DNA from: an uncultured bacterium
GTDB taxonomy: Bacteria; Auribacterota; JACPWU01
Direction of reading: 5' to 3'
DNA: 32,000 nt
NCBI GenBank assembly: GCA_964640155.1
Contig: CAZXEQ010000007.1
Coordinates: 60,001 to 92,000 of the forward strand
Of the stretch, positions 1 through 32,000 are shown piece by piece; positions within the stretch are counted from its first letter, which is position 1, and each line of letters opens with the position of its first letter. Below the pieces are notes generated by a model. The model ran no database searches. It was not told the origin of the DNA and worked only from the letters and a program-made list of their open reading frames with translations. The position numbers and the translations under genes were made by a program.

Positions 1-2200
1 ACTTTGAAAAAAGGCCGATTAAATGAATTGCCAGAAGAGTTAAAAAATGAAGCAGCTTTGAATGAATGGAAAGATCGGCTTAAAAAAGTTCTTAAGGATG
101 AAGAGTTGGCTTCTCGTCTTACTTTCATTATTGAGCCTCTTCTCAAACAAATTCATCTTTCAGATCAGAGAAAAAATCTTAACCAGATTGCAGAACAATT
201 GGGAAATAAAGATAAGTCAACTAGGGCCAGAATAGAGGCTTTTGAAGCAAGTCTAAATCAGAGAATTACTGAAAAAGAAGCGGCTATCGAAGCTCTTAGA
301 GAATTAGAAAATAAAGGTATGGAAGCTAAGCGGCTTGCTTTTACTGCTCCTGGTGTGACCTATATTGGCATTGGAGATTTGGCTTTTGAAAAATTAGGCG
401 ATCGCGCTCGTAAACTCAGTGAGAGATTCTTCCCTCAAGGGGGCAAGAAGCTTCATAAAGCCAATGTGGATGAAGTGGATAGTGTTCTTGAGGATCAGGC
501 GTTGATGGATTATGTGATGGCGCAACCTTCAGGAGACTTAAGTGCTATAGAGAAAGAAATGTGGACTTTTGCTGGAAGTGTATCAGAAGAAATAAGACCT
601 TTTGGACTCGAGAGAAAAATAGGACTTCAAAAGGAAGAGATTCAAGCACAAGAGACAGAACAAGTTGTTGGGGCAAAGCTTACTCTTTTCACCAAGGATA
701 AAAATAACGATGTCTTAAGATTGACCAAGGCGGGCCGTCAAAGAGCCATGGACGCTTATAATGTGTTACGTCAAAAAATGATGGGACGCAAAGAACTTCC
801 TTCTATGCCGGAGTTTATCAAGATGGTTGAAAAATCATTGAAAGCTCGTGAGCTTCGAAAGAGAGGCGAAGATTATGAAATAGATGATGCCAGCGGTAGC
901 ATTCGATTGATTGAAAAAACAACAGGAGGTATCAATGATCGTCGTGATAGTGCCTTAGGTATTGCCTTGGATGTTTTGAATTCGGATCGTGTAAGGACAT
1001 TAGGTGATAATCGTACCAGTGCTAAGATCAGTGGTGGAGACGTGATTAAGGAACTTTTTGAAGGATTCAGCGGATACAGTGGATCTGTCGATACACGTGA
1101 AGCCAGAAAAGAATTTGAAAAAGGATTTGGAAAGAAGAGTACTCAATTTGTCAGAATTCCTAATTATTCTGCAAGTAAACGCAATATTCTTGCTCCGAAA
1201 ATTTTCAAAAACGATAATGCAGCACAAGCTTGGTTAGAAGAACAGGCGAGAGAAGTTATGCAGCATACGACTGCGATTATCACTTTACGAAGTGTTAAAC
1301 AAGTCGAAGATTTAGCCGCTAAAATGGAAGGGAAAAAAGAATTTAAAGGTAAAGTTCTTATTTTTAGAGGTTCAGAAAATGATGAACAAAGACGTCTGCT
1401 TTTAGCTCAAGCCAGTGAACCAGGTTATGTTTTAATACAAACTATGATCGGGGGTCGTGGAACAGACTGGGGCTTGGCTGATTTTGGATTAACAAAGGAG
1501 ATGTTGGATGAGGCTTTAAAAGGAAAGGGTCTTTCTGAAGGTTTAAGAAAAGCTCAGTTGGATCAATTAGAGGGTATAACCAAGAAATTAGCAGGAAACA
1601 CAGCTAAATTGACACCTGCTGAAGTCACTCAAGCTCGGAATATGAGTCAGACAGAGTTGCAGTCGCAGGATGATCGCTTGAACGAGCAGGTAAATTTTCT
1701 AGAAGAGTTTAATAAGACAGGCGAATCTCTTGATCAAGCCTTAGAGACGGCAAGAAAACAGAAAGGGCTGGCTGAAAAAGCTTTTAATGCTGCGTCTGCT
1801 AATGCTGCGCCTGCGGAAATTAAAGTGGAATTATCGTTAGGGCGTTGGCTTGCTTCTCGACGACTAGAGGTTTTAGAAGCACTTCAGAAATCAGGTCAGT
1901 CTGTGAATGAAGAATTAAAAAATGCAAGAGAAGCAAAAGAAAAGGCTAGCAGAAAACTTCTTGTTCGTGATTTAGAAAAGTTTTTTGAAAATCTTACAGA
2001 AGGAGCTGATGAGGCGCTTCGTAAGAAACTTGACCAAGTCTGTCAGAGAACCTTTATGAAATTTGCTTATGGTTTCTATATCATGCGCAATGTATTTCGA
2101 AGCCGTCGTGTGGATATACAAGTAGATGGCCGTGGTGCCCGACAAGCTGATCCAGGAACTTCCATTGAATTTAGTTCTTTAGAAGAAACAGGAGCTGACA
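1..2200 (+). other. SecA-type DEAD motor region of the giant protein (NBD1 C-terminal part and NBD2)
   Basis: Window versus E. coli SecA, recalled from memory. AFTAPGVTYIGIGDLAF...KLHKANVDEVDSVLEDQA (nt ~340-500) vs AYAADITYGTNNEFGFDYL...KLHYALVDEVDSILIDEA. FEGFSGYSGSVDTRE (nt ~1057-1101) vs YEKLAGMTGTADTE. VRIPNYSASKR vs VVPTNRPMIRKD. IQTMIGGRGTDWGL (1435-1476) vs ATNMAGRGTDI. FRSRRVDIQVDGRGARQADPGTSIEFSSLEE (2095-2187) vs [31 protein letters not shown]. Confidence 0.75.
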
Positions 2201-5200
2201 TTTTAGAAATTATCCAGCCCGGTTTAAGACAAGAGCAGCTGGACGGCCAGCTTCATCAGAAAGGAAAAGAGGGCCGTGATCGAATTGCAGCAAATGAAAA
2301 GAAATATGCCAAGTTCTTGAAGTTGAGAGAGGAATATCTAGATGCTTTAGATAAGTTGGAAACCATGGACGAGAAGGATAAGTCGGGTATTGCCACATTA
2401 CAAAAAGAGCTGAGCCGAATGGAACAAGAGATACAAACGATGAAAGCTGAGGCTCAGTTGAATTTGGATATCAATGATATGGATCAGCGTTTGGAAAAGG
2501 GTGATAAAAACAATGTGGGTTATCATATTTCTGAACGTCTTTCGGATGTTTTTGGAGGCATTCGTGAAGGTACATCGGATGTGACAAGTGTCACAGTGGC
2601 CAAAGCTTTGATTGAAAAAGTCATTGAAGAAGCGAAAAAATCTAAAAATCTTGCCCTTGTTCAAGAGGTTTTGAAAAATGCTTTTGACATTCGAAAGATC
2701 GAAGGCTTGTCTTTAGAGCAATTAGATCTTCTCAAAGAAGAACTCTTGAGTCAGTTGGCTCGTGGAGACATTCAATTAGATGGACAGGTTTTTGAAGAGG
2801 GCTTAAGTCAGGCAAATATGGATTTCATCGATAGACAGCAGGAAATTGAACGTGCGGAAGAAGACGTCGCCAAACTTAAAAAAGCCTTGGAAGATTATCT
2901 GGGAGAATTTACGAAGGGAGTTCAAAATAATATTGTCGATGGGCTTGTAAAGGTTTATGGACCTAAAGAAGTTGGGACAGGTGGATTAGATCTAGATGAG
3001 ATGAGTGCAGCATTTACTGATAAAATGACAGATTGGATTGGGAAGCAAACTCCTGGACCTATTGCGAGTCGTTGGATACGTTATTGGAAGACTGTCTCTA
3101 AATGGACGGCAGCAAAAAGTAAAGGCTTGAGAAGTCGGTCTGCTACTGTTGGGAACTGGATTGCTAAACATGCCCAAGTTGAAGAGCAAAGAAAATATTT
3201 TGAAAAAGCTGCTCGTGCTTGGAACAAAGCCATTGCTCGCCTTGAGAACAGAGGCGAATTGTCAGATGCATACGTTGCTATTGACCGAAAGGTAGAAACA
3301 GAGTCCATTCAGCCGATGGGATCAAATCCATCGGTACGTCAAGTGACTCAGCTTGTGAAGAAACGTGAAGCCGAGAAGCGTAAAGGTCAGGGCGTGACGA
3401 TAGACTTAGCAAAAGCCAAGGCTACGCGTCAGAAAGCAGGAACAACTGCTGGATCTCCTGAGGCTCAACAACCCAAACGACCTGAAGCTGAGACAAGATC
3501 GCTAACCACATTACAGAAATTGATTCAAACTGCAGCGGTCGATGGGAGAGTTAAAGGAACGACAAGGCTTGCTATCCCAAGTGCCGACGGAAATAAATCT
3601 CAGAGATATGACTTTGACCTTACGGCTACAACAGCTCAAGTTTTGAATAGTAATGAAGCAGCTCGCGAGGCCCTTTATAAGGCTCTTGCATCTGGTCAGC
3701 AAGGGGCAGTTAAGGTTGGAGACCGCACCCTTATTTTTGCTAAGAATGCAAGGGGCTTGGTTCAAATCGTAGATGTATCAGATCTGAAGGCGGATAGTGT
3801 TACTCAGGCTTTGACTGAGGCTCAGACAAGAAAAGATGATGTTAAATTTATCTTTGGAGCGTCTGGCCAAGTGAATATCGTTATTGCAAAACCTGGTCAG
3901 ACTTCTTTAGGTGAGAAAGTCACTTTAACGGGAAGCAATCTTTTTGTACATTCAAATATCAATGAAGGAACTGTTGGGTCAGGGAATACTTTTAGAGATT
4001 CGAATCTTTCAAATGCTCAAGTGGGCAATAATAACAGTTTCAATCGAGTAGAAGCGTCAGATGTCACGGTTGGAAATGAATCTCAATTAACCAGGGTAAA
4101 AGTAAATAGTGCTGAAGTTGGAAATGCTTCAAAATTAGAAGTGGTTTCAGCGGTAACAGTCGTTGTAGGTGAAAATTCTCAACTTAAAGATGTACGTGCG
4201 GATCGATCTGTTGTTGCGGGTGATCAAGCTCGGTTAGAAAATGTGACGGCAGAATCAATCGTCGCTGGAGATCGCTCTAGAATGAAGTCAGTGACAGGCC
4301 GCAACGTTGTTGCTCAAGAAGGTGCAGATGTTGAACTCATGAATGCTCAAGCCCTCAATGCTCCTTCCGGAGATTTGACTTTTGGGAAGAATGAAGTTAA
4401 GAGAGGTGGATATAAAGAAGGCGTTTATGAAACAACAGGAGTTTCTGACCGAACGGCTCTTATTGGGCAGATGGAGCATGTTAGAGCAACTGAAAAAGAA
4501 TTATTTGGTGAAACACCTTGGGAAACAATTAAAGGAAAACTCAAAGGTAAAGTAGACAGTCTTATTACCTTGCTTCGCAATCAAGAGCCAACGGGTAGAT
4601 TGAAATGGGGTAAAAAATTCTTAAAGTCAATTGGAACTTACTTCAAAACTTTTGATGAAAGACAAAGGGAACAATCAACTCGAGATCGTGAAAGTGAACA
4701 AAATTTAAGAGCGGATGCGGCAGCTGAAACCCTTTATCCCAATTTTTCAACACCTGCAAGTGAGGTTTATGAAGGTTTAAACAGAAATCTATTTGGCGAA
4801 GAGGAAATGACTCATGTTGGTTTTATCATGGGAACATTAAGTGAAGAAGCGATGGCAAAAGCTATTGAAAGTGGCGTTTTGGAAGAGGGAGAAGATTCGT
4901 CTCAAAGAGTTAGTCCGTCTCCTCGTGCGGTTGCAGAAGGTCTTATTGATTTTGCACAGAGAATTTTAGACTCGGCTAAGGATCAGAGCCCAGCTGATCA
5001 AGAAGTAGCTCAGAAAAAGGTAGAAGCGCTTTGGGAAGCTGCTTTAAAAGTAGATCCTCGTCATGCAAAGACTTTACTCAGAATGGCAGAAACATTGTGG
5101 ACTCGATCACAAGGGAAAAACTTGGAGGCTTCTGAGAGAGAAGAATTAAAGAAGAACTCTCTTGCGTTATATCGGTTGGCTTATCGCGAAGATCCTTCGG

Positions 5201-8200
5201 ATGCTGAAACAGTGGAATCTTATGCGAATGTTTTGATTTCTCAGAACAAATCTGCTGAAGCTATTAAAATGGCTGAACGTTTGGTGAAGGAAAATAAAAC
5301 AAGAGAAAATAAACTTCTCTTAGGAAGAATATTAATGGCTTCTGGTAAGTTTTCTGAGGCCATGAATGTTTTCAGAAAGAATGGAGTTGTCTCTAAGAAA
5401 GTGGAACAGCGTTTGACACAATTAGAAGGCAAGGCAGGCGAGTTAGCTAAAAAGAGAGCAGAATTAGCAAATTTAGATAAACCGAAAAAAGGTGGTTTCC
5501 CAGGTGGAATGTCTCCTGAAATGCTTCAGGGAATGGATCCGGAGATGCTCGGTCAGAATCCAGATCTACTTAGCCAATTGATGGGTGGAGGAGAGCAAAG
5601 GGAATCTACACCTGAAGAGAAAGCCCAGATTGCAGAGCAGAAGAAAAAGTTGGGAGAAGAAATAGAGGTTCTTAGTAAGGGAACAGAAGATTTTGGAATA
5701 ACATTAGAGGAGCTTACTTCTGCTGGTGAAAAGATATCCTCTCAAGGTTTGGCACAAATTTTAATGAAACTCTACGGAGGAAAAATATCTTTAGAAAAAG
5801 CTAAACTTTTAGCGAAGACACTTCGTGAGTTGATGAATACACATCAAGAACTTTCAAAGATGAATGTTGCCCTTCTTCTCGCTATCAATGCAGAAGATTC
5901 TGATTCAATTCCAAGTCTTAAAGCAAAGATGATGAGTCAATTAGCTACTCAAGAAAAAGACATACATACACAAAGGGTGTATGCCTTGGCGGCTGCTTTC
6001 TATAATGAACAGGCCCAAGCTATTTCCGAATTGACACGCCGTCATCCAGAATTAAAAGGTCAAGATCTTTCAAGATTCTTACCCAATATGGAAATTTCTC
6101 AAGTGACTCCTGAGGTAGAAACACCTGCTGTACCGGATCAGACTGAAGCTGCTAAACAAAGCGAGGCTTTGGTAAAAGAAATAGCGGCTCAACAGGAAAG
6201 AGTTGAAGCTCTTAAGAAAGAATCGAAAGAACCTCAAGGAAACCTCGTTGACATACTCACATTATCTGAAGAATCTCAATCCTATGACGAAGATATTAAA
6301 GCTCAGGAAGAAGTGATTAGGAATGCAAAGGCCGAGAGAGACGAAGCTCGTCGCGTACTGACACTTTATAAAATGACGAAAGCTATGGATGAAGTCCAAA
6401 CTCAAGAGCAGGTGATCAATGCATTAAACCAGAAGATTTCAGATGCTCAGAGAAAAATAGAGAATCTTAGGAAGATGTCCTTAAGTCAAAATCTTAGGAA
6501 TGAGATGAGGGCCCGGCAAGGTGATTTTGTGGCTTCCAAAACTCAAGCCGATACAGAAGAAGCAAAAGCTACTCGTGAGCGGTATCTCATTCACGTGACA
6601 AGAGAACTTCAGCAAGCAGAAGAAAAGTTAGGCTCTCTGAAATCTCAACAAAAATGGTCAAATCGTGCGACGCGTGCAACAGAGGCCGTCTTGAACTTTT
6701 CATCGGCTCTCAAAGGTAAAGCGAAGAAGGTGGTTGTGCGCTTACAGTCATTACGACAAAAGCCAAAATTGGTTCCACGTGTTACAGAACAATCACTGGA
6801 AGCTTTAAAGAAGTATTTAAATATGCAAGCGATTGCTCTAAATATCATGGAACAATTACCTGCTCCTTCAGAGCAAACAGCTAAAGATGCTTATGCCAAA
6901 ACTTCTGAAGATTTAAAAGCACAAGCTGTTGTTTGGGAAGAAGAAATGTCAGAAGTTTTGAAGGCACAGCCAGAATTGAAAGATCATTTTATAGAGTTGA
7001 TGGGTATTGATACAACGGACATTTCTTCCACTCCTGCTTACAAAGTGAAACTACTGAAACATTGGGCCGCTGCCATTAAGGAACTGGCTGAAACGATGGA
7101 TGCTAAGGACGAGAAGCGAGCAGCATATATGAAGTTGGTTGAGACCCTTGAGGCAAAAGCCAAAGTTGCGGAAGCTGAAGCGAAGAAGATCGAAGACGAA
7201 AAAGCCAAAGTCCAAGCCGCTGAAGCTGAGGCTAAGAAAGTTAAGCCTGTGAATGTAAATGAAGCTGGTGTGGAAGATCTGATGAAAGTTCAGGGAATAA
7301 CGAAGGTTTTGGCCCAGGCGATTGTTCAAGCTCGTCAACAATTGACTATCTCGGGAAAGCCGGGTCCATTCCGAAGTCTCTCAGATTTATTCTTGGTTCC
7401 CGGCTTGAGACGTTTATTTCCTATGAGCATAGATGAATTAGAAGATCGATATGCAACGATAAGTGCTCAGCTTAAAGTAGAGACAACAAAACCTGATTCT
7501 CCAGAAGTTTTAAAACAGAGACAATCTTTACAAGGCGAGCTTCAAAGACTTTCTTCTCTACATCAAAGCGTGAAGAAATTTGCTCAAAATATTACTTTTG
7601 GAGAAGAGGGTACTGTCTATTATCCTGAAACAGTAGAGCAAAGGGTGATGGAGGCCTTAGAATCAGAAATTCAACGGAGAAGTGTTCCACATTTGGAATT
7701 CCTTCGTAATGAGTTAGCTAGAATTAAGGCTGAAAAAGTACGATGTCTTAAAGAAACTTCAAATTCTGATGTTAAAGCGCGTAAGACTGCTTTGAATGAA
7801 TATGCTGAATTGGAAAAAGAAGAGAAGCGCTATATTGCATTGGAGAAGAAACTACAGAGTAAGACCCTTTCGGAAGTGATAGAAGTTGTAACTCAGCTCG
7901 AATTAAATCCTTTGATGAAAGCTTATAGTAAAATTTTAATGCAGTTGGCAAAATTAGGTGAGAGCAATCTTACAGTTCAAGAACATGCGAAACGCTATGA
8001 AGCTTTAAGAAGAGATATGGTTAAGCTTAATCGGCAGTTTTCAGATTTATCTGTACAAACTGATCAGGTAAAAAATGTAATGGAAAGTCTAAAGAATTAT
8101 ACAAGTCAGATGACCGATTATCTTCTTGTAGCTCGGCGCGTCAATCGTGTTTCATCTTTAGCTGAAAATCTTCGAAGGCAGTTCAATGAAAATGAAGGGA

Positions 8201-9180
8201 CTTATGGCGTTTCAAATTTCTTTGAAAATGCAGCAAGATTTGTGAGAGCTGAGTTGACGCGTGAATATGGGAATTCAGAAGATACAACGATTGACCACTT
8301 AGGAGACTTGTATCTTTTAGTTTTTGAGTATCATTCATTGAGTGATCAGCAAAAGGAAGCTTTGGGAAATATTGCGAGGAACATTGATAATCCTGATGTG
8401 AGAAGTGGAATGGTGCAAGTCCTAGAAATTATGAAAGGTACTATTTCACTACAGAATGGGCAATTGGGAAGCCTTAAAGCTTTATTAGGACAGTTTTTTA
8501 AACAGCTTCCTAAAGCTTTAGAAATTAAAATTCTAGAAAATGTGATTCAAAGATATGAAAATATTTTAGCCAAAAACACCAGTAATATAGAGGTGAAAAC
8601 AATATTAGGTCTCTTATATGCTTCCCAAATTCAATCAGGGGTTACTTTAAATTTGGAAACTTTACTAAAAGTGAAAGGTTATCTTGAAGAAAGTTTAGTT
8701 GCAGACGCTCAAAATGCGGAGAAGATCTCTGCATTGAAAGAAGTGAGACTTCAAATTCAAAAAGAACTTGTTAGACAAGCTAAAGCGATGGCAGACAAAC
8801 CTGAAAATGCTGCTAATGCAGATGAGTATACGGATAGAGTTTTGGATATTCAAAATTGGCTTCGGGCATATCATCAAAATTTAGATTCTGCTGAGCAAGA
8901 AGCTTTAGAGAAAGAATTAAGAAATCAATTGCCCAAAGAAGCTGTGGATAAAGCGCGTGAAACATTGTTTGTAGATGGTTTAATGAAGCTTGCCAAATCT
9001 GGGAAGCCATTGACTTTAAGAGCAGTGGGCCCCGTGTTAGCCCCGCTCTTTGGCCCTGTTGCGCGTATCATTCGTGATGGTTGGGTCGACATTGATCAAC
9101 CTGTTCATTCTCCTTCTACTCCTCTTCCAAAGAAAGTATCCAATCCTTCCTCTGGAATCGATCATAGCCGATCGACGTAA
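1..9180 (+). CDS. Giant SecA-like ATPase fusion protein, 5'-truncated by the window edge (>3059 aa). SecA-type motor followed by ~2350 aa of coiled coil, solenoid repeats, TPR-like repeats and a ComEA-like HhH module
   Basis: Single open frame of 9177+ nt with no stop until TAA at 9178-9180. SecA-like motifs appear in the canonical order (see finding). The Walker A region expected ~100 aa before DEVDS is not in the window, so the gene continues upstream and the TTG at nt 4 is probably not the start. Confidence 0.85.
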   Translation, partial: TLKKGRLNELPEELKNEAALNEWKDRLKKVLKDEELASRLTFIIEPLLKQIHLSDQRKNLNQIAEQLGNKDKSTRARIEAFEASLNQRITEKEAAIEALRELENKGMEAKRLAFTAPGVTYIGIGDLAFEKLGDRARKLSERFFPQGGKKLHKANVDEVDSVLEDQALMDYVMAQPSGDLSAIEKEMWTFAGSVSEEIRPFGLERKIGLQKEEIQAQETEQVVGAKLTLFTKDKNNDVLRLTKAGRQRAMDAYNVLRQKMMGRKELPSMPEFIKMVEKSLKARELRKRGEDYEIDDASGSIRLIEKTTGGINDRRDSALGIALDVLNSDRVRTLGDNRTSAKISGGDVIKELFEGFSGYSGSVDTREARKEFEKGFGKKSTQFVRIPNYSASKRNILAPKIFKNDNAAQAWLEEQAREVMQHTTAIITLRSVKQVEDLAAKMEGKKEFKGKVLIFRGSENDEQRRLLLAQASEPGYVLIQTMIGGRGTDWGLADFGLTKEMLDEALKGKGLSEGLRKAQLDQLEGITKKLAGNTAKLTPAEVTQARNMSQTELQSQDDRLNEQVNFLEEFNKTGESLDQALETARKQKGLAEKAFNAASANAAPAEIKVELSLGRWLASRRLEVLEALQKSGQSVNEELKNAREAKEKASRKLLVRDLEKFFENLTEGADEALRKKLDQVCQRTFMKFAYGFYIMRNVFRSRRVDIQVDGRGARQADPGTSIEFSSLEETGADILEIIQPGLRQEQLDGQLHQKGKEGRDRIAANEKKYAKFLKLREEYLDALDKLETMDEKDKSGIATLQKELSRMEQEIQTMKAEAQLNLDINDMDQRLEKGDKNNVGYHISERLSDVFGGIREGTSDVTSVTVAKALIEKVIEEAKKSKNLALVQEVLKNAFDIRKIEGLSLEQLDLLKEELLSQLARGDIQLDGQVFEEGLSQANMDFIDRQQEIERAEEDVAKLKKALEDYLGEFTKGVQNNIVDGLVKVYGPKEVGTGGLDLDEMSAAFTDKMTDWIGKQTPGPIASRWIRYWKTVSKWTAAKSKGLRSRSATVGNWIAKHAQVEEQRKYFEKAARAWNKAIARLENRGELSDAYVAIDRKVETESIQPMGSNPSVRQVTQLVKKREAEKRKGQGVTIDLAKAKATRQKAGTTAGSPEAQQPKRPEAETRSLTTLQKLIQTAAVDGRVKGTTRLAIPSADGNKSQRYDFDLTATTAQVLNSNEAAREALYKALASGQQGAVKVGDRTLIFAKNARGLVQIVDVSDLKADSVTQALTEAQTRKDDVKFIFGASGQVNIVIAKPGQTSLGEKVTLTGSNLFVHSNINEGTVGSGNTFRDSNLSNAQVGNNNSFNRVEASDVTVGNESQLTRVKVNSAEVGNASKLEVVSAVTVVVGENSQLKDVRADRSVVAGDQARLENVTAESIVAGDRSRMKSVTGRNVVAQEGADVELMNAQALNAPSGDLTFGKNEVKRGGYKEGVYETTGVSDRTALIGQMEHVRATEKELFGETPWETIKGKLKGKVDSLITLLRNQEPTGRLKWGKKFLKSIGTYFKTFDERQREQSTRDRESEQNLRADAAAETLYPNFSTPASEVYEGLNRNLFGEEEMTHVGFIMGTLSEEAMAKAIESGVLEEGEDSSQRVSPSPRAVAEGLIDFAQRILDSAKDQSPADQEVAQKKVEALWEAALKVDPRHAKTLLRMAETLWTRSQGKNLEASEREELKKNSLALYRLAYREDPSDAETVESYANVLISQNKSAEAIKMAERLVKENKTRENKLLLGRILMASGKFSEAMNVFRKNGVVSKKVEQRLTQLEGKAGELAKKRAELANLDKPKKGGFPGGMSPEMLQGMDPEMLGQNPDLLSQLMGGGEQRESTPEEKAQIAEQKKKLGEEIEVLSKGTEDFGITLEELTSAGEKISSQGLAQILMKLYGGKISLEKAKLLAKTLRELMNTHQELSKMNVALLLAINAEDSDSIPSLKAKMMSQLATQEKDIHTQRVYALAAAFYNEQAQAISELTRRHPELKGQDLSRFLPNMEISQVTPEVETPAVPDQTEAAKQSEALVKEIAAQQERVEALKKESKEPQGNLVDILTLSEESQSYDEDIKAQEEVIRNAKAERDEARRVLTLYKMTKAMDEVQTQEQVINALNQKISDAQRKIENLRKMSLSQNLRNEMRARQGDFVASKTQADTEEAKATRERYLIHVTRELQQAEEKLGSLKSQQKWSNRATRATEAVLNFSSALKGKAKKVVVRLQSLRQKPKLVPRVTEQSLEALKKYLNMQAIALNIMEQLPAPSEQTAKDAYAKTSEDLKAQAVVWEEEMSEVLKAQPELKDHFIELMGIDTTDISSTPAYKVKLLKHWAAAIKELAETMDAKDEKRAAYMKLVETLEAKAKVAEAEAKKIEDEKAKVQAAEAEAKKVKPVNVNEAGVEDLMKVQGITKVLAQAIVQARQQLTISGKPGPFRSLSDLFLVPGLRRLFPMSIDELEDRYATISAQLKVETTKPDSPEVLKQRQSLQGELQRLSSLHQSVKKFAQNITFGEEGTVYYPETVEQRVMEALESEIQRRSVPHLEFLRNELARIKAEKVRCLKETSNSDVKARKTALNEYAELEKEEKRYIALEKKLQSKTLSEVIEVVTQLELNPLMKAYSKILMQLAKLGESNLTVQEHAKRYEALRRDMVKLNRQFSDLSVQTDQVKNVMESLKNYTSQMTDYLLVARRVNRVSSLAENLRRQFNENEGTYGVSNFFENAARFVRAELTREYGNSEDTTIDHLGDLYLLVFEYHSLSDQQKEALGNIARNIDNPDVRSGMVQVLEIMKGTISLQNGQLGSLKALLGQFFKQLPKALEIKILENVIQRYENILAKNTSNIEVKTILGLLYASQIQSGVTLNLETLLKVKGYLEESLVADAQNAEKISALKEVRLQIQKELVRQAKAMADKPENAANADEYTDRVLDIQNWLRAYHQNLDSAEQEALEKELRNQLPKEAVDKARETLFVDGLMKLAKSGKPLTLRAVGPVLAPLFGPVARIIRDGWVDIDQPVHSPSTPLPKKVSNPSSGIDHSRST
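3925..4356 (+). repeat. Nine tandem 16-residue (48-nt) protein repeats, consensus V-G-x-x-S-x-L-x-x-V-x-x-x-x-x-V; predicted beta-solenoid
   Basis: Exact 16-aa register read from the translation: LTGSNLFVHSNINEGT / VGSGNTFRDSNLSNAQ / VGNNNSFNRVEASDVT / VGNESQLTRVKVNSAE / VGNASKLEVVSAVTVV / VGENSQLKDVRADRSV / VAGDQARLENVTAESI / VAGDRSRMKSVTGRNV / VAQEGADVELMNAQAL. The repeats are divergent at DNA level. Confidence 0.7.
5026..5385 (+). other. TPR-like helical repeat region inside the giant protein
   Basis: ~34-aa helical units with an A/L/Y pattern, e.g. ALYRLAYREDPSDAETVESYANVLISQNKSAEAIKMAERLV and LLLGRILMASGKFSEAMNVFRKN. Judged by eye only. Confidence 0.45.
7249..7404 (+). other. ComEA-like helix-hairpin-helix (HhH) DNA-binding module inside the giant protein
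   Basis: VNVNEAGVEDLMKVQGITKVLAQAIVQARQQLTISGKPGPFRSLSDLFLVPGL fits the ComEA C-terminal pattern (I/V)N(I/V)N.A..E.L..(L/V).GI....A..I...R...G.F.S..DL..V.G(I/L). Confidence 0.6.
8914..9180 (+). repeat. Direct repeat DR1: last 89 codons of the giant gene, in frame; left boundary of the TA insertion
   Basis: Aligns with 11662-11930 with 16 substitutions and one 2-nt indel (C4 run versus C6 run). Similarity starts abruptly at 8914/11662 and stops exactly at the stop codons. Confidence 0.95.
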
Positions 9181-9288
9181 AAAACAGTAATTCGTAGTTC
9201 GTGAAGCGTAGTTCGCAAAAATAAAATACCAATACCCTTTCCTCCGGTTAGCCAGTTGACCAGTTTTTTTTGATGTTTTTTTCTTTGG

Positions 9289-9327
9289 TTGACAAGCGTA
9301 TCTAAATGGGATATACATAGTATATCC
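9289..9327 (+). promoter_or_regulatory. Putative mazEF-like promoter with overlapping palindromic operator
   Basis: TTGACA (9289-9294), 17-nt spacer, TATACA (9312-9317). Perfect inverted repeat GGATATAC-ata-GTATATCC (9309-9327) overlaps the -10. RBS GAGGAGG at 9331-9337 precedes the ATG at 9348. Confidence 0.5.
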
Positions 9328-9347
9328 AGTGAGGAGGTGTCTGTCGT

Positions 9348-9596
9348 ATGGTTACCAGAGTTCAGAAATGGGGAAATAGCCAGGGTCTTCGTGTTAGCAA
9401 AGAGATACTGGAAAAGGTTCATATTGCTATTGGAGACATGGTAGATATTAGAGTTCAAAAGGATTGTATTCTTATTCAGCCCGTTCATCAGGTGCGTGGG
9501 AAATACAGTTTGCGAGATCTCGTACGTCAAATGCCTAAAGGTTATAAGCCGGGTCGGGAAGCATGGAGTGAACCTATTGGTAAGGAAGTTTGGTAA
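9348..9596 (+). CDS. mazE: MazE/AbrB-SpoVT family antitoxin
   Basis: 82 aa. N-terminus MVTRVQKWGNSQGLRVSKEIL has the MazE/AbrB swapped-hairpin signature (KWGNS..(L/V)R(I/V)). Strong RBS. Stop TAA abuts the toxin ATG. Confidence 0.85.
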   Translation: MVTRVQKWGNSQGLRVSKEILEKVHIAIGDMVDIRVQKDCILIQPVHQVRGKYSLRDLVRQMPKGYKPGREAWSEPIGKEVW

Positions 9597-9932
9597 ATGT
9601 TGAACTATGTACCTCATAAAGGGGATTTGGTCATACTGACATTTGATCCTCAAGCGGGTCATGAACAGAAAGGACGAAGACCCGCACTGATTGTAAGTAA
9701 TAATTTGTTTAATCAATCTACGGGTTTTGCCATTGCTTGTCCCATTACAAACACGGATCGTAAAATCCCATTTCATGTAAAAATCCATCCATCTTCTTCA
9801 CTCACAGGTTTCGTGATGGTAGACCAGGTTAAATCGATAGATTATCGAACCAGACAGGTCAAATATGTTGAACGAGCCCCTGTAGCATTGTTAGAGGAAG
9901 TATTAAGTATTTTAGATGCCAGTCTTTTTTAA
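9597..9932 (+). CDS. mazF: MazF/PemK family endoribonuclease toxin
   Basis: 111 aa. YVPHKGDLVILTFDPQAGHEQKGRRPALIVSNNLFNQSTGFAIACPITN... parallels E. coli MazF/ChpB (YVPDMGDLIWVDFDP..GSEQAGHRPAVVLS...). Typical antitoxin-then-toxin order. Confidence 0.9.
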   Translation: MLNYVPHKGDLVILTFDPQAGHEQKGRRPALIVSNNLFNQSTGFAIACPITNTDRKIPFHVKIHPSSSLTGFVMVDQVKSIDYRTRQVKYVERAPVALLEEVLSILDASLF

Positions 9933-9953
9933 AATGATTTCTTTTCTATGAAA

Positions 9954-9977
9954 GTGGGAAGTTCTAAGGTTTCCCGC
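9954..9977. terminator. Weak bidirectional hairpin between the convergent mazF and abiEii genes
   Basis: GTGGGAA (9954-9960) pairs with TTCCCGC (9971-9977), 7 bp including one G:U, with a 10-nt loop. No strong U-tract on either strand. Confidence 0.3.
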
Positions 9978-10014
9978 TTGAGCAATATTCATTTATTCTT
10001 CTTAGCGTTAGCCT

Positions 10015-10929
10015 TTAACCCCATGGACCAGAATTTTTCCATTCTTGATCAAAATTTTTATTTTGATCAATTGCCTTAATGGGCTTCAGAAGAAATTTTT
10101 CAATTGCCTCGGCAACATCTTTAAGCTTGTCCGGAACATTTTTGATTTTTCCCTTTGTCAGAAAAGCTTTCCAAAGCATTTGACGATCAGAGCTCTCGTC
10201 ATAAATTTGTTCAGCAAAAAGTGGAGATTTTGTAGGAATTACTGTCTTTCGATGGGTAAAAGTTTTTTTGAGAGCTTCTACAAGAGTCTGACCTTTGAAA
10301 TGAAATTGCTGAGCCATGAGCCAAAGATCATAAAAATCTTTCATTCTGCTATTAAGAAGTCCAAGCTTTATCATAGATTCAAATTTTTCAGCGACAACAC
10401 TTTCTTGCGGGTATCCTTTTAAATGTGGTTTTGGAAAATCTAAAATTACAGGATAATCAATCACTATAGATTTAGGATAAATCATATCTCCAAATCCAAA
10501 GTCTATTTGCATCGATATTCGTGAACGCTCAAGAAAACCTTTAAACTTAATTCTCACACCTTCGTAGTCTGCATCCTCTTTGATTTTTTGCCCTTTGATA
10601 GTGTTAGGATCATATACAAGACCATCTGATATGACATTAACTCTACAAATCTTTTTAACTACTTCTTCAATCTTGTTTACTTGATTGTCATAATGGGCAA
10701 GGAAATCAATGTCCAATGTTGCTCGTCTTTCAGGCACTTGCCATACTGTAAACATCAATGCCCCTTTTAGAATGAATTTATTGGCATATTCAGATTGACT
10801 GAGTCGATAGAGGAAGCGCTCCATCGCATAATATTGAAGGATCTCTGCAAAGGGTCGATTTAATTCTATTGCTTTATTCTGAATTCTATTTCGAACGGAT
10901 GCTTCAATATTTTTAATTTTTTGCGTCAC
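10015..10929 (-). CDS. AbiEii/AbiGii-family nucleotidyltransferase toxin (DUF1814, type IV TA)
   Basis: The family-typical motif RATLDIDF follows GALMF..W. The size fits the family. The ORF track start is 10974. I prefer GTG at 10929 because it gives VTQKIKNIEASVRNR..., a typical family N-terminus, and a 4-nt GTGA overlap with the abiEi stop. Confidence 0.8.
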   Translation of the reverse strand: MTQKIKNIEASVRNRIQNKAIELNRPFAEILQYYAMERFLYRLSQSEYANKFILKGALMFTVWQVPERRATLDIDFLAHYDNQVNKIEEVVKKICRVNVISDGLVYDPNTIKGQKIKEDADYEGVRIKFKGFLERSRISMQIDFGFGDMIYPKSIVIDYPVILDFPKPHLKGYPQESVVAEKFESMIKLGLLNSRMKDFYDLWLMAQQFHFKGQTLVEALKKTFTHRKTVIPTKSPLFAEQIYDESSDRQMLWKAFLTKGKIKNVPDKLKDVAEAIEKFLLKPIKAIDQNKNFDQEWKNSGPWG

Positions 10930-11528
10930 AATATTGTCTCCAAAAGTGGTTTGATAATATTTGCAACACGGCAAATATCAGCATAGAACATAATTTCCTT
11001 GGGAGATATACCTTTTTCAAGAACCGCTGTTTTAAGGGCGTCTCGTGCAATATTGATTCCTATTTTATTTCTAAACTTAAAGCAATCAGCCACAGTTTTA
11101 GCCACATTATAAACCTTCACCTTATAACCATCTATTTCTTGCTCTACAATTCCAGCGTTCCAAGTTTCTTTGGAAAAATGATAGTAATGAACAGGAGGAT
11201 AATTAATTTTATTGGCATGGTTCCCTTGTGGTATAGCAAGATCTATGAGCCTTGGTATCTCACTGGTTACTTCATGAAATGCCAGGGCAGAGAGTAGACA
11301 AATCACTCCTTTAGGAGATTTCATTGAAACCATAATAAGATCAGGATTGGATAGGGAAGTGCTCATCGTAAGTTTATACAGAGCACGATCTATTTTCTGA
11401 ATTTGTTTCAAATGCAGTAGGACTTTAAGATCAGATTTGTTAAAACCTGTATGGATAATGTCAGAGTATGTAGCTAGTCCTCTCCTCTTTTTGAAAAAGT
11501 TAATCAAACGCTCTCTTTTAGAGATCAT
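10926..11528 (-). CDS. AbiEi-family antitoxin / transcriptional regulator (type IV TA)
   Basis: 200 aa. The N-terminal winged-helix-like segment (...LATYSDIIHTGFNKSDLKVLLHLKQIQKIDRALYKL) resembles the AbiEi_4 domain. It lies immediately upstream of, and overlaps, the DUF1814 toxin gene. Confidence 0.8.
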   Translation of the reverse strand: MISKRERLINFFKKRRGLATYSDIIHTGFNKSDLKVLLHLKQIQKIDRALYKLTMSTSLSNPDLIMVSMKSPKGVICLLSALAFHEVTSEIPRLIDLAIPQGNHANKINYPPVHYYHFSKETWNAGIVEQEIDGYKVKVYNVAKTVADCFKFRNKIGINIARDALKTAVLEKGISPKEIMFYADICRVANIIKPLLETIL

Positions 11529-11536
11529 AGAGTTTT

Positions 11537-11590
11537 CCCTATTTATATATACTTGTTATTAAGTATATATAAATAGGGATGCTATGTCAA
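11537..11590 (-). promoter_or_regulatory. abiE promoter with a perfect 18-bp inverted-repeat operator
   Basis: On the minus strand: TTGACA (11590-11585), 17-nt spacer, TATACT (11567-11562). Perfect palindrome CCCTATTTATATATACTT (11537-11554), 6-nt spacer, AAGTATATATAAATAGGG (11561-11578). It covers the -10 and the start region, 9 nt upstream of the abiEi ATG. Confidence 0.6.
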
Positions 11591-11661
11591 ACCAATCAAA
11601 TTTGGTGTTAATAGTAGTAGCAGTAGTAGTAGGGTCAGGCCTTGCAATCACACATTAAGAG

Positions 11662-11930
11662 GAATTACGAAATCAATTGCCCAAAGAAGCTGTGGATAAA
11701 GCACGTGAGACATTGTTTGTGGATGGTTTAATGAAACTTGCTAAATCTAGGAAACCATTTACCTTAAGAGAAGTGGGCCCCCCGTGTTAGCCCCGCTCTT
11801 TGGCCCTGTTGCGCGTATCATTCGTGATGGTTGGGTCGACATTGATCAACCCGTTCATTCTCCTTCTACTCCTCTTCCAAAGAAAGTGGCCAGTCCTTCC
11901 TCTGGAATCGATCATAGCCGATCGACATAA
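11662..11930 (+). pseudogene. DR2: displaced, frameshifted copy of the giant gene's 3' end (last 89 codons)
   Basis: ~94% identical to 8914-9180. There is no upstream ORF, and an in-frame TAA lies at 11656-11658. A C6 run (versus C4 in DR1) shifts the frame and gives ...REVGPPC-stop. Confidence 0.85.
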
Positions 11931-11978
11931 TCGGCTTACCTTGCAGCTGGCTGTGACCTATTTCCCTCCTTAAATCTA

Positions 11979-11987
11979 TGGTATAAT
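11979..11987 (+). promoter_or_regulatory. Extended -10 promoter (TGgTATAAT) for the pseudopilin pair
   Basis: TG at 11979-11980 and TATAAT at 11982-11987. RBS AGGAGG at 11997-12002 precedes the ATG at 12012. No good -35. Confidence 0.45.
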
Positions 11988-12011
11988 AGTTGTGTTAGGA
12001 GGTTTTGCGTT

Positions 12012-12476
12012 ATGTGTGGGCGGCGTTTACCTCAAGCTGGATTTACTCTCGTCGAAATCCTTTCGATTTTACTGATTATTTCTGTCGTTATAGCCATTGT
12101 TATTCCTATTGCAAAAACATCTTTTGATAAGATGAGAATTCATCAAACCCAAGCAGATATTGCGGCTTTAGAATCAGCTTTGGAGGGATATAAATCAGCT
12201 AACGGGCAATATCCAGATGCCAGTCCGGCTAGTAGAGTACCAGTGAGTGCATTAAGCACTTATATGAAATTTCCTGCGAAAAGAGTCATTTCAAATATTT
12301 TTTATGATTCATGGAATGTCCCTTATCGTTATGCCAGGCCAGGGACGAATAATACTGCCTTTGTAGATTTGGCTTCAGCAGGACCTGATCGAGCTATTGA
12401 TGATTCGACTTGGCAGACAAGTACGTCGTCTGGGAATAATGCGGATAATATTGATAATTGGAGTCAAAAGAGATGA
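12012..12476 (+). CDS. GspG-like type II secretion / type IV pilin-like pseudopilin
   Basis: Prepilin leader and methylation motif QAG|FTLVEILSILLIISVVIAIVIP with Glu at +5. The C-terminal motif DSWNVPYRY...AGPD...ADNIDNW parallels GspG DPWGNPY.Y...G.DG...DI.NW. Confidence 0.85.
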   Translation: MCGRRLPQAGFTLVEILSILLIISVVIAIVIPIAKTSFDKMRIHQTQADIAALESALEGYKSANGQYPDASPASRVPVSALSTYMKFPAKRVISNIFYDSWNVPYRYARPGTNNTAFVDLASAGPDRAIDDSTWQTSTSSGNNADNIDNWSQKR

Positions 12477-13027
12477 AAATGGATAGGGGAGTTAAAAATG
12501 CCTATACACTTGTTGAAGTACTCATTGTGGCTTCTATTATTGGTGTTCTTGCGAGTTTCTTACTCAATGCAGCTATTAATAGTCGTAAGAAAGCCAATTT
12601 AACTAAAACACATGCCTTATTAGAATCTATCAGTGCGGCTCTCAGAATGTATCAAGATGATTTTGGTACTTATCCTCCTCAAAACGTGATTTATCGTTAT
12701 GGAACTCAGATTGCTGCTTCATCCGCAGATTGTCTTTATTATTATTTAGGCGCAACTTTTAAAAGAGGGGTGAATGCGTCTATTTTTGCAGGCCCTTATA
12801 TGAAATTTACGGGAGATGAACTTCAAACGACTCAAGTTTCTGCTTGTGATTTTGATGGGGATGGCGCTATTGACGATGATTTAAAAAGAATTTTAGATCC
12901 ATGGGGACAGGCCTTGCGATTTCGTAGTTCACCTACTCAAAATCTTTCAAGTTTCGATCTTTATTCCTTAGGGCCTGATAAGACGAATAATAGTGGATCA
13001 GGAGACGATATTAATAATTGGGAATAA
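12473..13027 (+). CDS. Second GspG-like pseudopilin
   Basis: MKMDRGVKNA|YTLVEVLIVASIIGVLASFLL (Ala instead of Gly at -1, Glu at +5). C-terminus DPWGQALRF...LGPDK...GDDINNW. The ATG at 12473 overlaps the upstream stop (ATGA), so I prefer it to the track's TTG at 12458. Confidence 0.8.
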   Translation: MKMDRGVKNAYTLVEVLIVASIIGVLASFLLNAAINSRKKANLTKTHALLESISAALRMYQDDFGTYPPQNVIYRYGTQIAASSADCLYYYLGATFKRGVNASIFAGPYMKFTGDELQTTQVSACDFDGDGAIDDDLKRILDPWGQALRFRSSPTQNLSSFDLYSLGPDKTNNSGSGDDINNWE

Positions 13028-13091
13028 ACCCTTCGAGAAATGCTGATCTGCTGTGTTTCCTGGCGTGAATTAAAACTTTCAAGGAAATTTA

Positions 13092-13230
13092 TGCGCCATG
13101 CAGGGATCGGCGCCTTCGGGTCTTCGCTTCGCTACGCCCTCCGGTCGGCCACCCGTCCCGACTAGATGTCATCAATCATGCACAGCATGATCGATATTTA
13201 TATTCTGTCGGGGGACTCCATTCGATCCCT
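13092..13230 (-). other. tRNA-appended GC-rich module A (downstream of tRNA-Lys); ends with an 18-nt copy of the tRNA-Lys 3' end
   Basis: Read on the minus strand: AGGGATCGAA (13230-13221), complementary to the tRNA-Lys T-loop TTCGATCCCT. Then GGAGTCCCCCGAC, a 10-bp hairpin (13171-13195), GTCGGGA, the 17-mer CGGGTGGCCGACCGGAG (13155-13139), a small hairpin and GAAGGCGC. It ends with CGATCCCTGCATGGCGCA (13109-13092), identical to 13316-13299. Confidence 0.85.
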
Positions 13231-13298
13231 TCAGGAATACTTTCTAGTCTTTAAGGTAGAATATGCGCGTGATTTATAAGAAGAGAATTTTTGAAAAT

Positions 13299-13371
13299 TG
13301 CGCCATGCAGGGATCGAACCTGCGACCCACTGATTAAGAGTCAGTTGCTCTACCAACTGAGCTAATGGCGC
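13299..13371 (-). tRNA. tRNA-Lys (anticodon CTT)
   Basis: The reverse complement folds as a cloverleaf: GCGCCAT TA GCTC AGTTGGTA GAGC A ACTGA CTCTTAA TCAGT GGGTC GCAGG TTCGATC CCTGC ATGGCGC A. 73 nt, no encoded CCA. Confidence 0.95.
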
Positions 13372-13450
13372 TTTAAATTAAGTCGAAATAATAGCAGGTC
13401 GCCTTCTAAATAGGTAGTCAAAATTTTATCTTTTTTGATACCATCTTATC

Positions 13451-13480
13451 TTGCATTACTTCTCCATCTTGTCTTATATT
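13451..13480 (+). promoter_or_regulatory. Putative promoter of tRNA-Leu
   Basis: TTGCAT (13451-13456), 18-nt spacer, TATATT (13475-13480), 14 nt before the tRNA 5' end. Confidence 0.5.
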
Positions 13481-13493
13481 GTACGTTCTTTAT

Positions 13494-13575
13494 GCCGCGG
13501 TGGCGGAACTGGCAGACGCGTAGGATTTAGGATCCTATGCCGTAAGGCGTGTGGGTTCAAGTCCCTCCCGCGGCA
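13494..13575 (+). tRNA. tRNA-Leu (anticodon TAG), class II with long variable arm
   Basis: GCCGCGG..GCG GAACTGGCAGA CGC G TAGGA TTTAGGA TCCTA TGCCGTAAGGCGT GTGGG TTCAAGT CCCTC CCGCGGC A. 82 nt, no encoded CCA. The T-stem has one T:T mismatch (positions 50:64). Confidence 0.9.
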
Positions 13576-13634
13576 AGGAATTGGAATAAGAATTTTTTGA
13601 AAAGAAAGCTCACAGACTTTTGGTTCTTTACGTT

Positions 13635-13762
13635 GGGACTTGAAGGGAGCCCCGACACTTTAATGATGCACATCTGCCAGCGGCCGATGTGCGACGTTTA
13701 GTTGGGGCGGGTGGCCGACCGGAGTCCCAAAGGGACGGAGGCGCCAAGTCCCTCCCGCGGCA
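13635..13762 (+). other. tRNA-appended GC-rich module B (downstream of tRNA-Leu); ends with an 18-nt copy of the tRNA-Leu 3' end
   Basis: GGGACTTGAA (13635-13644), complementary to the tRNA-Leu T-loop TTCAAGTCCC. Then GGGAGCCCCGAC, a hairpin (13668-13692), GTTGGGGC, the 17-mer CGGGTGGCCGACCGGAG (13708-13724), hairpin GTCCC-aaa-GGGAC and CGGAGGCGC. It ends with CAAGTCCCTCCCGCGGCA (13745-13762), identical to 13558-13575. Confidence 0.85.
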
Positions 13763-13785
13763 GAATTTGTGGATTAAATGTTCAG

Positions 13786-13825
13786 TCCTCGCTTCACTTG
13801 AAGAGAGGATGGGATTAAGTTTTTG
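13786..13825 (+). terminator. Possible intrinsic terminator after module B
   Basis: Hairpin TCCTC-g-CTTC actt GAAG-a-GAGGA (13786-13809). A T5 run begins at 13820, displaced about 10 nt from the stem. Confidence 0.35.
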
Positions 13826-13831
13826 AAAATG

Positions 13832-13859
13832 TTGTAAATTCTTAAATACACGCTATAAT
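13832..13859 (+). promoter_or_regulatory. Putative promoter of tRNA-Gly
   Basis: TTGTAA (13832-13837), 16-nt spacer, TATAAT (13854-13859). Confidence 0.5.
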
Positions 13860-13897
13860 TATGCCTCATTTTAGAATTTAGGTTTTTGATTTAGAAA

Positions 13898-13972
13898 GCG
13901 GCGGTAATTCAGGGGTAGAATGCCTGCTTGCCAAGCAGGATGTCGTGGGTTCAAATCCCATCCGCCGCTCCA
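13898..13972 (+). tRNA. tRNA-Gly (anticodon GCC), CCA encoded
   Basis: GCGGCGG TA ATTC AGGGGTA GAAT G CCTGC TTGCCAA GCAGG ATGTC GTGGG TTCAAAT CCCAT CCGCCGC T CCA. Confidence 0.95.
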
Positions 13973-14027
13973 ACTGTTTAGTAAGAATATAGCGAAGGAA
14001 TGTTGCTAGTTTTAAGAGCGTCACAGA

Positions 14028-14196
14028 GGGATTTGAATAGGAGGCCCGACCAAAATATTAGTAAATCATGCAGTGCATGATTTGCGACTACTAGGAGGGC
14101 CGGGTGGCCGACCGGAGGGTGAGTCCTGAAAGGACGAATCCCGGAGGCGCCAAATCCCATCCGCCGCTCCAACTGTTTAGTGAGAATATAGCGAAG
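14028..14196 (+). other. tRNA-appended GC-rich module C (downstream of tRNA-Gly); ends with a 46-nt copy of the tRNA-Gly 3' end plus trailer
   Basis: GGGATTTGAA (14028-14037), complementary to the tRNA-Gly T-loop TTCAAATCCC. Then GGAGGCCCGAC, a hairpin (14063-14083), GGGCC, the 17-mer CGGGTGGCCGACCGGAG (14101-14117), hairpin GTCCT-gaa-AGGAC and CGGAGGCGC. It ends with CAAATCCCATCCGCCGCTCCAACTGTTTAGTGAGAATATAGCGAAG (14151-14196), which matches 13952-13997 with one mismatch. Confidence 0.85.
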
Positions 14197-14298
14197 TTCC
14201 CTTCTAAGCTAAGAGGGGTGAGGGGAGTTATAAAAAAGTAACCCCTCAAACTCCCCTTTGAAATAAAAGGGAGAATATAAAATAAATAGGAGTTCTTT

Positions 14299-15549
14299 GT
14301 GAAAGTTGTTGTTGAAGATCAAAAGCCTTGTCAAAAAGTTTTAAAGATTCAATATCCAGCTGAGAAATTAAAGTCGGAACATCAAACGATGCTCACTGAA
14401 TTTCAAAAGCAGGCAAAGATTCCAGGGTTTCGACCGGGTAAAGCTCCTATTAAAACAGTCGAAACAAAATTTTTTGATGATATTAAGTCAGAAGTTTTGA
14501 GAAAAATTTTGCCTGAGATTTGTAAAGAGGCTTTGCAATCGGAAAAAGTTTTAGCTGTCAGTGATCCTTCTGTGGATCAGATGGAATATGATTTAGAAAA
14601 AGGACTCTCATTTCGTGCTGTTGTAGATATTCCTGCCAAAGTCACTTTGCCTGATTATAAGAAGATTAAACTAGAAAAAAAATCGACTGAAGTTACAGAG
14701 GAAGATATTCAAAAAGCCATCGATGGTCTTCGTGAACATCATGGCGTTTTTGAGCCCGTTGCGCCGCGTCCCCTACAATTAGGAGATTTTGCGATTGTTG
14801 ATTATACTTCTGTGAGTCATGAGAAAACGCCTAAAAGAGATCATCGAAAAAATGTTTTAATCTCTATTCAGAAGGAAGGAGAAAATCATTTAACGGATCA
14901 ATTGATTGGGCTAAAGCCAGGGGAGTCAAAGCAAGTTGTTTTGAAAGCAGAACACGAGCATCCTGAAATGATCTTTGATGTAAAACTTCATGAGATTAAA
15001 CAGAAAAAACTTCCTGAATTAGATAGTGAATTTTTGAAAACTTTGGGTGAAGTTAAAACAGTAGATGAACTTCGCGAAAAAGTGAAGTCAGATATCAGTT
15101 CTTATCGTGAAAATGCATCGCAAGAGGCTTTAAAAAATGAAGCCATTAAAATCTTAAGTGAAAGAGTAGATTTTGATGTTCCTGCATCTCAGGTGAGTCA
15201 TGAGTCTGAGAAGCTTTACACAGAGCTTGTGAATCGTGTGCGACAAGGAGCTGTTTCATCCAAGAGTTTGCAAGATCCACAAGTGCTTAAAGAGCTAGAA
15301 GCCGAAGCCAAAAGAAGAGTCAAAGTGGCTTATTTATTGTATGAAATTGCTCAGAAAGAAAACTTAAAAGTCTCGGATGATGAGTTGAATCAAGATTTAG
15401 AAAAGGCAGCACAAAAATTAGGAAAAAATGTAGAAGAGATTCGTGCTGATTTTGAAAAAAATAATCGCTTAGAAGCTTTAAGAGCCAGACTCACTCAAGA
15501 TAAGGTTATAGATTTCATTTTGAAGAGTGCTATAATCAAAAATCAGTAA
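14299..15549 (+). CDS. tig: Trigger factor
   Basis: 416 aa. GFRPGKAP ribosome-binding signature near the N-terminus. GTG start preceded by AGGAG. Lies upstream of clpP-clpX as in many bacteria. Confidence 0.95.
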   Translation: MKVVVEDQKPCQKVLKIQYPAEKLKSEHQTMLTEFQKQAKIPGFRPGKAPIKTVETKFFDDIKSEVLRKILPEICKEALQSEKVLAVSDPSVDQMEYDLEKGLSFRAVVDIPAKVTLPDYKKIKLEKKSTEVTEEDIQKAIDGLREHHGVFEPVAPRPLQLGDFAIVDYTSVSHEKTPKRDHRKNVLISIQKEGENHLTDQLIGLKPGESKQVVLKAEHEHPEMIFDVKLHEIKQKKLPELDSEFLKTLGEVKTVDELREKVKSDISSYRENASQEALKNEAIKILSERVDFDVPASQVSHESEKLYTELVNRVRQGAVSSKSLQDPQVLKELEAEAKRRVKVAYLLYEIAQKENLKVSDDELNQDLEKAAQKLGKNVEEIRADFEKNNRLEALRARLTQDKVIDFILKSAIIKNQ

Positions 15550-15579
15550 CATAGTTCTTAGCCCTGAATAGGAGATCCA

Positions 15580-16194
15580 ATGACATTAATACCTTTTGTA
15601 GTTGAGCAATCGGGTCGGATGGAACGTTCGTATGATATTTATTCTCGCCTTTTAAAAGACAGAATTATTTTTATTGGAACTCCAATTGATGACAATGTCG
15701 CGAACGTTGTTGTAGCACAAATGCTTTTTCTTCAAACGGAAGATCCAGACAAAGACATTAATGTTTATATTAATAGTCCCGGGGGATCGGTCACAGCAGG
15801 TTTGGCCATTTACGATACAATGCAATTTGTAAAATGTGATGTCACGACTTATTGCTTAGGTCAGGCGTCGAGCATGGGATCGCTTTTGTTATGTGCAGGT
15901 GAAAAAGGAAAGCGTTATGCATTGGCTCATTCGAGAATCATGATTCATCAACCTTGGGGTGGGGTGCAAGGTACAGCCAGTGATATTCATATTCAGGCTC
16001 AGGAAATTTTAAGACTAAAAGAAGAATTGAATAAGATTCTGTCTTTTCATACAGGACAACCTTTAGAAAAAGTTGTTCAAGATACTGATCGAGATCATTT
16101 TATGTCGGCAGAAGAAGCTTTAACTTATGGGCTTGTAGATAAAGTGGTGAAGGGCCCTCTGGAAACAGGGACAGCTTCTCCTAAGAAGGAATAG
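15580..16194 (+). CDS. clpP: ATP-dependent Clp protease proteolytic subunit
   Basis: [25 protein letters not shown] (catalytic Ser), HQP (His) and DRD motifs. Confidence 0.97.
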
Positions 16195-16199
16195 ATAAA

Positions 16200-17459
16200 A
16201 TGAAAAAAACAACCGACGGCGATCTTTCTGAATGTTCCTTTTGTGGCAAAGGCCAAGAAGAGGTGAGGAAACTCATCATGGGGCCGGGTGTCTATATTTG
16301 TGATGAATGTGTCAAAAGATGTGAAGATATTTTAGGGCGTGATACCAGTTTTGCCAAAAAGAAACAAAGAGATCAGCTCAAAGTTCCCAAACCCAGTTTT
16401 ATTAAGAAAAAATTGGATGAATATGTTATTGGGCAAGAACGTGCTAAGAAAGCTTTGTCTGTTGCCGTACATAATCATTATAAGAGAATTAACACAGGAG
16501 TGTTGGCGGCGGATGAAGTTGAATTAGAAAAGAGCAATATTTTACTCATCGGACCAACAGGGAGTGGAAAGACTTTATTGGCGAGAACTCTGGCCAGAAT
16601 TTTGGATGTTCCTTTTTGTATGGCAGATGCGACAACACTCACTGAAGCAGGTTACGTCGGAGAAGATGTTGAAAATATTTTGCTTAAATTGCTAATGGCC
16701 TCTGATTTTGATGTTTCTCGCGCAGAAGTAGGAATTGTCTATATTGATGAAATAGACAAAGTTCGTCGTACAACAGAGAATGTTTCTATTACGCGAGATG
16801 TTTCGGGTGAAGGCGTTCAACAAGCCTTGCTCAAAATCTTAGAAGGCACAGTTGCGAATGTTCCTCCTCAAGGCGGTCGTAAACATCCGCATCAAGAATA
16901 TATTCAGGTAAACACTGAACACATCCTTTTTATTTGTGGGGGAGCTTTTACAGATTTAGAAAAAGTGATTCAAAGAAGATTAGGAAATAAGATAGTAGGA
17001 TTTGGTGCTGAGATTAAAACTTCTGAGGAACGAAGAAAGCATGAAATTCTTTCCATGGTTGAACCTGAGGACTTGATTCGTTTTGGAATGATTCCTGAGT
17101 TTATCGGTCGTTTGCCTGTGACTGGAGTTTTAGAAGGTTTAAGAGAGTCGGATTTGATTCATATTTTGACAGAACCAAAGAATGCCCTGGTTAAGCAATA
17201 TCAAAAGCTTTTTAAATTAGAAGGTGTAGACTTAAAATTCACCGATGATGCTTTGAAAATGTTAGCGAAGATTGCGATTCAAAAGGGAACAGGGGCGCGC
17301 GCGCTTCGAGCGATTTTAGAAGATATTATGATGGATATGATGTTTGAGATTCCTTCAAGAGAAGATGTGACGGAGTGTTTAGTCACTGAAGAAGTGGTAT
17401 TAAAAAAAGGTTCTCCAAATCTTACATTGAATCAAGAAGTTAAGAAAAGAATTGCCTAG
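16200..17459 (+). CDS. clpX: ATP-dependent Clp protease ATP-binding subunit ClpX
   Basis: N-terminal zinc finger CSFCGK...CDEC, Walker A GPTGSGKT, Walker B YIDEIDK, and GARALR near the C-terminus. Confidence 0.97.
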
Positions 17460-17491
17460 CTCTCTTAAAACAGGGCTAAGAGTTAAGGGCT

Positions 17492-17537
17492 AAGGGCTAA
17501 AAAAGAGATCAAGAATTTCTTTTAGTCTTTAGCCCTT
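17492..17537 (+). terminator. Long hairpin downstream of clpX (probable terminator)
   Basis: AAGGGCTAAA (17492-17501) pairs with TTTAGCCCTT (17528-17537). An inner AAAAGA/TCTTTT helix is present. Followed by TTGATTCT, a weak U-tract. Confidence 0.45.
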
Positions 17538-17629
17538 GATTCTGCTAAGACATAAAATGAATTTGGTTTGACGTGTAACGGAAAACTGGTCACAGGTAAC
17601 GTTATTTTTTATTGTTGAAAGGAAGAATT

Positions 17630-20502
<2,873 letters not shown>

Positions 20503-20536
20503 ACGCAGTATACGCGCCACGCAAGACGGTTTTTTG

Positions 20537-21235
20537 ATGAACATTCCTCAGCATATCGCAATTATCATGGATGGGAACGGTCGATGGGCAAAGGCCAGAG
20601 GGCGTTTGCGCATTGCAGGACATCGGGCGGGGATAAAATCAGTTCGAGAAGTTGTTCAAGCATGTGGGGAATGGGGGGTAAAGTATCTTACTCTTTATTC
20701 CTTTTCTGTGGAAAATTGGAAACGTCCTCGTTCTGAAGTATCTGCTTTGATGAGTTTATTAAAAAGATTTTTGAGAAGTGAATTAGCAGAACTTATGAAA
20801 AATGGTGTTCGGCTTCAAACCATTGGGCGAACAACAGATCTTCCTCTTCCCATTAGACGAGAGCTCCAGAGCGTTATTCGTGAAACAAAAGATAATAAAG
20901 GTTTAACATTGGTTCTTGCTTTAAGCTATGGAGGAAGAGCAGAGATTATTGATGCAGTTCAGGAAATTGCCAAAGAAGTTTTAAAAGGGGATTTAAAATT
21001 AGAAAAGATTGACGAATCAGTTTTAGCAAGTCATCTTTATACAAGAGATATCCCTGATCCAGAATTATTAATACGTACCAGTGGAGAAATGAGAGTTTCT
21101 AATTTTCTGCTCTGGCAGATTTCATATTCTGAAATTTGGGTAACGGAAACTTTATGGCCTGATTTTAATCGCGATGAATTGTGGAAGGCCATTGAAGATT
21201 ATTCAAAAAGAAATAGAAGGTTTGGAGGCGTTTGA
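20537..21235 (+). CDS. uppS: Undecaprenyl diphosphate synthase (cis-prenyltransferase)
   Basis: HIAIIMDGNGRWA, FSVENWKRP, and RTSGEMRVSNFLLWQ motifs. I prefer ATG at 20537 because the track's upstream extension overlaps purA. Confidence 0.93.
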   Translation: MNIPQHIAIIMDGNGRWAKARGRLRIAGHRAGIKSVREVVQACGEWGVKYLTLYSFSVENWKRPRSEVSALMSLLKRFLRSELAELMKNGVRLQTIGRTTDLPLPIRRELQSVIRETKDNKGLTLVLALSYGGRAEIIDAVQEIAKEVLKGDLKLEKIDESVLASHLYTRDIPDPELLIRTSGEMRVSNFLLWQISYSEIWVTETLWPDFNRDELWKAIEDYSKRNRRFGGV

Positions 21236-21251
21236 GACGTCTTTTTAAAAT

Positions 21252-22088
21252 ATGTTCCAGCAACGATTTTTAACATCCATTGTTCTTATTTTTCTGGTGC
21301 CATTTCTGATTTTTTTGGCGCCGTGGCCGCTCTTTCTTGGAATGTGTATTTTTCTGGTGAGTGTGGCTTTGAGAGAATTTTATTCCATGATGGATAAAAA
21401 GGGTTTATATCCTTTGGTTTTTTTTGGAATTTTTTCTGGAATTATTGTTATTTTGACTCAATTTGTGTCCATTCGTTATCCAGCGGTTAATCGTGAGTTT
21501 GATTTAAATTCATTAACAACATTTTTGATTGTGATGGGCGTTTTACTTGTTGTTCTTTCGCGTTTTGGAAAAGTTCAGGTCATTTCATGCATTGCAAGCA
21601 CGCTATTGGGCGTTTTTTATGTGGCCTGGCTTTTTAGTTTTTTAATTAAAATTCGCTATTTCCCAGGAGGCATGGGACATTGGTTTTTGTTATTCGTTCT
21701 TTTAGTCACCAAAGTGACTGATATTGCAGCTTATATCGTAGGAAGCCTTATAGGAAAAAAGAAGTTGGTTCCATCCATTAGTCCTGGAAAGACCGTTGAA
21801 GGTGCCATCGGAGGCTTTTTAGGGGCCATTGGACTTGGGAGTTTACTTTTTGTTTTATTGAAGTCGAAACTTGCTCCTTTGGAATGGCATGATATTTTAT
21901 TTTTAAGTGGTTTATTTGGTTTTTTTTCTCAGCTCGGAGATATTATTGAATCTTCTTTAAAAAGAGATGCAGGAGTTAAAGATTCTGGAAGTATTTTGCC
22001 TGGCATGGGCGGTTTTTTAGATCTTTTAGATAGTATCTTAATCACAGTTCCGTTGATGTATTTTTATATGCTGGGAAGTATTTTATGA
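21252..22088 (+). CDS. cdsA: Phosphatidate cytidylyltransferase, with a divergent signature
   Basis: Polytopic membrane protein. The C-terminal signature SSLKRDAGVKDSGSILPGMGGFLDLLDS is related to S..KR....KD......PGHGG..DR.DS. Syntenic position between uppS and dxr. Confidence 0.88.
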   Translation: MFQQRFLTSIVLIFLVPFLIFLAPWPLFLGMCIFLVSVALREFYSMMDKKGLYPLVFFGIFSGIIVILTQFVSIRYPAVNREFDLNSLTTFLIVMGVLLVVLSRFGKVQVISCIASTLLGVFYVAWLFSFLIKIRYFPGGMGHWFLLFVLLVTKVTDIAAYIVGSLIGKKKLVPSISPGKTVEGAIGGFLGAIGLGSLLFVLLKSKLAPLEWHDILFLSGLFGFFSQLGDIIESSLKRDAGVKDSGSILPGMGGFLDLLDSILITVPLMYFYMLGSIL

Positions 22089-23251
22089 TAGGAGTTTCCA
22101 TATTAGGTTCCACAGGTTCTATTGGGAAAAATGCACTAGAAATTATTCGCCATTTTCCTGATCGTTTTCGTGTGGTGGGACTTGCTGCAAAATCAAATAT
22201 TGAAATTTTAGAAGAGCAGATCAGATTGTTTAAACCTCATCAGGTTGCTGTCGAAGATCCTGAAAAAGCGAAAATTCTTAAAAGTAAACTTTCTGGTTTT
22301 TCGACAGGCAATGGTCGATTAGAAATCATTCCAGGTCTGGAAGGAATGAAGCAAGTGGCTTCTCATTCTGAAACACAAACCGTTATTTCAGCCATTGTTG
22401 GAGCCGCGGGTTTGATTCCAACCATGGAAGCAGTTAAAACACAAAAAAAAGTTCTGCTTGCAAATAAAGAAGTGTTGGTCATGGCGGGAGAGCTTTTTGT
22501 AAAAGAGGCTAAGAAAAGAAATACAACAATTTTGCCTGTCGACAGTGAGCACAGCGCCGTTTTTCAATGTATTGATGGTAAAAACTATGAAGAAATTTCT
22601 AAAATTATTCTTACAGCTTCAGGTGGCCCTTTTCTTCATAAAAGTTGTAAGGATTTAGAAAGTGTGACAGTGGAGGAAGCTTTAAAACATCCCAATTGGA
22701 AAATGGGACCAAAGATTACGATTGATTCTGCTACGATGATGAATAAAGGGCTTGAATTGATTGAAGCTTACTGGCTTTTTGGTTCTTCTCTGGACAAACT
22801 GGATGTTTTGATTCATCCTCAGAGCATTGTTCATTCTTTGGTTGAGTTTCAAGATGGATCGGTATTGGCACAATTGGGTGTTCCTGATATGAAAATCCCG
22901 ATTCAGTATGCTTTAAGTTATCCTGAGCGCCTAAAGGGTCCAGCTCCTAGGTTAGATTTAGCAAAAGTAGGGGCATTGACATTTATGGAGGTAGATGGCG
23001 AGAAATTTCCTGCCATTCGTTTGGCGAAACGCTCACTTCAGGCTGGAGGGACATTGCCTGCTGTTTTGAATGGCGCTAATGAAGTTGCAGTTTCGAGATT
23101 TCTCTCAGGAGAAATTCATTTTTTGGAAATATATCAACTGGTTGAAAATGTTATTAGTTCTCATCAGAATTATTTATCGCCTGGTTTAGATCAAATTTTA
23201 GATGCCGATCGCTGGGCTCGAGAGGAGGCTTTTCAATGGAAGGCATCATAG
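22085..23251 (+). CDS. dxr: 1-deoxy-D-xylulose 5-phosphate reductoisomerase
   Basis: GSTGSIG NADPH motif, LANKE, DSEHSA, and NKGLE motifs. Confidence 0.96.
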   Translation: MIGVSILGSTGSIGKNALEIIRHFPDRFRVVGLAAKSNIEILEEQIRLFKPHQVAVEDPEKAKILKSKLSGFSTGNGRLEIIPGLEGMKQVASHSETQTVISAIVGAAGLIPTMEAVKTQKKVLLANKEVLVMAGELFVKEAKKRNTTILPVDSEHSAVFQCIDGKNYEEISKIILTASGGPFLHKSCKDLESVTVEEALKHPNWKMGPKITIDSATMMNKGLELIEAYWLFGSSLDKLDVLIHPQSIVHSLVEFQDGSVLAQLGVPDMKIPIQYALSYPERLKGPAPRLDLAKVGALTFMEVDGEKFPAIRLAKRSLQAGGTLPAVLNGANEVAVSRFLSGEIHFLEIYQLVENVISSHQNYLSPGLDQILDADRWAREEAFQWKAS

Positions 23252-24552
23252 CAAAGATATTTTTTAATGTTTTTGTGCCCATGTTTGCATTGGGTATCGT
23301 TGTATTTGTTCACGAATTAGGACATTTTTTAGTTGCGCGATGGTGTGGAATTAAAGTTTTAAGATTTTCGATTGGTTTTGGTCCGAAAATTTGTTCCTGG
23401 AAAAGAGGTGAAACTGAATATTGTGTTTCTTGGCTCTTTTTTGGTGGTTACGTGAAATTTTTGGGTGATGAATTAGATAATGAAACAGCTCACAAGACAG
23501 AAGGGGCATATTACTCTGTGAGTCCGTGGAAAAGAATATGGACTTGTTTGGCTGGTCCCGGAATGAATCTTCTTTTTGCTTTCGTTATGTACTGCATGAT
23601 TTTTGTCATGGGTCGACCTGTTTTGGTCGATGAGAAAGTAACGATCATTGGTAGTATTGTAAAAGATTCTCCAGCTCAAAGTGCAGGTTTGATGCCAGGA
23701 GATCAAATTATTAGAATGGACAATCATGCTATTTCAAGTTGGAAAGAGGTTTTAAATACAATAGCACTTTCTTCCAACGATAAGCTGCATATGGGAGTTT
23801 TGCGCGATGGACAAAATCTTGATATAGAAGTCACTCCTCAAATGGATGCAAAAAGGGGAGTGAGAATGATTGGAATCAGCAGAAAAGAGACGATTAAAGT
23901 GGGGGAAATTGATCCTGGAATGCCCGCTGAAAAAGCAGGACTTCAAAAAGGAGATATTATTATTGGGTTTGAAGGACAAAAAATCTATCAATGGAATGAA
24001 TTGATGGGAGCAGTTCAAACACACGGAGATAAAGAAGCGATCTTGCTCGTGAACAGGCAAGGCAATAATCTTGAACTCGCGATTACTCCACAGAAAAGTC
24101 AGGATGAAAAAGAGCTTTCAATGGGGTTTACAAGTGAAATGGATTTTGTGACAGAACATCCGAATCCTTTTACGGAAATGAAAAATGATATTCAAAATAT
24201 TTTTCAAACTTTAAGTGCTCTTTTTGCAAGAACGGTTTCCCCTAAAGGATTATCAGGGCCTGTAGGAATTCTAGTGATCATTGGAATGTTTGCAAAAGCG
24301 GGGCTTGTATATTTTCTTGGGCTTATGGCTTTGATTAGCGTCAATTTGGGTGTATTTAATGTTCTTCCAATTCCAGTTTTGGATGGAGGGCATGTCCTTT
24401 TTAATTTAATTGAAATTATTTTTAGAAGACCTTTGCCAAAGAAGGCACTCATCATTATTCAAAATATTTTTGTGACTATTTTGATAGGATTTATTCTCTT
24501 TGTGACGTATCAAGATATTGCAAGGCTCATAACAAAGTTTTTTGGAAAATAG
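23236..24552 (+). CDS. rseP: RIP zinc metalloprotease RseP/RasP (site-2 protease) with PDZ domains
   Basis: HELGHF zinc motif near the N-terminus, two PDZ-like segments (SPAQSAGLMPGD, MPAEKAGLQKGD), and NVLPIPVLDGGH near the C-terminus. Confidence 0.95.
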   Translation: MEGIIAKIFFNVFVPMFALGIVVFVHELGHFLVARWCGIKVLRFSIGFGPKICSWKRGETEYCVSWLFFGGYVKFLGDELDNETAHKTEGAYYSVSPWKRIWTCLAGPGMNLLFAFVMYCMIFVMGRPVLVDEKVTIIGSIVKDSPAQSAGLMPGDQIIRMDNHAISSWKEVLNTIALSSNDKLHMGVLRDGQNLDIEVTPQMDAKRGVRMIGISRKETIKVGEIDPGMPAEKAGLQKGDIIIGFEGQKIYQWNELMGAVQTHGDKEAILLVNRQGNNLELAITPQKSQDEKELSMGFTSEMDFVTEHPNPFTEMKNDIQNIFQTLSALFARTVSPKGLSGPVGILVIIGMFAKAGLVYFLGLMALISVNLGVFNVLPIPVLDGGHVLFNLIEIIFRRPLPKKALIIIQNIFVTILIGFILFVTYQDIARLITKFFGK

Positions 24553-24688
24553 TAGTCTGATGAAAAAGCCCAATCTGCTTCGTTATCCCGATGTTTATCG
24601 GGATGCCTTTGCATCCCCTTACGGGGACTATACCTAACGGTACTAGAAAAACTTGTAAAAACATGTCTCGGACTTTTTGATCAGACTA
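24553..24688. repeat. 136-bp element bounded by 16-bp terminal inverted repeats (MITE-like insertion or structured RNA)
   Basis: TAGTCTGATGAAAAAG (24553-24568) matches the reverse complement of CTTTTTGATCAGACTA (24673-24688) at 15 of 16 positions. Three internal tetraloop hairpins: 24585-24604, 24614-24627 and 24631-24642. Confidence 0.6.
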
Positions 24689-24720
24689 GGTAAAGCACAA
24701 ATATTACAGGAAATGAATGA

Positions 24721-26424
24721 ATGCGCTGGTCTAATACATACATTTCAACTTTAAGAGAATCTCCTCAAGAAGCCGAGATTAAAAGTCATCGGCTCATGCT
24801 TCGTGCGGGCTTGATTCAAAAATTGGCAGGAGGTTTATATACATTTTTACCGATGGGCTTAAGGTCTTTACGAAAGGTAGAGGCCATTATCCGAGATGTG
24901 ATGGGTAAACATGGTGCCATTGAAGTGCTTTTGCCTATTCTGCAGCCTAAAGATATTTGGACTCAAAGCGGTAGATGGGAAACGATGCGAGACCTGATGC
25001 TTGTGGCGGAAGATCGTCAGAAGCGTTCTTTTGTTCTGGGTCCTACTCATGAAGAAGTGATCACGGATTTAGTTTCAAAAAGAATTAAATCTTATCGTGA
25101 CTTGCCCAAAAATTTTTATCAAATTCAGACAAAATTCCGTGATGAAATTCGTCCTCGATTTGGTTTGATGCGCGCGCGCGAATTTTTAATGAAAGATGGT
25201 TATAGTTTTGATATGGATGATCCTTCAGCTGAAAAAAGTTATTGGAATATGGCCGAAGCCTATCAAGAAATTTTTACACGCTGTGGTTTGAATTTTAGAA
25301 TGGTGGAAGCAGACACAGGCGTGATGGGCGGATCTTTAAGTCATGAGTTTATGGTTCTTGCAGAGACGGGTGAAGACGAAATTTTTTCATGCCCTTCTTG
25401 CAAATATGCAGCCAATCGAGAATTAGCGAAGCGGCTTCCTCTGATGCCTGCTTTTAGCGGTTCTGAGAAAAAAGAAATTGTTCAAACCCCTGGTTTAAAA
25501 TCTGTAGAAGAGGTCAGCAAATTTTTAAATGTAAATCCGACTCAATTGGTTAAAACACTTCTTTATTGGGCTCAGAGGAAATTAGTGGCCGTGCTTGTCA
25601 GAGGAGATGTTCAGATTAATGAAGGTAAATTGTGTCGTTTCCTTGGAGTAACAAAATTAGAATTGGCTGATGAAAAGAAAGTAGAAGAAACATATCAAAT
25701 CCCTATGGGATTTGTAGGCCCTGTCGGTTTAAAAGACATTCGTATTATTGCTGATTTGAGTGTACAAGGATTGCAAGATGTTGTTGTAGGTGCTAATGAA
25801 AAAGACGCACATCTGACACATGTCAATTTAGAGCAAGATTGTAAAATTGATGCTTATGCAGATTTGGGTTTTTCTCAAAAAGGAGATTTATGTCCGTCCT
25901 GTAAAGTTCAATTTGAAATTGTTCGAGGAATTGAAGTAGGGCATGTTTTTAAATTAGGAACCAAATACAGTCAGAAACTTGACGCTCATGTTCTTAATCC
26001 TCAAGGAGCAAAAACACCCTGTGTTATGGGTTGTTATGGCATAGGTGTTTCTAGAACCTTAGCTTCTTTTGTGGAACAAAATTCAAATGAGGATGGAATT
26101 CTTTGGAATCGGGCTTTGGCTCCTTATGAGATTGTCCTTCTTCCTCTGCAAATGGAAGTAGCTCCCGTGCGGGAGTTAGCCGAAAAGCTTTATCAGGAGA
26201 TGCTTGCCAAAGGCTGGGATGTTCTTCTTGATGATCGTCCTGAGCGAGCAGGCGTCAAATTTAAAGATGCAGATTTAATTGGATTTCCTCTTCAAGTGAC
26301 TTTAGGCCAAAAATCACTTGAAACAGGTAAATTAGAAATTTTTGTTCGCTCTCGCCAACAAAAAGAAGAAGTTCCTATTGAACAGGTTCTTCCACGTATA
26401 GCTCAGATTCTCGAAGAATTGTAA
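24721..26424 (+). CDS. proS: Prolyl-tRNA synthetase, bacterial type with INS editing domain
   Basis: MRWSNTYISTLRESPQEAEIKSHRLMLRAGLI... parallels the E. coli ProS N-terminus. Also FVLGPTHEEVITDL and YQIQTKFRDEIRPRFGLMRAREFLMKD. Confidence 0.97.
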   Translation: MRWSNTYISTLRESPQEAEIKSHRLMLRAGLIQKLAGGLYTFLPMGLRSLRKVEAIIRDVMGKHGAIEVLLPILQPKDIWTQSGRWETMRDLMLVAEDRQKRSFVLGPTHEEVITDLVSKRIKSYRDLPKNFYQIQTKFRDEIRPRFGLMRAREFLMKDGYSFDMDDPSAEKSYWNMAEAYQEIFTRCGLNFRMVEADTGVMGGSLSHEFMVLAETGEDEIFSCPSCKYAANRELAKRLPLMPAFSGSEKKEIVQTPGLKSVEEVSKFLNVNPTQLVKTLLYWAQRKLVAVLVRGDVQINEGKLCRFLGVTKLELADEKKVEETYQIPMGFVGPVGLKDIRIIADLSVQGLQDVVVGANEKDAHLTHVNLEQDCKIDAYADLGFSQKGDLCPSCKVQFEIVRGIEVGHVFKLGTKYSQKLDAHVLNPQGAKTPCVMGCYGIGVSRTLASFVEQNSNEDGILWNRALAPYEIVLLPLQMEVAPVRELAEKLYQEMLAKGWDVLLDDRPERAGVKFKDADLIGFPLQVTLGQKSLETGKLEIFVRSRQQKEEVPIEQVLPRIAQILEEL

Positions 26425-26455
26425 AAATCACATCTCATAACACTCATTTTATTCC

Positions 26456-26484
26456 TTGACTTTTATTTATGTTTTTATTAAATT
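26456..26484 (+). promoter_or_regulatory. Putative promoter of the nusA-infB operon
   Basis: TTGACT (26456-26461), 17-nt spacer, TAAATT (26479-26484). Confidence 0.4.
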
Positions 26485-26517
26485 AGCCGCGAAAAAGGCG
26501 TTTTATGGTCTATTTAG

Positions 26518-26542
26518 AGAGTGGGAAGAACCCACTCTTTTT
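26518..26542 (+). terminator. Intrinsic terminator or attenuator in the nusA leader (or the proS terminator)
   Basis: AGAGTGGG (26518-26525), loop aagaa, CCCACTCT (26531-38), then TTTT. It ends 27 nt before the nusA ATG. Confidence 0.6.
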
Positions 26543-26569
26543 CGTTTATACTCGAAAGAGGAATAAGTT

Positions 26570-27862
26570 ATGAACGGCGAACTTTTAAATGTTTTAGAAT
26601 ATCTTGAGCGGGAAAAGGGGATCAAAAGAGACATTTTGATCAAGGCAGTAGAGACTTCTCTTCTATCTGCTTCTCGTAAGGGAATCTCTGCTCAGAAGAA
26701 TACATTGATTGTTATTGATCCCAAAACCGCAGATATTAAAGTTTATAATAAAATGTTGGTGGTGGAAAAAGTAGTAAATGCTAAAGAAGAAATTACTGTA
26801 GAAGAAGCCAAGCATCATCAACCTTCGACCAAATTGGGAGATGAAATTAATATTGAAGTTACTCCTAAAGATTTTGGACGTATTGCGGCACAGATTGCGA
26901 AACAGGTCATTATTCAAAAAATTCGCGAAGCTGAAAAAGAAATCATTTTTAATGAATATCGAGATCGCCGTGGGGAGATGGTTAACGGTATTGTCAGGCG
27001 CTTTGAAAGAGGGACGTTGGTTGTTGATTTAGGTAAATGCGAAGCGCTTTTACCTTCTCGCGAACAAGTTCCAACTGAAAAATATCCCGTCGGTTCAAGA
27101 GTGAAGGCGATGATTTTAGAAGTGCGTGATAATTCAAAAAATTTAGAAATCATCCTTTCTAGAACACATCCAGATCTCTTGAAAAGTCTTTTTGAACTTG
27201 AAGTTCCGGAAGTTGCAGATGGTATTGTTGAAATTAAGGCTGTGTCAAGAGAAGCAGGTTTTCGTTCTAAAGTAGCTGTTTCTTCTAAGTCAGAAAAAGT
27301 AGACAGCGTGGGTGCTTGTGTGGGTATGCGAGGAGAAAGAATTAAAAATATTGTTCGCGAATTAAACGGAGAAAAGATTGATATTGTTCCTTGGAGTGCA
27401 GACCCAGCTGCTTTTATTGCAAATGCACTGAGTCCTTCAAAATTGAAAAAAGTAAATGTAAATGCTGCTAGCAGAAGTGCTGAAATTCTTGTTGAACCCG
27501 ATCAAGTTTCATTAGCGATTGGTCGTAAAGGACAAAATGCTCGTCTTTGTGCAAAATTGACAGGCTTTCATATTGATATTTTGGCCGATCGAGTGAGCGA
27601 AGCGGTTCAGTCTTCAGAAGACAAAGAAGAGTCGGTTCTTTTTTCAACAAGAGAAACAGATCAAGATCCTATTTCTGGTTTGCTCCTTACAAAGGTTCAG
27701 GGATTAGATGATTTTATTTTGAGAAGTCTTAGACAGACAGGGTATCGTACAGCTGAAGAGCTTTCACGTTTATCTGCTGCAGATCTTTCGAAAATTCTAG
27801 GACTTGATGAGTCACAAGCTGTACAAATTCTAGAATTGGTTTCAAAAGCGTTAAAAGCATAG
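26570..27862 (+). CDS. nusA: Transcription termination/antitermination factor NusA
   Basis: N-terminal domain (LEREKGI), S1 domain (GEMVNGIVRR...LVVDLG), two KH domains (GACVGMRGERIKNI, AIGRKGQNARL), and one C-terminal HhH repeat. Confidence 0.96.
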   Translation: MNGELLNVLEYLEREKGIKRDILIKAVETSLLSASRKGISAQKNTLIVIDPKTADIKVYNKMLVVEKVVNAKEEITVEEAKHHQPSTKLGDEINIEVTPKDFGRIAAQIAKQVIIQKIREAEKEIIFNEYRDRRGEMVNGIVRRFERGTLVVDLGKCEALLPSREQVPTEKYPVGSRVKAMILEVRDNSKNLEIILSRTHPDLLKSLFELEVPEVADGIVEIKAVSREAGFRSKVAVSSKSEKVDSVGACVGMRGERIKNIVRELNGEKIDIVPWSADPAAFIANALSPSKLKKVNVNAASRSAEILVEPDQVSLAIGRKGQNARLCAKLTGFHIDILADRVSEAVQSSEDKEESVLFSTRETDQDPISGLLLTKVQGLDDFILRSLRQTGYRTAEELSRLSAADLSKILGLDESQAVQILELVSKALKA

Positions 27863-27884
27863 TGTTGTTTGGGGGAAGTATCAA

Positions 27885-29999
27885 ATGAGAGTTCATGAAT
27901 TGGCTAAAGAGTTGGGTCTGGTCAGTAAGGATATTCTTTCTGATCTTAAAGACTTAGGTATTGAAGCCAAAAATCACATGAGTGCTTTAGAAGCAGATGC
28001 TGTTAAAAAAATCAGAGAAAAGCATTCAAAAAAATCCCCTGTTGTAAATGTTGATAAACCAGTATCTTCTTCTGTTTCTCCTGCTCCTGTTTTACCTAAA
28101 GAAGAAAAAAAACAAGTTGCTCACGCAATACAATCCAAAGTTGAAGTTGCAGAACCTGTTCAACCTGTGCCCAAACCTGTGATTGAAGAAAAAGTGGCTG
28201 AAGTTATTCCTGCTCAACCAGAGCCTATAAAAGAAGAAAAAAAGATTTTAGAAATATGTTTACCTATTAGTTTAAAAGACTTGGCCTTTCGTCTAAGTAT
28301 TCCTGTCAATCAACTCATTCTGAAGTTTATGAATGCAGGCGAAATTAAAACCATTAATGATTCTCTCAGCGATAAAGATTCAATATCTCTATTGTGCTTA
28401 GAATATGGGTTTGAAGTTCATTTTATCGAAGCCCCCAAAGAAGAAGTTTCGGAGATAATGGATGAGGAAGAAAAAGACAAGCCTCTTCAACTAACTCCAC
28501 GTGCTGCAGTAGTAACATTTATGGGTCACGTCGATCATGGCAAAACATCTTTGATGGATTTTATTCGAAAAACAAAAGTTGTGGAGAAAGAATCAGGTGG
28601 AATTACACAACATATTGGAGCTTATCAAATCACATTTAAGGATCATAAAATTACATTTTTAGACACCCCAGGTCATGAAGCTTTTACGATGATGAGAGCT
28701 CGAGGTGCACAAGTTACAGATATTGTGGTATTGGTGGTGGCTGCGGATGATGGAATGATGCCGCAAACCCATGAAGCGATTAGTCATTGTAGAGCAGCAG
28801 GAGTTCCTATTATTGTTGCTTTAAACAAAATGGATAAGCCGAATGCAAATCCTGAAACAGTAAAGCGTCAACTTTCGGACAAAGGTATGCTTCCTGAAGA
28901 ATGGGGAGGTCAAACCATTGTTTGTGATGTATCCGCAAAAACGGGAAAAGGAGTAGATCATCTTTTGGAAATGATTTTGCTTCAAGCAGAAATCATGGAA
29001 TTAAAAGCAGATTCTACCCGAAGAGGAAAAGGAATTGTCGTAGAGTCTAAGTTAACGCCAGGCAAGGGAGCTATGGCAACCATTTTGGTTAAAGAAGGAA
29101 TTTTCCGTGTAGGGGATGCTGTGATCTGTGGAACCACATGTGGTCGTATCAAAGCTTTGTTAGATGATCATGGAAGAAAGCTTAAAGAAGCTGGACCAGC
29201 GACGCCTGTTGAAATCTTGGGGTTATCTCATGCTCCTGAAGTAGGTGTGGAACTAAGATCCGTAAAGGACGAAAAATTTGCTCGACAGCTTGTTGAGAAA
29301 AGAACCGAAGATCAGAAAACCAAGGGTCTTCAACTTAAAAAAGTTACTTTGGAAGATATATTCCAACAAATATCAACTCAGAAAATTAAAGAATTTCGTT
29401 TGATTTTAAAAGTAGATGTGAAAGGTTCTCTTGAAGCTTTGAAAGCATCTTTAGAAAGTATCCCTTCAGACAAGGTTGAGCTAAAAGTCATTCACGAAAG
29501 TGTGGGAGACATTACAGAAAATGATGTGATGCTTGCGAGTGCTTCGGGTGCTGTTGTGATTGGATTTCATGTTAAAGAATCAATGGTGGTTAAAGATTTG
29601 GCGAAAAAAGAAGGCGTTCAAATTCGATTGTATTCTATCATCTATCAATTGGTGGATGATGTGAAACTCGCTTTAGAAGGACTTCTGGAACCTATTGAAA
29701 ATGAAGTTGTGATAGGGCATGCACATGTTCAGAAGATTTTTGATATTTCTAAATCAGGACGTGTGGCAGGTTGTTCGATGGTTGATGGAAAAGCCCTGAG
29801 ATCGTCTAAGGTAAGAGTTTTACGTAAAGGAGATGTTCTTTTTGAAGGCGGCCTTCAATCGTTAAAACGATTTAAAGATGAAGTGAAAGAAGTTCGACAA
29901 GGATTTGAATGTGGTATTCGCTTGAACGGTTTTGAAGAGCTTGAAGAAGGTGATACGTTTGAGTTCTACGAAATTCAAAAAACAGCACAGAAATTATAA
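27885..29999 (+). CDS. infB: Translation initiation factor IF-2
   Basis: [12 protein letters not shown]-terminus, G domain [10 protein letters not shown] / DTPGHEAF / NKMD, and conserved C-terminal domains. Confidence 0.97.
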
Positions 30000-30064
30000 T
30001 CTTTTTTGCCTTCCTGTAAACTATCCCCTAAAAAATTGAAGTTTATAAATGTAGGAAAAATTTT

Positions 30065-30397
30065 ATGAAACAAAGAATTCTGAGAGTTAATGAATTAATT
30101 CGACAAGCAATAAGCGAGATTTTACAACGAGATCTGAGTACGCAGCGTTTTGGGATAGTCTCAGTTACAGAAGTGCGTGCATCTAATGACTTACATCATG
30201 CTAAAATCTTTTTCAGTGTGTATGGCGCAAATCCTCAACGTGAAAAAGCCATTCATTGGCTTCAAATGAAGACGGGTGCTATACAAAGTGAGTTAGGGAG
30301 TAAAGTTCGTTTGAGATATACGCCCAGTATTCAATTTATTTTGGATGAGACAGAAGATAAGTTGAATCACATAGCGGAACTTTTTAAGAAAATATAA
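30065..30397 (+). CDS. rbfA: Ribosome-binding factor A
   Basis: 110 aa. RVNELIRQAISEIL..., VTEVRASNDLHHAKIF, LRYTPSIQF. Syntenic after infB. Confidence 0.93.
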   Translation: MKQRILRVNELIRQAISEILQRDLSTQRFGIVSVTEVRASNDLHHAKIFFSVYGANPQREKAIHWLQMKTGAIQSELGSKVRLRYTPSIQFILDETEDKLNHIAELFKKI

Positions 30398-30541
30398 AAG
30401 AGCGGTTTGTGGATAGTGAATCGTGGATTGTGGAAAAGTTGTACATTTATGTTGGTTGTTAGAAATTGAAAAACGAAAATTTAATTAAAATATTTAATAC
30501 ACAAATCACTATATCCAATATCCTATCCACCAGGGGTTAAA

Positions 30542-31276
30542 ATGGATGGCATTTTAGTTGTAGATAAGCCGGCGGGGATTACATCACATGATGTGGTTCT
30601 TTTTGTAAGGCAAAAATTTGGTATTTCGAAAGTAGGTCATACAGGGATTCTGGATCCCATGGCTACTGGAGTGCTTATTCTTCTTCTGGGAAAGGAGACG
30701 AAAAGAGCCAATGTTTTTATTGATCAGGAAAAGGAATATCAAGCTGTTTTGGGATTAGGAAGTGAAACAAGTACACAAGATCGCGAAGGAAAATTTCTTT
30801 TAAAGAATGACATTAGTCATTTGAGACAAGATCGTGTTGTCGAAGTCTTAAATGCTTTTAAAGGAGAGATTTCTCAGATTCCTCCAATGGTTTCTTCCAG
30901 ACGTTTTCAAGGTAAGCGCCTTTATGAACTGGCTCGAAAAGGGATTGAAGTTGAACGAGAACCCAAAAAAGTTTGGATTTATGATTTAAAAATTGAATGG
31001 GTGAGACTTCCTTTTATATCTTTTCGGCTAGCATGCTCCAAAGGAACTTATGTGCGTACCATTTGTCATGATGCGGGAAAGATATTAGGCGTTGGGGGTT
31101 ATCTCTATGCTCTTCAGAGAACCAGATCAGGACCTTTTTCTTTGCAGCATGCAGTGATGTGGCCTGAACTAGGAGAAATGAGTCGAGAGAATTTAAGAAC
31201 TCGACTTATGCGCTACGAGGATGTTCAAAAAGGAAATGTTTCTTTACCTCAATTTATTGCCTCATCGGTTGCTTGA
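30542..31276 (+). CDS. truB: tRNA pseudouridine(55) synthase
   Basis: GILVVDKPAGITSHDVV and GHTGILDPMATGVL (catalytic Asp) motifs. Confidence 0.95.
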   Translation: MDGILVVDKPAGITSHDVVLFVRQKFGISKVGHTGILDPMATGVLILLLGKETKRANVFIDQEKEYQAVLGLGSETSTQDREGKFLLKNDISHLRQDRVVEVLNAFKGEISQIPPMVSSRRFQGKRLYELARKGIEVEREPKKVWIYDLKIEWVRLPFISFRLACSKGTYVRTICHDAGKILGVGGYLYALQRTRSGPFSLQHAVMWPELGEMSRENLRTRLMRYEDVQKGNVSLPQFIASSVA

Positions 31277-31290
31277 GAGGTTATCAAAGA

Positions 31291-32000
31291 ATGCGGGTCG
31301 TTAAAAATATTAAAGAACTTAAAAATTTTTCTTCTCGCCCTTTTGTGACATTAGGAAATTTTGATGGAGTGCATCTTGGGCATCGAAAAATTTTTGATGA
31401 ATTAAAAAAACGTTCAACTCAAGCGAATGCACAGTCTGTTGTTGTTACCTTTAATCCTCATCCGCGACATGTTTTAAATCCATCTTTACCTCTACATTTA
31501 ATTAGCTCTTTAGAACATCGATTGAAGTTATTTGAAGAAGTGGGCATTGATGTTGTTTGCATGATTCATTTTGATATTGAATTTTCTAAATTAAGTGCAG
31601 ATTTTTTTATTCGTGAATTGCTTTTTAAACATTTGAATTTTGCTGAACTGATTGTAGGTCACCCTTATGCCTTTGGAAATCAAAGAAAGGGAAATGTGGA
31701 AATGCTTCGTTCTTTGGGAAATGAGCTTGGATTTAGAGTGGACACAATTTCACCTTTTAATATCAATGGAGAGATTGTTTCAAGTAGTTTGATTCGTCAG
31801 TCTATTCAAGAGGGGAAATTAAATAAGGTCTCTCAACTCTTAGGAAGAACTTATTCGATAGGAAGTCATGTGATAAGGGGGCAGGGTTTAGGAGCTAAAC
31901 TCGGTTTTGCAACAGCCAACTTAGATATTCATTCCTTGGTGCTTCCTCCACGAGGTGTTTATGCCGTAGAAGTTAAGTTGAATGGAGAAAAGCGATTGGG
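31291..32000 (+). CDS. ribF: Bifunctional riboflavin kinase / FAD synthetase, 3'-truncated by the window edge
   Basis: Not in the ORF track because no stop lies in the window. My own translation from the ATG at 31291 gives MRVVKNIKELKNFSSRPFVTLGNFDGVHLGHRKIFDEL...VVVTFNPHPRHVL..., which carries the RibF FAD-synthetase signature GNFDG.H.GH. RBS GAGAGG lies 10 nt upstream. Confidence 0.9.
   Translation, partial: MRVVKNIKELKNFSSRPFVTLGNFDGVHLGHRKIFDELKKRSTQANAQSVVVTFNPHPRHVLNPSLPLHLISSLEHRLKLFEEVGIDVVCMIHFDIEFSKLSADFFIRELLFKHLNFAELIVGHPYAFGNQRKGNVEMLRSLGNELGFRVDTISPFNINGEIVSSSLIRQSIQEGKLNKVSQLLGRTYSIGSHVIRGQGLGAKLGFATANLDIHSLVLPPRGVYAVEVKLNGEKRL

Follow-up and report, generated by a model that had tools for sequence, protein, structure and literature searches.

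Introduction

Giant proteins carrying divergent SecA_DEAD and preprotein-binding domains have been described from Omnitrophota and other phyla by West-Roberts et al. (2023; bioRxiv 10.1101/2023.11.21.568195), who proposed that the SecA-like domains export the giant protein itself and who found T2SS-like and class-III-signal-peptide genes adjoining the Omnitrophota giant genes. A 20-protein PF07517 cluster of giant proteins was reported in a 2026 preprint (bioRxiv 10.64898/2026.06.07.730766). Secondary SecA_DEAD proteins that have no Pfam-detectable SecA_SW domain are known from Planctomycetes, Verrucomicrobia and other groups, where they are encoded in a conserved locus with three type-I-secretion-like genes (Kamneva et al., 2015; PMC4452313). 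Finally, effectors that carry SecA-like helicase-related domains are described for Amoebophilus asiaticus, a bacterium interacting with eukaryotic cells (Zhang et al., 2012; PMC3482391).

The gene analysed here lies at the start of a 32,000-nucleotide stretch of DNA (the window, by which we mean the whole stretch) and encodes a further example of the giant SecA-like architecture in another lineage. A first-pass annotation of this DNA did not recognise such an architecture, which had been described by West-Roberts et al. (2023) and again in the 2026 preprint. Like the giants of West-Roberts et al., the window protein is encoded by a very long ORF, carries highly divergent SecA_DEAD and preprotein-binding domains whose long branches fall outside canonical SecA, and shows no Pfam-detectable scaffold/wing region; the pseudopilin genes near it may parallel the pilin-like and T2SS-like genes found near those giants. 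Unlike them, it belongs to a host lineage (labelled Chlamydiae at NCBI and probably JACPWU01 in GTDB) that is mentioned in neither preprint, and it takes the class into a poorly known PVC-type lineage; in addition, its visible part has no transmembrane (TM) helices, where the described giants have numerous TM regions, long coiled-coil insertions split its NBD1 and NBD2, and its last 2,100 aa bear no relation to the other members.

Comparison with other SecA-type proteins gives a similarly mixed picture. The domain order NBD1, PPXD, NBD2, HSD/HWD appears to be that of canonical SecA; however, canonical SecA stands alone at ~800-1,000 aa, whereas the window module is embedded in a protein exceeding 3,000 aa (3,059 aa or more by its ORF), has two large insertions and an arginine to aspartate change in motif VI, and lacks both the two-helix-finger tip and the SEC-C tail. 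Like SecA2 of Gram-positive bacteria and mycobacteria it represents a divergent second paralogue of SecA whose C-terminus is reduced, but SecA2 is a stand-alone protein of ~780 aa, and there are no secY2 or accessory secretion genes in the 23 kb of the window downstream of the giant gene. By description it also resembles the secondary SecA_DEAD proteins of Kamneva et al. (2015), in being an additional SecA_DEAD protein of a PVC-type bacterium, although no type-I-secretion-like genes are found downstream of the giant gene within the window. By description it likewise resembles the Amoebophilus effectors of Zhang et al. (2012), in that a SecA-like ATPase domain has been recruited into large multidomain proteins.

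Results

The giant protein contains a divergent SecA-type module

Frame 1 of the forward strand, on which all features described below lie, is free of stop codons from nt 1 of the window to a TAA at 9178-9180. The 3' part of the giant gene (1-9180) thus comprises 3,059 codons plus the stop codon, its 5' end being cut by the window edge. Codon usage is native, matching that of the housekeeping genes (RSCU r 0.89-0.93), and both it and the GC content are uniform over all 9.2 kb. The first-pass annotation had noted the long frame and had placed four SecA motifs within it, and all of these coordinates are exact: VDEVDS (nt 466-483, aa 156-161), corresponding to Walker B; GYSGSVDTRE (nt 1072-1101), of which GYSGS (nt 1072-1086, aa 358-362) is motif III; IQTMIGGRGTDWGL (nt 1435-1476), which includes motif V, GGRGTD (aa 484-489); and FRSRRVDIQVDGRGARQADPGTS (nt 2095-2163), which includes motif VI, SRRVDIQVDGRGARQADPG (aa 701-719).

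The order of helicase motifs Ib, II, III, V and VI is that of canonical SecA, and several kinds of search point to SecA. The profile searches proposed in the first-pass annotation gave a SecA_DEAD match at aa 107-223, above the cut-off (27.3 bits against 24.6), a SecA_PP_bind (PF01043) match at aa 229-315 that fell slightly below it (22.4 bits against 23.5), and no Pfam match to SecA_SW (PF07516) in the window protein itself; Pfam P-loop_SecA additionally matched aa 685-729 (28.3 bits, cut-off 27). With phmmer, PDB sequences of SecA2 and SecA were matched in colinear alignment at E-values of 2.5e-13 to 2e-12. Clostridioides difficile SecA2 was nominally the best of these (2.5e-13), but as E. 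coli SecA scores alike (2e-12) there is no specific affinity to SecA2. A profile built from the window protein and its giant relatives matched canonical SecA at an E-value of 1.9e-69. When an AlphaFold model was compared with the PDB using Foldseek, the top 35 matches were all SecA or SecA2; this support is not fully independent, because a SecA alignment went into building the model. The SecA homology first proposed from the motifs is thus remote, yet Pfam, PDB sequence, profile and fold searches all return it as significant.

The same module is far removed from the housekeeping translocase, as had also been suggested. Its identity to canonical SecAs is 22-26%, exceeding 26% with none of them, and the NCBI SecA model NF006630 gave 54.3 bits where its cut-off is 862, well short of a full-length curated match. 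Pfam found no C-terminal zinc-binding SEC-C tail (PF02810) in the window protein, whereas nearly all canonical matches have one. We note that a word-index protein search returned canonical SecAs only, even when giant sequences were included in the query alignment. Scanning genome and metagenome contigs with the peptide aa 1-800 gave no match.

The best database relatives are instead giant ORFs of 3,155-7,567 aa, along with Omnitrophota and Planctomycetia MAG loci whose giant ORFs share 27% identity with the window protein (E 4e-26 to 9e-22). Closest is L008, with 33% identity and an ORF that spans 3,934 aa or more, and the other nearest relatives are likewise all giant: L009 (at least 4,640 aa), L010 (complete, 5,111 aa), L011 (at least 5,136 aa), L013 (at least 6,924 aa), P0242 (4,733 aa) and P0265 (7,567 aa). 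The Omnitrophota and Planctomycetia proteins have several TM segments, whereas none is visible in the window protein or L008. In a neighbour-joining tree, which is crude since it uses Kimura distances with some saturated pairs, all giants fall outside a tight canonical SecA cluster; the window protein pairs with L008 at 83% bootstrap, and monophyly of all giants receives 16%. The placement on a SecA phylogeny called for by the first-pass annotation thus sets the window protein outside the canonical cluster, and its motor appears to group with the SecA-like modules of the Omnitrophota and Planctomycetia giant ORFs. We conclude from these comparisons that the module is SecA-derived and distinct from the housekeeping translocase, and we consider its identification as part of a giant protein of this family to be very probable.

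The module is apparently a complete SecA core split by two insertions

The first-pass annotation assigned roughly the first 730 residues to the motor. The motifs do follow one another in order over this region, but two parts of it are insertions, and the SecA-like module extends beyond it to about aa 985. The alignment of window aa 17-504 with L008 aa 3334-3850 places aa 1-107 (nt 1-321) in the distal portion of a coiled-coil insertion, by which NBD1 is divided between motif Ia, which would lie upstream, and motif Ib. In L008 the insertion is ~330 aa long and follows GTGQGKT and motif Ia. Neither Walker A nor motif Ia is present in aa 1-107, the window beginning downstream of their expected place; L008 has both (IGTGQGKT and VQFLTTSDFAQND) ~260 aa ahead of the point aligned to the window start, which bears out by proxy the earlier suggestion that Walker A lies upstream, and both are also present in P0242, P0243, P0244 and P0265. 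Given this arrangement within the very long ORF of L008, the full-length window protein is probably longer than 6,000 aa.

The C-terminal half of NBD1 (aa 108-230, nt 322-690) contains motif Ib (VTYIGIGDLAF) and Walker B, is covered by the SecA_DEAD match and can be aligned with E. coli SecA starting at residue 156; D157, E158 and D160 are invariant across the family. It is followed by the preprotein cross-linking domain, PPXD (aa ~229-345, nt 685-1035), which is spanned by the SecA_PP_bind match and the colinear PDB alignments, is modelled with pLDDT 73-89 and occupies the same position within NBD1 as in canonical SecA; SecA_PP_bind is above its cut-off in the relatives P0242 and P0244. The chain then returns to NBD1 with motif III and continues into NBD2 as far as motif V (aa 346-494, nt 1036-1482; alignments, pLDDT 75-91). 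Between motifs V and VI, where SecA has its variable (VAR) loop, there is a gap against canonical SecA that holds a helical coiled-coil insertion of ~195 aa (aa 495-689, nt 1483-2067), modelled as long helices with pLDDT 83-94. Motif VI and a linker follow (aa 690-740, nt 2068-2220), coinciding with the P-loop_SecA match. NBD1 and NBD2 therefore both tolerate coiled-coil insertions hundreds of residues long.

On the visible side, the residues needed for an ATPase are largely retained: Walker B DEVD, motif III SGS (TGT in canonical SecA), motif V GRGTD and, in motif VI, three arginines out of four are all kept and conserved family-wide. The first arginine of the canonical RGRxGRQGDPG is replaced by aspartate, a family-specific change: the giants have D at this position, apart from P0242 (Y) and L009 (E).

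Beyond motif VI, aa 741-985 (nt 2221-2955) appear to form a divergent helical scaffold, wing and IRA1-like region. Comparison of the family with canonical SecA by hhalign aligned it to SecA columns 616-821 with a probability of 98.8% (95.7% and E 9.5e-9 when motif VI was left out), and SecA_SW is above the Pfam cut-off in the complete relative L010/P0244. Here we differ from the preprint of West-Roberts et al. (2023), in which the scaffold/wing was reported absent. The tip of the two-helix finger is deleted in the window protein. As read from the alignments, the embedded module thus appears to be a complete SecA core of NBD1, PPXD, NBD2 and divergent scaffold/wing, split by two long coiled-coil insertions. 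A core that includes a scaffold/wing which Pfam misses, and in which such insertions are tolerated, should make the class easier to study, and assays of ATPase activity and substrate clamping could make use of the compact conserved stretch from the motor to ~aa 985 as a tractable construct.

The C-terminal region consists of lineage-specific interaction modules

The ~2,100 aa after the motor are made up of lineage-specific interaction modules: coiled coils, a 16-residue beta-solenoid, TPR-like repeats and a ComEA-like helix-hairpin-helix (HhH) domain, all four of which the first-pass annotation had picked out. The coiled coil is seen as long helices in the models and as heptad-like segments. 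The solenoid (aa 1325-1452, nt 3973-4356) comprises eight clean 16-residue repeats (VGxxSxLxxVxxxxxx) with an autocorrelation of 0.40 at lag 16, and is modelled with only moderate confidence as regular short strands (pLDDT 65-74); we considered whether it might be a bactofilin or hexapeptide solenoid, and no Pfam model matched. The TPR-like helical repeats (aa ~1649-1799, nt 4945-5397) gave weak Pfam TPR/ANAPC3 matches and a confident model (pLDDT 70-90) that Foldseek matched to consensus TPR proteins and OGT. The ComEA-type domain (HhH_3; aa 2415-2469, nt 7243-7407) matched PF12836 at E 1.1e-10 (41.8 bits, cut-off 27), NCBIfam comEA matches to it being weak.

Conservation with P0242 runs across the end of the motor to ~aa 950, and a phmmer comparison of aa 741-3059 with the other giants gave nothing significant past that point. 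Searches of PDB sequences with aa 1001-3059 returned TPR and HhH matches only, and a search of PHROGs returned no matches. The C-terminal tail (aa 2919-3059, nt 8755-9177) is similar to that of a 730-aa protein encoded at the corresponding locus of a related, syntenic MAG (28% identical over 127 aa; pairwise E 7e-7 by tblastn and blastp).

The first-pass annotation pictured the SecA-like ATPase as anchoring a filamentous or adhesive protein, and the visible sequence does not bear this out: no adhesin domain, signal peptide or TM helix was seen in the 3,059 aa, over which the Kyte-Doolittle 19-residue mean reaches a maximum of 1.4 (the upstream part lies outside the window). Likewise, none of the three was seen in the 3,934 visible aa of L008.

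Pseudopilin genes lie downstream

Downstream of the giant gene are two overlapping T2SS-G-type pseudopilin genes (12012-13027), recognised by Pfam T2SSG and N_methyl. A 222-nt repeat at the 3' end of the giant gene is present in copies at 8960-9182 and 11708-11931, and this repeat structure indicates that 81 nt separated the giant gene from the pseudopilin genes downstream until a toxin-antitoxin island was inserted. No GspD, GspE or GspF genes are present in the window. In a syntenic related MAG (ClpX 83% identical) the giant gene is absent, the 730-aa protein being found in its place, and the same pseudopilins are still there. For a closer relative, with a 92% identical ClpX, the contig ends short of the giant-gene region. 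Exact matches to the MazF, AbiEi and ClpX proteins came only from short Logan contigs of SRR8893623, none of which extends to the giant gene.

Discussion

Our best guess is that the module would act as an ATP-driven polypeptide clamp by which the giant protein, or its partners, would be exported or handled. In such a scheme it would bind and hydrolyse ATP and would work as a polypeptide clamp or translocation motor, and it would not serve general secretion. To the reading of a native giant protein with an embedded, fast-evolving SecA-type ATPase module acting as a clamp or motor we would give about an even chance; that the mechanism is one of export is possible rather than probable. In favour of a clamp or motor are the retained PPXD, which is the SecA-specific polypeptide-binding domain, the ATPase residues kept on the visible side together with Walker A and motif Ia in relatives, the detectable scaffold/wing region, the giant ORFs as nearest relatives and the native codon usage. 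The pseudopilin genes that were ancestrally directly downstream may also count in its favour, as a parallel to the T2SS-like and class-III-signal-peptide genes beside the Omnitrophota giants. Against it are the lack of TM segments, signal peptide and adhesin domain in the visible parts of the window protein and L008, the change of one motif VI arginine to aspartate along with deletion of the two-helix-finger tip, the position of Walker A and the N-terminus outside the window, the loss of conservation with family members past ~aa 950 and the absence of the gene from the syntenic MAG.

That one subgroup shows no membrane anchor in its visible stretches argues against self-export as a universal role, and would fit a soluble mega-scaffold or secreted effector in which the module unfolds or remodels other proteins, whether in the cytoplasm or inside the cell of a host or prey, rather than exporting its own chain. 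The TPR repeats, an STI1-like motif and the HhH domain are typical soluble interaction modules, the Amoebophilus effectors with SecA-like helicase-related domains (Zhang et al., 2012; PMC3482391) provide a precedent, and the lineage is labelled Chlamydiae at NCBI. However, JACPWU01, the placeholder phylum in GTDB that holds the nearest genome and is defined by the syntenic relative, is a lineage of groundwater whose genomes measure 2.2-2.5 Mb, and an intracellular lifestyle is therefore not established; the N-terminus, the site of type III signals, is outside the window, and the other family members are membrane proteins. We consider this explanation unlikely. A related and rather speculative suggestion, which we would not expect to hold, is that the window protein and L008 form a TM-free subgroup: a soluble protein of more than 6,000 aa, encoded beside pseudopilin genes, may combine a pair of SF2/SecA-type motors with TPR repeats, solenoid arms and a ComEA-like domain for DNA binding, and could be a new ATP-driven polypeptide- or DNA-handling machine outside the Sec pathway and not a self-exporting surface protein.

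The departures from canonical SecA raise the question of whether the clamp or motor is still active, or whether it is an ATPase-dead relic in which the SecA fold is retained only as a structural or binding module of a giant scaffold. The two-helix-finger tip, which in SecA pushes substrate into SecY, has been lost, motif VI has its arginine to aspartate change and motif III reads SGS in place of TGT, both nucleotide-binding domains are split by large insertions and Walker A is not visible within the window. We nevertheless regard a dead enzyme as improbable. Walker B DEVD and motif V GRGTD are kept, as are the arginines aligned to R566, R574 and R577 of the canonical SecA P0051, and L008 keeps Walker A and motif Ia. 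The arginine to aspartate change is common to giants (P0242 and L009 apart) that otherwise keep GxGxGKT, and for this reason looks like a family trait under selection and not like decay.

SecA is a member of the SF2 helicase superfamily, and an SF2-type ATPase joined to a ComEA-like HhH domain (E 1.1e-10), with two pseudopilin genes closely downstream and a second DEAD-like module upstream in L008, might be read as a nucleic-acid motor involved in DNA binding or uptake. Yet the HhH domain is lineage-specific, not being found in the other family members examined, the PPXD and scaffold that are conserved family-wide are the protein-handling parts of SecA, and the pseudopilins occur also in the syntenic relative that has no giant gene; we therefore judge a role in DNA uptake to be highly improbable.

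Lastly, fusion of a normal secA to downstream genes by misassembly or frameshift, which the first-pass annotation had raised as a way in which its reading might fail, would be in keeping with a metagenome-assembled contig, with a 222-nt repeat that could confuse assemblers and with the absence of the giant protein from the protein database although ClpX of the same contig is present, but it is scarcely credible and already contradicted by the low identity to any canonical SecA (26% at most), the family-specific motif VI, the uniform native codon usage and GC across 9.2 kb, the P0242 conservation that continues past the motor end and the recurrence of the architecture in independent assemblies from other phyla, including the complete 5,111-aa ORF.

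A SecA-like motor within a giant reading frame

Frame 1 of the plus strand is free of stop codons over window positions 1-9177 and ends in a TAA at 9178-9180, a stretch of 3,059 codons whose 5' boundary lies beyond the window. The first-pass annotation had described some 7 kb of reading frame beyond the ~730 residues that carry the SecA motor signatures, and this is borne out, as are the coordinates of the four SecA motifs it quoted, all of which match the sequence exactly. GC content (0.35-0.45), GC skew and codon usage of the gene agree with those of the window's housekeeping genes (RSCU correlation 0.89-0.93, GC3 0.29-0.30), and we therefore conclude that it is native to its genome and compositionally uniform. 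Set beside this uniformity, the reading of the giant SecA-like gene as an artefact is scarcely credible.

A SecA-type motor had been proposed, with searches for SecA_DEAD, SecA_PP_bind and SecA_SW as a check. In Pfam, SecA_DEAD at aa 107-223 (27.3 bits; residues are numbered from the window start) and P-loop_SecA at aa 685-729 (28.3 bits) passed the cut-off, SecA_PP_bind at aa 229-315 (22.4 bits) fell slightly under it, and neither SecA_SW nor SEC-C was matched in the 3,059-aa window protein. The NCBI SecA model, whose cut-off is 862, gave 54 bits. When PDB sequences were searched with phmmer only SecA and SecA2 chains were found (E 2.5e-13 to 1e-6), and the alignment is colinear, with E. coli SecA 156-507 corresponding to window aa 108-492 and motif VI to aa 690-730; together with the significant SecA_DEAD match this upholds the proposal. 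An AlphaFold model of aa 100-1000 had a mean pLDDT of 63, the preprotein cross-linking domain (PPXD), nucleotide-binding domain 2 (NBD2) and the inserted helices being confident. All 35 of its 35 best Foldseek matches in the PDB were SecA or SecA2, a fold match that is partly circular as the input was an alignment of canonical SecAs. DEVD of Walker B, SGS of motif III and GRGTD of motif V have all been kept. Motif VI is largely intact too; the sole systematic change is an aspartate in place of the first arginine of the canonical motif VI, RGRxGRQGDPG. We conclude from these similarities that the window protein is SecA-like, the resemblance being remote yet significant.

Extent of the SecA-like module

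The residues from window aa 1 to ~107 are coiled-coil-like, with neither a P-loop nor motif Ia, and do not form the beginning of NBD1. A helical insertion of ~195 residues (aa 495-689), at the position of the SecA variable loop, separates motifs V and VI. A post-motor profile built from the window protein and five giant relatives aligned with columns 546-821 of canonical SecA (probability 98.8%, E 5.6e-17) and, with motif VI removed, with columns 616-821 (probability 95.7%, E 9.5e-9), which comprise the long scaffold helix, the wing and IRA1. SecA_SW is above the Pfam cut-off in one complete Omnitrophota relative. The window protein has a deletion that removes the tip of its two-helix finger. 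The SecA-like part had been taken to end at about aa 730; since the post-motor region aligns with the scaffold and wing columns, the module is better placed at aa 108 to ~985 at least. Judged by these alignments the module is a SecA core that is complete though divergent; its catalytic residues are conserved on the visible side, and it keeps the polypeptide-binding domain specific to SecA.

The giant gene's nearest relative, L008 (QCWB01000014.1), serves as a proxy for the upstream part; its frame is open across all 3,934 codons of the retrieved locus. Its contig is binned as 'Nitrososphaera sp. WS208'; to our knowledge SecA is absent from archaea, so that the label is probably a binning error and the contig bacterial. 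L008 aa 3334-3850 align with window aa 17-504. N-terminal to this part lies a coiled-coil insertion of ~330 aa, and the perfect Walker A of L008, IGTGQGKT at aa 3054, stands ahead of the insertion, as does motif Ia (VQFLTTSDFAQND). This supports the earlier expectation of a Walker A upstream of the window, and would place it ~260 codons ahead of the window start. Between aa ~1470 and ~2010 the L008 ORF has another P-loop/DEAD-like module, and several thousand further codons may precede the visible part of the window's giant gene.

Relatives of the giant protein

A word-index search of protein databases returned canonical SecAs only, at 22-26% identity to the window protein. It was outdone by an exhaustive HMMER search, which found a 504-aa fragment (P0241; E 1.6e-48, 33% identity) and giants of 4,733, 3,155, 5,111 and 7,567 aa, the SecA-like region lying deep within each. 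When the family alignment was used for a pattern scan over GTDB species genomes and metagenomes, further giants came to light. Omnitrophota MAGs supplied an ORF of at least 4,640 aa (L009), a complete one of 5,111 aa (L010) and a fragment (L012), a Planctomycetia MAG one of at least 5,136 aa (L011), and metagenome contigs ORFs of at least 6,924 aa (L013, L014) and at least 3,766 aa (L015, Ga0210003_1001613). Giant relatives with a visible N-terminal side keep GxGxGKT. The first arginine of motif VI is absent from every giant relative with a readable motif VI (the database proteins P0242, P0243 and P0244, the last being L010, and the L009 and L011 ORFs); the replacement is D in most giants, Y in P0242 and E in L009. 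L015 matched the window motor by tblastn (E 9e-20) but had no Pfam match at E <= 0.001, and by this measure the family has members that standard domain annotation misses.

In a crude NJ tree of SecA modules the canonical SecAs formed one tight cluster, with the giant modules outside it on long branches and in two groups. The window protein paired with L008 (83% bootstrap), and monophyly of all giants was unsupported (16%). On the evidence of homology, the motor's family occurs in Omnitrophota, Planctomycetia and the host lineage.

Compact, complete SecAs of ~720 aa with all four Pfam SecA domains were also seen, on metagenome contigs (L017-L022) and IMG/VR contigs (L023-L026) of low GC (0.29-0.36), four of which, ranging from 80 to 190 kb, are listed as viral. 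Either the viral-labelled secA contigs are cellular DNA under a wrong label, or they are large phages or plasmids with secA.

The first-pass annotation did not recognise the architecture, which had in fact been published. Most Omnitrophota giants and some from Actinobacteriota have SecA_DEAD and preprotein-binding domains that are divergent and placed on long branches; these giants are reported to be without scaffold/wing domains and to adjoin T2SS-like loci (West-Roberts et al. 2023, bioRxiv 10.1101/2023.11.21.568195). Long proteins of Omnitrophota include a 20-protein PF07517 architecture cluster (2026 preprint, bioRxiv 10.64898/2026.06.07.730766), PVC bacteria have secondary SecA_DEAD proteins without SecA_SW (Kamneva et al. 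2015, PMC4452313), and effectors of Amoebophilus are mentioned as having SecA-like domains (Zhang et al. 2012, PMC3482391). Given these descriptions the architecture is already known, and the window protein adds a lineage outside the coverage of those papers. It differs from the published giants in its split NBDs, its lack of visible transmembrane helices and its unique C-terminal half. Whereas West-Roberts et al. (2023) reported scaffold and wing to be absent, here they are detectable by profile, though divergent, which is a small correction for the giant SecA-like class.

The C-terminal region and possible roles

C-terminal to the module follow heptad-rich helices, a solenoid of eight clean 16-residue repeats (aa 1325-1452), TPR-like repeats (aa ~1649-1799), a Gly/Met/Pro-rich STI1-like motif, GGFPGGMSPEMLQGMDPEMLGQNPDLLSQLMGGG (aa 1831-1865, nt 5491-5595), that matched no Pfam model and that we liken to the STI1/DP motifs of eukaryotic co-chaperones, a ComEA-type HhH_3 domain (aa 2415-2469, E 1.1e-10) and, at the C-terminal end, a helical region. 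Past ~aa 950 the window protein had no significant similarity to the other giants compared, and no transmembrane helix was predicted along its 3,059 aa. Strongly amphipathic helices rich in Trp, Lys and Arg occur at aa 1018-1040, 1064-1082 and 1534-1552 (nt ~3052-4656), with hydrophobic moments reaching 0.70 against a 99th percentile of 0.58, and may be in-plane membrane anchors; P0242 has a true transmembrane helix where aa 1018-1040 align.

The module is predicted to be an active ATPase that would clamp and move polypeptide, and by analogy its task could be export of the giant protein itself, as proposed for the class (West-Roberts et al. 2023). We hold an export or handling mechanism to be possible, if tentatively. 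A simple self-export model is weakened by the loss of the finger tip, by the C-terminal TPR and HhH modules and by the lack of transmembrane helices in the visible parts of both subgroup members, the window protein and L008. TPR and HhH modules are typical of soluble proteins, and a soluble scaffold or effector is a possible, only slightly less likely alternative. With the catalytic residues conserved, a dead-ATPase relic is improbable, and a nucleic-acid role is very unlikely.

Host and genomic setting

The window's ClpX matches a database entry on a 185-kb NCBI contig at 100% identity and, at 83-84%, the ClpX of MAGs labelled 'Chlamydiae bacterium'. GCA_016196885.1 (L005, JACPWU01) is one of these MAGs and is syntenic with the window across the pseudopilin genes, tig-clpP-clpX and onward; we conclude on these grounds that the host is a PVC-type bacterium, and an intracellular chlamydia is not to be assumed. 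JACPWU01 is the namesake of a GTDB placeholder phylum, made up of groundwater bacteria with genomes of 2.2-2.5 Mb. L005 has no giant gene. At the upstream edge of its syntenic block, four genes 5' of the pseudopilins and at about the place of the giant gene, it encodes a 730-aa protein (L005:1-1053) which has only its C-terminal ~125 aa in common with the giant protein (28% identity to the tail encoded at window 8755-9117, pairwise E 7e-7); this suggests that the two share a conserved tail module.

On its 3' side the giant gene is followed by MazEF, an AbiEii/AbiEi pair, two genes for T2SS-G pseudopilins, three for tRNAs, and housekeeping operons. The MazE-like (82 aa) and MazF/PemK (111 aa) proteins are encoded at 9348-9932 (plus strand), and the AbiEii nucleotidyltransferase toxin (319 aa) and its AbiEi-like 200-aa partner, which had no Pfam match, at 10015-11528 (minus strand); both toxin-antitoxin pairs are absent from L005. 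The terminal ~222 nt of the giant gene, stop codon included (8960-9182), recur 2.75 kb downstream at 11708-11931 with 93-97% identity, a 2-nt insertion disrupting the frame of this copy. Since the toxin-antitoxin genes lie between these copies, the giant gene seems to have received a 2.5-kb island at its 3' end, with duplication of its final ~74 codons. No integrase is visible at the island, and a short-read (Logan) contig spans just 9444-11698, a stretch lying between the repeats. On the minus strand, 5' of the AbiEi-like gene (11536-11590), a near-consensus promoter-like site (TTGACA-17-TATACT, 11/12 matches) is overlapped by a perfect 19-nt inverted repeat (11536-11554 / 11561-11579), and the two look like a putative autoregulatory operator. 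A 208-aa ORF at 9162-9788 (minus strand), antisense to mazEF and the end of the giant gene and with no family match, is most likely not a gene.

The two pseudopilin genes (12012-13027) overlap, encode N-terminal methylation motifs and lie on the same strand as the giant gene; with the island removed they would begin 81 nt 3' of it. The pair is conserved in L005, and its ancestral adjacency to the giant gene fits an envelope-related role. The tRNA cluster at 13299-13972 comprises a minus-strand tRNA-Lys(CTT) and, both on the plus strand, tRNA-Leu(TAG) and tRNA-Gly(GCC), and is kept at 81-97% identity in L005 and in another related MAG, L006.

Follow-up and report, generated by a model that had tools for sequence, protein, structure and literature searches.

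The classic arrangement in which a protein-coding gene has its 3' end replaced and its former end displaced as a pseudo-end is that of prophage e14, icd and icdC, and loss of e14 recreates a chimeric gene (PMC13626634). CIMEs that lack an integrase are well described too, and so is integration at the 3' ends of housekeeping protein genes (PMC5704250). We analysed a toxin-antitoxin (TA) island at the 3' end of a giant gene in a 32-kb window, the whole stretch of DNA under study. Given these precedents, the arrangement is less unusual than the original prediction had held. As with e14 and phage 21 in E. coli icd, the island is an insert in a protein-gene 3' end that supplies a slightly diverged replacement end and leaves the gene whole; in both e14/icd and the present locus, the resident end remains downstream as an icdC-like pseudogene fragment. 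However, e14 has its own integrase and site-specific excision, whereas the present insert lacks a recombinase and carries two TA modules only, and the sequence adjoining the replacement end matches a relative's chromosomal spacer. CIMEs and IMEs of Streptococcus and other bacteria resemble the island in their integration at 3' ends of housekeeping protein genes, but CIMEs arise by decay of ICEs or IMEs and usually lie in tandem with a cognate element or in species carrying one. No remnant genes or partner element were visible here, and the corresponding island of a distant relative (L109) has no repeats.

Homology-facilitated illegitimate recombination of foreign DNA was reportedly described in 2002 by de Vries and Wackernagel and by Prudhomme et al. 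This process and Campbell-type insertion-duplication both yield one seamless homologous and one non-homologous junction, as seen here, and in both foreign DNA enters beside a homologous anchor with no need of a dedicated recombinase. The natural cases described are usually insertions with deletion, in contrast to the 267-bp duplication and the exchange at the very edge of the anchor at this locus. The pdif (XerC/D) modules found on Acinetobacter plasmids resemble the island in being small, recombinase-less and often composed of toxin-antitoxin pairs, and host enzymes move them. Unlike the island, they are flanked by inverted 28-bp dif-like sites; no dif-like site or core was found anywhere in the window. 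In the orphan C-terminal cassettes of the polymorphic-toxin genes rhs and cdiA, a conserved pre-toxin region is shared, the toxin tip is wholly different and an immunity gene follows each. They likewise place a displaced 3'-end copy downstream of a large gene, but at this locus the ends share 93% identity over their whole length, and the genes lying between them are unrelated TA modules.

Two 3' ends of the giant gene

The 3' part of the giant gene occupies positions 4–9180 of the forward strand in the ORF list, with SecA-like, helix-hairpin-helix and TPR pieces recognised by Pfam; the product of its L109 orthologue has 15,602 aa (L109 gene table). The gene end now in use, DR1 (8914–9180, +), comprises the last 89 codons and runs in frame to the stop codon of the giant ORF, in agreement with the earlier view that the gene stayed intact after insertion. 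DR2, the displaced end, lies at 11662–11930 (+). Direct repeats of about 94% identity had been proposed at these positions, and blastn aligned them in a single 269-column alignment at 93.3% identity (E = 3e-116), with 16 mismatches and one 2-nt gap. A repeat search reported two segments, 8914–9033/11662–11781 at 91% and 9030–9180/11780–11930 at 97%. Similarity had further been said to begin abruptly and to end exactly at the stop codon. High similarity does stop there, but spacer homology continues beyond it (described below), and the left repeat edge is slightly fuzzy because a few weakly matching bases lie upstream of 8914.

The two ends differ in coding capacity. The C-run at 11778–11783 has six C in DR2 versus four in DR1, and because of the two extra C the DR2 frame is broken at a TAG at 11788–11790; a TAA also lies at 11656–11658, two codons 5' of DR2. 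This +2 frameshift costs the resident allele its last 47 codons. With the imported allele the frame is whole again, as it was ancestrally and still is in L010, a more diverged relative. The 16 SNPs between the ends divide into 11 synonymous and 5 non-synonymous, indicating that each was functional while it evolved in a lineage of its own, before the two were joined. On the DR2-type branch, 7 changes were synonymous and 3 non-synonymous, where neutrality predicts about 0.28 synonymous (p = 0.007). Two SNPs, at 11668 and 11852, are private to DR2.

A contig of a nearly identical strain from another sample (L005; Logan SRR19881398) provided an empty site, in which the giant gene end is followed directly by the pseudopilin promoter and gene. 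L005 showed no differences from the window over 8759–8954 and was DR2-like thereafter. On the DR1 side, it differed at 0/196 positions before 8955 but at 15/226 after (14 SNPs and the indel, 8955–9180; Fisher p = 8e-5), whereas on the DR2 side only 2 differences occurred in 1,150 nt through 12811, with agreement at 14/16 SNPs and the indel. This pattern identifies DR2 as the resident gene end and indicates that DR1 came with the island from a relative ~6% diverged. DR1, DR2 and the empty site share an identical 34-nt block (8921–8954), as the SNP table and block lengths show. At 8920, DR1 and L005 have A and DR2 has C; at 8955, DR1 has G, and DR2 and L005 have A. Judged from these bases, the exchange point is within 8921–8954 and DR1 from 8955 onward is of foreign origin.

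The original prediction had proposed looking for empty sites in relatives, and both L005 and L010 (SRR26835457) were empty; L010 is more diverged, about 84% identical, and has an intact frame. The junction from the island to DR2, including the private C at 11668, was found in an independent assembly of SRR8893623 (contig L006). Among recorded proteins, exact copies of MazF, AbiEi and AbiEii come from SRR8893623 and the NCBI source contig alone, and none from the sample of L005. The locus is an insertion/deletion polymorphism, and the insertion is genuine and of a generally known type.

The inserted tract and related islands

The inserted tract of 2,748 bp (8914–11661) was placed 5' of the resident gene end and holds, in order, the foreign last-89-codon allele, foreign spacer DNA, mazEF, abiEi/abiEii and a right arm. 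The 60 nt after the stop codon (9181–9240) have no counterpart in native spacers and contain CGTAGTTCG twice (9193, 9207), a 9-mer pair that was not above chance when tested across the window. The next 26 nt (spacer-left, 9241–9266) are of the intergenic type seen 3' of the giant gene in L010, matching its spacer at 24/26 positions with one 2-nt gap in a local alignment whose score was equalled by 0/2000 shuffles. By this resemblance, spacer-left, the arm adjoining DR1, is chromosomal spacer DNA. As the homology lies ~60–65 nt past the stop, the duplicated unit was originally longer than 267 bp.

The mazEF operon has a predicted promoter (9289–9327, +; TTGACA, 17 nt, TATACA) overlapping a perfect palindrome, GGATATAC-ATA-GTATATCC, and nucleotide similarity with a Chlamydiota mazEF module starts exactly at this promoter. 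It is followed by the mazE antitoxin (9348–9596, +; PF04014, E = 8e-7) and the mazF/pemK toxin (9597–9932, +; PF02452, E = 2.5e-27). The minus strand carries the abiEii nucleotidyltransferase toxin (10015–10929; PF08843, E = 2.7e-39; PADLOC AbiEii, E = 2.7e-102) and the abiEi antitoxin/regulator (10926–11528; PADLOC AbiEi, E = 1.6e-61; no Pfam match), with a predicted promoter (11537–11590, −; TTGACA, 17 nt, TATACT; consensus 11/12) that overlaps an inverted repeat with 18-bp perfect arms. Pfam and PADLOC thus agree with the earlier claim that only two TA modules lie between the repeats, and the promoters and operators ascribed to them were recovered as a predicted promoter-like site overlapping a perfect palindrome in each operon. 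The claimed lack of an integrase or transposase also held, no such domain being found in any scanned ORF of the window.

The right arm (11591–11661) is colinear with L109 to ~11614 (blastn), where the L109 pseudopilin promoter sits. This arm may derive by decay from the promoter and 5' UTR of the donor, although the promoter similarity is not significant by itself (p about 0.13–0.19). The right junction (11661/11662) is non-homologous, reading ...ACATTAAGAG/GAATTAC; the left junction is seamless, inside the identical block. Beyond DR2, the native spacer and pseudopilin promoter (11931–12011, +; extended −10, TGGTATAAT, 11979–11987), identical in L005, precede two GspG-like pseudopilin genes (12012–12476 and 12458/12473–13027, +; PF08334, PF07963).

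Three neighbouring tRNA genes each contain a 190–210-nt insertion without an ORF. These insertions belong to a widespread family that matched no Rfam family, and each copy has an antisense match to the T-loop of its own tRNA.

In L109, too, the spacer separating the giant and pseudopilin genes holds this island, with nucleotide identities to the window of 91% for mazEF and 81% for abiEi. The L109 island is without duplication, with no direct repeats beyond a chance-level 25 nt; the giant gene end beside it is ~70% identical to DR1, that is, not DR1-like, and the counterpart of the 8921–8954 core is not conserved. A copy of the gene end thus does not always accompany the island. Together with the chromosomal nature of spacer-left, this speaks against the proposed element with an 89-codon attachment site. 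Of the Campbell-type integration of a circular element suggested originally, the exchange at the left edge of the homology fits a single crossover, but a dedicated element of that kind is not supported. Between the window and L109, dS was 0.14–0.73 for island genes but >2 or saturated for flanking genes, so the island arrived in this spacer in genomes whose divergence is too great for homologous recombination; this contrast hints at site specificity or hypervariable flanks. A second island, in a Chlamydiota MAG (L008), shares the mazEF module and likewise lies between copies of the 3' end of an upstream gene (96 nt, 88% identity), which suggests a recurrent mechanism. An identical block of 27 nt marks the left edge of the L008 repeats, which are unrelated in sequence to those of the window.

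Origin of the insertion

We tentatively favour homology-driven capture of a chromosomal segment from a neighbour strain over the action in trans of an integrase on a CIME-like island, although our confidence in it stays a little below even. The insert would be a contiguous piece of a relative's chromosome in which the TA island already lay between the giant and pseudopilin genes, as in L109, and it would have entered via host homologous recombination, with no island-encoded or dedicated recombinase. A circularised fragment could have integrated by a single (Campbell-type) crossover, or a break near 8914–8920 could have been repaired by copying the incoming homologue, with the overshooting copy rejoined to the other broken end. 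Either route would put both junctions at one spot and leave the resident end downstream as a pseudo-copy. Against capture, RecA-type exchange should prefer the central 78–114-nt identical block over the left-edge block, for which a rough length-minus-25 weighting gives an expected use of only about 10%, and a site-specific enzyme would account for the edge position without further assumptions. The dS contrast with L109, the L008 island and the non-significant promoter similarity of the right arm also count against it.

Such an enzyme belongs to a less likely but still substantial alternative, in which a cis-mobilisable or satellite CIME-like element, its attachment site including the last 89 codons of the giant gene, was moved by a tyrosine or serine integrase from elsewhere (an ICE, a prophage or a related island), with crossover at the 8921–8954 core and a replacement gene end supplied as e14 and phage 21 do for icd. 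Exchange at the extreme left of the identity block recalls integrases that target tRNA genes and gene ends, and the C at 11668, differing from DR1 and the empty site, fits a short element-derived left arm. The low island dS implies horizontal arrival at the same locus, the L008 bracketing with its left-edge block is similar, and precedents are established (PMC5704250; PMC13626634). However, island and window lack not only an integrase but also decayed integrase or transfer genes, the DR1-adjoining arm matches chromosomal spacer, L109 has neither flanking repeat, DR1-like end nor conserved core, and the repeats of L008 and the window are unrelated. We consider it rather improbable that the polarity is reversed, the duplicated state being older in this strain lineage and L005 a DR1/DR2 deletion derivative through the 34-nt block. 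Such a deletion would have fused the giant gene to a decayed pseudo-end and explain the L005 frameshift; L005, with the CC frameshift of DR2, the DR1-like A at 8920 and DR2-type bases from 8955, is the expected chimera, and a pseudo-copy can bear a frameshift more readily than a functional gene can. However, two TA modules would have to be lost together, which addiction, as established for TA systems, should oppose; the exchange would again have taken place in the short left block and not in the longer central one, the 11:5 ratio still demands an earlier recombination between two lineages, and L010 shows that island-free single-copy sites exist.

An assembly artefact, in which an empty-site chromosome and a second molecule, be it a 2.75-kb circle, a tandem array or a different strain, were threaded through the 34-nt block, is very improbable. 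With k below 35, the integrated state and a circle plus an empty site have identical k-mer content, and the k = 31 Logan contigs of SRR8893623 do break in this block (L006 ends at 11698, L004 starts at 11897). Nevertheless, L006 shows that the island-to-gene-fragment junction exists in reads, the distinguishing bases flanking the block are 42 nt apart and are resolved by 100–150-nt reads and large-k assembly, the related contig L001 is named k141, suggesting a MEGAHIT-type k up to 141, and the window DR2 differs from the L005 allele at two positions. Least credible is an old, non-mobile tandem duplication within one lineage, its copies diverged in place. The duplicated unit may hold spacer besides the gene end, as such a duplication allows, but the flank-identical L005 has a single copy, divergence is mostly synonymous even past the frameshift, unlike a pseudo-copy decaying in place, and DR1 with its spacer resembles the outgroup L010 more closely at many sites, in genomic surroundings that are identical to L005. 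The SNP table and the synonymous pattern largely refute this ancestral duplication.

Under homology-driven capture, the TA modules, with a toxin of the MazF endoribonuclease family and the AbiEii nucleotidyltransferase, would penalise loss of the island after insertion. The recombinant may also have been favoured through repair of the C-terminus of the giant gene.

Gene-end repeats and their cargo

A repeat search of the window returned direct repeats at 8914-9033/11662-11781 (91% identity) and 9030-9180/11780-11930 (97%). Aligned by blastn, the upstream copy (DR1, 8914-9180) and the downstream copy (DR2, 11662-11930) gave one alignment of 269 columns with 93.3% identity, 16 mismatches and one 2-nt gap (E=3e-116), in agreement with the ~94% direct repeats that the original prediction had placed at the end of the giant gene. 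As also proposed there, DR1 forms the in-frame end of this gene (ORF 4..9180, plus strand) and finishes at its stop codon; it is this upstream copy that keeps the gene intact. In DR2, the C-run at 11778-11783 contains six C instead of the four in DR1, so that translation in this frame would stop at 11788-11790 (TAG); a second stop, TAA, lies two codons upstream of the DR2 start. In the long frame, the 16 SNPs between the copies comprised 11 synonymous and 5 non-synonymous changes, those past the frameshift being counted too. This split indicates that DR1 and DR2 each evolved as a working gene, in separate lineages.

Pfam and PADLOC matches confirmed that only two toxin-antitoxin (TA) modules lie between the repeats. 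The first, on the plus strand, consists of mazE (9348-9596, PF04014) and mazF (9597-9932, PF02452, E=2.5e-27), with the mazE stop codon (9594-9596) directly abutting the mazF start, the antitoxin-toxin order of type II MazEF systems. The second, on the minus strand, consists of abiEii (10015-10929, PF08843; PADLOC E=2.7e-102) and abiEi (10926-11528, PADLOC E=1.6e-61), which overlap by 4 nt at 10926-10929, as expected for AbiE systems (type IV TA/abortive infection), in which the regulator-antitoxin gene overlaps that of the nucleotidyltransferase. In both operons the promoter overlaps a perfect palindrome: that at 9309-9327 covers the -10 element of mazEF, and the abiE promoter is overlapped by an inverted repeat at 11537-11578 with 18-bp perfect arms. 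MazEF plus AbiE is an ordinary cargo. An exact look-up of MazE found it not on record, since mazE is cut in the Logan contig.

No recombinase domain was detected in the 32-kb window, which is part of a 185,047-bp contig; the sequence between the repeats codes for MazE, MazF, AbiEi and AbiEii only. Terminal inverted repeats considered for the island, TTGGTTGACA and TGTCAAACCAA, proved to be its outward-facing pair of -35 regions, with no conservation in L109, a distant relative carrying the island. The rest of the window holds two GspG-like pseudopilin genes, three tRNA genes and housekeeping genes (tig, clpP, clpX, serA, purA, uppS, cdsA, dxr, rseP, proS, nusA, infB, rbfA and truB). The source is a Candidatus Auribacterota bacterium, with JAYRIK010000013.1 as the best genome match (trigger factor 95% identical).

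Empty sites and the source of the inserted DNA

No homologues of the last 499 aa of the giant-gene product were found among 5.8 billion proteins, and no relatives of its last 299 aa in GTDB genomes or JGI metagenomes. Empty sites were therefore sought by exact look-up of a pseudopilin protein, which yielded L005 (Logan SRR19881398, 1,305 bp); the 90% cluster of this protein added L010 (SRR26835457). Both are island-free, as the predicted empty site would be, and they identified the upstream copy as element-derived and the downstream copy as resident.

Over 8759-8954, L005 and the window agree at every position. From 8955 onward, L005 has the DR2 base rather than that of DR1 at 14 of the 16 SNPs, likewise carries the CC indel, and then runs directly into the pseudopilin gene; 2 of 1,150 nt differ from window 11662-12811. 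Differences between L005 and the window thus step from 0/196 to 15/226 (p=8e-5). This pattern indicates that DR2 is the resident gene end and that DR1 is foreign from 8955 on. The exchange interval is a 34-nt block at 8921-8954: at 8920, just before it, DR1 and L005 have A where DR2 has C, and at 8955, just after it, DR2 and L005 share A against G in DR1.

L010 is ~84% identical and has a full frame. The resident allele reads GGGCCCCCCG, with six C, at 11778-11790 in DR2 and at 272-284 in L005, where L010 has GGGGCCCG; since this outgroup lacks the CC insertion, the frameshift is derived. Polarized with L010 as outgroup, 8 SNP positions and the indel are ancestral in DR1. The frameshift removes the conserved last 47 codons of the giant gene in DR2 and L005. 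The site in the resident allele reads C CCC CCG in frame, with the stop two codons later, and a -1 slip there would bring the long frame back with one extra proline; the allele may be dead, phase-variable or subject to programmed frameshifting.

Past the DR1 stop lie 60 nt without counterpart in native spacers, followed by 26 nt (9241-9266, CCTCCGGTTAGCCAGTTGACCAGTTT) that match the native spacer of L010 at 24 of 26 positions with one 2-nt gap, a score reached by none of 2000 shuffles. The 60-nt stretch also contains CGTAGTTCG twice, 5 nt apart, at 9193-9215. This pair was considered as integrase arm sites and rejected, as it was not above chance across the window and was missing from the other arm.

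L109, a 51-kb contig (Logan SRR22387960), encodes a giant-gene product of 15,602 aa (gene part 1-5651, orthologous to window 4-9180) and carries the island between the giant gene and the pseudopilins. In the window, Pfam matches of the giant gene include SecA-like pieces (DEAD, preprotein-binding and P-loop), one helix-hairpin-helix motif and TPRs. Window and L109 share 44% amino-acid identity over the last 290 codons. Read from the translations, only about the last 60 aa are clearly conserved (GKPL.LR.VGPVLAPLFGPV.R.IRDGWVDID...HSRST), and the repeat spans exactly this conserved tail plus ~30 codons.

The L109 island (5703-7402) corresponds to window 9303-11614, with 91% nucleotide identity in mazEF and 81% in abiEi; abiEi is kept and most of abiEii, equivalent to window 10192-10807, is deleted. 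By blastn and alignment, the right end of the island is colinear with L109 to ~11614, where the L109 pseudopilin promoter sits. From this colinearity the right arm might be a decayed pseudopilin promoter; shuffling was not significant, and the idea stands as no more than a possibility. L109 has no duplicated gene end, and its adjacent giant-gene end is only ~70% identical to DR1, which indicates that the gene-end copy is not a fixed part of the island. Instead, DR1 looks like flanking chromosome brought with the island from a donor ~6% diverged. Between window and L109, dS was 0.14 for mazE, 0.43 for mazF and 0.73 for abiEi, and >2 or saturated for the flanking pseudopilins and the giant-gene end; the rise across the island suggests a mosaic history. 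L109 also has an AAA_14/DUF4143 ATPase gene between the pseudopilins and tRNA-Lys, which the window lacks.

Related islands and nearby tRNA mini-elements

A Chlamydiota MAG (L008, JACPWU010000007.1) carries brnTA and mazEF at 8824-10445 within 96-nt repeats that are 88% identical. Each repeat is made of 85 nt from the very end of a 75-aa gene upstream plus the next 11 nt. The downstream copy, which begins 13 nt past the mazF stop, is interrupted by a TAG in frame, and the whole region is a TA-module array. The mazEF module at window 9289-9931 matches L008 9694-10335 and L009 57-698 at 84% of nucleotides (MazF 92% aa identity, dS 0.54). The similarity between an Auribacterota and a Chlamydiota genome extends from the -35 element to the toxin stop codon, so that the bare mazEF operon is the mobile unit. 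Three other abiE contexts (L110, L111 and L112) had no flanking repeats, so that the footprint is not general for abiE cassettes.

ORF-less insertions of ~190-210 nt lie directly 3' of the three tRNA genes downstream in the window: at 13092-13298 (minus strand) after tRNA-Lys, 13577-13762 after tRNA-Leu and 13973-14199 after tRNA-Gly. Their terminal motif is CGGGTGGCCGACCGNAG-hairpin-RAGGCGCC, and behind it the 3' part of the respective tRNA is repeated, from T-loop position 57 to the discriminator base (typically 17 nt, up to 46). L001, a related MAG contig, has no copy at tRNA-Lys, where one 18-nt repeat marks an exact empty site, and its tRNA-Gly copy has a different left half. The motif pattern matched 98 JGI metagenome stretches. 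Where the upstream sequence is long enough, most copies lie 57-200 nt after the end of a tRNA gene on the same strand, and 20 isoacceptor types are represented. Units elsewhere typically measure 112-207 nt, with one of 244 nt and some tandem pairs.

The interior of 48 of 54 unique copies contains a 9-15-nt exact reverse complement of the target T-loop and T-stem 3' strand. This antisense segment co-varies with the tRNA and terminates at GAA, or no more than 1-2 nt from it; next come a conserved GGGAGC and a long hairpin. Such a match between antisense and target suggests insertion of a nucleic-acid-guided or folded-strand type. The elements had no Rfam match at E<=1, their motif was found in no viral contigs, and no recombinase gene was recurrently linked at the 98 metagenome loci, where the neighbours shared between loci resemble housekeeping genes, being by eye ClpP-, NusG- and ribosomal-protein-like. 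No description of the family was found in the literature searched. In L008, a GC-rich segment of ~180 nt between brnTA and mazEF (9480-9660) has terminal inverted repeats AAAAGTGTGTCCTTTTAAAAGG / ATAAAAGGACACACTTTTAAAT; its minus strand contains GCGGGTGGCCCGAC, which recalls the tRNA mini-element motif, along with CTTGAA/TTCAAG segments. The GC-rich segment may itself be a miniature element of related type. The TA island has none of the mini-element features; the only candidate for an internal antisense guide, a 9-mer (9935-9943 versus 8919-8927), was rejected as about what chance is estimated to give in 2.5 kb.

Route of acquisition and its meaning

The two junctions of the island fall within 41 nt on recipient coordinates; one is seamless (8921-8954) and the other non-homologous (...ACATTAAGAG/GAATTAC, 11661/11662). 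This closeness points to a single event at one point, as two independent events would not coincide so tightly. We tentatively favour homology-driven capture of DNA from a neighbour strain, which we rate at a little under an even chance. Capture could have taken the form of a Campbell-type single crossover with a circular copy of the tract 8914-11661. Alternatively, a break at ~8914-8920 could have been repaired by copying the incoming homologue, the over-long copy then being end-joined to the other broken end. Host functions would suffice for both routes, and host-only recombination would fit the absent recombinase and the chromosomal nature of the arm. Of the Campbell-type insertion in the original prediction, the circular crossover is retained as one of two routes, but the gene-end copy is not a constant part of the island, given the repeat-less island of L109.

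Three observations sit poorly with homology-driven capture: the exchange used a short block at the edge of the repeat, not the 78-114-nt block mid-repeat; the same spacer received the island in genomes that, barring simply hypervariable flanks, are too far apart for homologous exchange; and the L008 island has similar gene-end repeats. The same observations favour a site-specific integrase acting in trans on a CIME-like island, which would account for exchange at the very edge of homology, for an island far less diverged from L109 (dS 0.14, 0.43, 0.73) than its flanks (>2 or saturated), and for gene-end repeats bracketing a mazEF-containing island in L008. Yet the window contains no recombinase and the arm is chromosomal, and we consider such an integrase rather unlikely. 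Reversing the polarity, so that L005 is a deletion derivative, would explain its frameshift; however, this requires the loss of two addiction modules and still needs an earlier inter-lineage event, and we rate it improbable.

An assembly artefact is less credible again, and very unlikely. With k below 35, the integrated state and a circle plus empty chromosome give the same k-mers, and it is within the shared block that the SRR8893623 Logan contigs (k=31) are interrupted: at 100% identity, L006 covers window 9444-11698 and L004 covers 11897-13518. Nevertheless, the junction between island and gene fragment, with a private C at 11668, is present in the independent assembly L006; the DR1-to-island junction comes from the window assembly only, in which discriminating bases lie 42 nt apart. 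Duplication in place, the least probable of these explanations and the counterpart of the ancestral, non-mobile tandem duplication that the original prediction had named as a refuting case, is ruled out, as both gene ends evolved as working genes in separate lineages. Homology-driven capture remains our preferred reading.

The locus differs from several known systems. Modules of the pdif (XerC/D) type are bounded by dif-like 28-mers with an ATAA-N6-TTAT core; no dif-like core was found in the window (0 matches to CATAA-N6-TTATG with 1 mismatch allowed). Orphan rhs/cdiA cassettes share a pre-toxin region and have differing C-terminal tips, each with an immunity gene, whereas the two gene ends in the window are 93% identical along their whole length. 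In architecture the locus does match e14, which sits in icd next to the icdC pseudo-end (PMC13626634). As in e14 and phage 21, the repeats are the 3' end of the target gene, an empty site exists, and a replacement copy lies upstream and the resident copy downstream; unlike them, the island has no integrase gene beside an attachment site, and the gene-end copy is not constant. A similar arrangement is found where IMEs or CIMEs sit at protein-gene 3' ends (PMC5704250). Compared with CIMEs, the island has repeats and lacks a recombinase, but it has no gene remnants that show ICE/IME descent. The arrangement is of a known kind and of moderate interest, and not especially unusual as first thought. 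Its novelty is modest and lies in the host phylum, the giant-gene target, the imported end that repairs a frameshifted resident allele, and a footprint that recurs in another phylum, where it brackets a related mazEF module.

More generally, TA islands could spread between strains without their own recombinase by carrying the end of a neighbouring gene as homology for host recombination. That end would replace the recipient's, here repairing the frameshifted giant gene, and the displaced resident end would be left as a footprint; the footprint in L008 would make the route recurrent across phyla rather than a one-off. We regard this generalization as doubtful, less probable than capture at this locus. 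The locus provides a clean natural case of addiction/defence cassettes moving between strains in an uncultivated phylum, with donor-type sequence, recipient-type sequence and an empty site all recovered. It also shows that a gene-end repeat is not proof of a dedicated integrative element and may be the scar of homology-driven capture. The event altered a protein of ~15,000 aa by restoring its conserved C-terminal 47 residues, and selection may thus have favoured gene repair as much as the cargo.

Follow-up and report, generated by a model that had tools for sequence, protein, structure and literature searches.

The locus examined here raises the question of what kind of genetic element stands behind three tRNA genes of an uncultured bacterium, where each gene is followed by a GC-rich module that ends in a copy of the 3′ end of the very same tRNA. 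The window, i.e. the whole stretch of 32,000 nucleotides that was analysed (GCA_964640155.1 CAZXEQ010000007.1:60001-92000), had been described in an initial annotation, made from the sequence alone, as carrying three modules of one unclassified element family, and an insertional nature, a guide-carrying nature or that of a structured RNA co-transcribed with the tRNA had been considered for them; this interpretation is partly supported by our analysis.

The modules are real: the tRNA calls of ARAGORN and Rfam, together with sequence comparison, place one module of the same layout downstream of each of the three window tRNAs, in the tRNA's own orientation. The first module is anchored at tRNA-Lys(ctt) (13299-13371, minus strand; Rfam tRNA score 74.7 bits), whose positions C56 to A73 occupy 13299-13316 on the minus strand; the gene is followed on this strand by a 5′ part of 68 nt, the “trailer” (13231-13298), which belongs to the insertion and not to the native DNA, by the scaffold (13110-13230; covariance-model match of 87.9 bits, E 2e-25, along with the alignments and the fold), and by the right-hand direct repeat (13092-13109), an exact 18-nt copy of tRNA-Lys positions 56-73. 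The Lys scaffold contains, in this order, the segment that we call anti-T (13221-13230), a junction, the P2 hairpin, a 17-mer (13139-13155), the P3 hairpin and the motif GGCGC (13110-13114). On the plus strand, tRNA-Leu(tag) (13493-13576, called by ARAGORN and Rfam; C56 to A73 at 13558-13575) is followed by a trailer with the motif CTCACAGAC (13576-13634), by a scaffold (13635-13744; 97.2 bits, and the fold) with anti-T at 13635-13644, the 17-mer at 13708-13724 and GGCGC at 13740-13744, and by an exact 18-nt copy of positions 56-73 (13745-13762). The third gene, tRNA-Gly(gcc) (13898-13972, plus strand; ARAGORN, Rfam), encodes its CCA, and its left direct repeat (13952-13997) runs from C56 to 25 nt beyond the tRNA; a unique 5′ part (13998-14027), the scaffold (14028-14150; 93.6 bits; anti-T at 14028-14037, 17-mer at 14101-14117, GGCGC at 14146-14150) and the right direct repeat (14151-14196) follow on the same strand. 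In all three modules the 3′ copy starts at C56, directly after the GGTT of the T-loop.

Several properties ascribed to the modules from the outset have been reproduced, namely the spacings of 207, 187 and 199 nt between each tRNA and its copy, the trailer lengths (55-68 nt as measured here) and the GC contrast (0.56-0.64 in the modules vs about 0.35-0.40 in the surroundings); the modules are also free of coding sequence, with no ORF of at least 80 aa overlapping 13028-14298. Other properties have to be qualified. The copy of the tRNA 3′ end, claimed to be exact, is so over 18 nt for Lys and Leu, but the Gly repeat adds 25 nt of trailer to the tRNA copy proper (14151-14171, i.e. C56 through CCA), being exact over 31 nt and extending over 46 nt with one mismatch. 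The 17-mer CGGGTGGCCGACCGGAG, which occurs three times in the window (13139-13155 on the minus strand, 13708-13724 and 14101-14117 on the plus strand) and not once in 100 shuffles, even when three mismatches are allowed, is invariant within the window but not across the family (it reads CGAGTGGCCGACCGTAG in the Lys module of L098 and ends in CCGTAG in the Gly module of L259). Likewise, the string GGAG(N)CCCGAC is present but is not one motif, as it comprises a junction (GAAGGGAG) and the 5′ strand of helix P2.

The three window copies do not stand alone: scans with patterns and a covariance model have found more than 100 further copies, and the covariance-model matches number at least 108, at least 90 of them distinct (of the at least 118 pattern matches of the genome scan, most were chance occurrences in actinobacterial DNA, from which nhmmer separated at least about 25 true loci). 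Their hosts belong to the Omnitrophota, Auribacterota, Planctomycetota, Elusimicrobiota, TA06 and Ratteibacteria. With few exceptions, the copies directly follow the 3′ end of a tRNA gene, share its strand and have a sequence matched to it, and the tRNAs represent at least about 30 isoacceptor types; the correspondence of both anti-T and the 3′ copy with the adjacent tRNA, noted at first in the window, is found in further copies as well. The common layout consists of a 5′ segment antisense to the T-loop and T-stem, a conserved three-way-junction scaffold, which lies 13-78 nt downstream of the tRNA and does not abut it, and, at the 3′ end, a tRNA copy whose first base is C56. This copy is at least 18 nt long and begins, in every resolvable case, after GGTT, AGTT or GGCT, the last replacing GGTT in one tRNA (L221). 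The direct repeats measure 18-46 nt, with a fixed start at C56 and a variable end that is not scattered, but usually lies at or just past the end of the tRNA, where most ends cluster. The strict linkage to tRNA genes and an inverted repeat that differs with the tRNA, together with the length of the direct repeats, set the modules apart from MITE and REP/BIME sequences, which are defined by fixed terminal inverted repeats with a short target site duplication, or by GTAG palindromes.

Whole units measure 120-210 nt, the smallest being the 120-nt period of L093, and a few copies (L152, L203, L241) have the 3′ part only. Tandem arrays occur, as in L207, where the unit next to the tRNA is intact and the one farther away has decayed; chimeras, with the breakpoint within the conserved core, record recombination at that core; degenerate copies are found at several loci beside an intact tRNA; and some elements contain cargo ORFs (a toxin-antitoxin pair, a small ORF). 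Footprints of other islands, in the form of tRNA-Met 3′ halves, are located nearby in L182 and L222.

The fold of the module is a three-way junction with a single target-matched helix, P1, whose 3′ strand comes last in the fold order, and with invariant junction purines. The helices covary strongly. Across 90 distinct copies, 94.7% of the helix cells are paired, compared with 80.2% in shuffles and 35-44% in slid controls; double changes are found at 15 of the 21 helix pairs, and the observed score was reached by none of 500 shuffles. Conservation reaches 90% or more at about 36 scaffold positions, many of which lie in purine-rich unpaired junctions. The contiguous pairing of P1 has a mean length of 8.2 bp when the tRNA sequence is the cognate one vs 3.8 bp when it is not, and is maintained by U·G wobbles where the copy or the tRNA differs (Gly in L098, and L175). 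At one P2 pair, G·U or U·G occurs in 20 of 90 copies, and such pairs point to the tRNA-sense strand as the strand that folds. With regard to the chemistry of this strand, P3 often has the C(GNA)G triloop GCGAAGC, a classic ultra-stable mini-hairpin of DNA, while GNRA loops are few, so that a fold of single-stranded DNA fits at least as well as one of RNA; calculated DNA and RNA folding energies do not discriminate between the two. The P2 apices are perfect palindromes with loops of 3-4 nt, and the left hairpin, when present, is unrelated to P3. Two familiar structures have been ruled out: a tRNA-like fold of the 3′ copy, as the acceptor 3′ strand has no partner in cis, and T-box-like UGGN/NCCA pairing, as the UGGC of the core is invariant while the discriminators vary.

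The insertional origin of the modules is seen where occupied and empty tRNA sites are compared, the difference being exactly the element plus one repeat. A genome that is 95% related (L259) has an empty tRNA-Lys site, at which the window has exactly 207 extra nt; the insertion is flanked by the 18-nt repeat of tRNA positions 56-73, of which L259 has a single copy, and the trailer at 13231-13298 is missing from L259, while the native trailer TAAATTTCC sits after the right-hand copy in the window. In the comparison of the occupied Gly sites of L098 and L106 with the empty sites of L103 and L164, the repeat extends from C56 to CCA. Signs of retargeting are also present. The Leu trailer is about 97% identical in its L259 ortholog, and a paralogous copy of it (about 78%) is located upstream of the L259 Gly module, which has a Leu-type left half with anti-T changed at one base, the only one in which the two T-loops differ. 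The P2 type of the window Gly module recurs in L260, in L200 and in the Thr(ggt) module L109, the latter from a 95%-related genome. L260 and L200 retain the Leu module in decayed form; the Gly module next to tig (trigger factor) is kept, with compensatory changes, between lineages whose tig is only 50-52% identical, and its retention across such deep divergence could mean a host function. The two repeat copies are still identical in the window and have diverged in L260, which suggests ongoing conversion.

Searches for a known counterpart agree with the description of the family as unclassified. Rfam 15 has returned tRNAs only for positions 12900-14400 of the window, whether at the gathering score or at E≤10, and nothing at E≤1 for five related family loci, so that no match exists at these thresholds to tmRNA, RNase P, T-box, self-cleaving ribozyme, group I/II intron or Y RNA-like families; phage and plasmid BLAST has given no relevant match to the module; a 15-mer found at 83 loci of viral contigs is in all cases a chance occurrence in GC-rich coding DNA, without module features; and full-text searches of the published literature have returned no description of this element family. 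HDV-like, hammerhead and twister ribozymes have been rejected on helix order and have no cmscan match, and the junction sequences of the module differ from those of the ribozyme families. Priming by mature tRNA has been rejected as well, as the junctions at CCA-less genes lack CCA.

In the search for a partner gene, flanking ORFs (526 at first, 1068 later) have been clustered all against all, and only syntenic housekeeping genes (tig, clpP, lon) have grouped together. The flanks of 80 loci (8-15 kb) contain no recurring mobile-element gene, no reverse transcriptase, nuclease or recombinase partner, and no autonomous copy, nor do they contain tnpA, tnpB, cas12, tnsB, tnsC, IntI or any other integrase gene; no recombinase gene, which the initial annotation had found missing near the modules, and no reverse transcriptase or TnpB gene recurs among these flanks. 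In the window itself, the ORFs scanned with Pfam (the giant ORF at 4-9180 left out) comprise housekeeping genes, pseudopilins, toxin-antitoxin genes and two ORFs without a match, and no mobile-element gene. As for transcription, the modules are oriented as the tRNA and lie, at most loci, between the tRNA and a terminator or the next tRNA, and no separate promoter has been seen. A terminator between tRNA and module has been rejected as a general feature, a terminator-like hairpin being present in 2 of 52 trailers; copies of the tRNA-Met subfamily carry such a hairpin, a strong one, after the tRNA and ahead of the scaffold.

The explanation that we tentatively prefer is an insertion element that is non-coding and non-autonomous, inserts specifically at tRNA 3′ ends, is guided by its fold and is mobilised in trans, most likely via RNA. 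Its unit consists of the variable 5′ part followed by the scaffold that ends in GGCGC; the direct repeat that brackets it begins at C56 of the tRNA and includes at least the discriminator, so that the tRNA gene remains intact. On the single-stranded, tRNA-sense strand, anti-T (the complement of tRNA positions 54-65) pairs with the tRNA-derived sequence after GGCGC, and the resulting P1 is a double-stranded image of the target T-arm, stacked on the invariant core. An enzyme acting in trans would recognise this fold, with anti-T and the 3′ copy specifying the target, and the 3′ end of the element is joined to C56 in the T-loop; the covariation of the internal segment with the target fits such a guide role. 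In the RNA form of this route, read-through from the tRNA promoter would transcribe the element, its tRNA-identical 3′ tail would anneal to the nicked antisense strand of the tRNA gene, in the manner of the primer-binding site of a pegRNA or of R2 and SINE elements, and the annealed RNA would then be copied into DNA; the target-derived repeat would retarget the 3′ arm automatically, and anti-T would catch up by a few substitutions. Of the natures considered initially, that of an attP-only minicircle is right about insertion but leaves the covarying hairpins and the roughly 36 conserved scaffold positions unexplained; that of a guide-carrying element agrees with both the insertion and the covariation of anti-T; and a co-transcribed functional RNA may apply as well, given the position of most modules ahead of the terminator and the retention of the Gly module. 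No mobilising enzyme has been found in the flanks.

The preferred RNA route has parallels in known systems. Like R2 and SINE elements and pegRNAs, the modules are specific for stable-RNA genes, are placed for co-transcription and have a target-homologous 3′ tail that could anneal to a nicked strand; as in pegRNAs, the 5′ targeting and 3′ primer-binding segments are complementary to each other, and the element is non-autonomous. Unlike R2 and SINE elements, they are bacterial, have no reverse transcriptase or endonuclease partner in the flanks and no poly(A) or 3′ UTR-type tail, and their repeat mostly stops at the tRNA end. Elements of the non-LTR/SINE type are marked by target duplications of variable length with one fixed end and by 5′ truncations; the modules have the fixed repeat start at C56 and a variable end, which for the most part clusters at the tRNA end, and a few copies reduced to the 3′ part. 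IS110 bridge RNAs and IS1111 seekRNAs also have segments that match both target strands and are reprogrammable by changes in the RNA, but the two segments of the module overlap and pair, with no separate donor-binding loop, the repeat measures 18-46 nt vs a 2-nt core, and no DEDD recombinase gene is adjacent; where the IS110 RNA has two internal loops (target- and donor-binding), the module has a single target-matched helix. Several observations weigh against RNA as the intermediate: no enzymatic partner and no autonomous copy occur in the flanks of the 80 loci, and target-primed reverse transcription in bacteria is known for group II introns only; the terminator-like hairpin of the tRNA-Met subfamily precedes the scaffold; the C(GNA)G triloops suit single-stranded DNA at least equally; the repeat end at the tRNA end suits, equally well, a tRNA 3′ end borne by the element as an integrase-type identity block; and the retained Gly module could be a sign of host function. 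A bolder and more doubtful version of the preferred route would have the modules form a class of programmable mobile elements free of protein genes, in which a three-way-junction RNA of about 100 nt, possibly catalytic, writes itself behind tRNA genes: its two mutually complementary arms (anti-T and the tRNA 3′ copy) would recognise both strands of the tRNA gene, and insertion would proceed either through target-primed reverse transcription or through an exchange of the tRNA 3′ segment with the help of a ribozyme. Such a system would be the natural equivalent of a pegRNA or bridge RNA, able to retarget itself among some 30 tRNA species.

The alternative that survives best, possible although we consider it somewhat unlikely, is a recombination site of folded single-stranded DNA, comparable to integron attC, CTX-phi attP(+) or IS200/605 ends. 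The moving form would be a small single-stranded circle (C56-73, trailer, anti-T and scaffold), in which anti-T and the element's own tRNA segment would rebuild the T-arm duplex beside a conserved recombinase-binding core; a distant tyrosine or HUH recombinase would exchange one strand at 55|56 (or after GTTC), replication would resolve the product, and the units would be cassettes stacked behind the tRNA. The small unit size (down to the 120-nt period of L093), the target duplex reproduced by P1, the DNA-type mini-hairpins of P3 and palindromic apices of P2, the polar tandem arrays with cassette-type cargo, the terminators upstream of the scaffold within some elements and the repeats that usually stop exactly at the tRNA end all agree with it, and the enzyme is missing from the flanks, as in CALIN clusters of attC sites. 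The resemblance to attC is close in several respects: each unit ends, on its 3′ side, in a structured site (about 60-150 nt) that encodes nothing, the outer helix of this site is built partly from neighbouring or target-site sequence, and arrays with possible small cargo (toxin-antitoxin) lie behind one attachment point, with the enzyme in trans. Unlike attC, which attaches at the G|TT of attI and keeps structure and not sequence, the modules attach at the T-loop at 55|56, keep the sequence of their conserved positions and carry the tRNA 3′ end, the tRNA-sense strand folds and no IntI occurs in the flanks; in place of the core boxes RYYYAAC...GTTRRRY with a G|TT crossover, their outer inverted repeat is the T-loop complement (GGGATTTGAA...CAAATCCC), with the junction after TT (55|56) and C as the fourth base after GTT. 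The non-autonomous IS200/IS605 PATEs with omega-RNA and the rolling-circle elements IS91 and Helitron share the strand specificity, the structured ends and the dispensability of a target duplication; in IS200/IS605, moreover, an internal guide pairs with the flank to define the cleavage site and a scaffold reads out into a 3′ guide, and IS91 inserts after GTTC, which corresponds to tRNA positions 53-56. The modules differ from them by a pairing segment of 8-13 nt rather than 4-5 nt, by left and right hairpins that are not similar, by at least 18 nt of carried or duplicated target and by the lack of an adjacent TnpA, TnpB or Rep gene; the linkage of IS200/IS605 to tnpA or tnpB is absent from the 80 loci, and its similar subterminal hairpins have no counterpart in the modules. 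Against a single-stranded DNA site in general, an element-borne 56-73 segment would make chimeric tRNAs on retargeting, yet one scaffold subtype is found at different tRNAs; G·U-type pairs are frequent; the sequence conservation exceeds that of attC; and no locus has an integrase within 8-15 kb.

It is improbable, in our estimation, that the module is a cis-acting functional RNA of tRNA operons that affects tRNA 3′ maturation, folding or read-through, whether as a self-cleaving or processing element or as a strand-exchange partner for the T-arm and the acceptor 3′ strand; its spread among tRNA loci would then be due to duplication and gene conversion and not to dedicated transposition. The constant strand, the position ahead of the terminator or next tRNA, the presence at three of three window tRNAs, the ribozyme- or aptamer-like junction with its invariant purines, the Gly-tig module kept with compensatory changes and the apparent conversion of the repeats are all in its favour. 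A comparable case is that of theta (minimal HDV-like) ribozymes, which are reportedly small structured RNAs directly downstream of phage tRNAs and linked to the tRNA 3′ end; the modules differ in a fold order incompatible with the HDV-like topology, in the lack of an Rfam match, in their copy of the tRNA 3′ end, in their distance of 13-78 nt from the tRNA and in their absence from the phage collections searched. The cis-acting role is, however, opposed by dispensability (an empty Lys site in the 95% relative, a decayed Leu module in L260 and L200), by degenerate copies beside intact tRNAs, by tandem arrays, chimeras and cargo insertions, which are hallmarks of selfish repeats, by repeats that run into non-functional trailer and by the terminator that precedes the scaffold in copies of the Met subfamily.

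Less probable still are orphan guide RNAs for a Cas12- or TnpB-like protein encoded elsewhere, in which the scaffold would precede a 3′ guide, 18 nt or longer, that targets the tRNA from C56, after a T-rich TAM or PAM (GTT/TTC), for homing (as the delocalised crRNA of type V-K CASTs), retention (as IS200/605 omega-RNA) or roadblock regulation (as TldR). A 3′-terminal segment identical to the non-target strand, which almost always begins immediately behind GGTT, together with its guide-like minimum of 18 nt, would suit this proposal, and tRNA genes are known homing targets of V-K CASTs. Their crRNA, however, lies inside a Tn7-like element that inserts 60-66 bp from the PAM, and neither the window nor the other loci, with units of only 120-210 nt, contain tnsB, tnsC, tniQ or cas12k; omega-RNAs and crRNAs normally abut their own protein gene, and the flanks of the 80 loci lack tnpB, cas12, tnsB and tnsC. 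The sequence after GGCGC is indeed the tRNA sequence that follows GGTT, but it is partly paired with anti-T, which sequesters nt 1 to 8-12 of the supposed guide, and its target is the intact tRNA of the same locus; repeats of up to 46 nt, or running into the trailer, are not spacer-like, and L221 has GGCT before the junction.

The modules share with tRNA islands and CIMEs the insertion at a tRNA gene and a direct repeat of its 3′ part (18-46 nt from C56, bracketing the element) that regenerates the gene, and the start of the repeat in the T-loop is as reported for T-loop-class integrases, reportedly described by Williams in 2002; they differ in being gene-free, 120-210 nt long and endowed with a covarying, RNA-like fold, in their internal antisense copy of the T-loop and in the use of one scaffold for about 30 tRNA species, and their flanks show no integrase-bearing relative. 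Classical double-stranded att remnants (attP-only, CIME-type), left and mobilised by islands with T-loop-targeting tyrosine integrases and with the scaffold as an arm region of protein-binding sites, are the least probable explanation, for although the island-like order of tRNA, element and repeat, the attP-like size of 120-210 bp and the nearby tRNA-Met footprints speak for them, the hairpins vary in sequence while their pairing stays, unlike DNA-binding arm sites, a single scaffold serving about 30 T-arm sequences is hard to reconcile with core sites read by a protein, GGCGC and the T-stem half-site are not inverted images of each other and no flank examined has an integrase.

Since no described RNA or mobile-element family fits, the modules may represent a new kind of nucleic-acid-guided insertion element, for which the covariance model, the at least about 90 distinct sequences and the defined empty and occupied sites offer a testable system. 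If the scaffold is the handle of a trans-acting enzyme and the target is set by the two arms, the modules would embody a new, very compact form of nucleic-acid-programmed DNA insertion at a chosen site that leaves the target gene unharmed, of direct interest alongside bridge RNAs, omega-RNAs and CASTs; if the module is a ribozyme or a cis-acting RNA, it would be a new and widespread class of structured RNA at the 3′ ends of tRNAs in poorly known phyla. Either way, the modules account for assembly breaks and rearrangements at the tRNA clusters of these genomes.

The layout that the initial annotation had described behind each tRNA gene of the window, on the strand of the tRNA, is confirmed for all three genes at the positions given by ARAGORN and Rfam: tRNA-Lys(ctt) (13299-13371, minus strand), tRNA-Leu(tag) (13493-13576, plus strand) and tRNA-Gly(gcc) (13898-13972, plus strand). 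As had also been proposed, each module, i.e. the folded insert located 3' of the tRNA gene, ends in a copy of the 3' part of its own tRNA: the copy is exact over 18 nt in the Lys module (13092-13109, minus strand) and the Leu module (13745-13762, plus strand), and extends over 46 nt with one mismatch in the Gly module (14151-14196, plus strand), where it spans the encoded CCA and 25 nt of trailer. In all three modules the copy starts at C56, directly 3' of the T-loop GGTT, and the opening 10-mer is antisense to the T-loop and the beginning of the T-stem 3' strand. Three copies of the 17-mer CGGGTGGCCGACCGGAG are present in the window, against none in 100 shuffles. The reported GC-richness and lack of coding sequence hold as well, with 56-64% G+C in the modules against ~35-40% for the region, and no ORF of at least 80 aa overlapping them. 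Promoter-like sites are located upstream of tRNA-Leu and tRNA-Gly, and none was found directly before any module of the window.

Scans for further copies, which the initial annotation had called for, did reveal them, their 3' copy and anti-T (the 5' segment antisense to the tRNA T-loop and T-stem) fitting the neighbouring tRNA. A pattern scan across species, with one genome for each, gave many chance matches in GC-rich actinobacteria and, among the matches listed, at least ~25 true loci, which an nhmmer profile separated cleanly; a tighter pattern yielded 54 loci, ~52 of them true, in JGI metagenomes, and a 15-mer scan of viral contigs gave chance matches only. A covariance model built from 20 sequences collected 108 copies (90 distinct) from 79 sources, its matches inside the window being the three known copies and no others. 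The hosts, as labelled in the records, are Omnitrophota (many), Auribacterota, Planctomycetales, Elusimicrobia, TA06, Ratteibacteria and one Chlamydiae-labelled MAG. For nearly all copies, the module lies 13-80 nt downstream of the tRNA on the same strand, and ~30 isoacceptor types for 17 amino acids have one. In all resolvable cases, the copy spans at least tRNA positions 56-73 and starts directly 3' of GGTT, AGTT or (once) GGCT; the contiguous anti-T/copy helix has a mean length of 8.2 bp for cognate and 3.8 bp for non-cognate pairs.

The modules share a conserved single-strand fold, with two arms matched to the adjacent tRNA and a fixed 55|56 junction. From the 5' end, the consensus consists of the anti-T (8-14 nt, complement of tRNA 54-65), GAAGGGAG, the helix P2, which is GC-rich at its base and variable at its apex (20-150 nt), CG followed by GGTGGCCGACCGGAG, a variable helix P3, CGRAGGCGC, and the tRNA sequence from C56. 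The anti-T pairs with the tRNA-derived copy to form P1, which is contiguous on its 3' strand with the invariant GGTGGCC.../...GGCGCC helix, so that the whole fold is a three-way junction. Among the 90 distinct sequences, standard pairs occupy 94.7% of cells, against 80.2% in shuffled sequences and 35-44% with slid partners; both-sided changes occur in 15 of the 21 pairs, and the observed covariation was reached by none of 500 shuffles. All these counts tend to favour the model, to which the alignment was fitted, but the slid controls share that alignment. Conservation reaches at least 90% at about 36 of the 119 consensus positions, including many unpaired purines. G·U and U·G pairs are common (20 of 90 sequences at one P2 pair), and wobbles preserve P1 where the copy or the tRNA has changed (L098 Gly, L175), which together indicate that the tRNA-sense strand is the folded one. 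The invariant junctions, rich in purines, and the wobble pairs resemble features of RNA. In very many modules, P3 is a C(GNA)G triloop such as GCGAAGC, the classic ultra-stable DNA mini-hairpin, and GNRA tetraloops are rare; folding energies do not discriminate between an RNA and an ssDNA fold.

In Auribacterota-type elements, the motif CTCACAGAC / GTCACAGAG recurs 0-20 nt 5' of the anti-T (window 13610-13618 and 14020-14028; trailers of L109 and L259). The core 15-mer CGGGTGGCCGACCG (e.g. window 13708-13722) is a near-palindrome; self-pairing could extend over 14 nt, including two G·A and two G·U pairs, so that it might serve for dimerisation or, in duplex DNA, as the binding site of a dimeric protein. 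In six Omnitrophota loci (L098, L103, L106, L164, L175 and L144), the 5' part has two extra conserved trailer pieces, an AT-rich hairpin ACTTTTT...AAAAAGTA from the tRNA end and CGGYGYCGTG-hairpin-CTACGRC; an 84-nt hairpin-containing segment is common to L103 and L164, at different positions relative to the module. A terminator-like hairpin between tRNA and scaffold is confined to the tRNA-Met subfamily. Related modules behind tRNA-Leu(taa) in L206 and L217 have a very long P2, in which GCGACGAG(N)AAGGAGC hairpin loops are repeated, and differ at their right ends: L217 keeps just 9 nt of the tRNA copy, followed by an RBS and a start codon, while L206 has an apparent 3' end of another tRNA (CGAATCCGGTACTGTCA).

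The modules are discretely present or absent at otherwise matching sites. The trigger factor encoded by tig, which adjoins the Gly module of the window, is 95% identical to that of the MAG GCA_041906865.1 (labelled Candidatus Auribacterota), the assembly of both L109 and L259; at L259, the locus orthologous to the window, the Leu and Gly modules are present and the Lys site is empty. The aligned Lys flanks are near-identical, and the window has exactly 207 nt more. This difference comprises a 68-nt trailer, the scaffold as far as GGCGC and a single 18-nt repeat (C56-A73). In L259 the tRNA is followed by the native trailer TAAATTTCC, which in the window stands 3' of the right-hand copy, hence the 68-nt trailer is part of the element. 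In a second, independent case, from Omnitrophota, a tRNA-Gly site carries the module in L098 and L106 and lacks it in L103 and L164, the repeat extending from C56 as far as the encoded CCA. Both cases are compatible with precise deletion as well as with insertion.

Arrays, chimeras and decayed copies also occur. Tandem units are seen in L093 (identical units, 120-nt period), L107, L144 and L098 Lys; in L207, the tRNA-proximal unit is intact and the distal one differs in its P2, with core and copy decayed, a polarity that suggests repeated addition beside the tRNA. The right third of the L259 Gly module (core, P3, copy and flank) is common to the window Gly module, while the remaining two-thirds, on the left, are paralogous to the Leu-type element, with breakpoints at the tRNA 3' end and in the conserved core; its anti-T is GGGATTTGA rather than GGGACTTGA, a single-base change that corresponds exactly to the difference between the two T-loops. 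The P2 subtype of the window Gly module also occurs at Thr(ggt) in L109, so that one scaffold lineage serves different tRNAs within one genome lineage. The Gly-tig module is found in four lineages (tig 50-95% identical), its P2 apex showing compensatory changes; its 46-nt repeats differ by one base in the window and have diverged in L260, which implies gene conversion between repeats. Among the decayed copies are the Leu modules of L200 and L260, and L152, as well as degenerate ones beside intact tRNAs in L162 and L164.

Genes lie in or beside the module at three loci. In L203, a gene for a 113-aa 23S-rRNA-IVS protein (206-547, plus strand; PF05635, E 4e-30), of the family that includes the DGR Avd, occupies the P2 position, with the GGAGG of the module 6 nt upstream of its ATG; this cargo is an insertion into the hairpin apex, as in rRNA IVSs. 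L241 has a BrnT/BrnA-like pair (weak match) in place of the module 5' part, and in L200 a two-gene cassette adjoins a truncated module. Upstream of the modules in L182, L222 (1346-1410) and L230 are partial tRNA-Met copies (anticodon loop to CCA, without the 5' half), which look like footprints of other islands; one piece, GGTTCA[CTCCGAAGGAGCCCTCGAGCGAAGCGAGAGGC]AATCCTGTCCCCGCAACCA, is a T-loop split by a module-like fragment of 32 nt, with hardly any repeat. The Logan contigs L256, L257 and L258 (tig the same or 76% identical), from independent assemblies, end 147-260 nt 5' of tig, inside or at the Gly module, as would be expected if assemblers are misled by a repetitive module. In L200 (reverse complement), from the Chlamydiae-labelled MAG, the Lys-Leu segment has the opposite orientation to that of the window, with breakpoints near oppositely oriented modules; modules may promote inversions.

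No linked protein gene accompanies the family: the clustered flanking ORFs of 80 loci are just syntenic housekeeping genes, with no linked mobile-element gene. By Pfam, the window ORFs that were scanned, which do not include the giant ORF at 4-9180, encode tig, clpP, clpX, serA, purA, uppS, cdsA, dxr, rseP, proS, nusA, infB, rbfA, truB, two pseudopilins, a MazEF pair and AbiEii, plus two ORFs without a match. AbiEii/MenT toxins act on tRNA acceptor ends. The window toxin-antitoxin loci, MazE (PF04014) with MazF/PemK (PF02452) at 9348-9932 (plus strand) and the AbiEii nucleotidyltransferase toxin (PF08843) with an upstream 200-aa ORF without a Pfam match at 10015-11528 (minus strand), are both located upstream of pseudopilin genes; no link between them and the modules was found. 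The giant ORF (plus strand, >3058 aa) extends beyond the start of the window; a preprint reports very long proteins in these candidate phyla (bioRxiv 10.64898/2026.06.07.730766).

The simplest unifying reading is that the modules are a non-autonomous insertion element specific for tRNA 3' ends, whose fold would serve a trans-acting enzyme as its handle and whose arms would set the target. The occurrence of one subtype at different tRNAs, together with the Leu-type left half at Gly after one anti-T base change, makes a protein that reads the variable T-arm unlikely; recognition would be either guided by nucleic acid or aimed at the universal GTTC/T-arm shape. In the route that we favour, element RNA would be made by read-through transcription from the tRNA promoter, its 3' tRNA-identical tail annealing to an antisense strand nicked at 55|56 and being copied into DNA; the 5' and 3' arms would then be mutually complementary, in a pegRNA topology, and retargeting would be automatic, the right-hand repeat being target-derived. 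Taken as a whole, this RNA-mediated route has a little less than an even chance of being correct. Its main rival, a folded-ssDNA recombination site of the integron attC, CTX-phi or IS608 kind, fits the mini-hairpins of DNA type, the very small units, the arrays, which resemble those of cassettes, and the repeats that end exactly at the tRNA end, but predicts chimeric tRNAs on retargeting, its weak point, and we consider it possible but rather unlikely. A cis-acting RNA useful to the host is improbable, and an orphan guide RNA of the Cas12/TnpB type distinctly more so. The least probable reading is that of classical dsDNA att remnants.

The module works somewhat like integron cassettes, tRNA-targeting islands, IS200/605 ends, and R2/SINE or pegRNA designs. 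Of the defining features that were compared for each of these families, it lacks some and does not clearly show others; the one it does have is the direct repeat of the tRNA 3' part, in common with integrase-type att sites, whose other defining feature it lacks. The view that it is unclassified was borne out by the Rfam search, which gave no match for the window modules and five other loci of the family; no match was found in phage and plasmid sequences, and a full-text literature search found no description of the family. Whole-genome co-occurrence could still tie the family to a known recombinase or RT family; on our present rating, it is a new kind of element.

Follow-up and report, generated by a model that had tools for sequence, protein, structure and literature searches.

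The three modules that follow the genes for tRNA-Lys(ctt), tRNA-Leu(tag) and tRNA-Gly(gcc) in the window (the whole 32,000-nucleotide stretch of DNA analysed) are, taken as a whole, probably best explained as tRNA-linked structured insertion elements that are closed by a helix, P1, and have a putative mechanism at the RNA level. In P1, the segment complementary to the T-loop of the neighboring tRNA (anti-T) provides the 5' strand and the downstream copy of the tRNA 3' end provides the 3' strand, and the helix closes a three-way junction, as seen by RNAalifold and explicit pair counts. Since anti-T pairs in P1 with a duplicate of the adjacent tRNA, its sequence has to follow that tRNA, and this is the source of the covariation that drew attention to the modules.

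The modules belong to a family of small non-coding structured elements of about 100-190 nt, widespread in genomes and metagenomes and found in Auribacterota, Omnitrophota, Chlamydiae, TA06, Elusimicrobia, and Planctomycetes. Wherever a copy has enough DNA before it, a tRNA gene of the same orientation is present at a distance of 17-330 nt upstream (18 isotypes). Conservation of the core is high from phylum to phylum, its strict invariance being partly imposed by the exact-pattern searches used for collecting members. The conserved order around the junction is AAGGGAG, P2, GGGU, and a helix P4 (GGCCGACC:GGCGCC) with P3, P2 and P3 being variable; in module A it reads as a TGGAG junction, P2 with an inner hairpin, GGGU, and P4 with the P3 hairpin. 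All three window modules end in GGCGCC, followed by the tRNA copy from R57 to the 3' end (Table 1). A terminator-like hairpin and then the trigger factor gene lie 3' of the second repeat copy of module C.

Table 1. Positions of the tRNA genes and module parts within the window.
Feature	Position	Strand	Description	Basis
tRNA-Lys(ctt)	13299-13371	-		ARAGORN; Rfam tRNA, 74.7 bits
Module A, direct-repeat copy 1	13315-13299	-	GATCCCTGCATGGCGCA, 17-nt 3' end of tRNA-Lys	Repeat analysis
Module A, spacer	13231-13298	-	AT-rich, unconserved among copies	Alignments
Module A, anti-T	13221-13230	-	AGGGATCGAA, P1 5' strand and start of the GAA junction motif	
Module A, core	13109-13220	-	GGCGCC at end	Covariance model R1, 83.3 bits; invariant 16-mer; pair counts
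Module A, direct-repeat copy 2	13092-13108	-	GATCCCTGCATGGCGCA, P1 3' strand and tRNA-like 3' tail	Repeat analysis
tRNA-Leu(tag)	13493-13576	+		ARAGORN; Rfam tRNA
Module B, direct-repeat copy 1	13559-13575	+	AAGTCCCTCCCGCGGCA, inside tRNA-Leu	Repeat analysis
Module B, anti-T	13635-13644	+	GGGACTTGAA	
Module B, core	13645-13745	+	GGGAG ... GGCGCC	R1, 90.6 bits
Module B, direct-repeat copy 2	13746-13762	+	AAGTCCCTCCCGCGGCA	Repeat analysis
tRNA-Gly(gcc)	13898-13972	+	CCA encoded	ARAGORN; Rfam tRNA
Module C, direct-repeat copy 1	13953-13997	+	45 nt, 25 nt beyond the end of tRNA-Gly	Repeat analysis
Module C, anti-T	14028-14037	+	GGGATTTGAA	
Module C, core	14038-14151	+	TAGGAG ... GGCGCC	R1, 87.4 bits; P1-closed junction in minimum-free-energy fold, z = -3.2
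Module C, direct-repeat copy 2	14152-14196	+	45 nt, 1 mismatch versus copy 1	

Anti-T and the closing helix

The original prediction assigned a 10-nt anti-T segment to each module, and the three 10-mers proved exact in sequence and coordinates, each being the reverse complement of positions T54-N63 in its own tRNA (tRNA-Lys(ctt), tRNA-Leu(tag), and tRNA-Gly(gcc), respectively). Only about four informative positions covary within the window, so that the window alone is weak evidence, whereas the family-wide evidence is strong. When more members were collected and covariation was tested in them, the rule was found to be kept in about 120 further copies, following tRNAs of 18 isotypes. Among 38 distinct genome copies, agreement at the variable positions exceeded that expected (position 57, 34/38 vs 18; position 59, 34/38 vs 12.7; position 63, 32/38 vs 19; position 64, 24/38 vs 9.8), and the contiguous anti-T match averaged 6.5 nt to the copy's own target compared to 1.4 nt to the targets of other members. 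None of 20000 permutations of the genome copies, and none of 500 shuffles of an independent set, reached the respective observed value. The match is far above chance.

Complementarity to all 10 nucleotides of the intact tRNA stood as a statement about sequence, but pairing of T54 and T55 is not established, because the GAA opposite T54-C56, which lies within the conserved junction motif GAAGGGAG, is replaced by GAT, GAG, or GAGAA in some members while the tRNA is unchanged at the matching sites. In several copies (L003, L043, L011a, L022) the anti region reproduces tRNA positions 54-76 in inverted orientation, imperfectly but over almost the full length. An origin of the L043 segment from a tRNA-Met site was considered and rejected, this segment being a decayed inverted copy of the 3' end of its own tRNA-Thr.

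The proposal that anti-T and the 3' copy close each module into a multi-helix junction was borne out by RNAalifold and by the pair counts. P1 showed 91.7% paired cells with compensatory changes in six of its eight pairs, a result obtained in 0 of 500 shuffles, and controls in which the segment was slid gave 35-48%. In the independent metagenome set (67 distinct copies), 88% of the cells were paired, six of the eight pairs had changed on both sides, and again no shuffle (0/500) did as well. The reading of anti-T as a helix-closing partner is thus supported. P1 was also recovered unaided in the minimum-free-energy folds of module A (z = -2.3) and module C (Table 1); in that of module B, anti-T was paired with a P3 strand rather than with the 3' copy. 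A few copies without recognisable downstream repeat (L117/L137, after the leuD stop codon, and L090/L176) have anti segments that still match a sequence just upstream, implying that P1 with the 3' copy is not the sole relevant pairing.

Within the core, four of the five P2 pairs are compensatory, and one of them includes 16 G-U/U-G cells, which would be A-C on the opposite strand; this assigns the structure to the strand that carries the tRNA sense. For P4, an alternative GGUG:CGCC pairing with a 5-nt bulge (96.8% paired cells) fails in variants and was rejected; the pairing GG(C)CG(A)CC:GGCGCC is preferred because it is 100% paired and is accompanied by compensatory variants, namely G:C to U:A (L009, L044), a missing bulged C (L051), and, in L012, deletion of a G combined with a C-to-G change.

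Direct repeats and empty sites at the T-loop

The direct repeat always starts after GGTTC or AGTTC, that is, at C56|R57, and ends at or slightly past the tRNA 3' end, with lengths of 13-45 nt across the family (17, 17, and 45 nt in the window). The upstream tRNA gene is intact despite the duplication of its 3' part. In L037, a relative with 91% identity to the window, exactly positions 13109-13298 are absent and the 17-nt repeat occurs once, making this an empty site for module A; at the same tRNA-Gly that precedes module C, L037 carries a different variant, with a repeat of 20 nt instead of 45 nt. A second pair of empty (L031) and filled (L038, L035, L023, L044) sites was found at tRNA-Gly(tcc), and tandem arrays occur in L003, L010, and L018. 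At the DNA level, the modules behave as insertion-type elements, site-specific at the T-loop and present or absent between close relatives; each such polymorphism may have arisen by gain of the element or by its exact loss through recombination of the two repeats. The polymorphism also shows that the tRNA does not need the module. The original prediction was silent on the insertion-type direct repeat, on the polymorphism between relatives, and on the E. coli precedent discussed below.

ORF clustering across 41 loci revealed no transposase, integrase, or reverse transcriptase near the modules and no recurrent mobility gene, the neighboring ORFs showing only housekeeping synteny (e.g. tig, clpP, dnaX, recR). 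A scan of viral contigs gave no matches to the element, hence no sign of a phage carrier. A permissive Rfam scan of the region 12900-14400 (E <= 10) returned only the tRNAs, with no ribozyme, RtT, or intron on the modules. For two family members (L008, L135), a tmRNA target first read from the 3' sequence was rejected, as ARAGORN finds none; their upstream tRNAs are interrupted by group I introns, as detected with Rfam.

Proposed mechanism and alternative explanations

From their shared orientation, and with no terminator detected between tRNA and module, we infer that the element is co-transcribed with the upstream tRNA. In such a transcript, P1 would stop anti-T from unfolding the real tRNA and would offer a tRNA-like 3' tail through which the tRNA 3'-end machinery could free a stable structured RNA, and the same complementarity may set the integration site of new copies.

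An alternative that we regard as unlikely is that the modules are RNA-guided, self-targeting mobile elements in which anti-T is a true guide, like the internal guide of group I introns or the EBS of group II introns. Anti-T would then pair with the T-loop strand of the tRNA gene or pre-tRNA and direct the joining of the GGCGCC 3' end to R57, the three-way junction would serve as a catalytic or protein-recruiting core, and the guide and the repeat would be re-templated from each new target. The insertion point, fixed to one nucleotide in more than 100 copies and 18 isotypes and located exactly at the P4/P1 junction, speaks for such a process, as do the strong conservation of the core across phyla, the absence of any mobility protein encoded nearby, and the near full-length inverted copies described above. 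However, catalysis is putative, with no known ribozyme family matching at E <= 10; no reverse transcriptase or other path back to DNA was found; and complementarity to T54/T55 is not kept in all members. Between copies whose cores are 96.5-97.9% identical, 2-4 of the 8 anti-segment positions differ, and these differences follow those of the targets, which fits a targeting role, as in the other reading of the original prediction, where anti-T would be a guide that invades the T-arm of the tRNA or its gene, but concerted evolution among the cores of a single genome accounts for this pattern equally well; since all these pairs come from one metagenome-assembled genome, we do not accept them as proof of re-templating. 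A more sweeping claim, which takes in the E. coli tRNA-linked repeats along with the modules, is distinctly improbable: both would be RNA-guided mobile elements that need no protein, with a three-way-junction core that uses anti-T as a guide to join itself to the tRNA T-loop, in the gene or in the transcript, and that copies guide and 3' repeat from each new target. If true, it would make the element a programmable self-inserting RNA.

The modules could also be cis-acting regulators of tRNA maturation, with anti-T competing with the T-arm of the upstream tRNA in the primary transcript to give an alternative fold and the 3' copy acting as a decoy that settles which fold prevails, so tuning processing or yield. 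Such a role would fit the 10/10 match to the intact tRNA, T54-C56 included, the persistence of the upstream match in copies without a downstream repeat, and the constant distance between tRNA end and core (128-145 nt in the window subtype) despite unconserved spacers. Nevertheless, GAA is a junction motif and not a covarying pair, complementarity opposite positions 57-58 is lacking in E. coli as well as in L012/L019, tandem arrays are hard to reconcile with a regulator, and the tRNA manages without the module where this is polymorphic, so that we consider regulation very unlikely. Extremely unlikely is an origin as relics of integrase islands, in which the repeats would be the attL and attR of a T-loop-targeting tyrosine integrase and the module an attP-adjacent remnant left after island loss: integrase-mediated integration into tRNA genes classically leaves a direct repeat that begins in the T-loop and reaches at least the tRNA 3' end, which speaks for this origin, but at 18 isotypes the same core joins the repeat at a single fixed nucleotide, unlike the behavior of one integrase family, no integrase was found in the 41 loci, viral contigs gave no match, and the unit is just 100-190 nt, is also found in tandem, and covaries in the manner of an RNA, G-U pairs included.

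The analysis supplies material for further tests: more than 100 natural guide/target pairs are at hand, defining the junction C56|R57 and the helices under selection, and making it testable whether the RNA self-inserts, recruits a host enzyme, or merely hitch-hikes on tRNA processing.

Comparison with known systems

The modules resemble T-loop-targeting integrative elements in having a repeat that starts in the T-loop, extends at least as far as the tRNA 3' end, and leaves the tRNA intact, but they differ in their size (100-190 nt), in having neither integrase nor cargo, and in using one core for 18 isotypes; no tyrosine or serine integrase was found between or beside the repeats in the 41 loci or among the window ORFs. 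With the internal guide sequence of group I introns (P1/P10) they share a single 5'-side segment complementary to both sides of a junction, and tRNA is a possible target of such introns. A group I intron, however, interrupts the tRNA, whereas a module follows a complete one, and the junction pair is U-G in the intron and C-G in the modules. The group I catalytic core (P3-P9; Rfam Intron_gpI) gave no match on the modules, using the same model that works on the L008 and L135 introns. The small self-cleaving ribozymes (hammerhead, twister, twister-sister, pistol, hatchet, HDV-like) gave no covariance-model match at E <= 10. Miniature IS200/IS605 elements and IS110 bridge RNAs combine no duplication, or a short fixed one, with a cognate transposase; the modules have a repeat of variable length and no transposase near any copy. 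A literature search for T-loop-inserting mobile RNAs yielded nothing beyond papers on tRNA-linked repeats.

The E. coli tRNA-linked repeats (TLRs) have been known since 1978, and their origin and function are still unexplained. They follow a tRNA (or rRNA) gene directly, share its operon and its orientation, and finish with an exact copy of the last 18-19 bp of the tRNA. The same placement applies to the three modules of the window and to each family copy with sufficient upstream sequence, and their 3' ends likewise repeat the tRNA, but from R57 instead of A58/A59. Previous work assigns no established function to the E. coli TLRs (PMC8144298), and the tyrT-rttR region showed raised coverage under stress in a mobilome study that left it unexplained (bioRxiv 10.1101/2024.07.17.603846).

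The RtT family (RF00391; the tyrT 178-bp repeats, rttR) and the modules are alike in their same-strand position directly downstream of a tRNA, in a 3' end that copies the tRNA from the T-loop onward, in a GNRA-type hairpin flanked by GAG/GAG immediately before that copy, and in their tandem arrays. The outermost helix of the Rfam consensus pairs a 5' segment with the tRNA copy (GgGaaGGAU:AUCCuuCcC), an arrangement shared by the window modules, in which P1 likewise joins these two parts and is followed by the single-stranded acceptor/CCA tail. In E. coli, the match between the anti segment and its own tRNA spans 8-10 nt for Tyr, Ser, and Arg tRNAs and only 5 nt for the lys tRNAs. On the other hand, the core sequences differ, the P4 helix and the AAGGGAG junction of the modules being absent from RtT, and no copies beside 5S rRNA were seen among the modules collected here. 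The RtT covariance model, which scores 133-138 bits on E. coli units, gave no match at E <= 10, nor any at the gathering threshold of 45 bits, in positions 12900-14400 of the window, and model R1 was marginal on E. coli units (E 0.04-0.3); because of these marginal scores, we claim shared architecture and not homology.

In this architectural sense the modules represent a new and widespread relative of the TLR design known from E. coli, with a different core. The E. coli type is found in Enterobacteria; with a TLR-type design and a different, highly conserved core now in at least six other phyla and at 18 tRNA isotypes, precisely present or absent between relatives, what had been an enterobacterial oddity becomes a general class of tRNA-targeting elements.

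Modules, targets and family-wide covariation

Downstream of each of the three tRNA genes of the window, on the same strand, lies a GC-rich module set in AT-rich surroundings: A after tRNA-Lys, B after tRNA-Leu and C after tRNA-Gly. Each module bears a 10-nt anti-T segment, located to the nucleotide by the original prediction, whose reverse complement is T54-N63 of the tRNA that it accompanies. At the end of all three stands an invariant ...CGRAGGCGCC and, after it, a duplicate of the tRNA that runs from position 57 (R57) to the 3' end. In module C this duplicate reaches 25 nt into the trailer, so that the direct repeat there is 45 nt long, with one mismatch. The 16-mer GGGTGGCCGACCGGAG has three occurrences in the window and none elsewhere in it (chance expectation 0.03).

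Coordinates of the features discussed
Feature	Sequence	Position	Strand
ORF, 3058 aa	window	4-9180	+
AbiEii-family toxin gene	window	10015-10974	-
ORF upstream of and overlapping the toxin gene	window	10926-11528	-
Two type II secretion G-like pseudopilin genes	window	12012-13027	+
Module A segment absent from L037	window	13109-13298	
tRNA-Lys(ctt)	window	13371-13299	-
tRNA-Leu(tag)	window	13493-13576	+
Module B P3 stem	window	13724-13739	
Promoter-like site	window	13832-13859	
tRNA-Gly(gcc)	window	13898-13972	+
Double hairpin	window	14197-14262	
tRNA with group I intron	L008	6191-6413	+
tRNA with group I intron	L135	3203-3416	-
Insert of ~52 nt	L055	~4020-4075	
Copy not beside a tRNA	L117	8311-8435	-
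Copy not beside a tRNA	L137	2458-2582	+
L061, lys operon	E. coli K-12	780300-782000	

Regarding the neighborhood, the long ORF takes up the first 9 kb, and about 2 kb from the tRNA cluster lies a nucleotidyltransferase toxin gene of the AbiEii family (Pfam E = 2.7e-39), whose overlapping upstream ORF has no Pfam match and is probably the AbiEi-type antitoxin partner. The two adjacent pseudopilin genes encode an N-terminal methylation motif, the second stopping 65 nt short of the end of module A. A double hairpin resembling a terminator (GAGGGGTGAGGGGAGTT ... AACCCCTCAAACTCCCCTTT) separates module C from the trigger factor gene; it was missed by a simple terminator scan and is kept in the related locus L037.

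Because only about four positions are informative within the window, relatives were gathered by scanning one genome per species with an exact pattern, which returned 56 loci: about 41 true members, from Omnitrophota, Chlamydiae, Auribacterota, TA06, Elusimicrobia, Ratteibacteria and Planctomycetales, and 15 chance matches in GC-rich coding DNA. A covariance model (R1) built from these members added 12 more divergent copies within the same loci, and every genome-set copy with sufficient upstream DNA has a tRNA 17-330 nt upstream on the same strand. When the reverse complement of the anti segment was compared with its own target in 38 distinct copies, agreement was found in 34 at position 57 (18 expected if independent), 34 at position 59 (12.7 expected), 32 at position 63 (19 expected) and 24 at position 64 (9.8 expected), and complementarity as high as that observed arose in none of 20000 permutations that reassigned targets among members. 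In an independent metagenome scan (76 model matches, 67 distinct) the closing helix P1 was 88% paired, with both-side changes in six of eight pairs, a result matched by none of 500 shuffles. The two sets combined adjoin 18 tRNA isotypes. The predicted tracking of each tRNA by its own anti segment thus holds family-wide; the outcome named beforehand as refuting it, family members with anti segments that fail to match, did not arise.

A few copies do not lie beside a tRNA (L117/L137, L090/L176 and L052/L180), and their anti segments still match a T-loop-like sequence 10-30 nt upstream. The L137 element lies directly behind the stop codon of a leuD-like gene, its anti segment matching CTCAACTTCCG within the last codons. 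No downstream repeat was recognizable in two of these three pairs (L117/L137 and L090/L176).

A three-way junction closed by the anti-T segment

RNAalifold and explicit pair counts gave a three-way junction closed by P1, in which anti-T pairs with the 7-8 nt that open the downstream repeat copy. The prediction is thereby supported in part: anti-T is a helix partner, and its other proposed role, as a guide, stays a hypothesis. The J1/2 junction, (G)AAGGGAG, leads to P2, whose length varies: many Omnitrophota copies have a short form, and the window type has a longer one with an inner hairpin. Four of the five basal pairs of P2 are compensatory. After P2 comes a GGGU junction, and the core is completed by P4 (GG(C)CG(A)CC:GGCGCC), a GGA/GRA internal loop and a variable P3 hairpin with often GNRA-like loops. 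P4 is unvaried among pattern-selected members, and the divergent copies show three independent compensations: G to U with C to A (L009, L044), loss of the bulged C (L051), and a deleted G accompanied by C to G, which yields GGCC(A)CC:GGGGCC (L012). A rival pairing, GGUG:CGCC, is broken in the divergent P4 variants. The structure belongs to the tRNA-sense strand, because many P2 G-U pairs would read A-C on the opposite one, as expected of an RNA co-transcribed with the tRNA. The GGCGCC|R57 boundary coincides exactly with the meeting point of P4 and P1.

Single-sequence folds recovered the P1-closed junction for modules A (z = -2.3) and C (z = -3.2); in the minimum free energy fold of module B, anti-T pairs with the P3 strand GUCCC and not with the 3' copy. 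The P3 stem of module B (GUCCC/GGGAC) duplicates AGUCCC of the tRNA-Leu T-loop/stem, so its anti-T is able to pair with P3 instead. The complementarity of 10 of 10 to the intact tRNA, also predicted, is correct as a sequence match, but selection on it was overstated, since the terminal GAA is a conserved junction motif; its place is taken by GAT or GAG in several members and by GAGAA in L012/L019 and E. coli, with the tRNA unchanged.

Subtypes differ outside the core. The distance from tRNA end to core is nearly constant in the window subtype (128-145 nt) despite unconserved spacers. Omnitrophota-type spacers, which lie between tRNA end and anti-T (L006, L009, L004, L018, L029, L032), contain two extra conserved covarying hairpins, ACTTTTT...AAAAAGT directly after the tRNA end and CCGTGR...YCTACGG, and the mobile unit may be larger in this subtype. 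In L055, and also in L100 and L122, an insert of about 52 nt (CCTGCCGCTCTCTGCGGCATGCAGGGCATTCAATATGCAATAGAATAGCCTCA) interrupts the AAGGGAG box of a module that is otherwise normal. The insert of L055, absent from its sister copy L033, may be a nested small insertion.

Insertion-type behavior and a possible origin of new copies

The repeat always starts directly after GGTTC or AGTTC, is 13-45 nt long, and ends usually 0-6 nt, at most 25 nt, beyond the tRNA. Contig L037, which belongs to a metagenome-assembled genome of Auribacterota, shares 91% identity with window 12495-16000 and is an empty site for module A: the module is precisely absent and a single 17-nt repeat copy is kept. A second such site lies at the tRNA-Gly(tcc) that precedes the trigger factor gene: L031 has no module there, and L038, L035, L023 and L044 carry one. 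These presence/absence polymorphisms may reflect either insertion or repeat-mediated deletion. The tRNA-Gly of L037 carries a module whose 3' half matches module C, with a different spacer and P2, the spacer being 77% identical to that of module B and the repeat about 20 nt versus 45 nt, indicating either an independent insertion or recombination between copies. Tandem arrays occur in L003, L010 and L018. These data establish a P1-closed junction, insertion-type repeats at C56|R57, presence/absence polymorphism and an orientation fixed with the tRNA.

The tRNAs upstream of two copies, in L008 and L135, were missed by ARAGORN because group I introns interrupt them (Rfam Intron_gpI, 61.6 and 69.3 bits, respectively); one tRNA gene therefore bears intron and T-loop-linked module together.

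Near-identical cores can carry different anti segments: L010 and L048 (97.9% core identity) differ at two of eight positions and L022 and L019 (96.5%) at four of eight, in both pairs in parallel with their targets. Complementarity spans 16 nt in L022; the anti regions of L003, L043 and L011a are decayed inverted copies covering almost all of positions 54-76. This fits copying of the anti segment from each target; homogenization of cores within one genome also fits, because all pairs with near-identical cores stem from a single metagenome-assembled genome.

Since no terminator was detected between tRNA and module and a promoter-like site precedes tRNA-Gly, the two would be co-transcribed. P1 would hold anti-T off the real T-arm and leave a tRNA-like 3' tail, from which tRNA 3'-end machinery could release the RNA. 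New copies might arise by RNA-guided, possibly self-catalyzed, insertion, a proposal we consider improbable although single-nucleotide precision at a helix junction, an anti segment matched to the target and the failure to find a protein partner speak for it. We consider it very unlikely that the modules are left over from integrase activity; across the 41 loci, whose neighbors are tig, clpP, dnaX and recR, there is no recurrent gene for an integrase, transposase or reverse transcriptase, and the element was absent from the viral contigs scanned.

Comparison with the tRNA-linked repeats of E. coli

An Rfam search of the modules returned no family even at E <= 10. Similar architecture led us to the E. 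coli tyrT locus, whose 178-bp repeat units each terminate in the last 19 nt of tRNA-Tyr and bear GGGGAAGGAT, complementary to ATCCTTCCCC. On the four units Rfam RtT (RF00391) reaches 133-138 bits, and its consensus structure contains exactly such an outer helix of anti segment and tRNA 3' copy, followed by a ccaCCACCA tail. In the literature they go by the name of tRNA-linked repeats. E. coli K-12 has 22 of them, spread over ten loci; over their 3' 18-19 bp they reproduce exactly the tRNA or 5S rRNA that precedes them, and "no known function" is ascribed to them (PMC8144298). At three further K-12 loci, repeats match their own tRNA after serX (GGGGGGAT:ATCCCCCC) and the arg tRNAs (GGGAGGAT:ATCCTCCC), and more weakly after the lys tRNAs (AGGAT:ATCCT). 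In the last repeat of the lys operon, after lysQ, the 5' part is different: it reads GATTCGAACCTGC and complements the 5' strand of the T-stem together with the T-loop (49-60), not 59-66.

The window family fails the RtT sequence-model test, and its own model matches the E. coli units marginally (E 0.04-0.3). It is the same kind of object as the tRNA-linked repeats, in shared architecture and with no claim of homology, and the window modules are a previously unknown variant of repeats that are themselves known but unexplained. The family thereby generalizes a 45-year-old puzzle, that of the tRNA-linked repeats, and supplies the natural variation needed for testing it.

Follow-up and report, generated by a model that had tools for sequence, protein, structure and literature searches.

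Why would the 3' ends of three different tRNA genes be repeated a short distance downstream of the genes themselves, always from the same nucleotide on? This question is raised by a stretch of 32,000 nucleotides from an uncultured bacterium of the Auribacterota (called the window here), in which the genes for tRNA-Lys, tRNA-Leu and tRNA-Gly are each followed by a partial copy of their own end. A sequence-only reading had described these repeats and had explained them as traces of tyrosine-integrase elements. A repeat search of the window bears out the description: each copy begins at C56 of the tRNA and matches the original over 18 of 18 nt (Lys), 18 of 18 nt (Leu) and 45 of 46 nt (Gly). In all three, GGCGC stands directly 5' of C56, where the tRNA itself reads GGTT, and the material between the paired repeats is 189, 169 and 153 nt long, respectively. 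The explanation fares less well, and in our view the evidence favours an RNA-guided mobile element of a new kind over the scars of phage integrases.

Three units behind three tRNA genes

The features of the window are collected in Table 1. A core of 16 nt, GGGTGGCCGACCGGAG, occurs three times where 0.03 occurrences are expected, so the arrangement lies far beyond chance. Besides the partial tRNA copy, every module contains an inverted copy of T54-C63 (T54-T63 in the Lys case) of its own tRNA, called the guide in what follows, which pairs with the downstream tRNA fragment according to inverted-repeat search and minimum-free-energy folding. The assignment of the Lys guide rests on the inverted repeat, the minimum-free-energy fold and covariation across the family. 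The Leu spacer is homologous to the spacer of a Gly unit in a related genome (locus L023) and therefore belongs to the inserted unit. Past the Lys downstream copy, the flank is colinear with an empty site in L023, and the Gly downstream copy runs on into native sequence upstream of tig, the orthologous flank being present in L023 as well. By consensus matching, no promoter-like site was found within the modules of the window, which suggests that they would be co-transcribed with the tRNA. Each partial tRNA copy is the outer end of one copy of a structured non-coding element that had not been described before.

Table 1. Features of the Lys, Leu and Gly units and their neighbours in the window
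Feature	Position	Strand	Basis or remark
tRNA-Lys(CTT)	13299..13371	-	ARAGORN; Rfam tRNA 74.7 bits
Left (upstream) copy of Lys duplication: last 18 nt of tRNA-Lys, C56-A73	13316..13299	-	
Lys spacer L, AT-rich, tRNA A73 to guide	13231..13298	-	sequence, alignment
Lys guide AGGGATCGAA, reverse complement of tRNA-Lys T54-T63, 5' strand of closing helix P1	13221..13230	-	
Lys core: TGGAG, P2 hairpin domain, CGGGTGGCCGACCGGAG, P3 hairpin, GAAGGCGC	13110..13220	-	core motif at 13139-13154
Lys covariance-model match	13094-13237		50.4 bits
Lys downstream copy of C56-A73 (P1 3' strand and tail), then native tRNA trailer	13092..13109	-	repeat search; 18/18 with 13299-13316
tRNA-Leu(TAG)	13493..13575	+	ARAGORN, Rfam; C56-A73 = 13558-13575
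Leu spacer L	13576..13634	+	
Leu guide GGGACTTGAA, reverse complement of tRNA-Leu T54-C63	13635..13644	+	
Leu core: GGGAGC, P2, CGGGTGGCCGACCGGAG, P3 TCCCAAAGGGA, CGGAGGCGC	13645..13744	+	
Leu covariance-model match	13628-13760		55.4 bits
Leu downstream copy of C56-A73	13745..13762	+	repeat search (13736-13761 vs 13549-13574, identity continuous from C56, 13745/13558, on); exact identity 18
Promoter-like site TTGTAA-16-TATAAT before tRNA-Gly	13832..13859	+	consensus match only
tRNA-Gly(GCC), CCA encoded	13898..13972	+	ARAGORN, Rfam; C56 = 13952
Native tRNA-Gly trailer, within left copy of 46-nt duplication	13973..13997	+	repeat search
Gly spacer L, begins GGAATG as in other Auribacterota units	13998..14027	+	
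Gly guide GGGATTTGAA, reverse complement of tRNA-Gly T54-C63	14028..14037	+	
Gly core: TAGGAGG, P2, CGGGTGGCCGACCGGAG, P3, CGGAGGCGC	14038..14150	+	
Gly covariance-model match	14021-14166		43.7 bits
Gly downstream copy: from C56 to CCA, and a further 25 nt of trailer	14151..14196	+	45/46 with 13952-13997; sole mismatch 13983/14182

Distribution, anatomy and fold of the family

The family was found about 190 times, in Omnitrophota, in Auribacterota (the lineage of the window) and in neighbouring candidate phyla including TA06 and Elusimicrobiota; the collection, obtained by a sequence-pattern scan, comprises 67 genome loci and 102 metagenome loci. The C56 junction is kept, too, by about 130 non-redundant copies taken from metagenomes and other genomes. 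The upstream neighbour is a tRNA gene, directly adjoining and on the same strand, and about 30 isoacceptors, nearly every tRNA species, are used; in the sampled loci, which form a biased sample, modules stand behind 86 of 125 tRNAs. Two copies sit inside non-tRNA sequence, one of them in a pyrK-like coding gene (locus L189). Each copy matches its own target, whether tRNA or not, and a complete tRNA (or ORF) is present upstream of every unit. The order within the unit is spacer, guide, conserved three-way-junction core and target copy from C56 on. The core reads GGGAG, P2, CGGGUGGCCGACCGNAG, P3, GNAGGCGC, and the unit terminates in GGCGC. The length is about 100-190 nt, reaching 350 nt at the widest, there is no ORF, and cargo was absent from all copies examined. 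Tandem arrays of units are found in L032, L034, L040, L060, L137 and L143.

With respect to the T55/C56 junction, the guide runs as the reverse complement of positions -2 to +8..16 of the uninterrupted target. Together with the downstream copy, it forms a covarying closing helix, P1, on the tRNA-sense strand; the fold also has the helices P2 and P3. RNAalifold gives compensatory changes in 18 of 32 pairs, and its helix 4 (GGUG.CC with GG.CGCC) is invariant and hence carries no covariation signal. Over 90 copies, 94% of the cells are paired, against 77% in shuffled and 37-40% in slid alignments, and 23 pairs have changed on both sides. G-U pairs are far more numerous than A-C pairs, which places the fold on the tRNA-sense strand. 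Across phyla, the strands of the junction hardly vary, an invariance that is partly an effect of ascertainment because the scan pattern required the core. The two guide bases adjoining GGGAG pair with the two bases that precede the junction in the intact target: TT with AA 62 times, TT with AG (wobble) three times, CT with AG in L128, L157 and L091, and CC with GG in L189.

These pairings bear on an earlier claim, namely that the duplication arose at the level of DNA and was not selected as RNA. Insertion at the DNA level, with a specific junction in the T-loop, agrees with what was found. The second half of the claim does not hold for the first 8-16 nt of the copy, which form the closing helix and co-evolve with the guide, as seen in L058; only the rest of the downstream copy, beyond P1, decays (L090).

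Other roles for parts of the module were considered. A mimic of the acceptor/T-stem minihelix, that is, a tRNA-like 3' end, agrees only with the Lys family, in which P1 reaches position 71; in most copies, P1 has 7-10 bp and the acceptor strand is unpaired. A mimic of another kind was suggested by GUGGCCGA, which we take to resemble a class II D-arm. The sole covariation seen there, from GGCCGACC/GGCGCC to GGCCTACC/GGAGCC in four copies, does not fit the register of a D-arm mimic. The hairpin of the L domain is not part of the native tRNA trailer, as tRNAs free of the module do not have it.

Cores that are about 90% identical stand behind different tRNA species in different genomes. In L052 and L053, the cores are 96% identical and the guides, of 13-16 nt, are unrelated; this likeness may be due to gene conversion of cores, since L043 shares the guide of L052 and not its core. 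A general concerted evolution of cores within a genome was also considered and set aside, being seen in one genome (L052/L053) and not in SO_LW3_130 (mean 0.75).

Junctions, gain and loss

The right junction is fixed, with GGCGC joined to C56 in every copy. The left junction is variable, and the duplication, of 18-46 nt overall, usually spans exactly C56-N73, or C56-CCA where CCA is encoded. Its length is 18 nt (31 cases), 19 nt (14) or 20 nt (5), with a tail to 44 nt, in genes without encoded CCA, and 21-22 nt in 8 of the 16 genes that encode it. At the same tRNA-Gly of two close relatives, the right junction is common and the left junctions lie at +28 and +1. The upstream gene stays intact, and the downstream copy is the original DNA. 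At the pyrK-like gene of L189, the upstream copy is in frame and differs mainly by synonymous changes, and the downstream copy retains the original stop codon, overlapping the next ATG.

The comparison of orthologous loci, proposed together with the integrase explanation, yields the precise absence that it was meant to look for. The 95%-identical relative L023 is without the Lys module and one repeat (207 nt); when positions 13110-13316 are taken out of the window, 159 nt face 159 nt in L023, of which 146 are identical. In a relative of 76% identity (L024), the tRNA-Gly is found without module. A precise empty site can also be obtained by deletion between the 18-nt repeats. Units have been both gained and lost between close relatives, and decayed copies exist. 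Across Omnitrophota and Auribacterota, vertical descent seems to account for many of the copies at the Lys-Leu-Gly-tig locus, and the fold is under purifying selection; this would fit a host-useful RNA too.

Tyrosine-integrase elements that use tRNA genes leave a stretch of identity that begins in the T-loop and ends at, or beyond, the 3' end of the tRNA, which is thus restored. The repeats might accordingly be attL/attR-like scars, and the modules remnants of such elements or mini-elements mobilised by an integrase. The likeness extends to the insertion near the tRNA 3' end, the identity block that keeps the tRNA functional as in classical elements, and the precise polymorphism of presence and absence, an empty site included. 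Nevertheless, we consider this explanation highly improbable and largely refuted already. No integrase is found in the window or within 8 kb of the 67 genome loci. Instead of one attB specificity per lineage with fixed attL and attR, near-identical cores use about 30 isoacceptors as well as coding and other non-tRNA targets, each with its own matching repeat, and, at the same tRNA in two relatives, the left junction differs and the right one does not. The units measure 100-190 nt and not kilobases, and they have a strongly conserved, covarying and strand-specific RNA fold. The antisense guide crosses the junction by 2 nt, and an internal guide to the uninterrupted target has no place among att sites. 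Moreover, the family is absent from viral contigs.

A proposed guide-directed insertion element and its alternatives

The explanation that we favour, with a probability slightly above one half (about 0.55), is that behind each duplication stands one copy of a small insertion element that is non-coding and non-autonomous, directed by a guide and probably mediated by RNA, and which encodes a structured RNA and has the T-loop of tRNA genes as its target. The element would be transcribed together with the tRNA, and its guide would pair to the left and right of the insertion point, in the way known from internal guide sequences of mobile introns. Joining of the 3' end would take place at T55/C56, and a trans-acting enzyme would copy the element into DNA, possibly by a target-primed or reverse-splicing-like route in which the first cut is set by the guide and the second is variable. 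The survivors would be only those insertions whose duplication restores the gene, which would account for the sharp minimum at C56-N73. The T-loop would offer a safe and universal target just 18 nt from the end of the gene. Against the explanation speak the unrelated guides on nearly identical cores in L052 and L053, whose re-specification for new targets it does not account for, and the lack of a partner enzyme near the copies at the loci searched.

Introns of groups I and II share with these elements an internal guide whose sequence is complementary to the intact target on either side of the point of insertion; in the introns, this is the internal guide sequence or the EBS-IBS pairing, and they can move by reverse splicing. 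As with P10 and P1 of group I introns, the guide segment that pairs downstream lies 5' of the one that pairs upstream, and the 3' end of the element falls exactly at the junction, as in mobile introns. Unlike them, the units have no catalytic core (no Rfam match) and no intron ORF, and are much smaller; in place of the P3-P9 core of group I with its G-binding site, there are only P2, P3 and the junction strands. Splicing is not needed here, unlike in introns, because the 3' part of the target is duplicated and the gene is uninterrupted.

These likenesses lead to a more specific version of the favoured explanation, in which the core would act as a small ribozyme of a new type, with cleavage and/or ligation at GGCGC/C56 and, by means of the guide, at U55/C56. 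The units would be freed as linear or circular RNAs, similar to retrozymes or viroid-like RNAs, and would spread by reverse splicing into T-loops and reverse transcription. The junction-spanning guide that resembles P1/P10, the near-invariant junction strands, the tandem arrays and the exactness of the right junction in every copy are all consistent with this idea. We still think it rather unlikely: the core shows no likeness to any ribozyme or intron family of Rfam 15, it is far smaller than any self-splicing RNA that we know of, and the invariance counts for less, having in part been required by the scan.

With SINEs and site-specific non-LTR retrotransposons, which use target-primed reverse transcription (R2 is co-transcribed with rRNA), the family has in common a fixed 3' junction, a variable 5' junction and a duplication of variable length. 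As SINEs are, the units are short, non-autonomous and probably co-transcribed with a host RNA gene, and they have host-gene sequence in their own RNA structure. The differences are the bacterial host, the lack of a poly(A) or LINE-like tail and the choice of target by an antisense guide. A reverse transcriptase or endonuclease partner of the SINE type was not found within 8 kb of the modules at the 67 genome loci.

More generally, no integrase, reverse transcriptase, recombinase, nuclease or transposase was found near any copy, either within 8 kb at these 67 loci or among the ORFs of the window. An all-against-all clustering of 910 ORFs from the same loci gave no recurrent mobility gene and only housekeeping neighbours (tig, clpP, serA). 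Pfam assigned unannotated ORFs of the window to toxin-antitoxin genes and pseudopilins, with no reverse transcriptase, integrase or transposase among them. In Rfam 15 cmscan searches of the window region (E<=10) and of five other loci (E<=1), the tRNAs reached the threshold and nothing else did; other matches were far under the gathering scores of their families, and none fits the fold of the module. The literature searched, also with the core sequence as a text string, contained no relevant report. A phage origin was tried and rejected: the 16-mer alone matched only an unrelated phage coding sequence, and the specific pattern gave five viral matches, none of them confirmed by the covariance model or near a tRNA. 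Integron attC sites, retron ncRNA and IS200/IS605 ends were also discarded, the junction sequences or adjacent genes that define them being absent.

Among RNA-guided systems, the bridge RNA of IS110 and the seekRNA of IS1111 come close to the modules, being structured RNAs of similar size whose variable segment pairs with the target around a 2-nt step and has been reprogrammed for many targets in evolution. The module might therefore be the guide RNA, in a non-autonomous copy, of a recombinase of this type encoded in trans. The structured RNA of about 100-190 nt, its programmable segment pairing across a 2-nt step and the site-specific insertion at many different programmed targets would agree with this. 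We regard it as quite improbable. There is neither a DEDD recombinase nor a recurrent gene near the modules, the junctions (N73/L on the left, GC/C56 on the right) share no core dinucleotide, and a second, donor-binding guide is not evident beside the one that can be recognised. IS110 chemistry is not known to yield a target duplication of 18-46 nt. Small bacterial repeats, such as MITEs, REP, Correia and RPE sequences and the PATEs derived from IS200/IS605, are equally non-coding, multi-copy, structured and co-transcribable with their neighbours. In the present family, in contrast, the inverted arms are derived from the target and differ between copies, duplications vary in length, insertion occurs at an exact point of a conserved RNA-gene motif, and the core is conserved across phyla.

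A different view would be that the module is not selfish at all and is a cis-acting RNA on tRNA transcripts that benefits the host. It would work in an attenuator-like manner, with the guide pairing with either copy of the tRNA 3' half and the three-way junction binding a ligand or protein that decides on tRNA folding and maturation or on the end of the transcript. We find this less probable than the insertion element. In its favour, the tRNAs Lys(CTT), Leu(TAG) and Gly(GCC) upstream of tig have kept their modules in several phyla, and purifying selection is strong on P1, P2 and the junction sequences. The pairing of the guide with the tRNA's own T-loop extends 2 bases beyond its pairing with the downstream copy; the frequency of modules in the biased sample of tRNAs and the lack of promoter-like sites within them point in the same direction. 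Against this, the module is dispensable, being absent behind the same tRNAs in close relatives and decayed in some copies. The same architecture is seen in a coding gene and in other non-tRNA insertions, and tandem arrays and variable left junctions are signatures of insertion. In addition, the origin of new sets of guide and copy at about 30 tRNA species is not accounted for.

Taking the insertion element a step further, we suggest, more tentatively and with some doubt, a new class of bacterial RNA-guided mobile element: an RNA of about 100 nt, possibly catalytic, with an intron-like guide, whose 3' end is joined to U55/C56 of tRNA genes or transcripts and which becomes established in the DNA together with a target-repairing duplication. 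SINEs and retrozymes would have a counterpart in bacteria, one whose programmable guide could also be turned towards protein-coding genes.

If the favoured explanation is correct, a widespread and hitherto unnoticed element of candidate phyla (Omnitrophota, Auribacterota, TA06, Elusimicrobiota and others) would combine a junction-spanning antisense guide, a junction at an exact position of tRNA's most conserved loop and a target duplication that spares the host gene, three properties that to our knowledge do not occur together elsewhere. It would add a new natural case of programmable insertion in which a very small RNA supplies the guidance, and would be a candidate either for a ribozyme or for an RNA-protein machine of a new kind. 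Assembly breaks at tRNA clusters in these genomes would be accounted for as well, and for tRNA annotation it would mean that such partial tRNA copies are neither pseudogenes nor prophage scars. Even as a host regulatory RNA, a tRNA-linked three-way-junction motif present across phyla would make up a new class of RNA that merits biochemical work and an entry in Rfam.

Units behind three tRNA genes

Each of three tRNA genes in the window is followed, in the sense of the tRNA, by a G+C-rich module and then by a direct copy of its own 3' part. The sequence-only reading had reported three duplications of 18, 18 and 46 nt beginning at C56 of the T-loop and directly preceded by GGCGC; the repeat search found the same start in 3/3 modules, with GGCGC before the copy vs GGTT in the tRNA. 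The modules have GGGTGGCCGACCGGAG in common, which occurs nowhere else in the window (0.03 expected by chance). Since repeats, C56 start and GGCGC were all recovered, that observation was correct in every detail. What it overlooked is an inverted copy (reverse complement) of T54-C63 of the own tRNA in each module, the guide, which in minimum-free-energy folds of the three modules forms, together with the downstream tRNA fragment, the helix (P1) that closes the entire module.

Coordinates of features in the window and in loci from other genomes and metagenomes (L handles)
Feature	Position	Strand	Detail
tRNA-Lys(CTT)	13371..13299	-	tRNA call
tRNA-Leu(TAG)	13493-13575	+	tRNA call
tRNA-Gly(GCC)	13898-13972	+	tRNA call
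Lys repeat	13092-13109 = 13299-13316		18/18 identical, repeat search
Leu repeat	13745-13762 = 13558-13575		18/18 identical, repeat search
Gly repeat	14151-14196 vs 13952-13997		45/46 identical, repeat search
Lys guide			AGGGATCGAA
Leu guide			GGGACTTGAA
Gly guide			GGGATTTGAA
Long ORF	4-9180	+	3058 aa
Toxin-antitoxin genes	9597-9932; 10015-10974; 10926-11528	+; -; -	just upstream of pseudopilin genes and tRNA cluster
Inverted repeat	14197-14274		GGGGTGAGGGGAGTT...AACCCCTCAAACTCCCC
Its counterpart in L023	1625-1700
truB	30542-31276	+	tRNA pseudouridine-55 synthase
GGCCTACC sub-family, L078	716-835
GGCCTACC sub-family, L065	3486-3606
GGCCTACC sub-family, L039	2857-2976
GGCCTACC sub-family, L048	2542-2660
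Unit-like sequence, L025	8700-8936	-	3' of tRNA-Leu 8937-9020

The trigger factor (tig) encoded just 3' of the cluster is 95% identical to that of Candidatus Auribacterota MAG GCA_041906865.1 and 50% identical to one from a MAG labelled Chlamydiae. Comparison with orthologous tRNA loci of relatives, the check proposed in the earlier reading, gave a precise empty site: in L023, the 95% relative, native flank directly follows tRNA-Lys, and once window 13110-13316 (207 nt, the Lys module plus one repeat) is removed the loci are colinear (159 vs 159 nt, 146 identical). L023 carries the Leu module. Its Gly module agrees with that of the window in right junction and downstream flank but has the left junction 1 nt after the discriminator N73 (28 nt in the window), a spacer resembling the Leu one and another P2. 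The tRNA-Gly of L024 (76% relative) has no module, and that of L025 (50% relative) has one with a 35-nt duplication. The unit-like sequence of L025 has a likeness of the guide and core start (GGACTTGAAAGGAGGCCCGCA) and a P2-like hairpin without the CGGGUGGCCGACC core; it could belong to a divergent subfamily or be a copy in decay. Contigs of independent assemblies of the lineage (L022, Logan SRR8893623, and L024) have their ends at the tRNA/module cluster, 148 and 259 nt before tig, which suggests that repeated modules break short-read assemblies.

Elsewhere in the window, a single ORF occupies the first 9 kb. The toxin-antitoxin region encodes two toxins, one MazF/PemK-like (Pfam E 2.5e-27), the other an AbiEii nucleotidyltransferase (Pfam E 2.7e-39); a 200-aa ORF without Pfam match, perhaps the AbiEi partner, overlaps the upstream end of AbiEii. 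Between the Gly unit and the start codon of tig there is a long imperfect inverted repeat, which is conserved in L023. The substrate nucleotide of TruB adjoins the insertion point; the presence of truB is probably a coincidence, since the end of the nusA-infB-rbfA-truB operon is its standard position.

Family, RNA fold and guide

Scanning with the pattern CGGGTGGCCGACCGNAG-N(8-38)-AGGCGCC gave 67 loci with one genome per species, about 4 of them chance matches in coding sequence, and 102 loci from metagenomes. Most matches come from Omnitrophota, the rest from Auribacterota, TA06, Elusimicrobiota, Ratteibacteria and MAGs labelled Planctomycetales. A covariance model trained on 27 minimal copies and run on the collected loci yielded 90 copies, about 20 without the exact pattern. 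Nearly every copy has a tRNA gene directly upstream on the same strand (about 30 isoacceptors), and tandem arrays also occur (L032, L034, L040, L060, L137, L143). Nothing comparable to the module was found in sequence and pattern searches of viral contigs, in Rfam 15 or in literature searches. tRNA-Tyr units 95–97% identical including guide and flanks occur in MAGs assigned to three phyla (L059, Elusimicrobia; L066, Ratteibacteria; L069, Omnitrophota), reflecting either horizontal transfer or mislabelled bins.

On the tRNA-sense strand, the unit consists of a spacer L (5–90 nt), the guide (7–16 nt) and two further bases, GGGAG, the variable P2 hairpin domain, CGGGUGGCCGACCGNAG, P3 (a CCG/CGG base with a variable hairpin), GNAGGCGC and the target copy from C56 onward. 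Compensatory double changes affect 18/32 pairs (RNAalifold, 27 copies). Among the 90 copies, 94% of cells form pairs vs 77% in shuffles and 37–40% with partners slid, and 23 pairs have changes on both sides. The fold belongs to the tRNA-sense strand because G-U pairs are common and A-C pairs rare. The core junction strands are near-invariant, partly through ascertainment, since the scan pattern demanded them; among pattern-free copies the single covariation is GGCCGACC/GGCGCC to GGCCTACC/GGAGCC, in four copies. This sub-family, with U-A for the paired G-C and a longer P3, stands beside a standard unit in the same Lys-Leu-Gly cluster in L078 and L065. In one Omnitrophota lineage, spacer L contains two covarying hairpins absent behind module-free tRNAs.

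In the uninterrupted target, the two bases just before the junction are paired by the two that separate guide and GGGAG: TT faces AA in 62 distinct copies and AG (wobble) in 3 cases, CT faces AG in tRNAs with an unusual C54 (L128, L157) and at a non-tRNA site (L091/L197), and CC faces GG in L189/L116. At the right junction (GC|) the two bases after the guide have no possible partner. Complementarity of the guide to the intact target thus runs from -2 to +8..16, with the 5' part matching the downstream side and the 3' part the upstream side, as in the internal guide of an intron. That the module is instead the guide RNA of an IS110-type recombinase seems to us very improbable. A recurrent guide variant (L043, L052, L154) ends in GAGAA opposite T-loop TTCGA, its GA facing G57-A58; these could be tandem sheared G-A pairs inside P1 and not a defect.

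Target duplication and proposed mode of insertion

All tRNA-linked copies have GGCGC|C56 as their right junction, whereas the left one varies. Among non-redundant copies, exact identity in CCA-less genes is 18 nt (31 cases), 19 (14) or 20 (5), longer stretches tailing off up to 44, and in CCA-encoding genes 21–22 nt in 8/16; therefore, the duplication spans at least the remainder of the gene. The downstream copy is the original DNA, as it is continuous with the native trailer, and the functional tRNA is completed by the upstream copy. Where the copies diverge, the downstream one tracks the guide, not tRNA constraints: in L058, G68-to-U makes a G-U pair with the guide and breaks an acceptor pair, and in L090 it has decayed beyond the 10 nt paired with the guide. 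L179 is a rearranged copy with about 90 nt inserted between core and downstream tRNA-Glu copy.

The architecture is not tied to tRNA, because a coding-gene insertion has it too. The L189 element is inserted close to the 3' end of a pyrK-like ORF following carB, and its guide (GGAAGACCG plus GG) fits the ancestral site CC|CGGTCTTCC. The downstream copy holds the original gene end, with a stop codon overlapping the ATG of the next gene; in the upstream copy the reading frame is preserved and the differences are mainly synonymous. The interrupted gene is always left intact by this architecture. L140 and L160 are rearranged copies; L140 has a guide (GGCGGAAGTTGA) antisense to the 3' end of the upstream ORF, with which the downstream flank has only 7 nt in common.

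The repeats had been interpreted as tyrosine-integrase scars. This is scarcely credible: it is contradicted by too many targets (about 30 isoacceptors plus non-tRNA sites), a left junction that varies, the lack of integrases in the window and near the 67 loci, the RNA covariation and the antisense guide. We are dealing with a family of small insertion units whose fold is conserved and strand-specific. Their 3' junction is exact and their 5' junction variable, the target is duplicated, and an antisense guide spans it. Target-primed insertion has the same geometry and mobile introns the same guide layout, from which we infer guide-directed insertion, probably RNA-mediated, by a trans-acting enzyme or the RNA itself. 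The first cut would be fixed at the guide-defined site and the second would vary downstream, the duplication arising between them. Selection would retain only insertions whose duplication restores the gene, which would account for the sharp minimum at C56-N73. A special case of this reading, a new ribozyme that cleaves or ligates and gives circular RNA products, is distinctly unlikely.

Evolutionary behaviour

The Lys-Leu-Gly cluster upstream of tig-clpP-clpX accounts for 19/67 genome loci. Throughout Omnitrophota its modules appear to be orthologs, individual lineages having gained some, lost others or kept them as decayed remnants. Such long retention, together with an attenuator-like arrangement of three segments, would suit a cis-regulatory RNA useful to the host and attached to the tRNA; we think this unlikely, however, as modules are dispensable and non-tRNA insertions exist.

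In different genomes, Thr, Met and Leu(GAG) genes are followed by cores about 90% identical, variable P2 included. In one MAG (L052/L053), 96% identical cores with unrelated guides lie behind Ser and Leu genes, and the orthologous Ser copy of another genome (L043) has kept the guide and not the core, which points to exchange of cores between copies. For hops between tRNAs whose T-loops are alike, point mutation would suffice to re-specify the guide (Leu to Gly needs one change in the window lineage), but for coding-gene targets this is not obvious. The observation is real and the earlier interpretation needs replacing: the object seems to be an element of a new kind, probably an RNA-mediated, guide-directed insertion unit.
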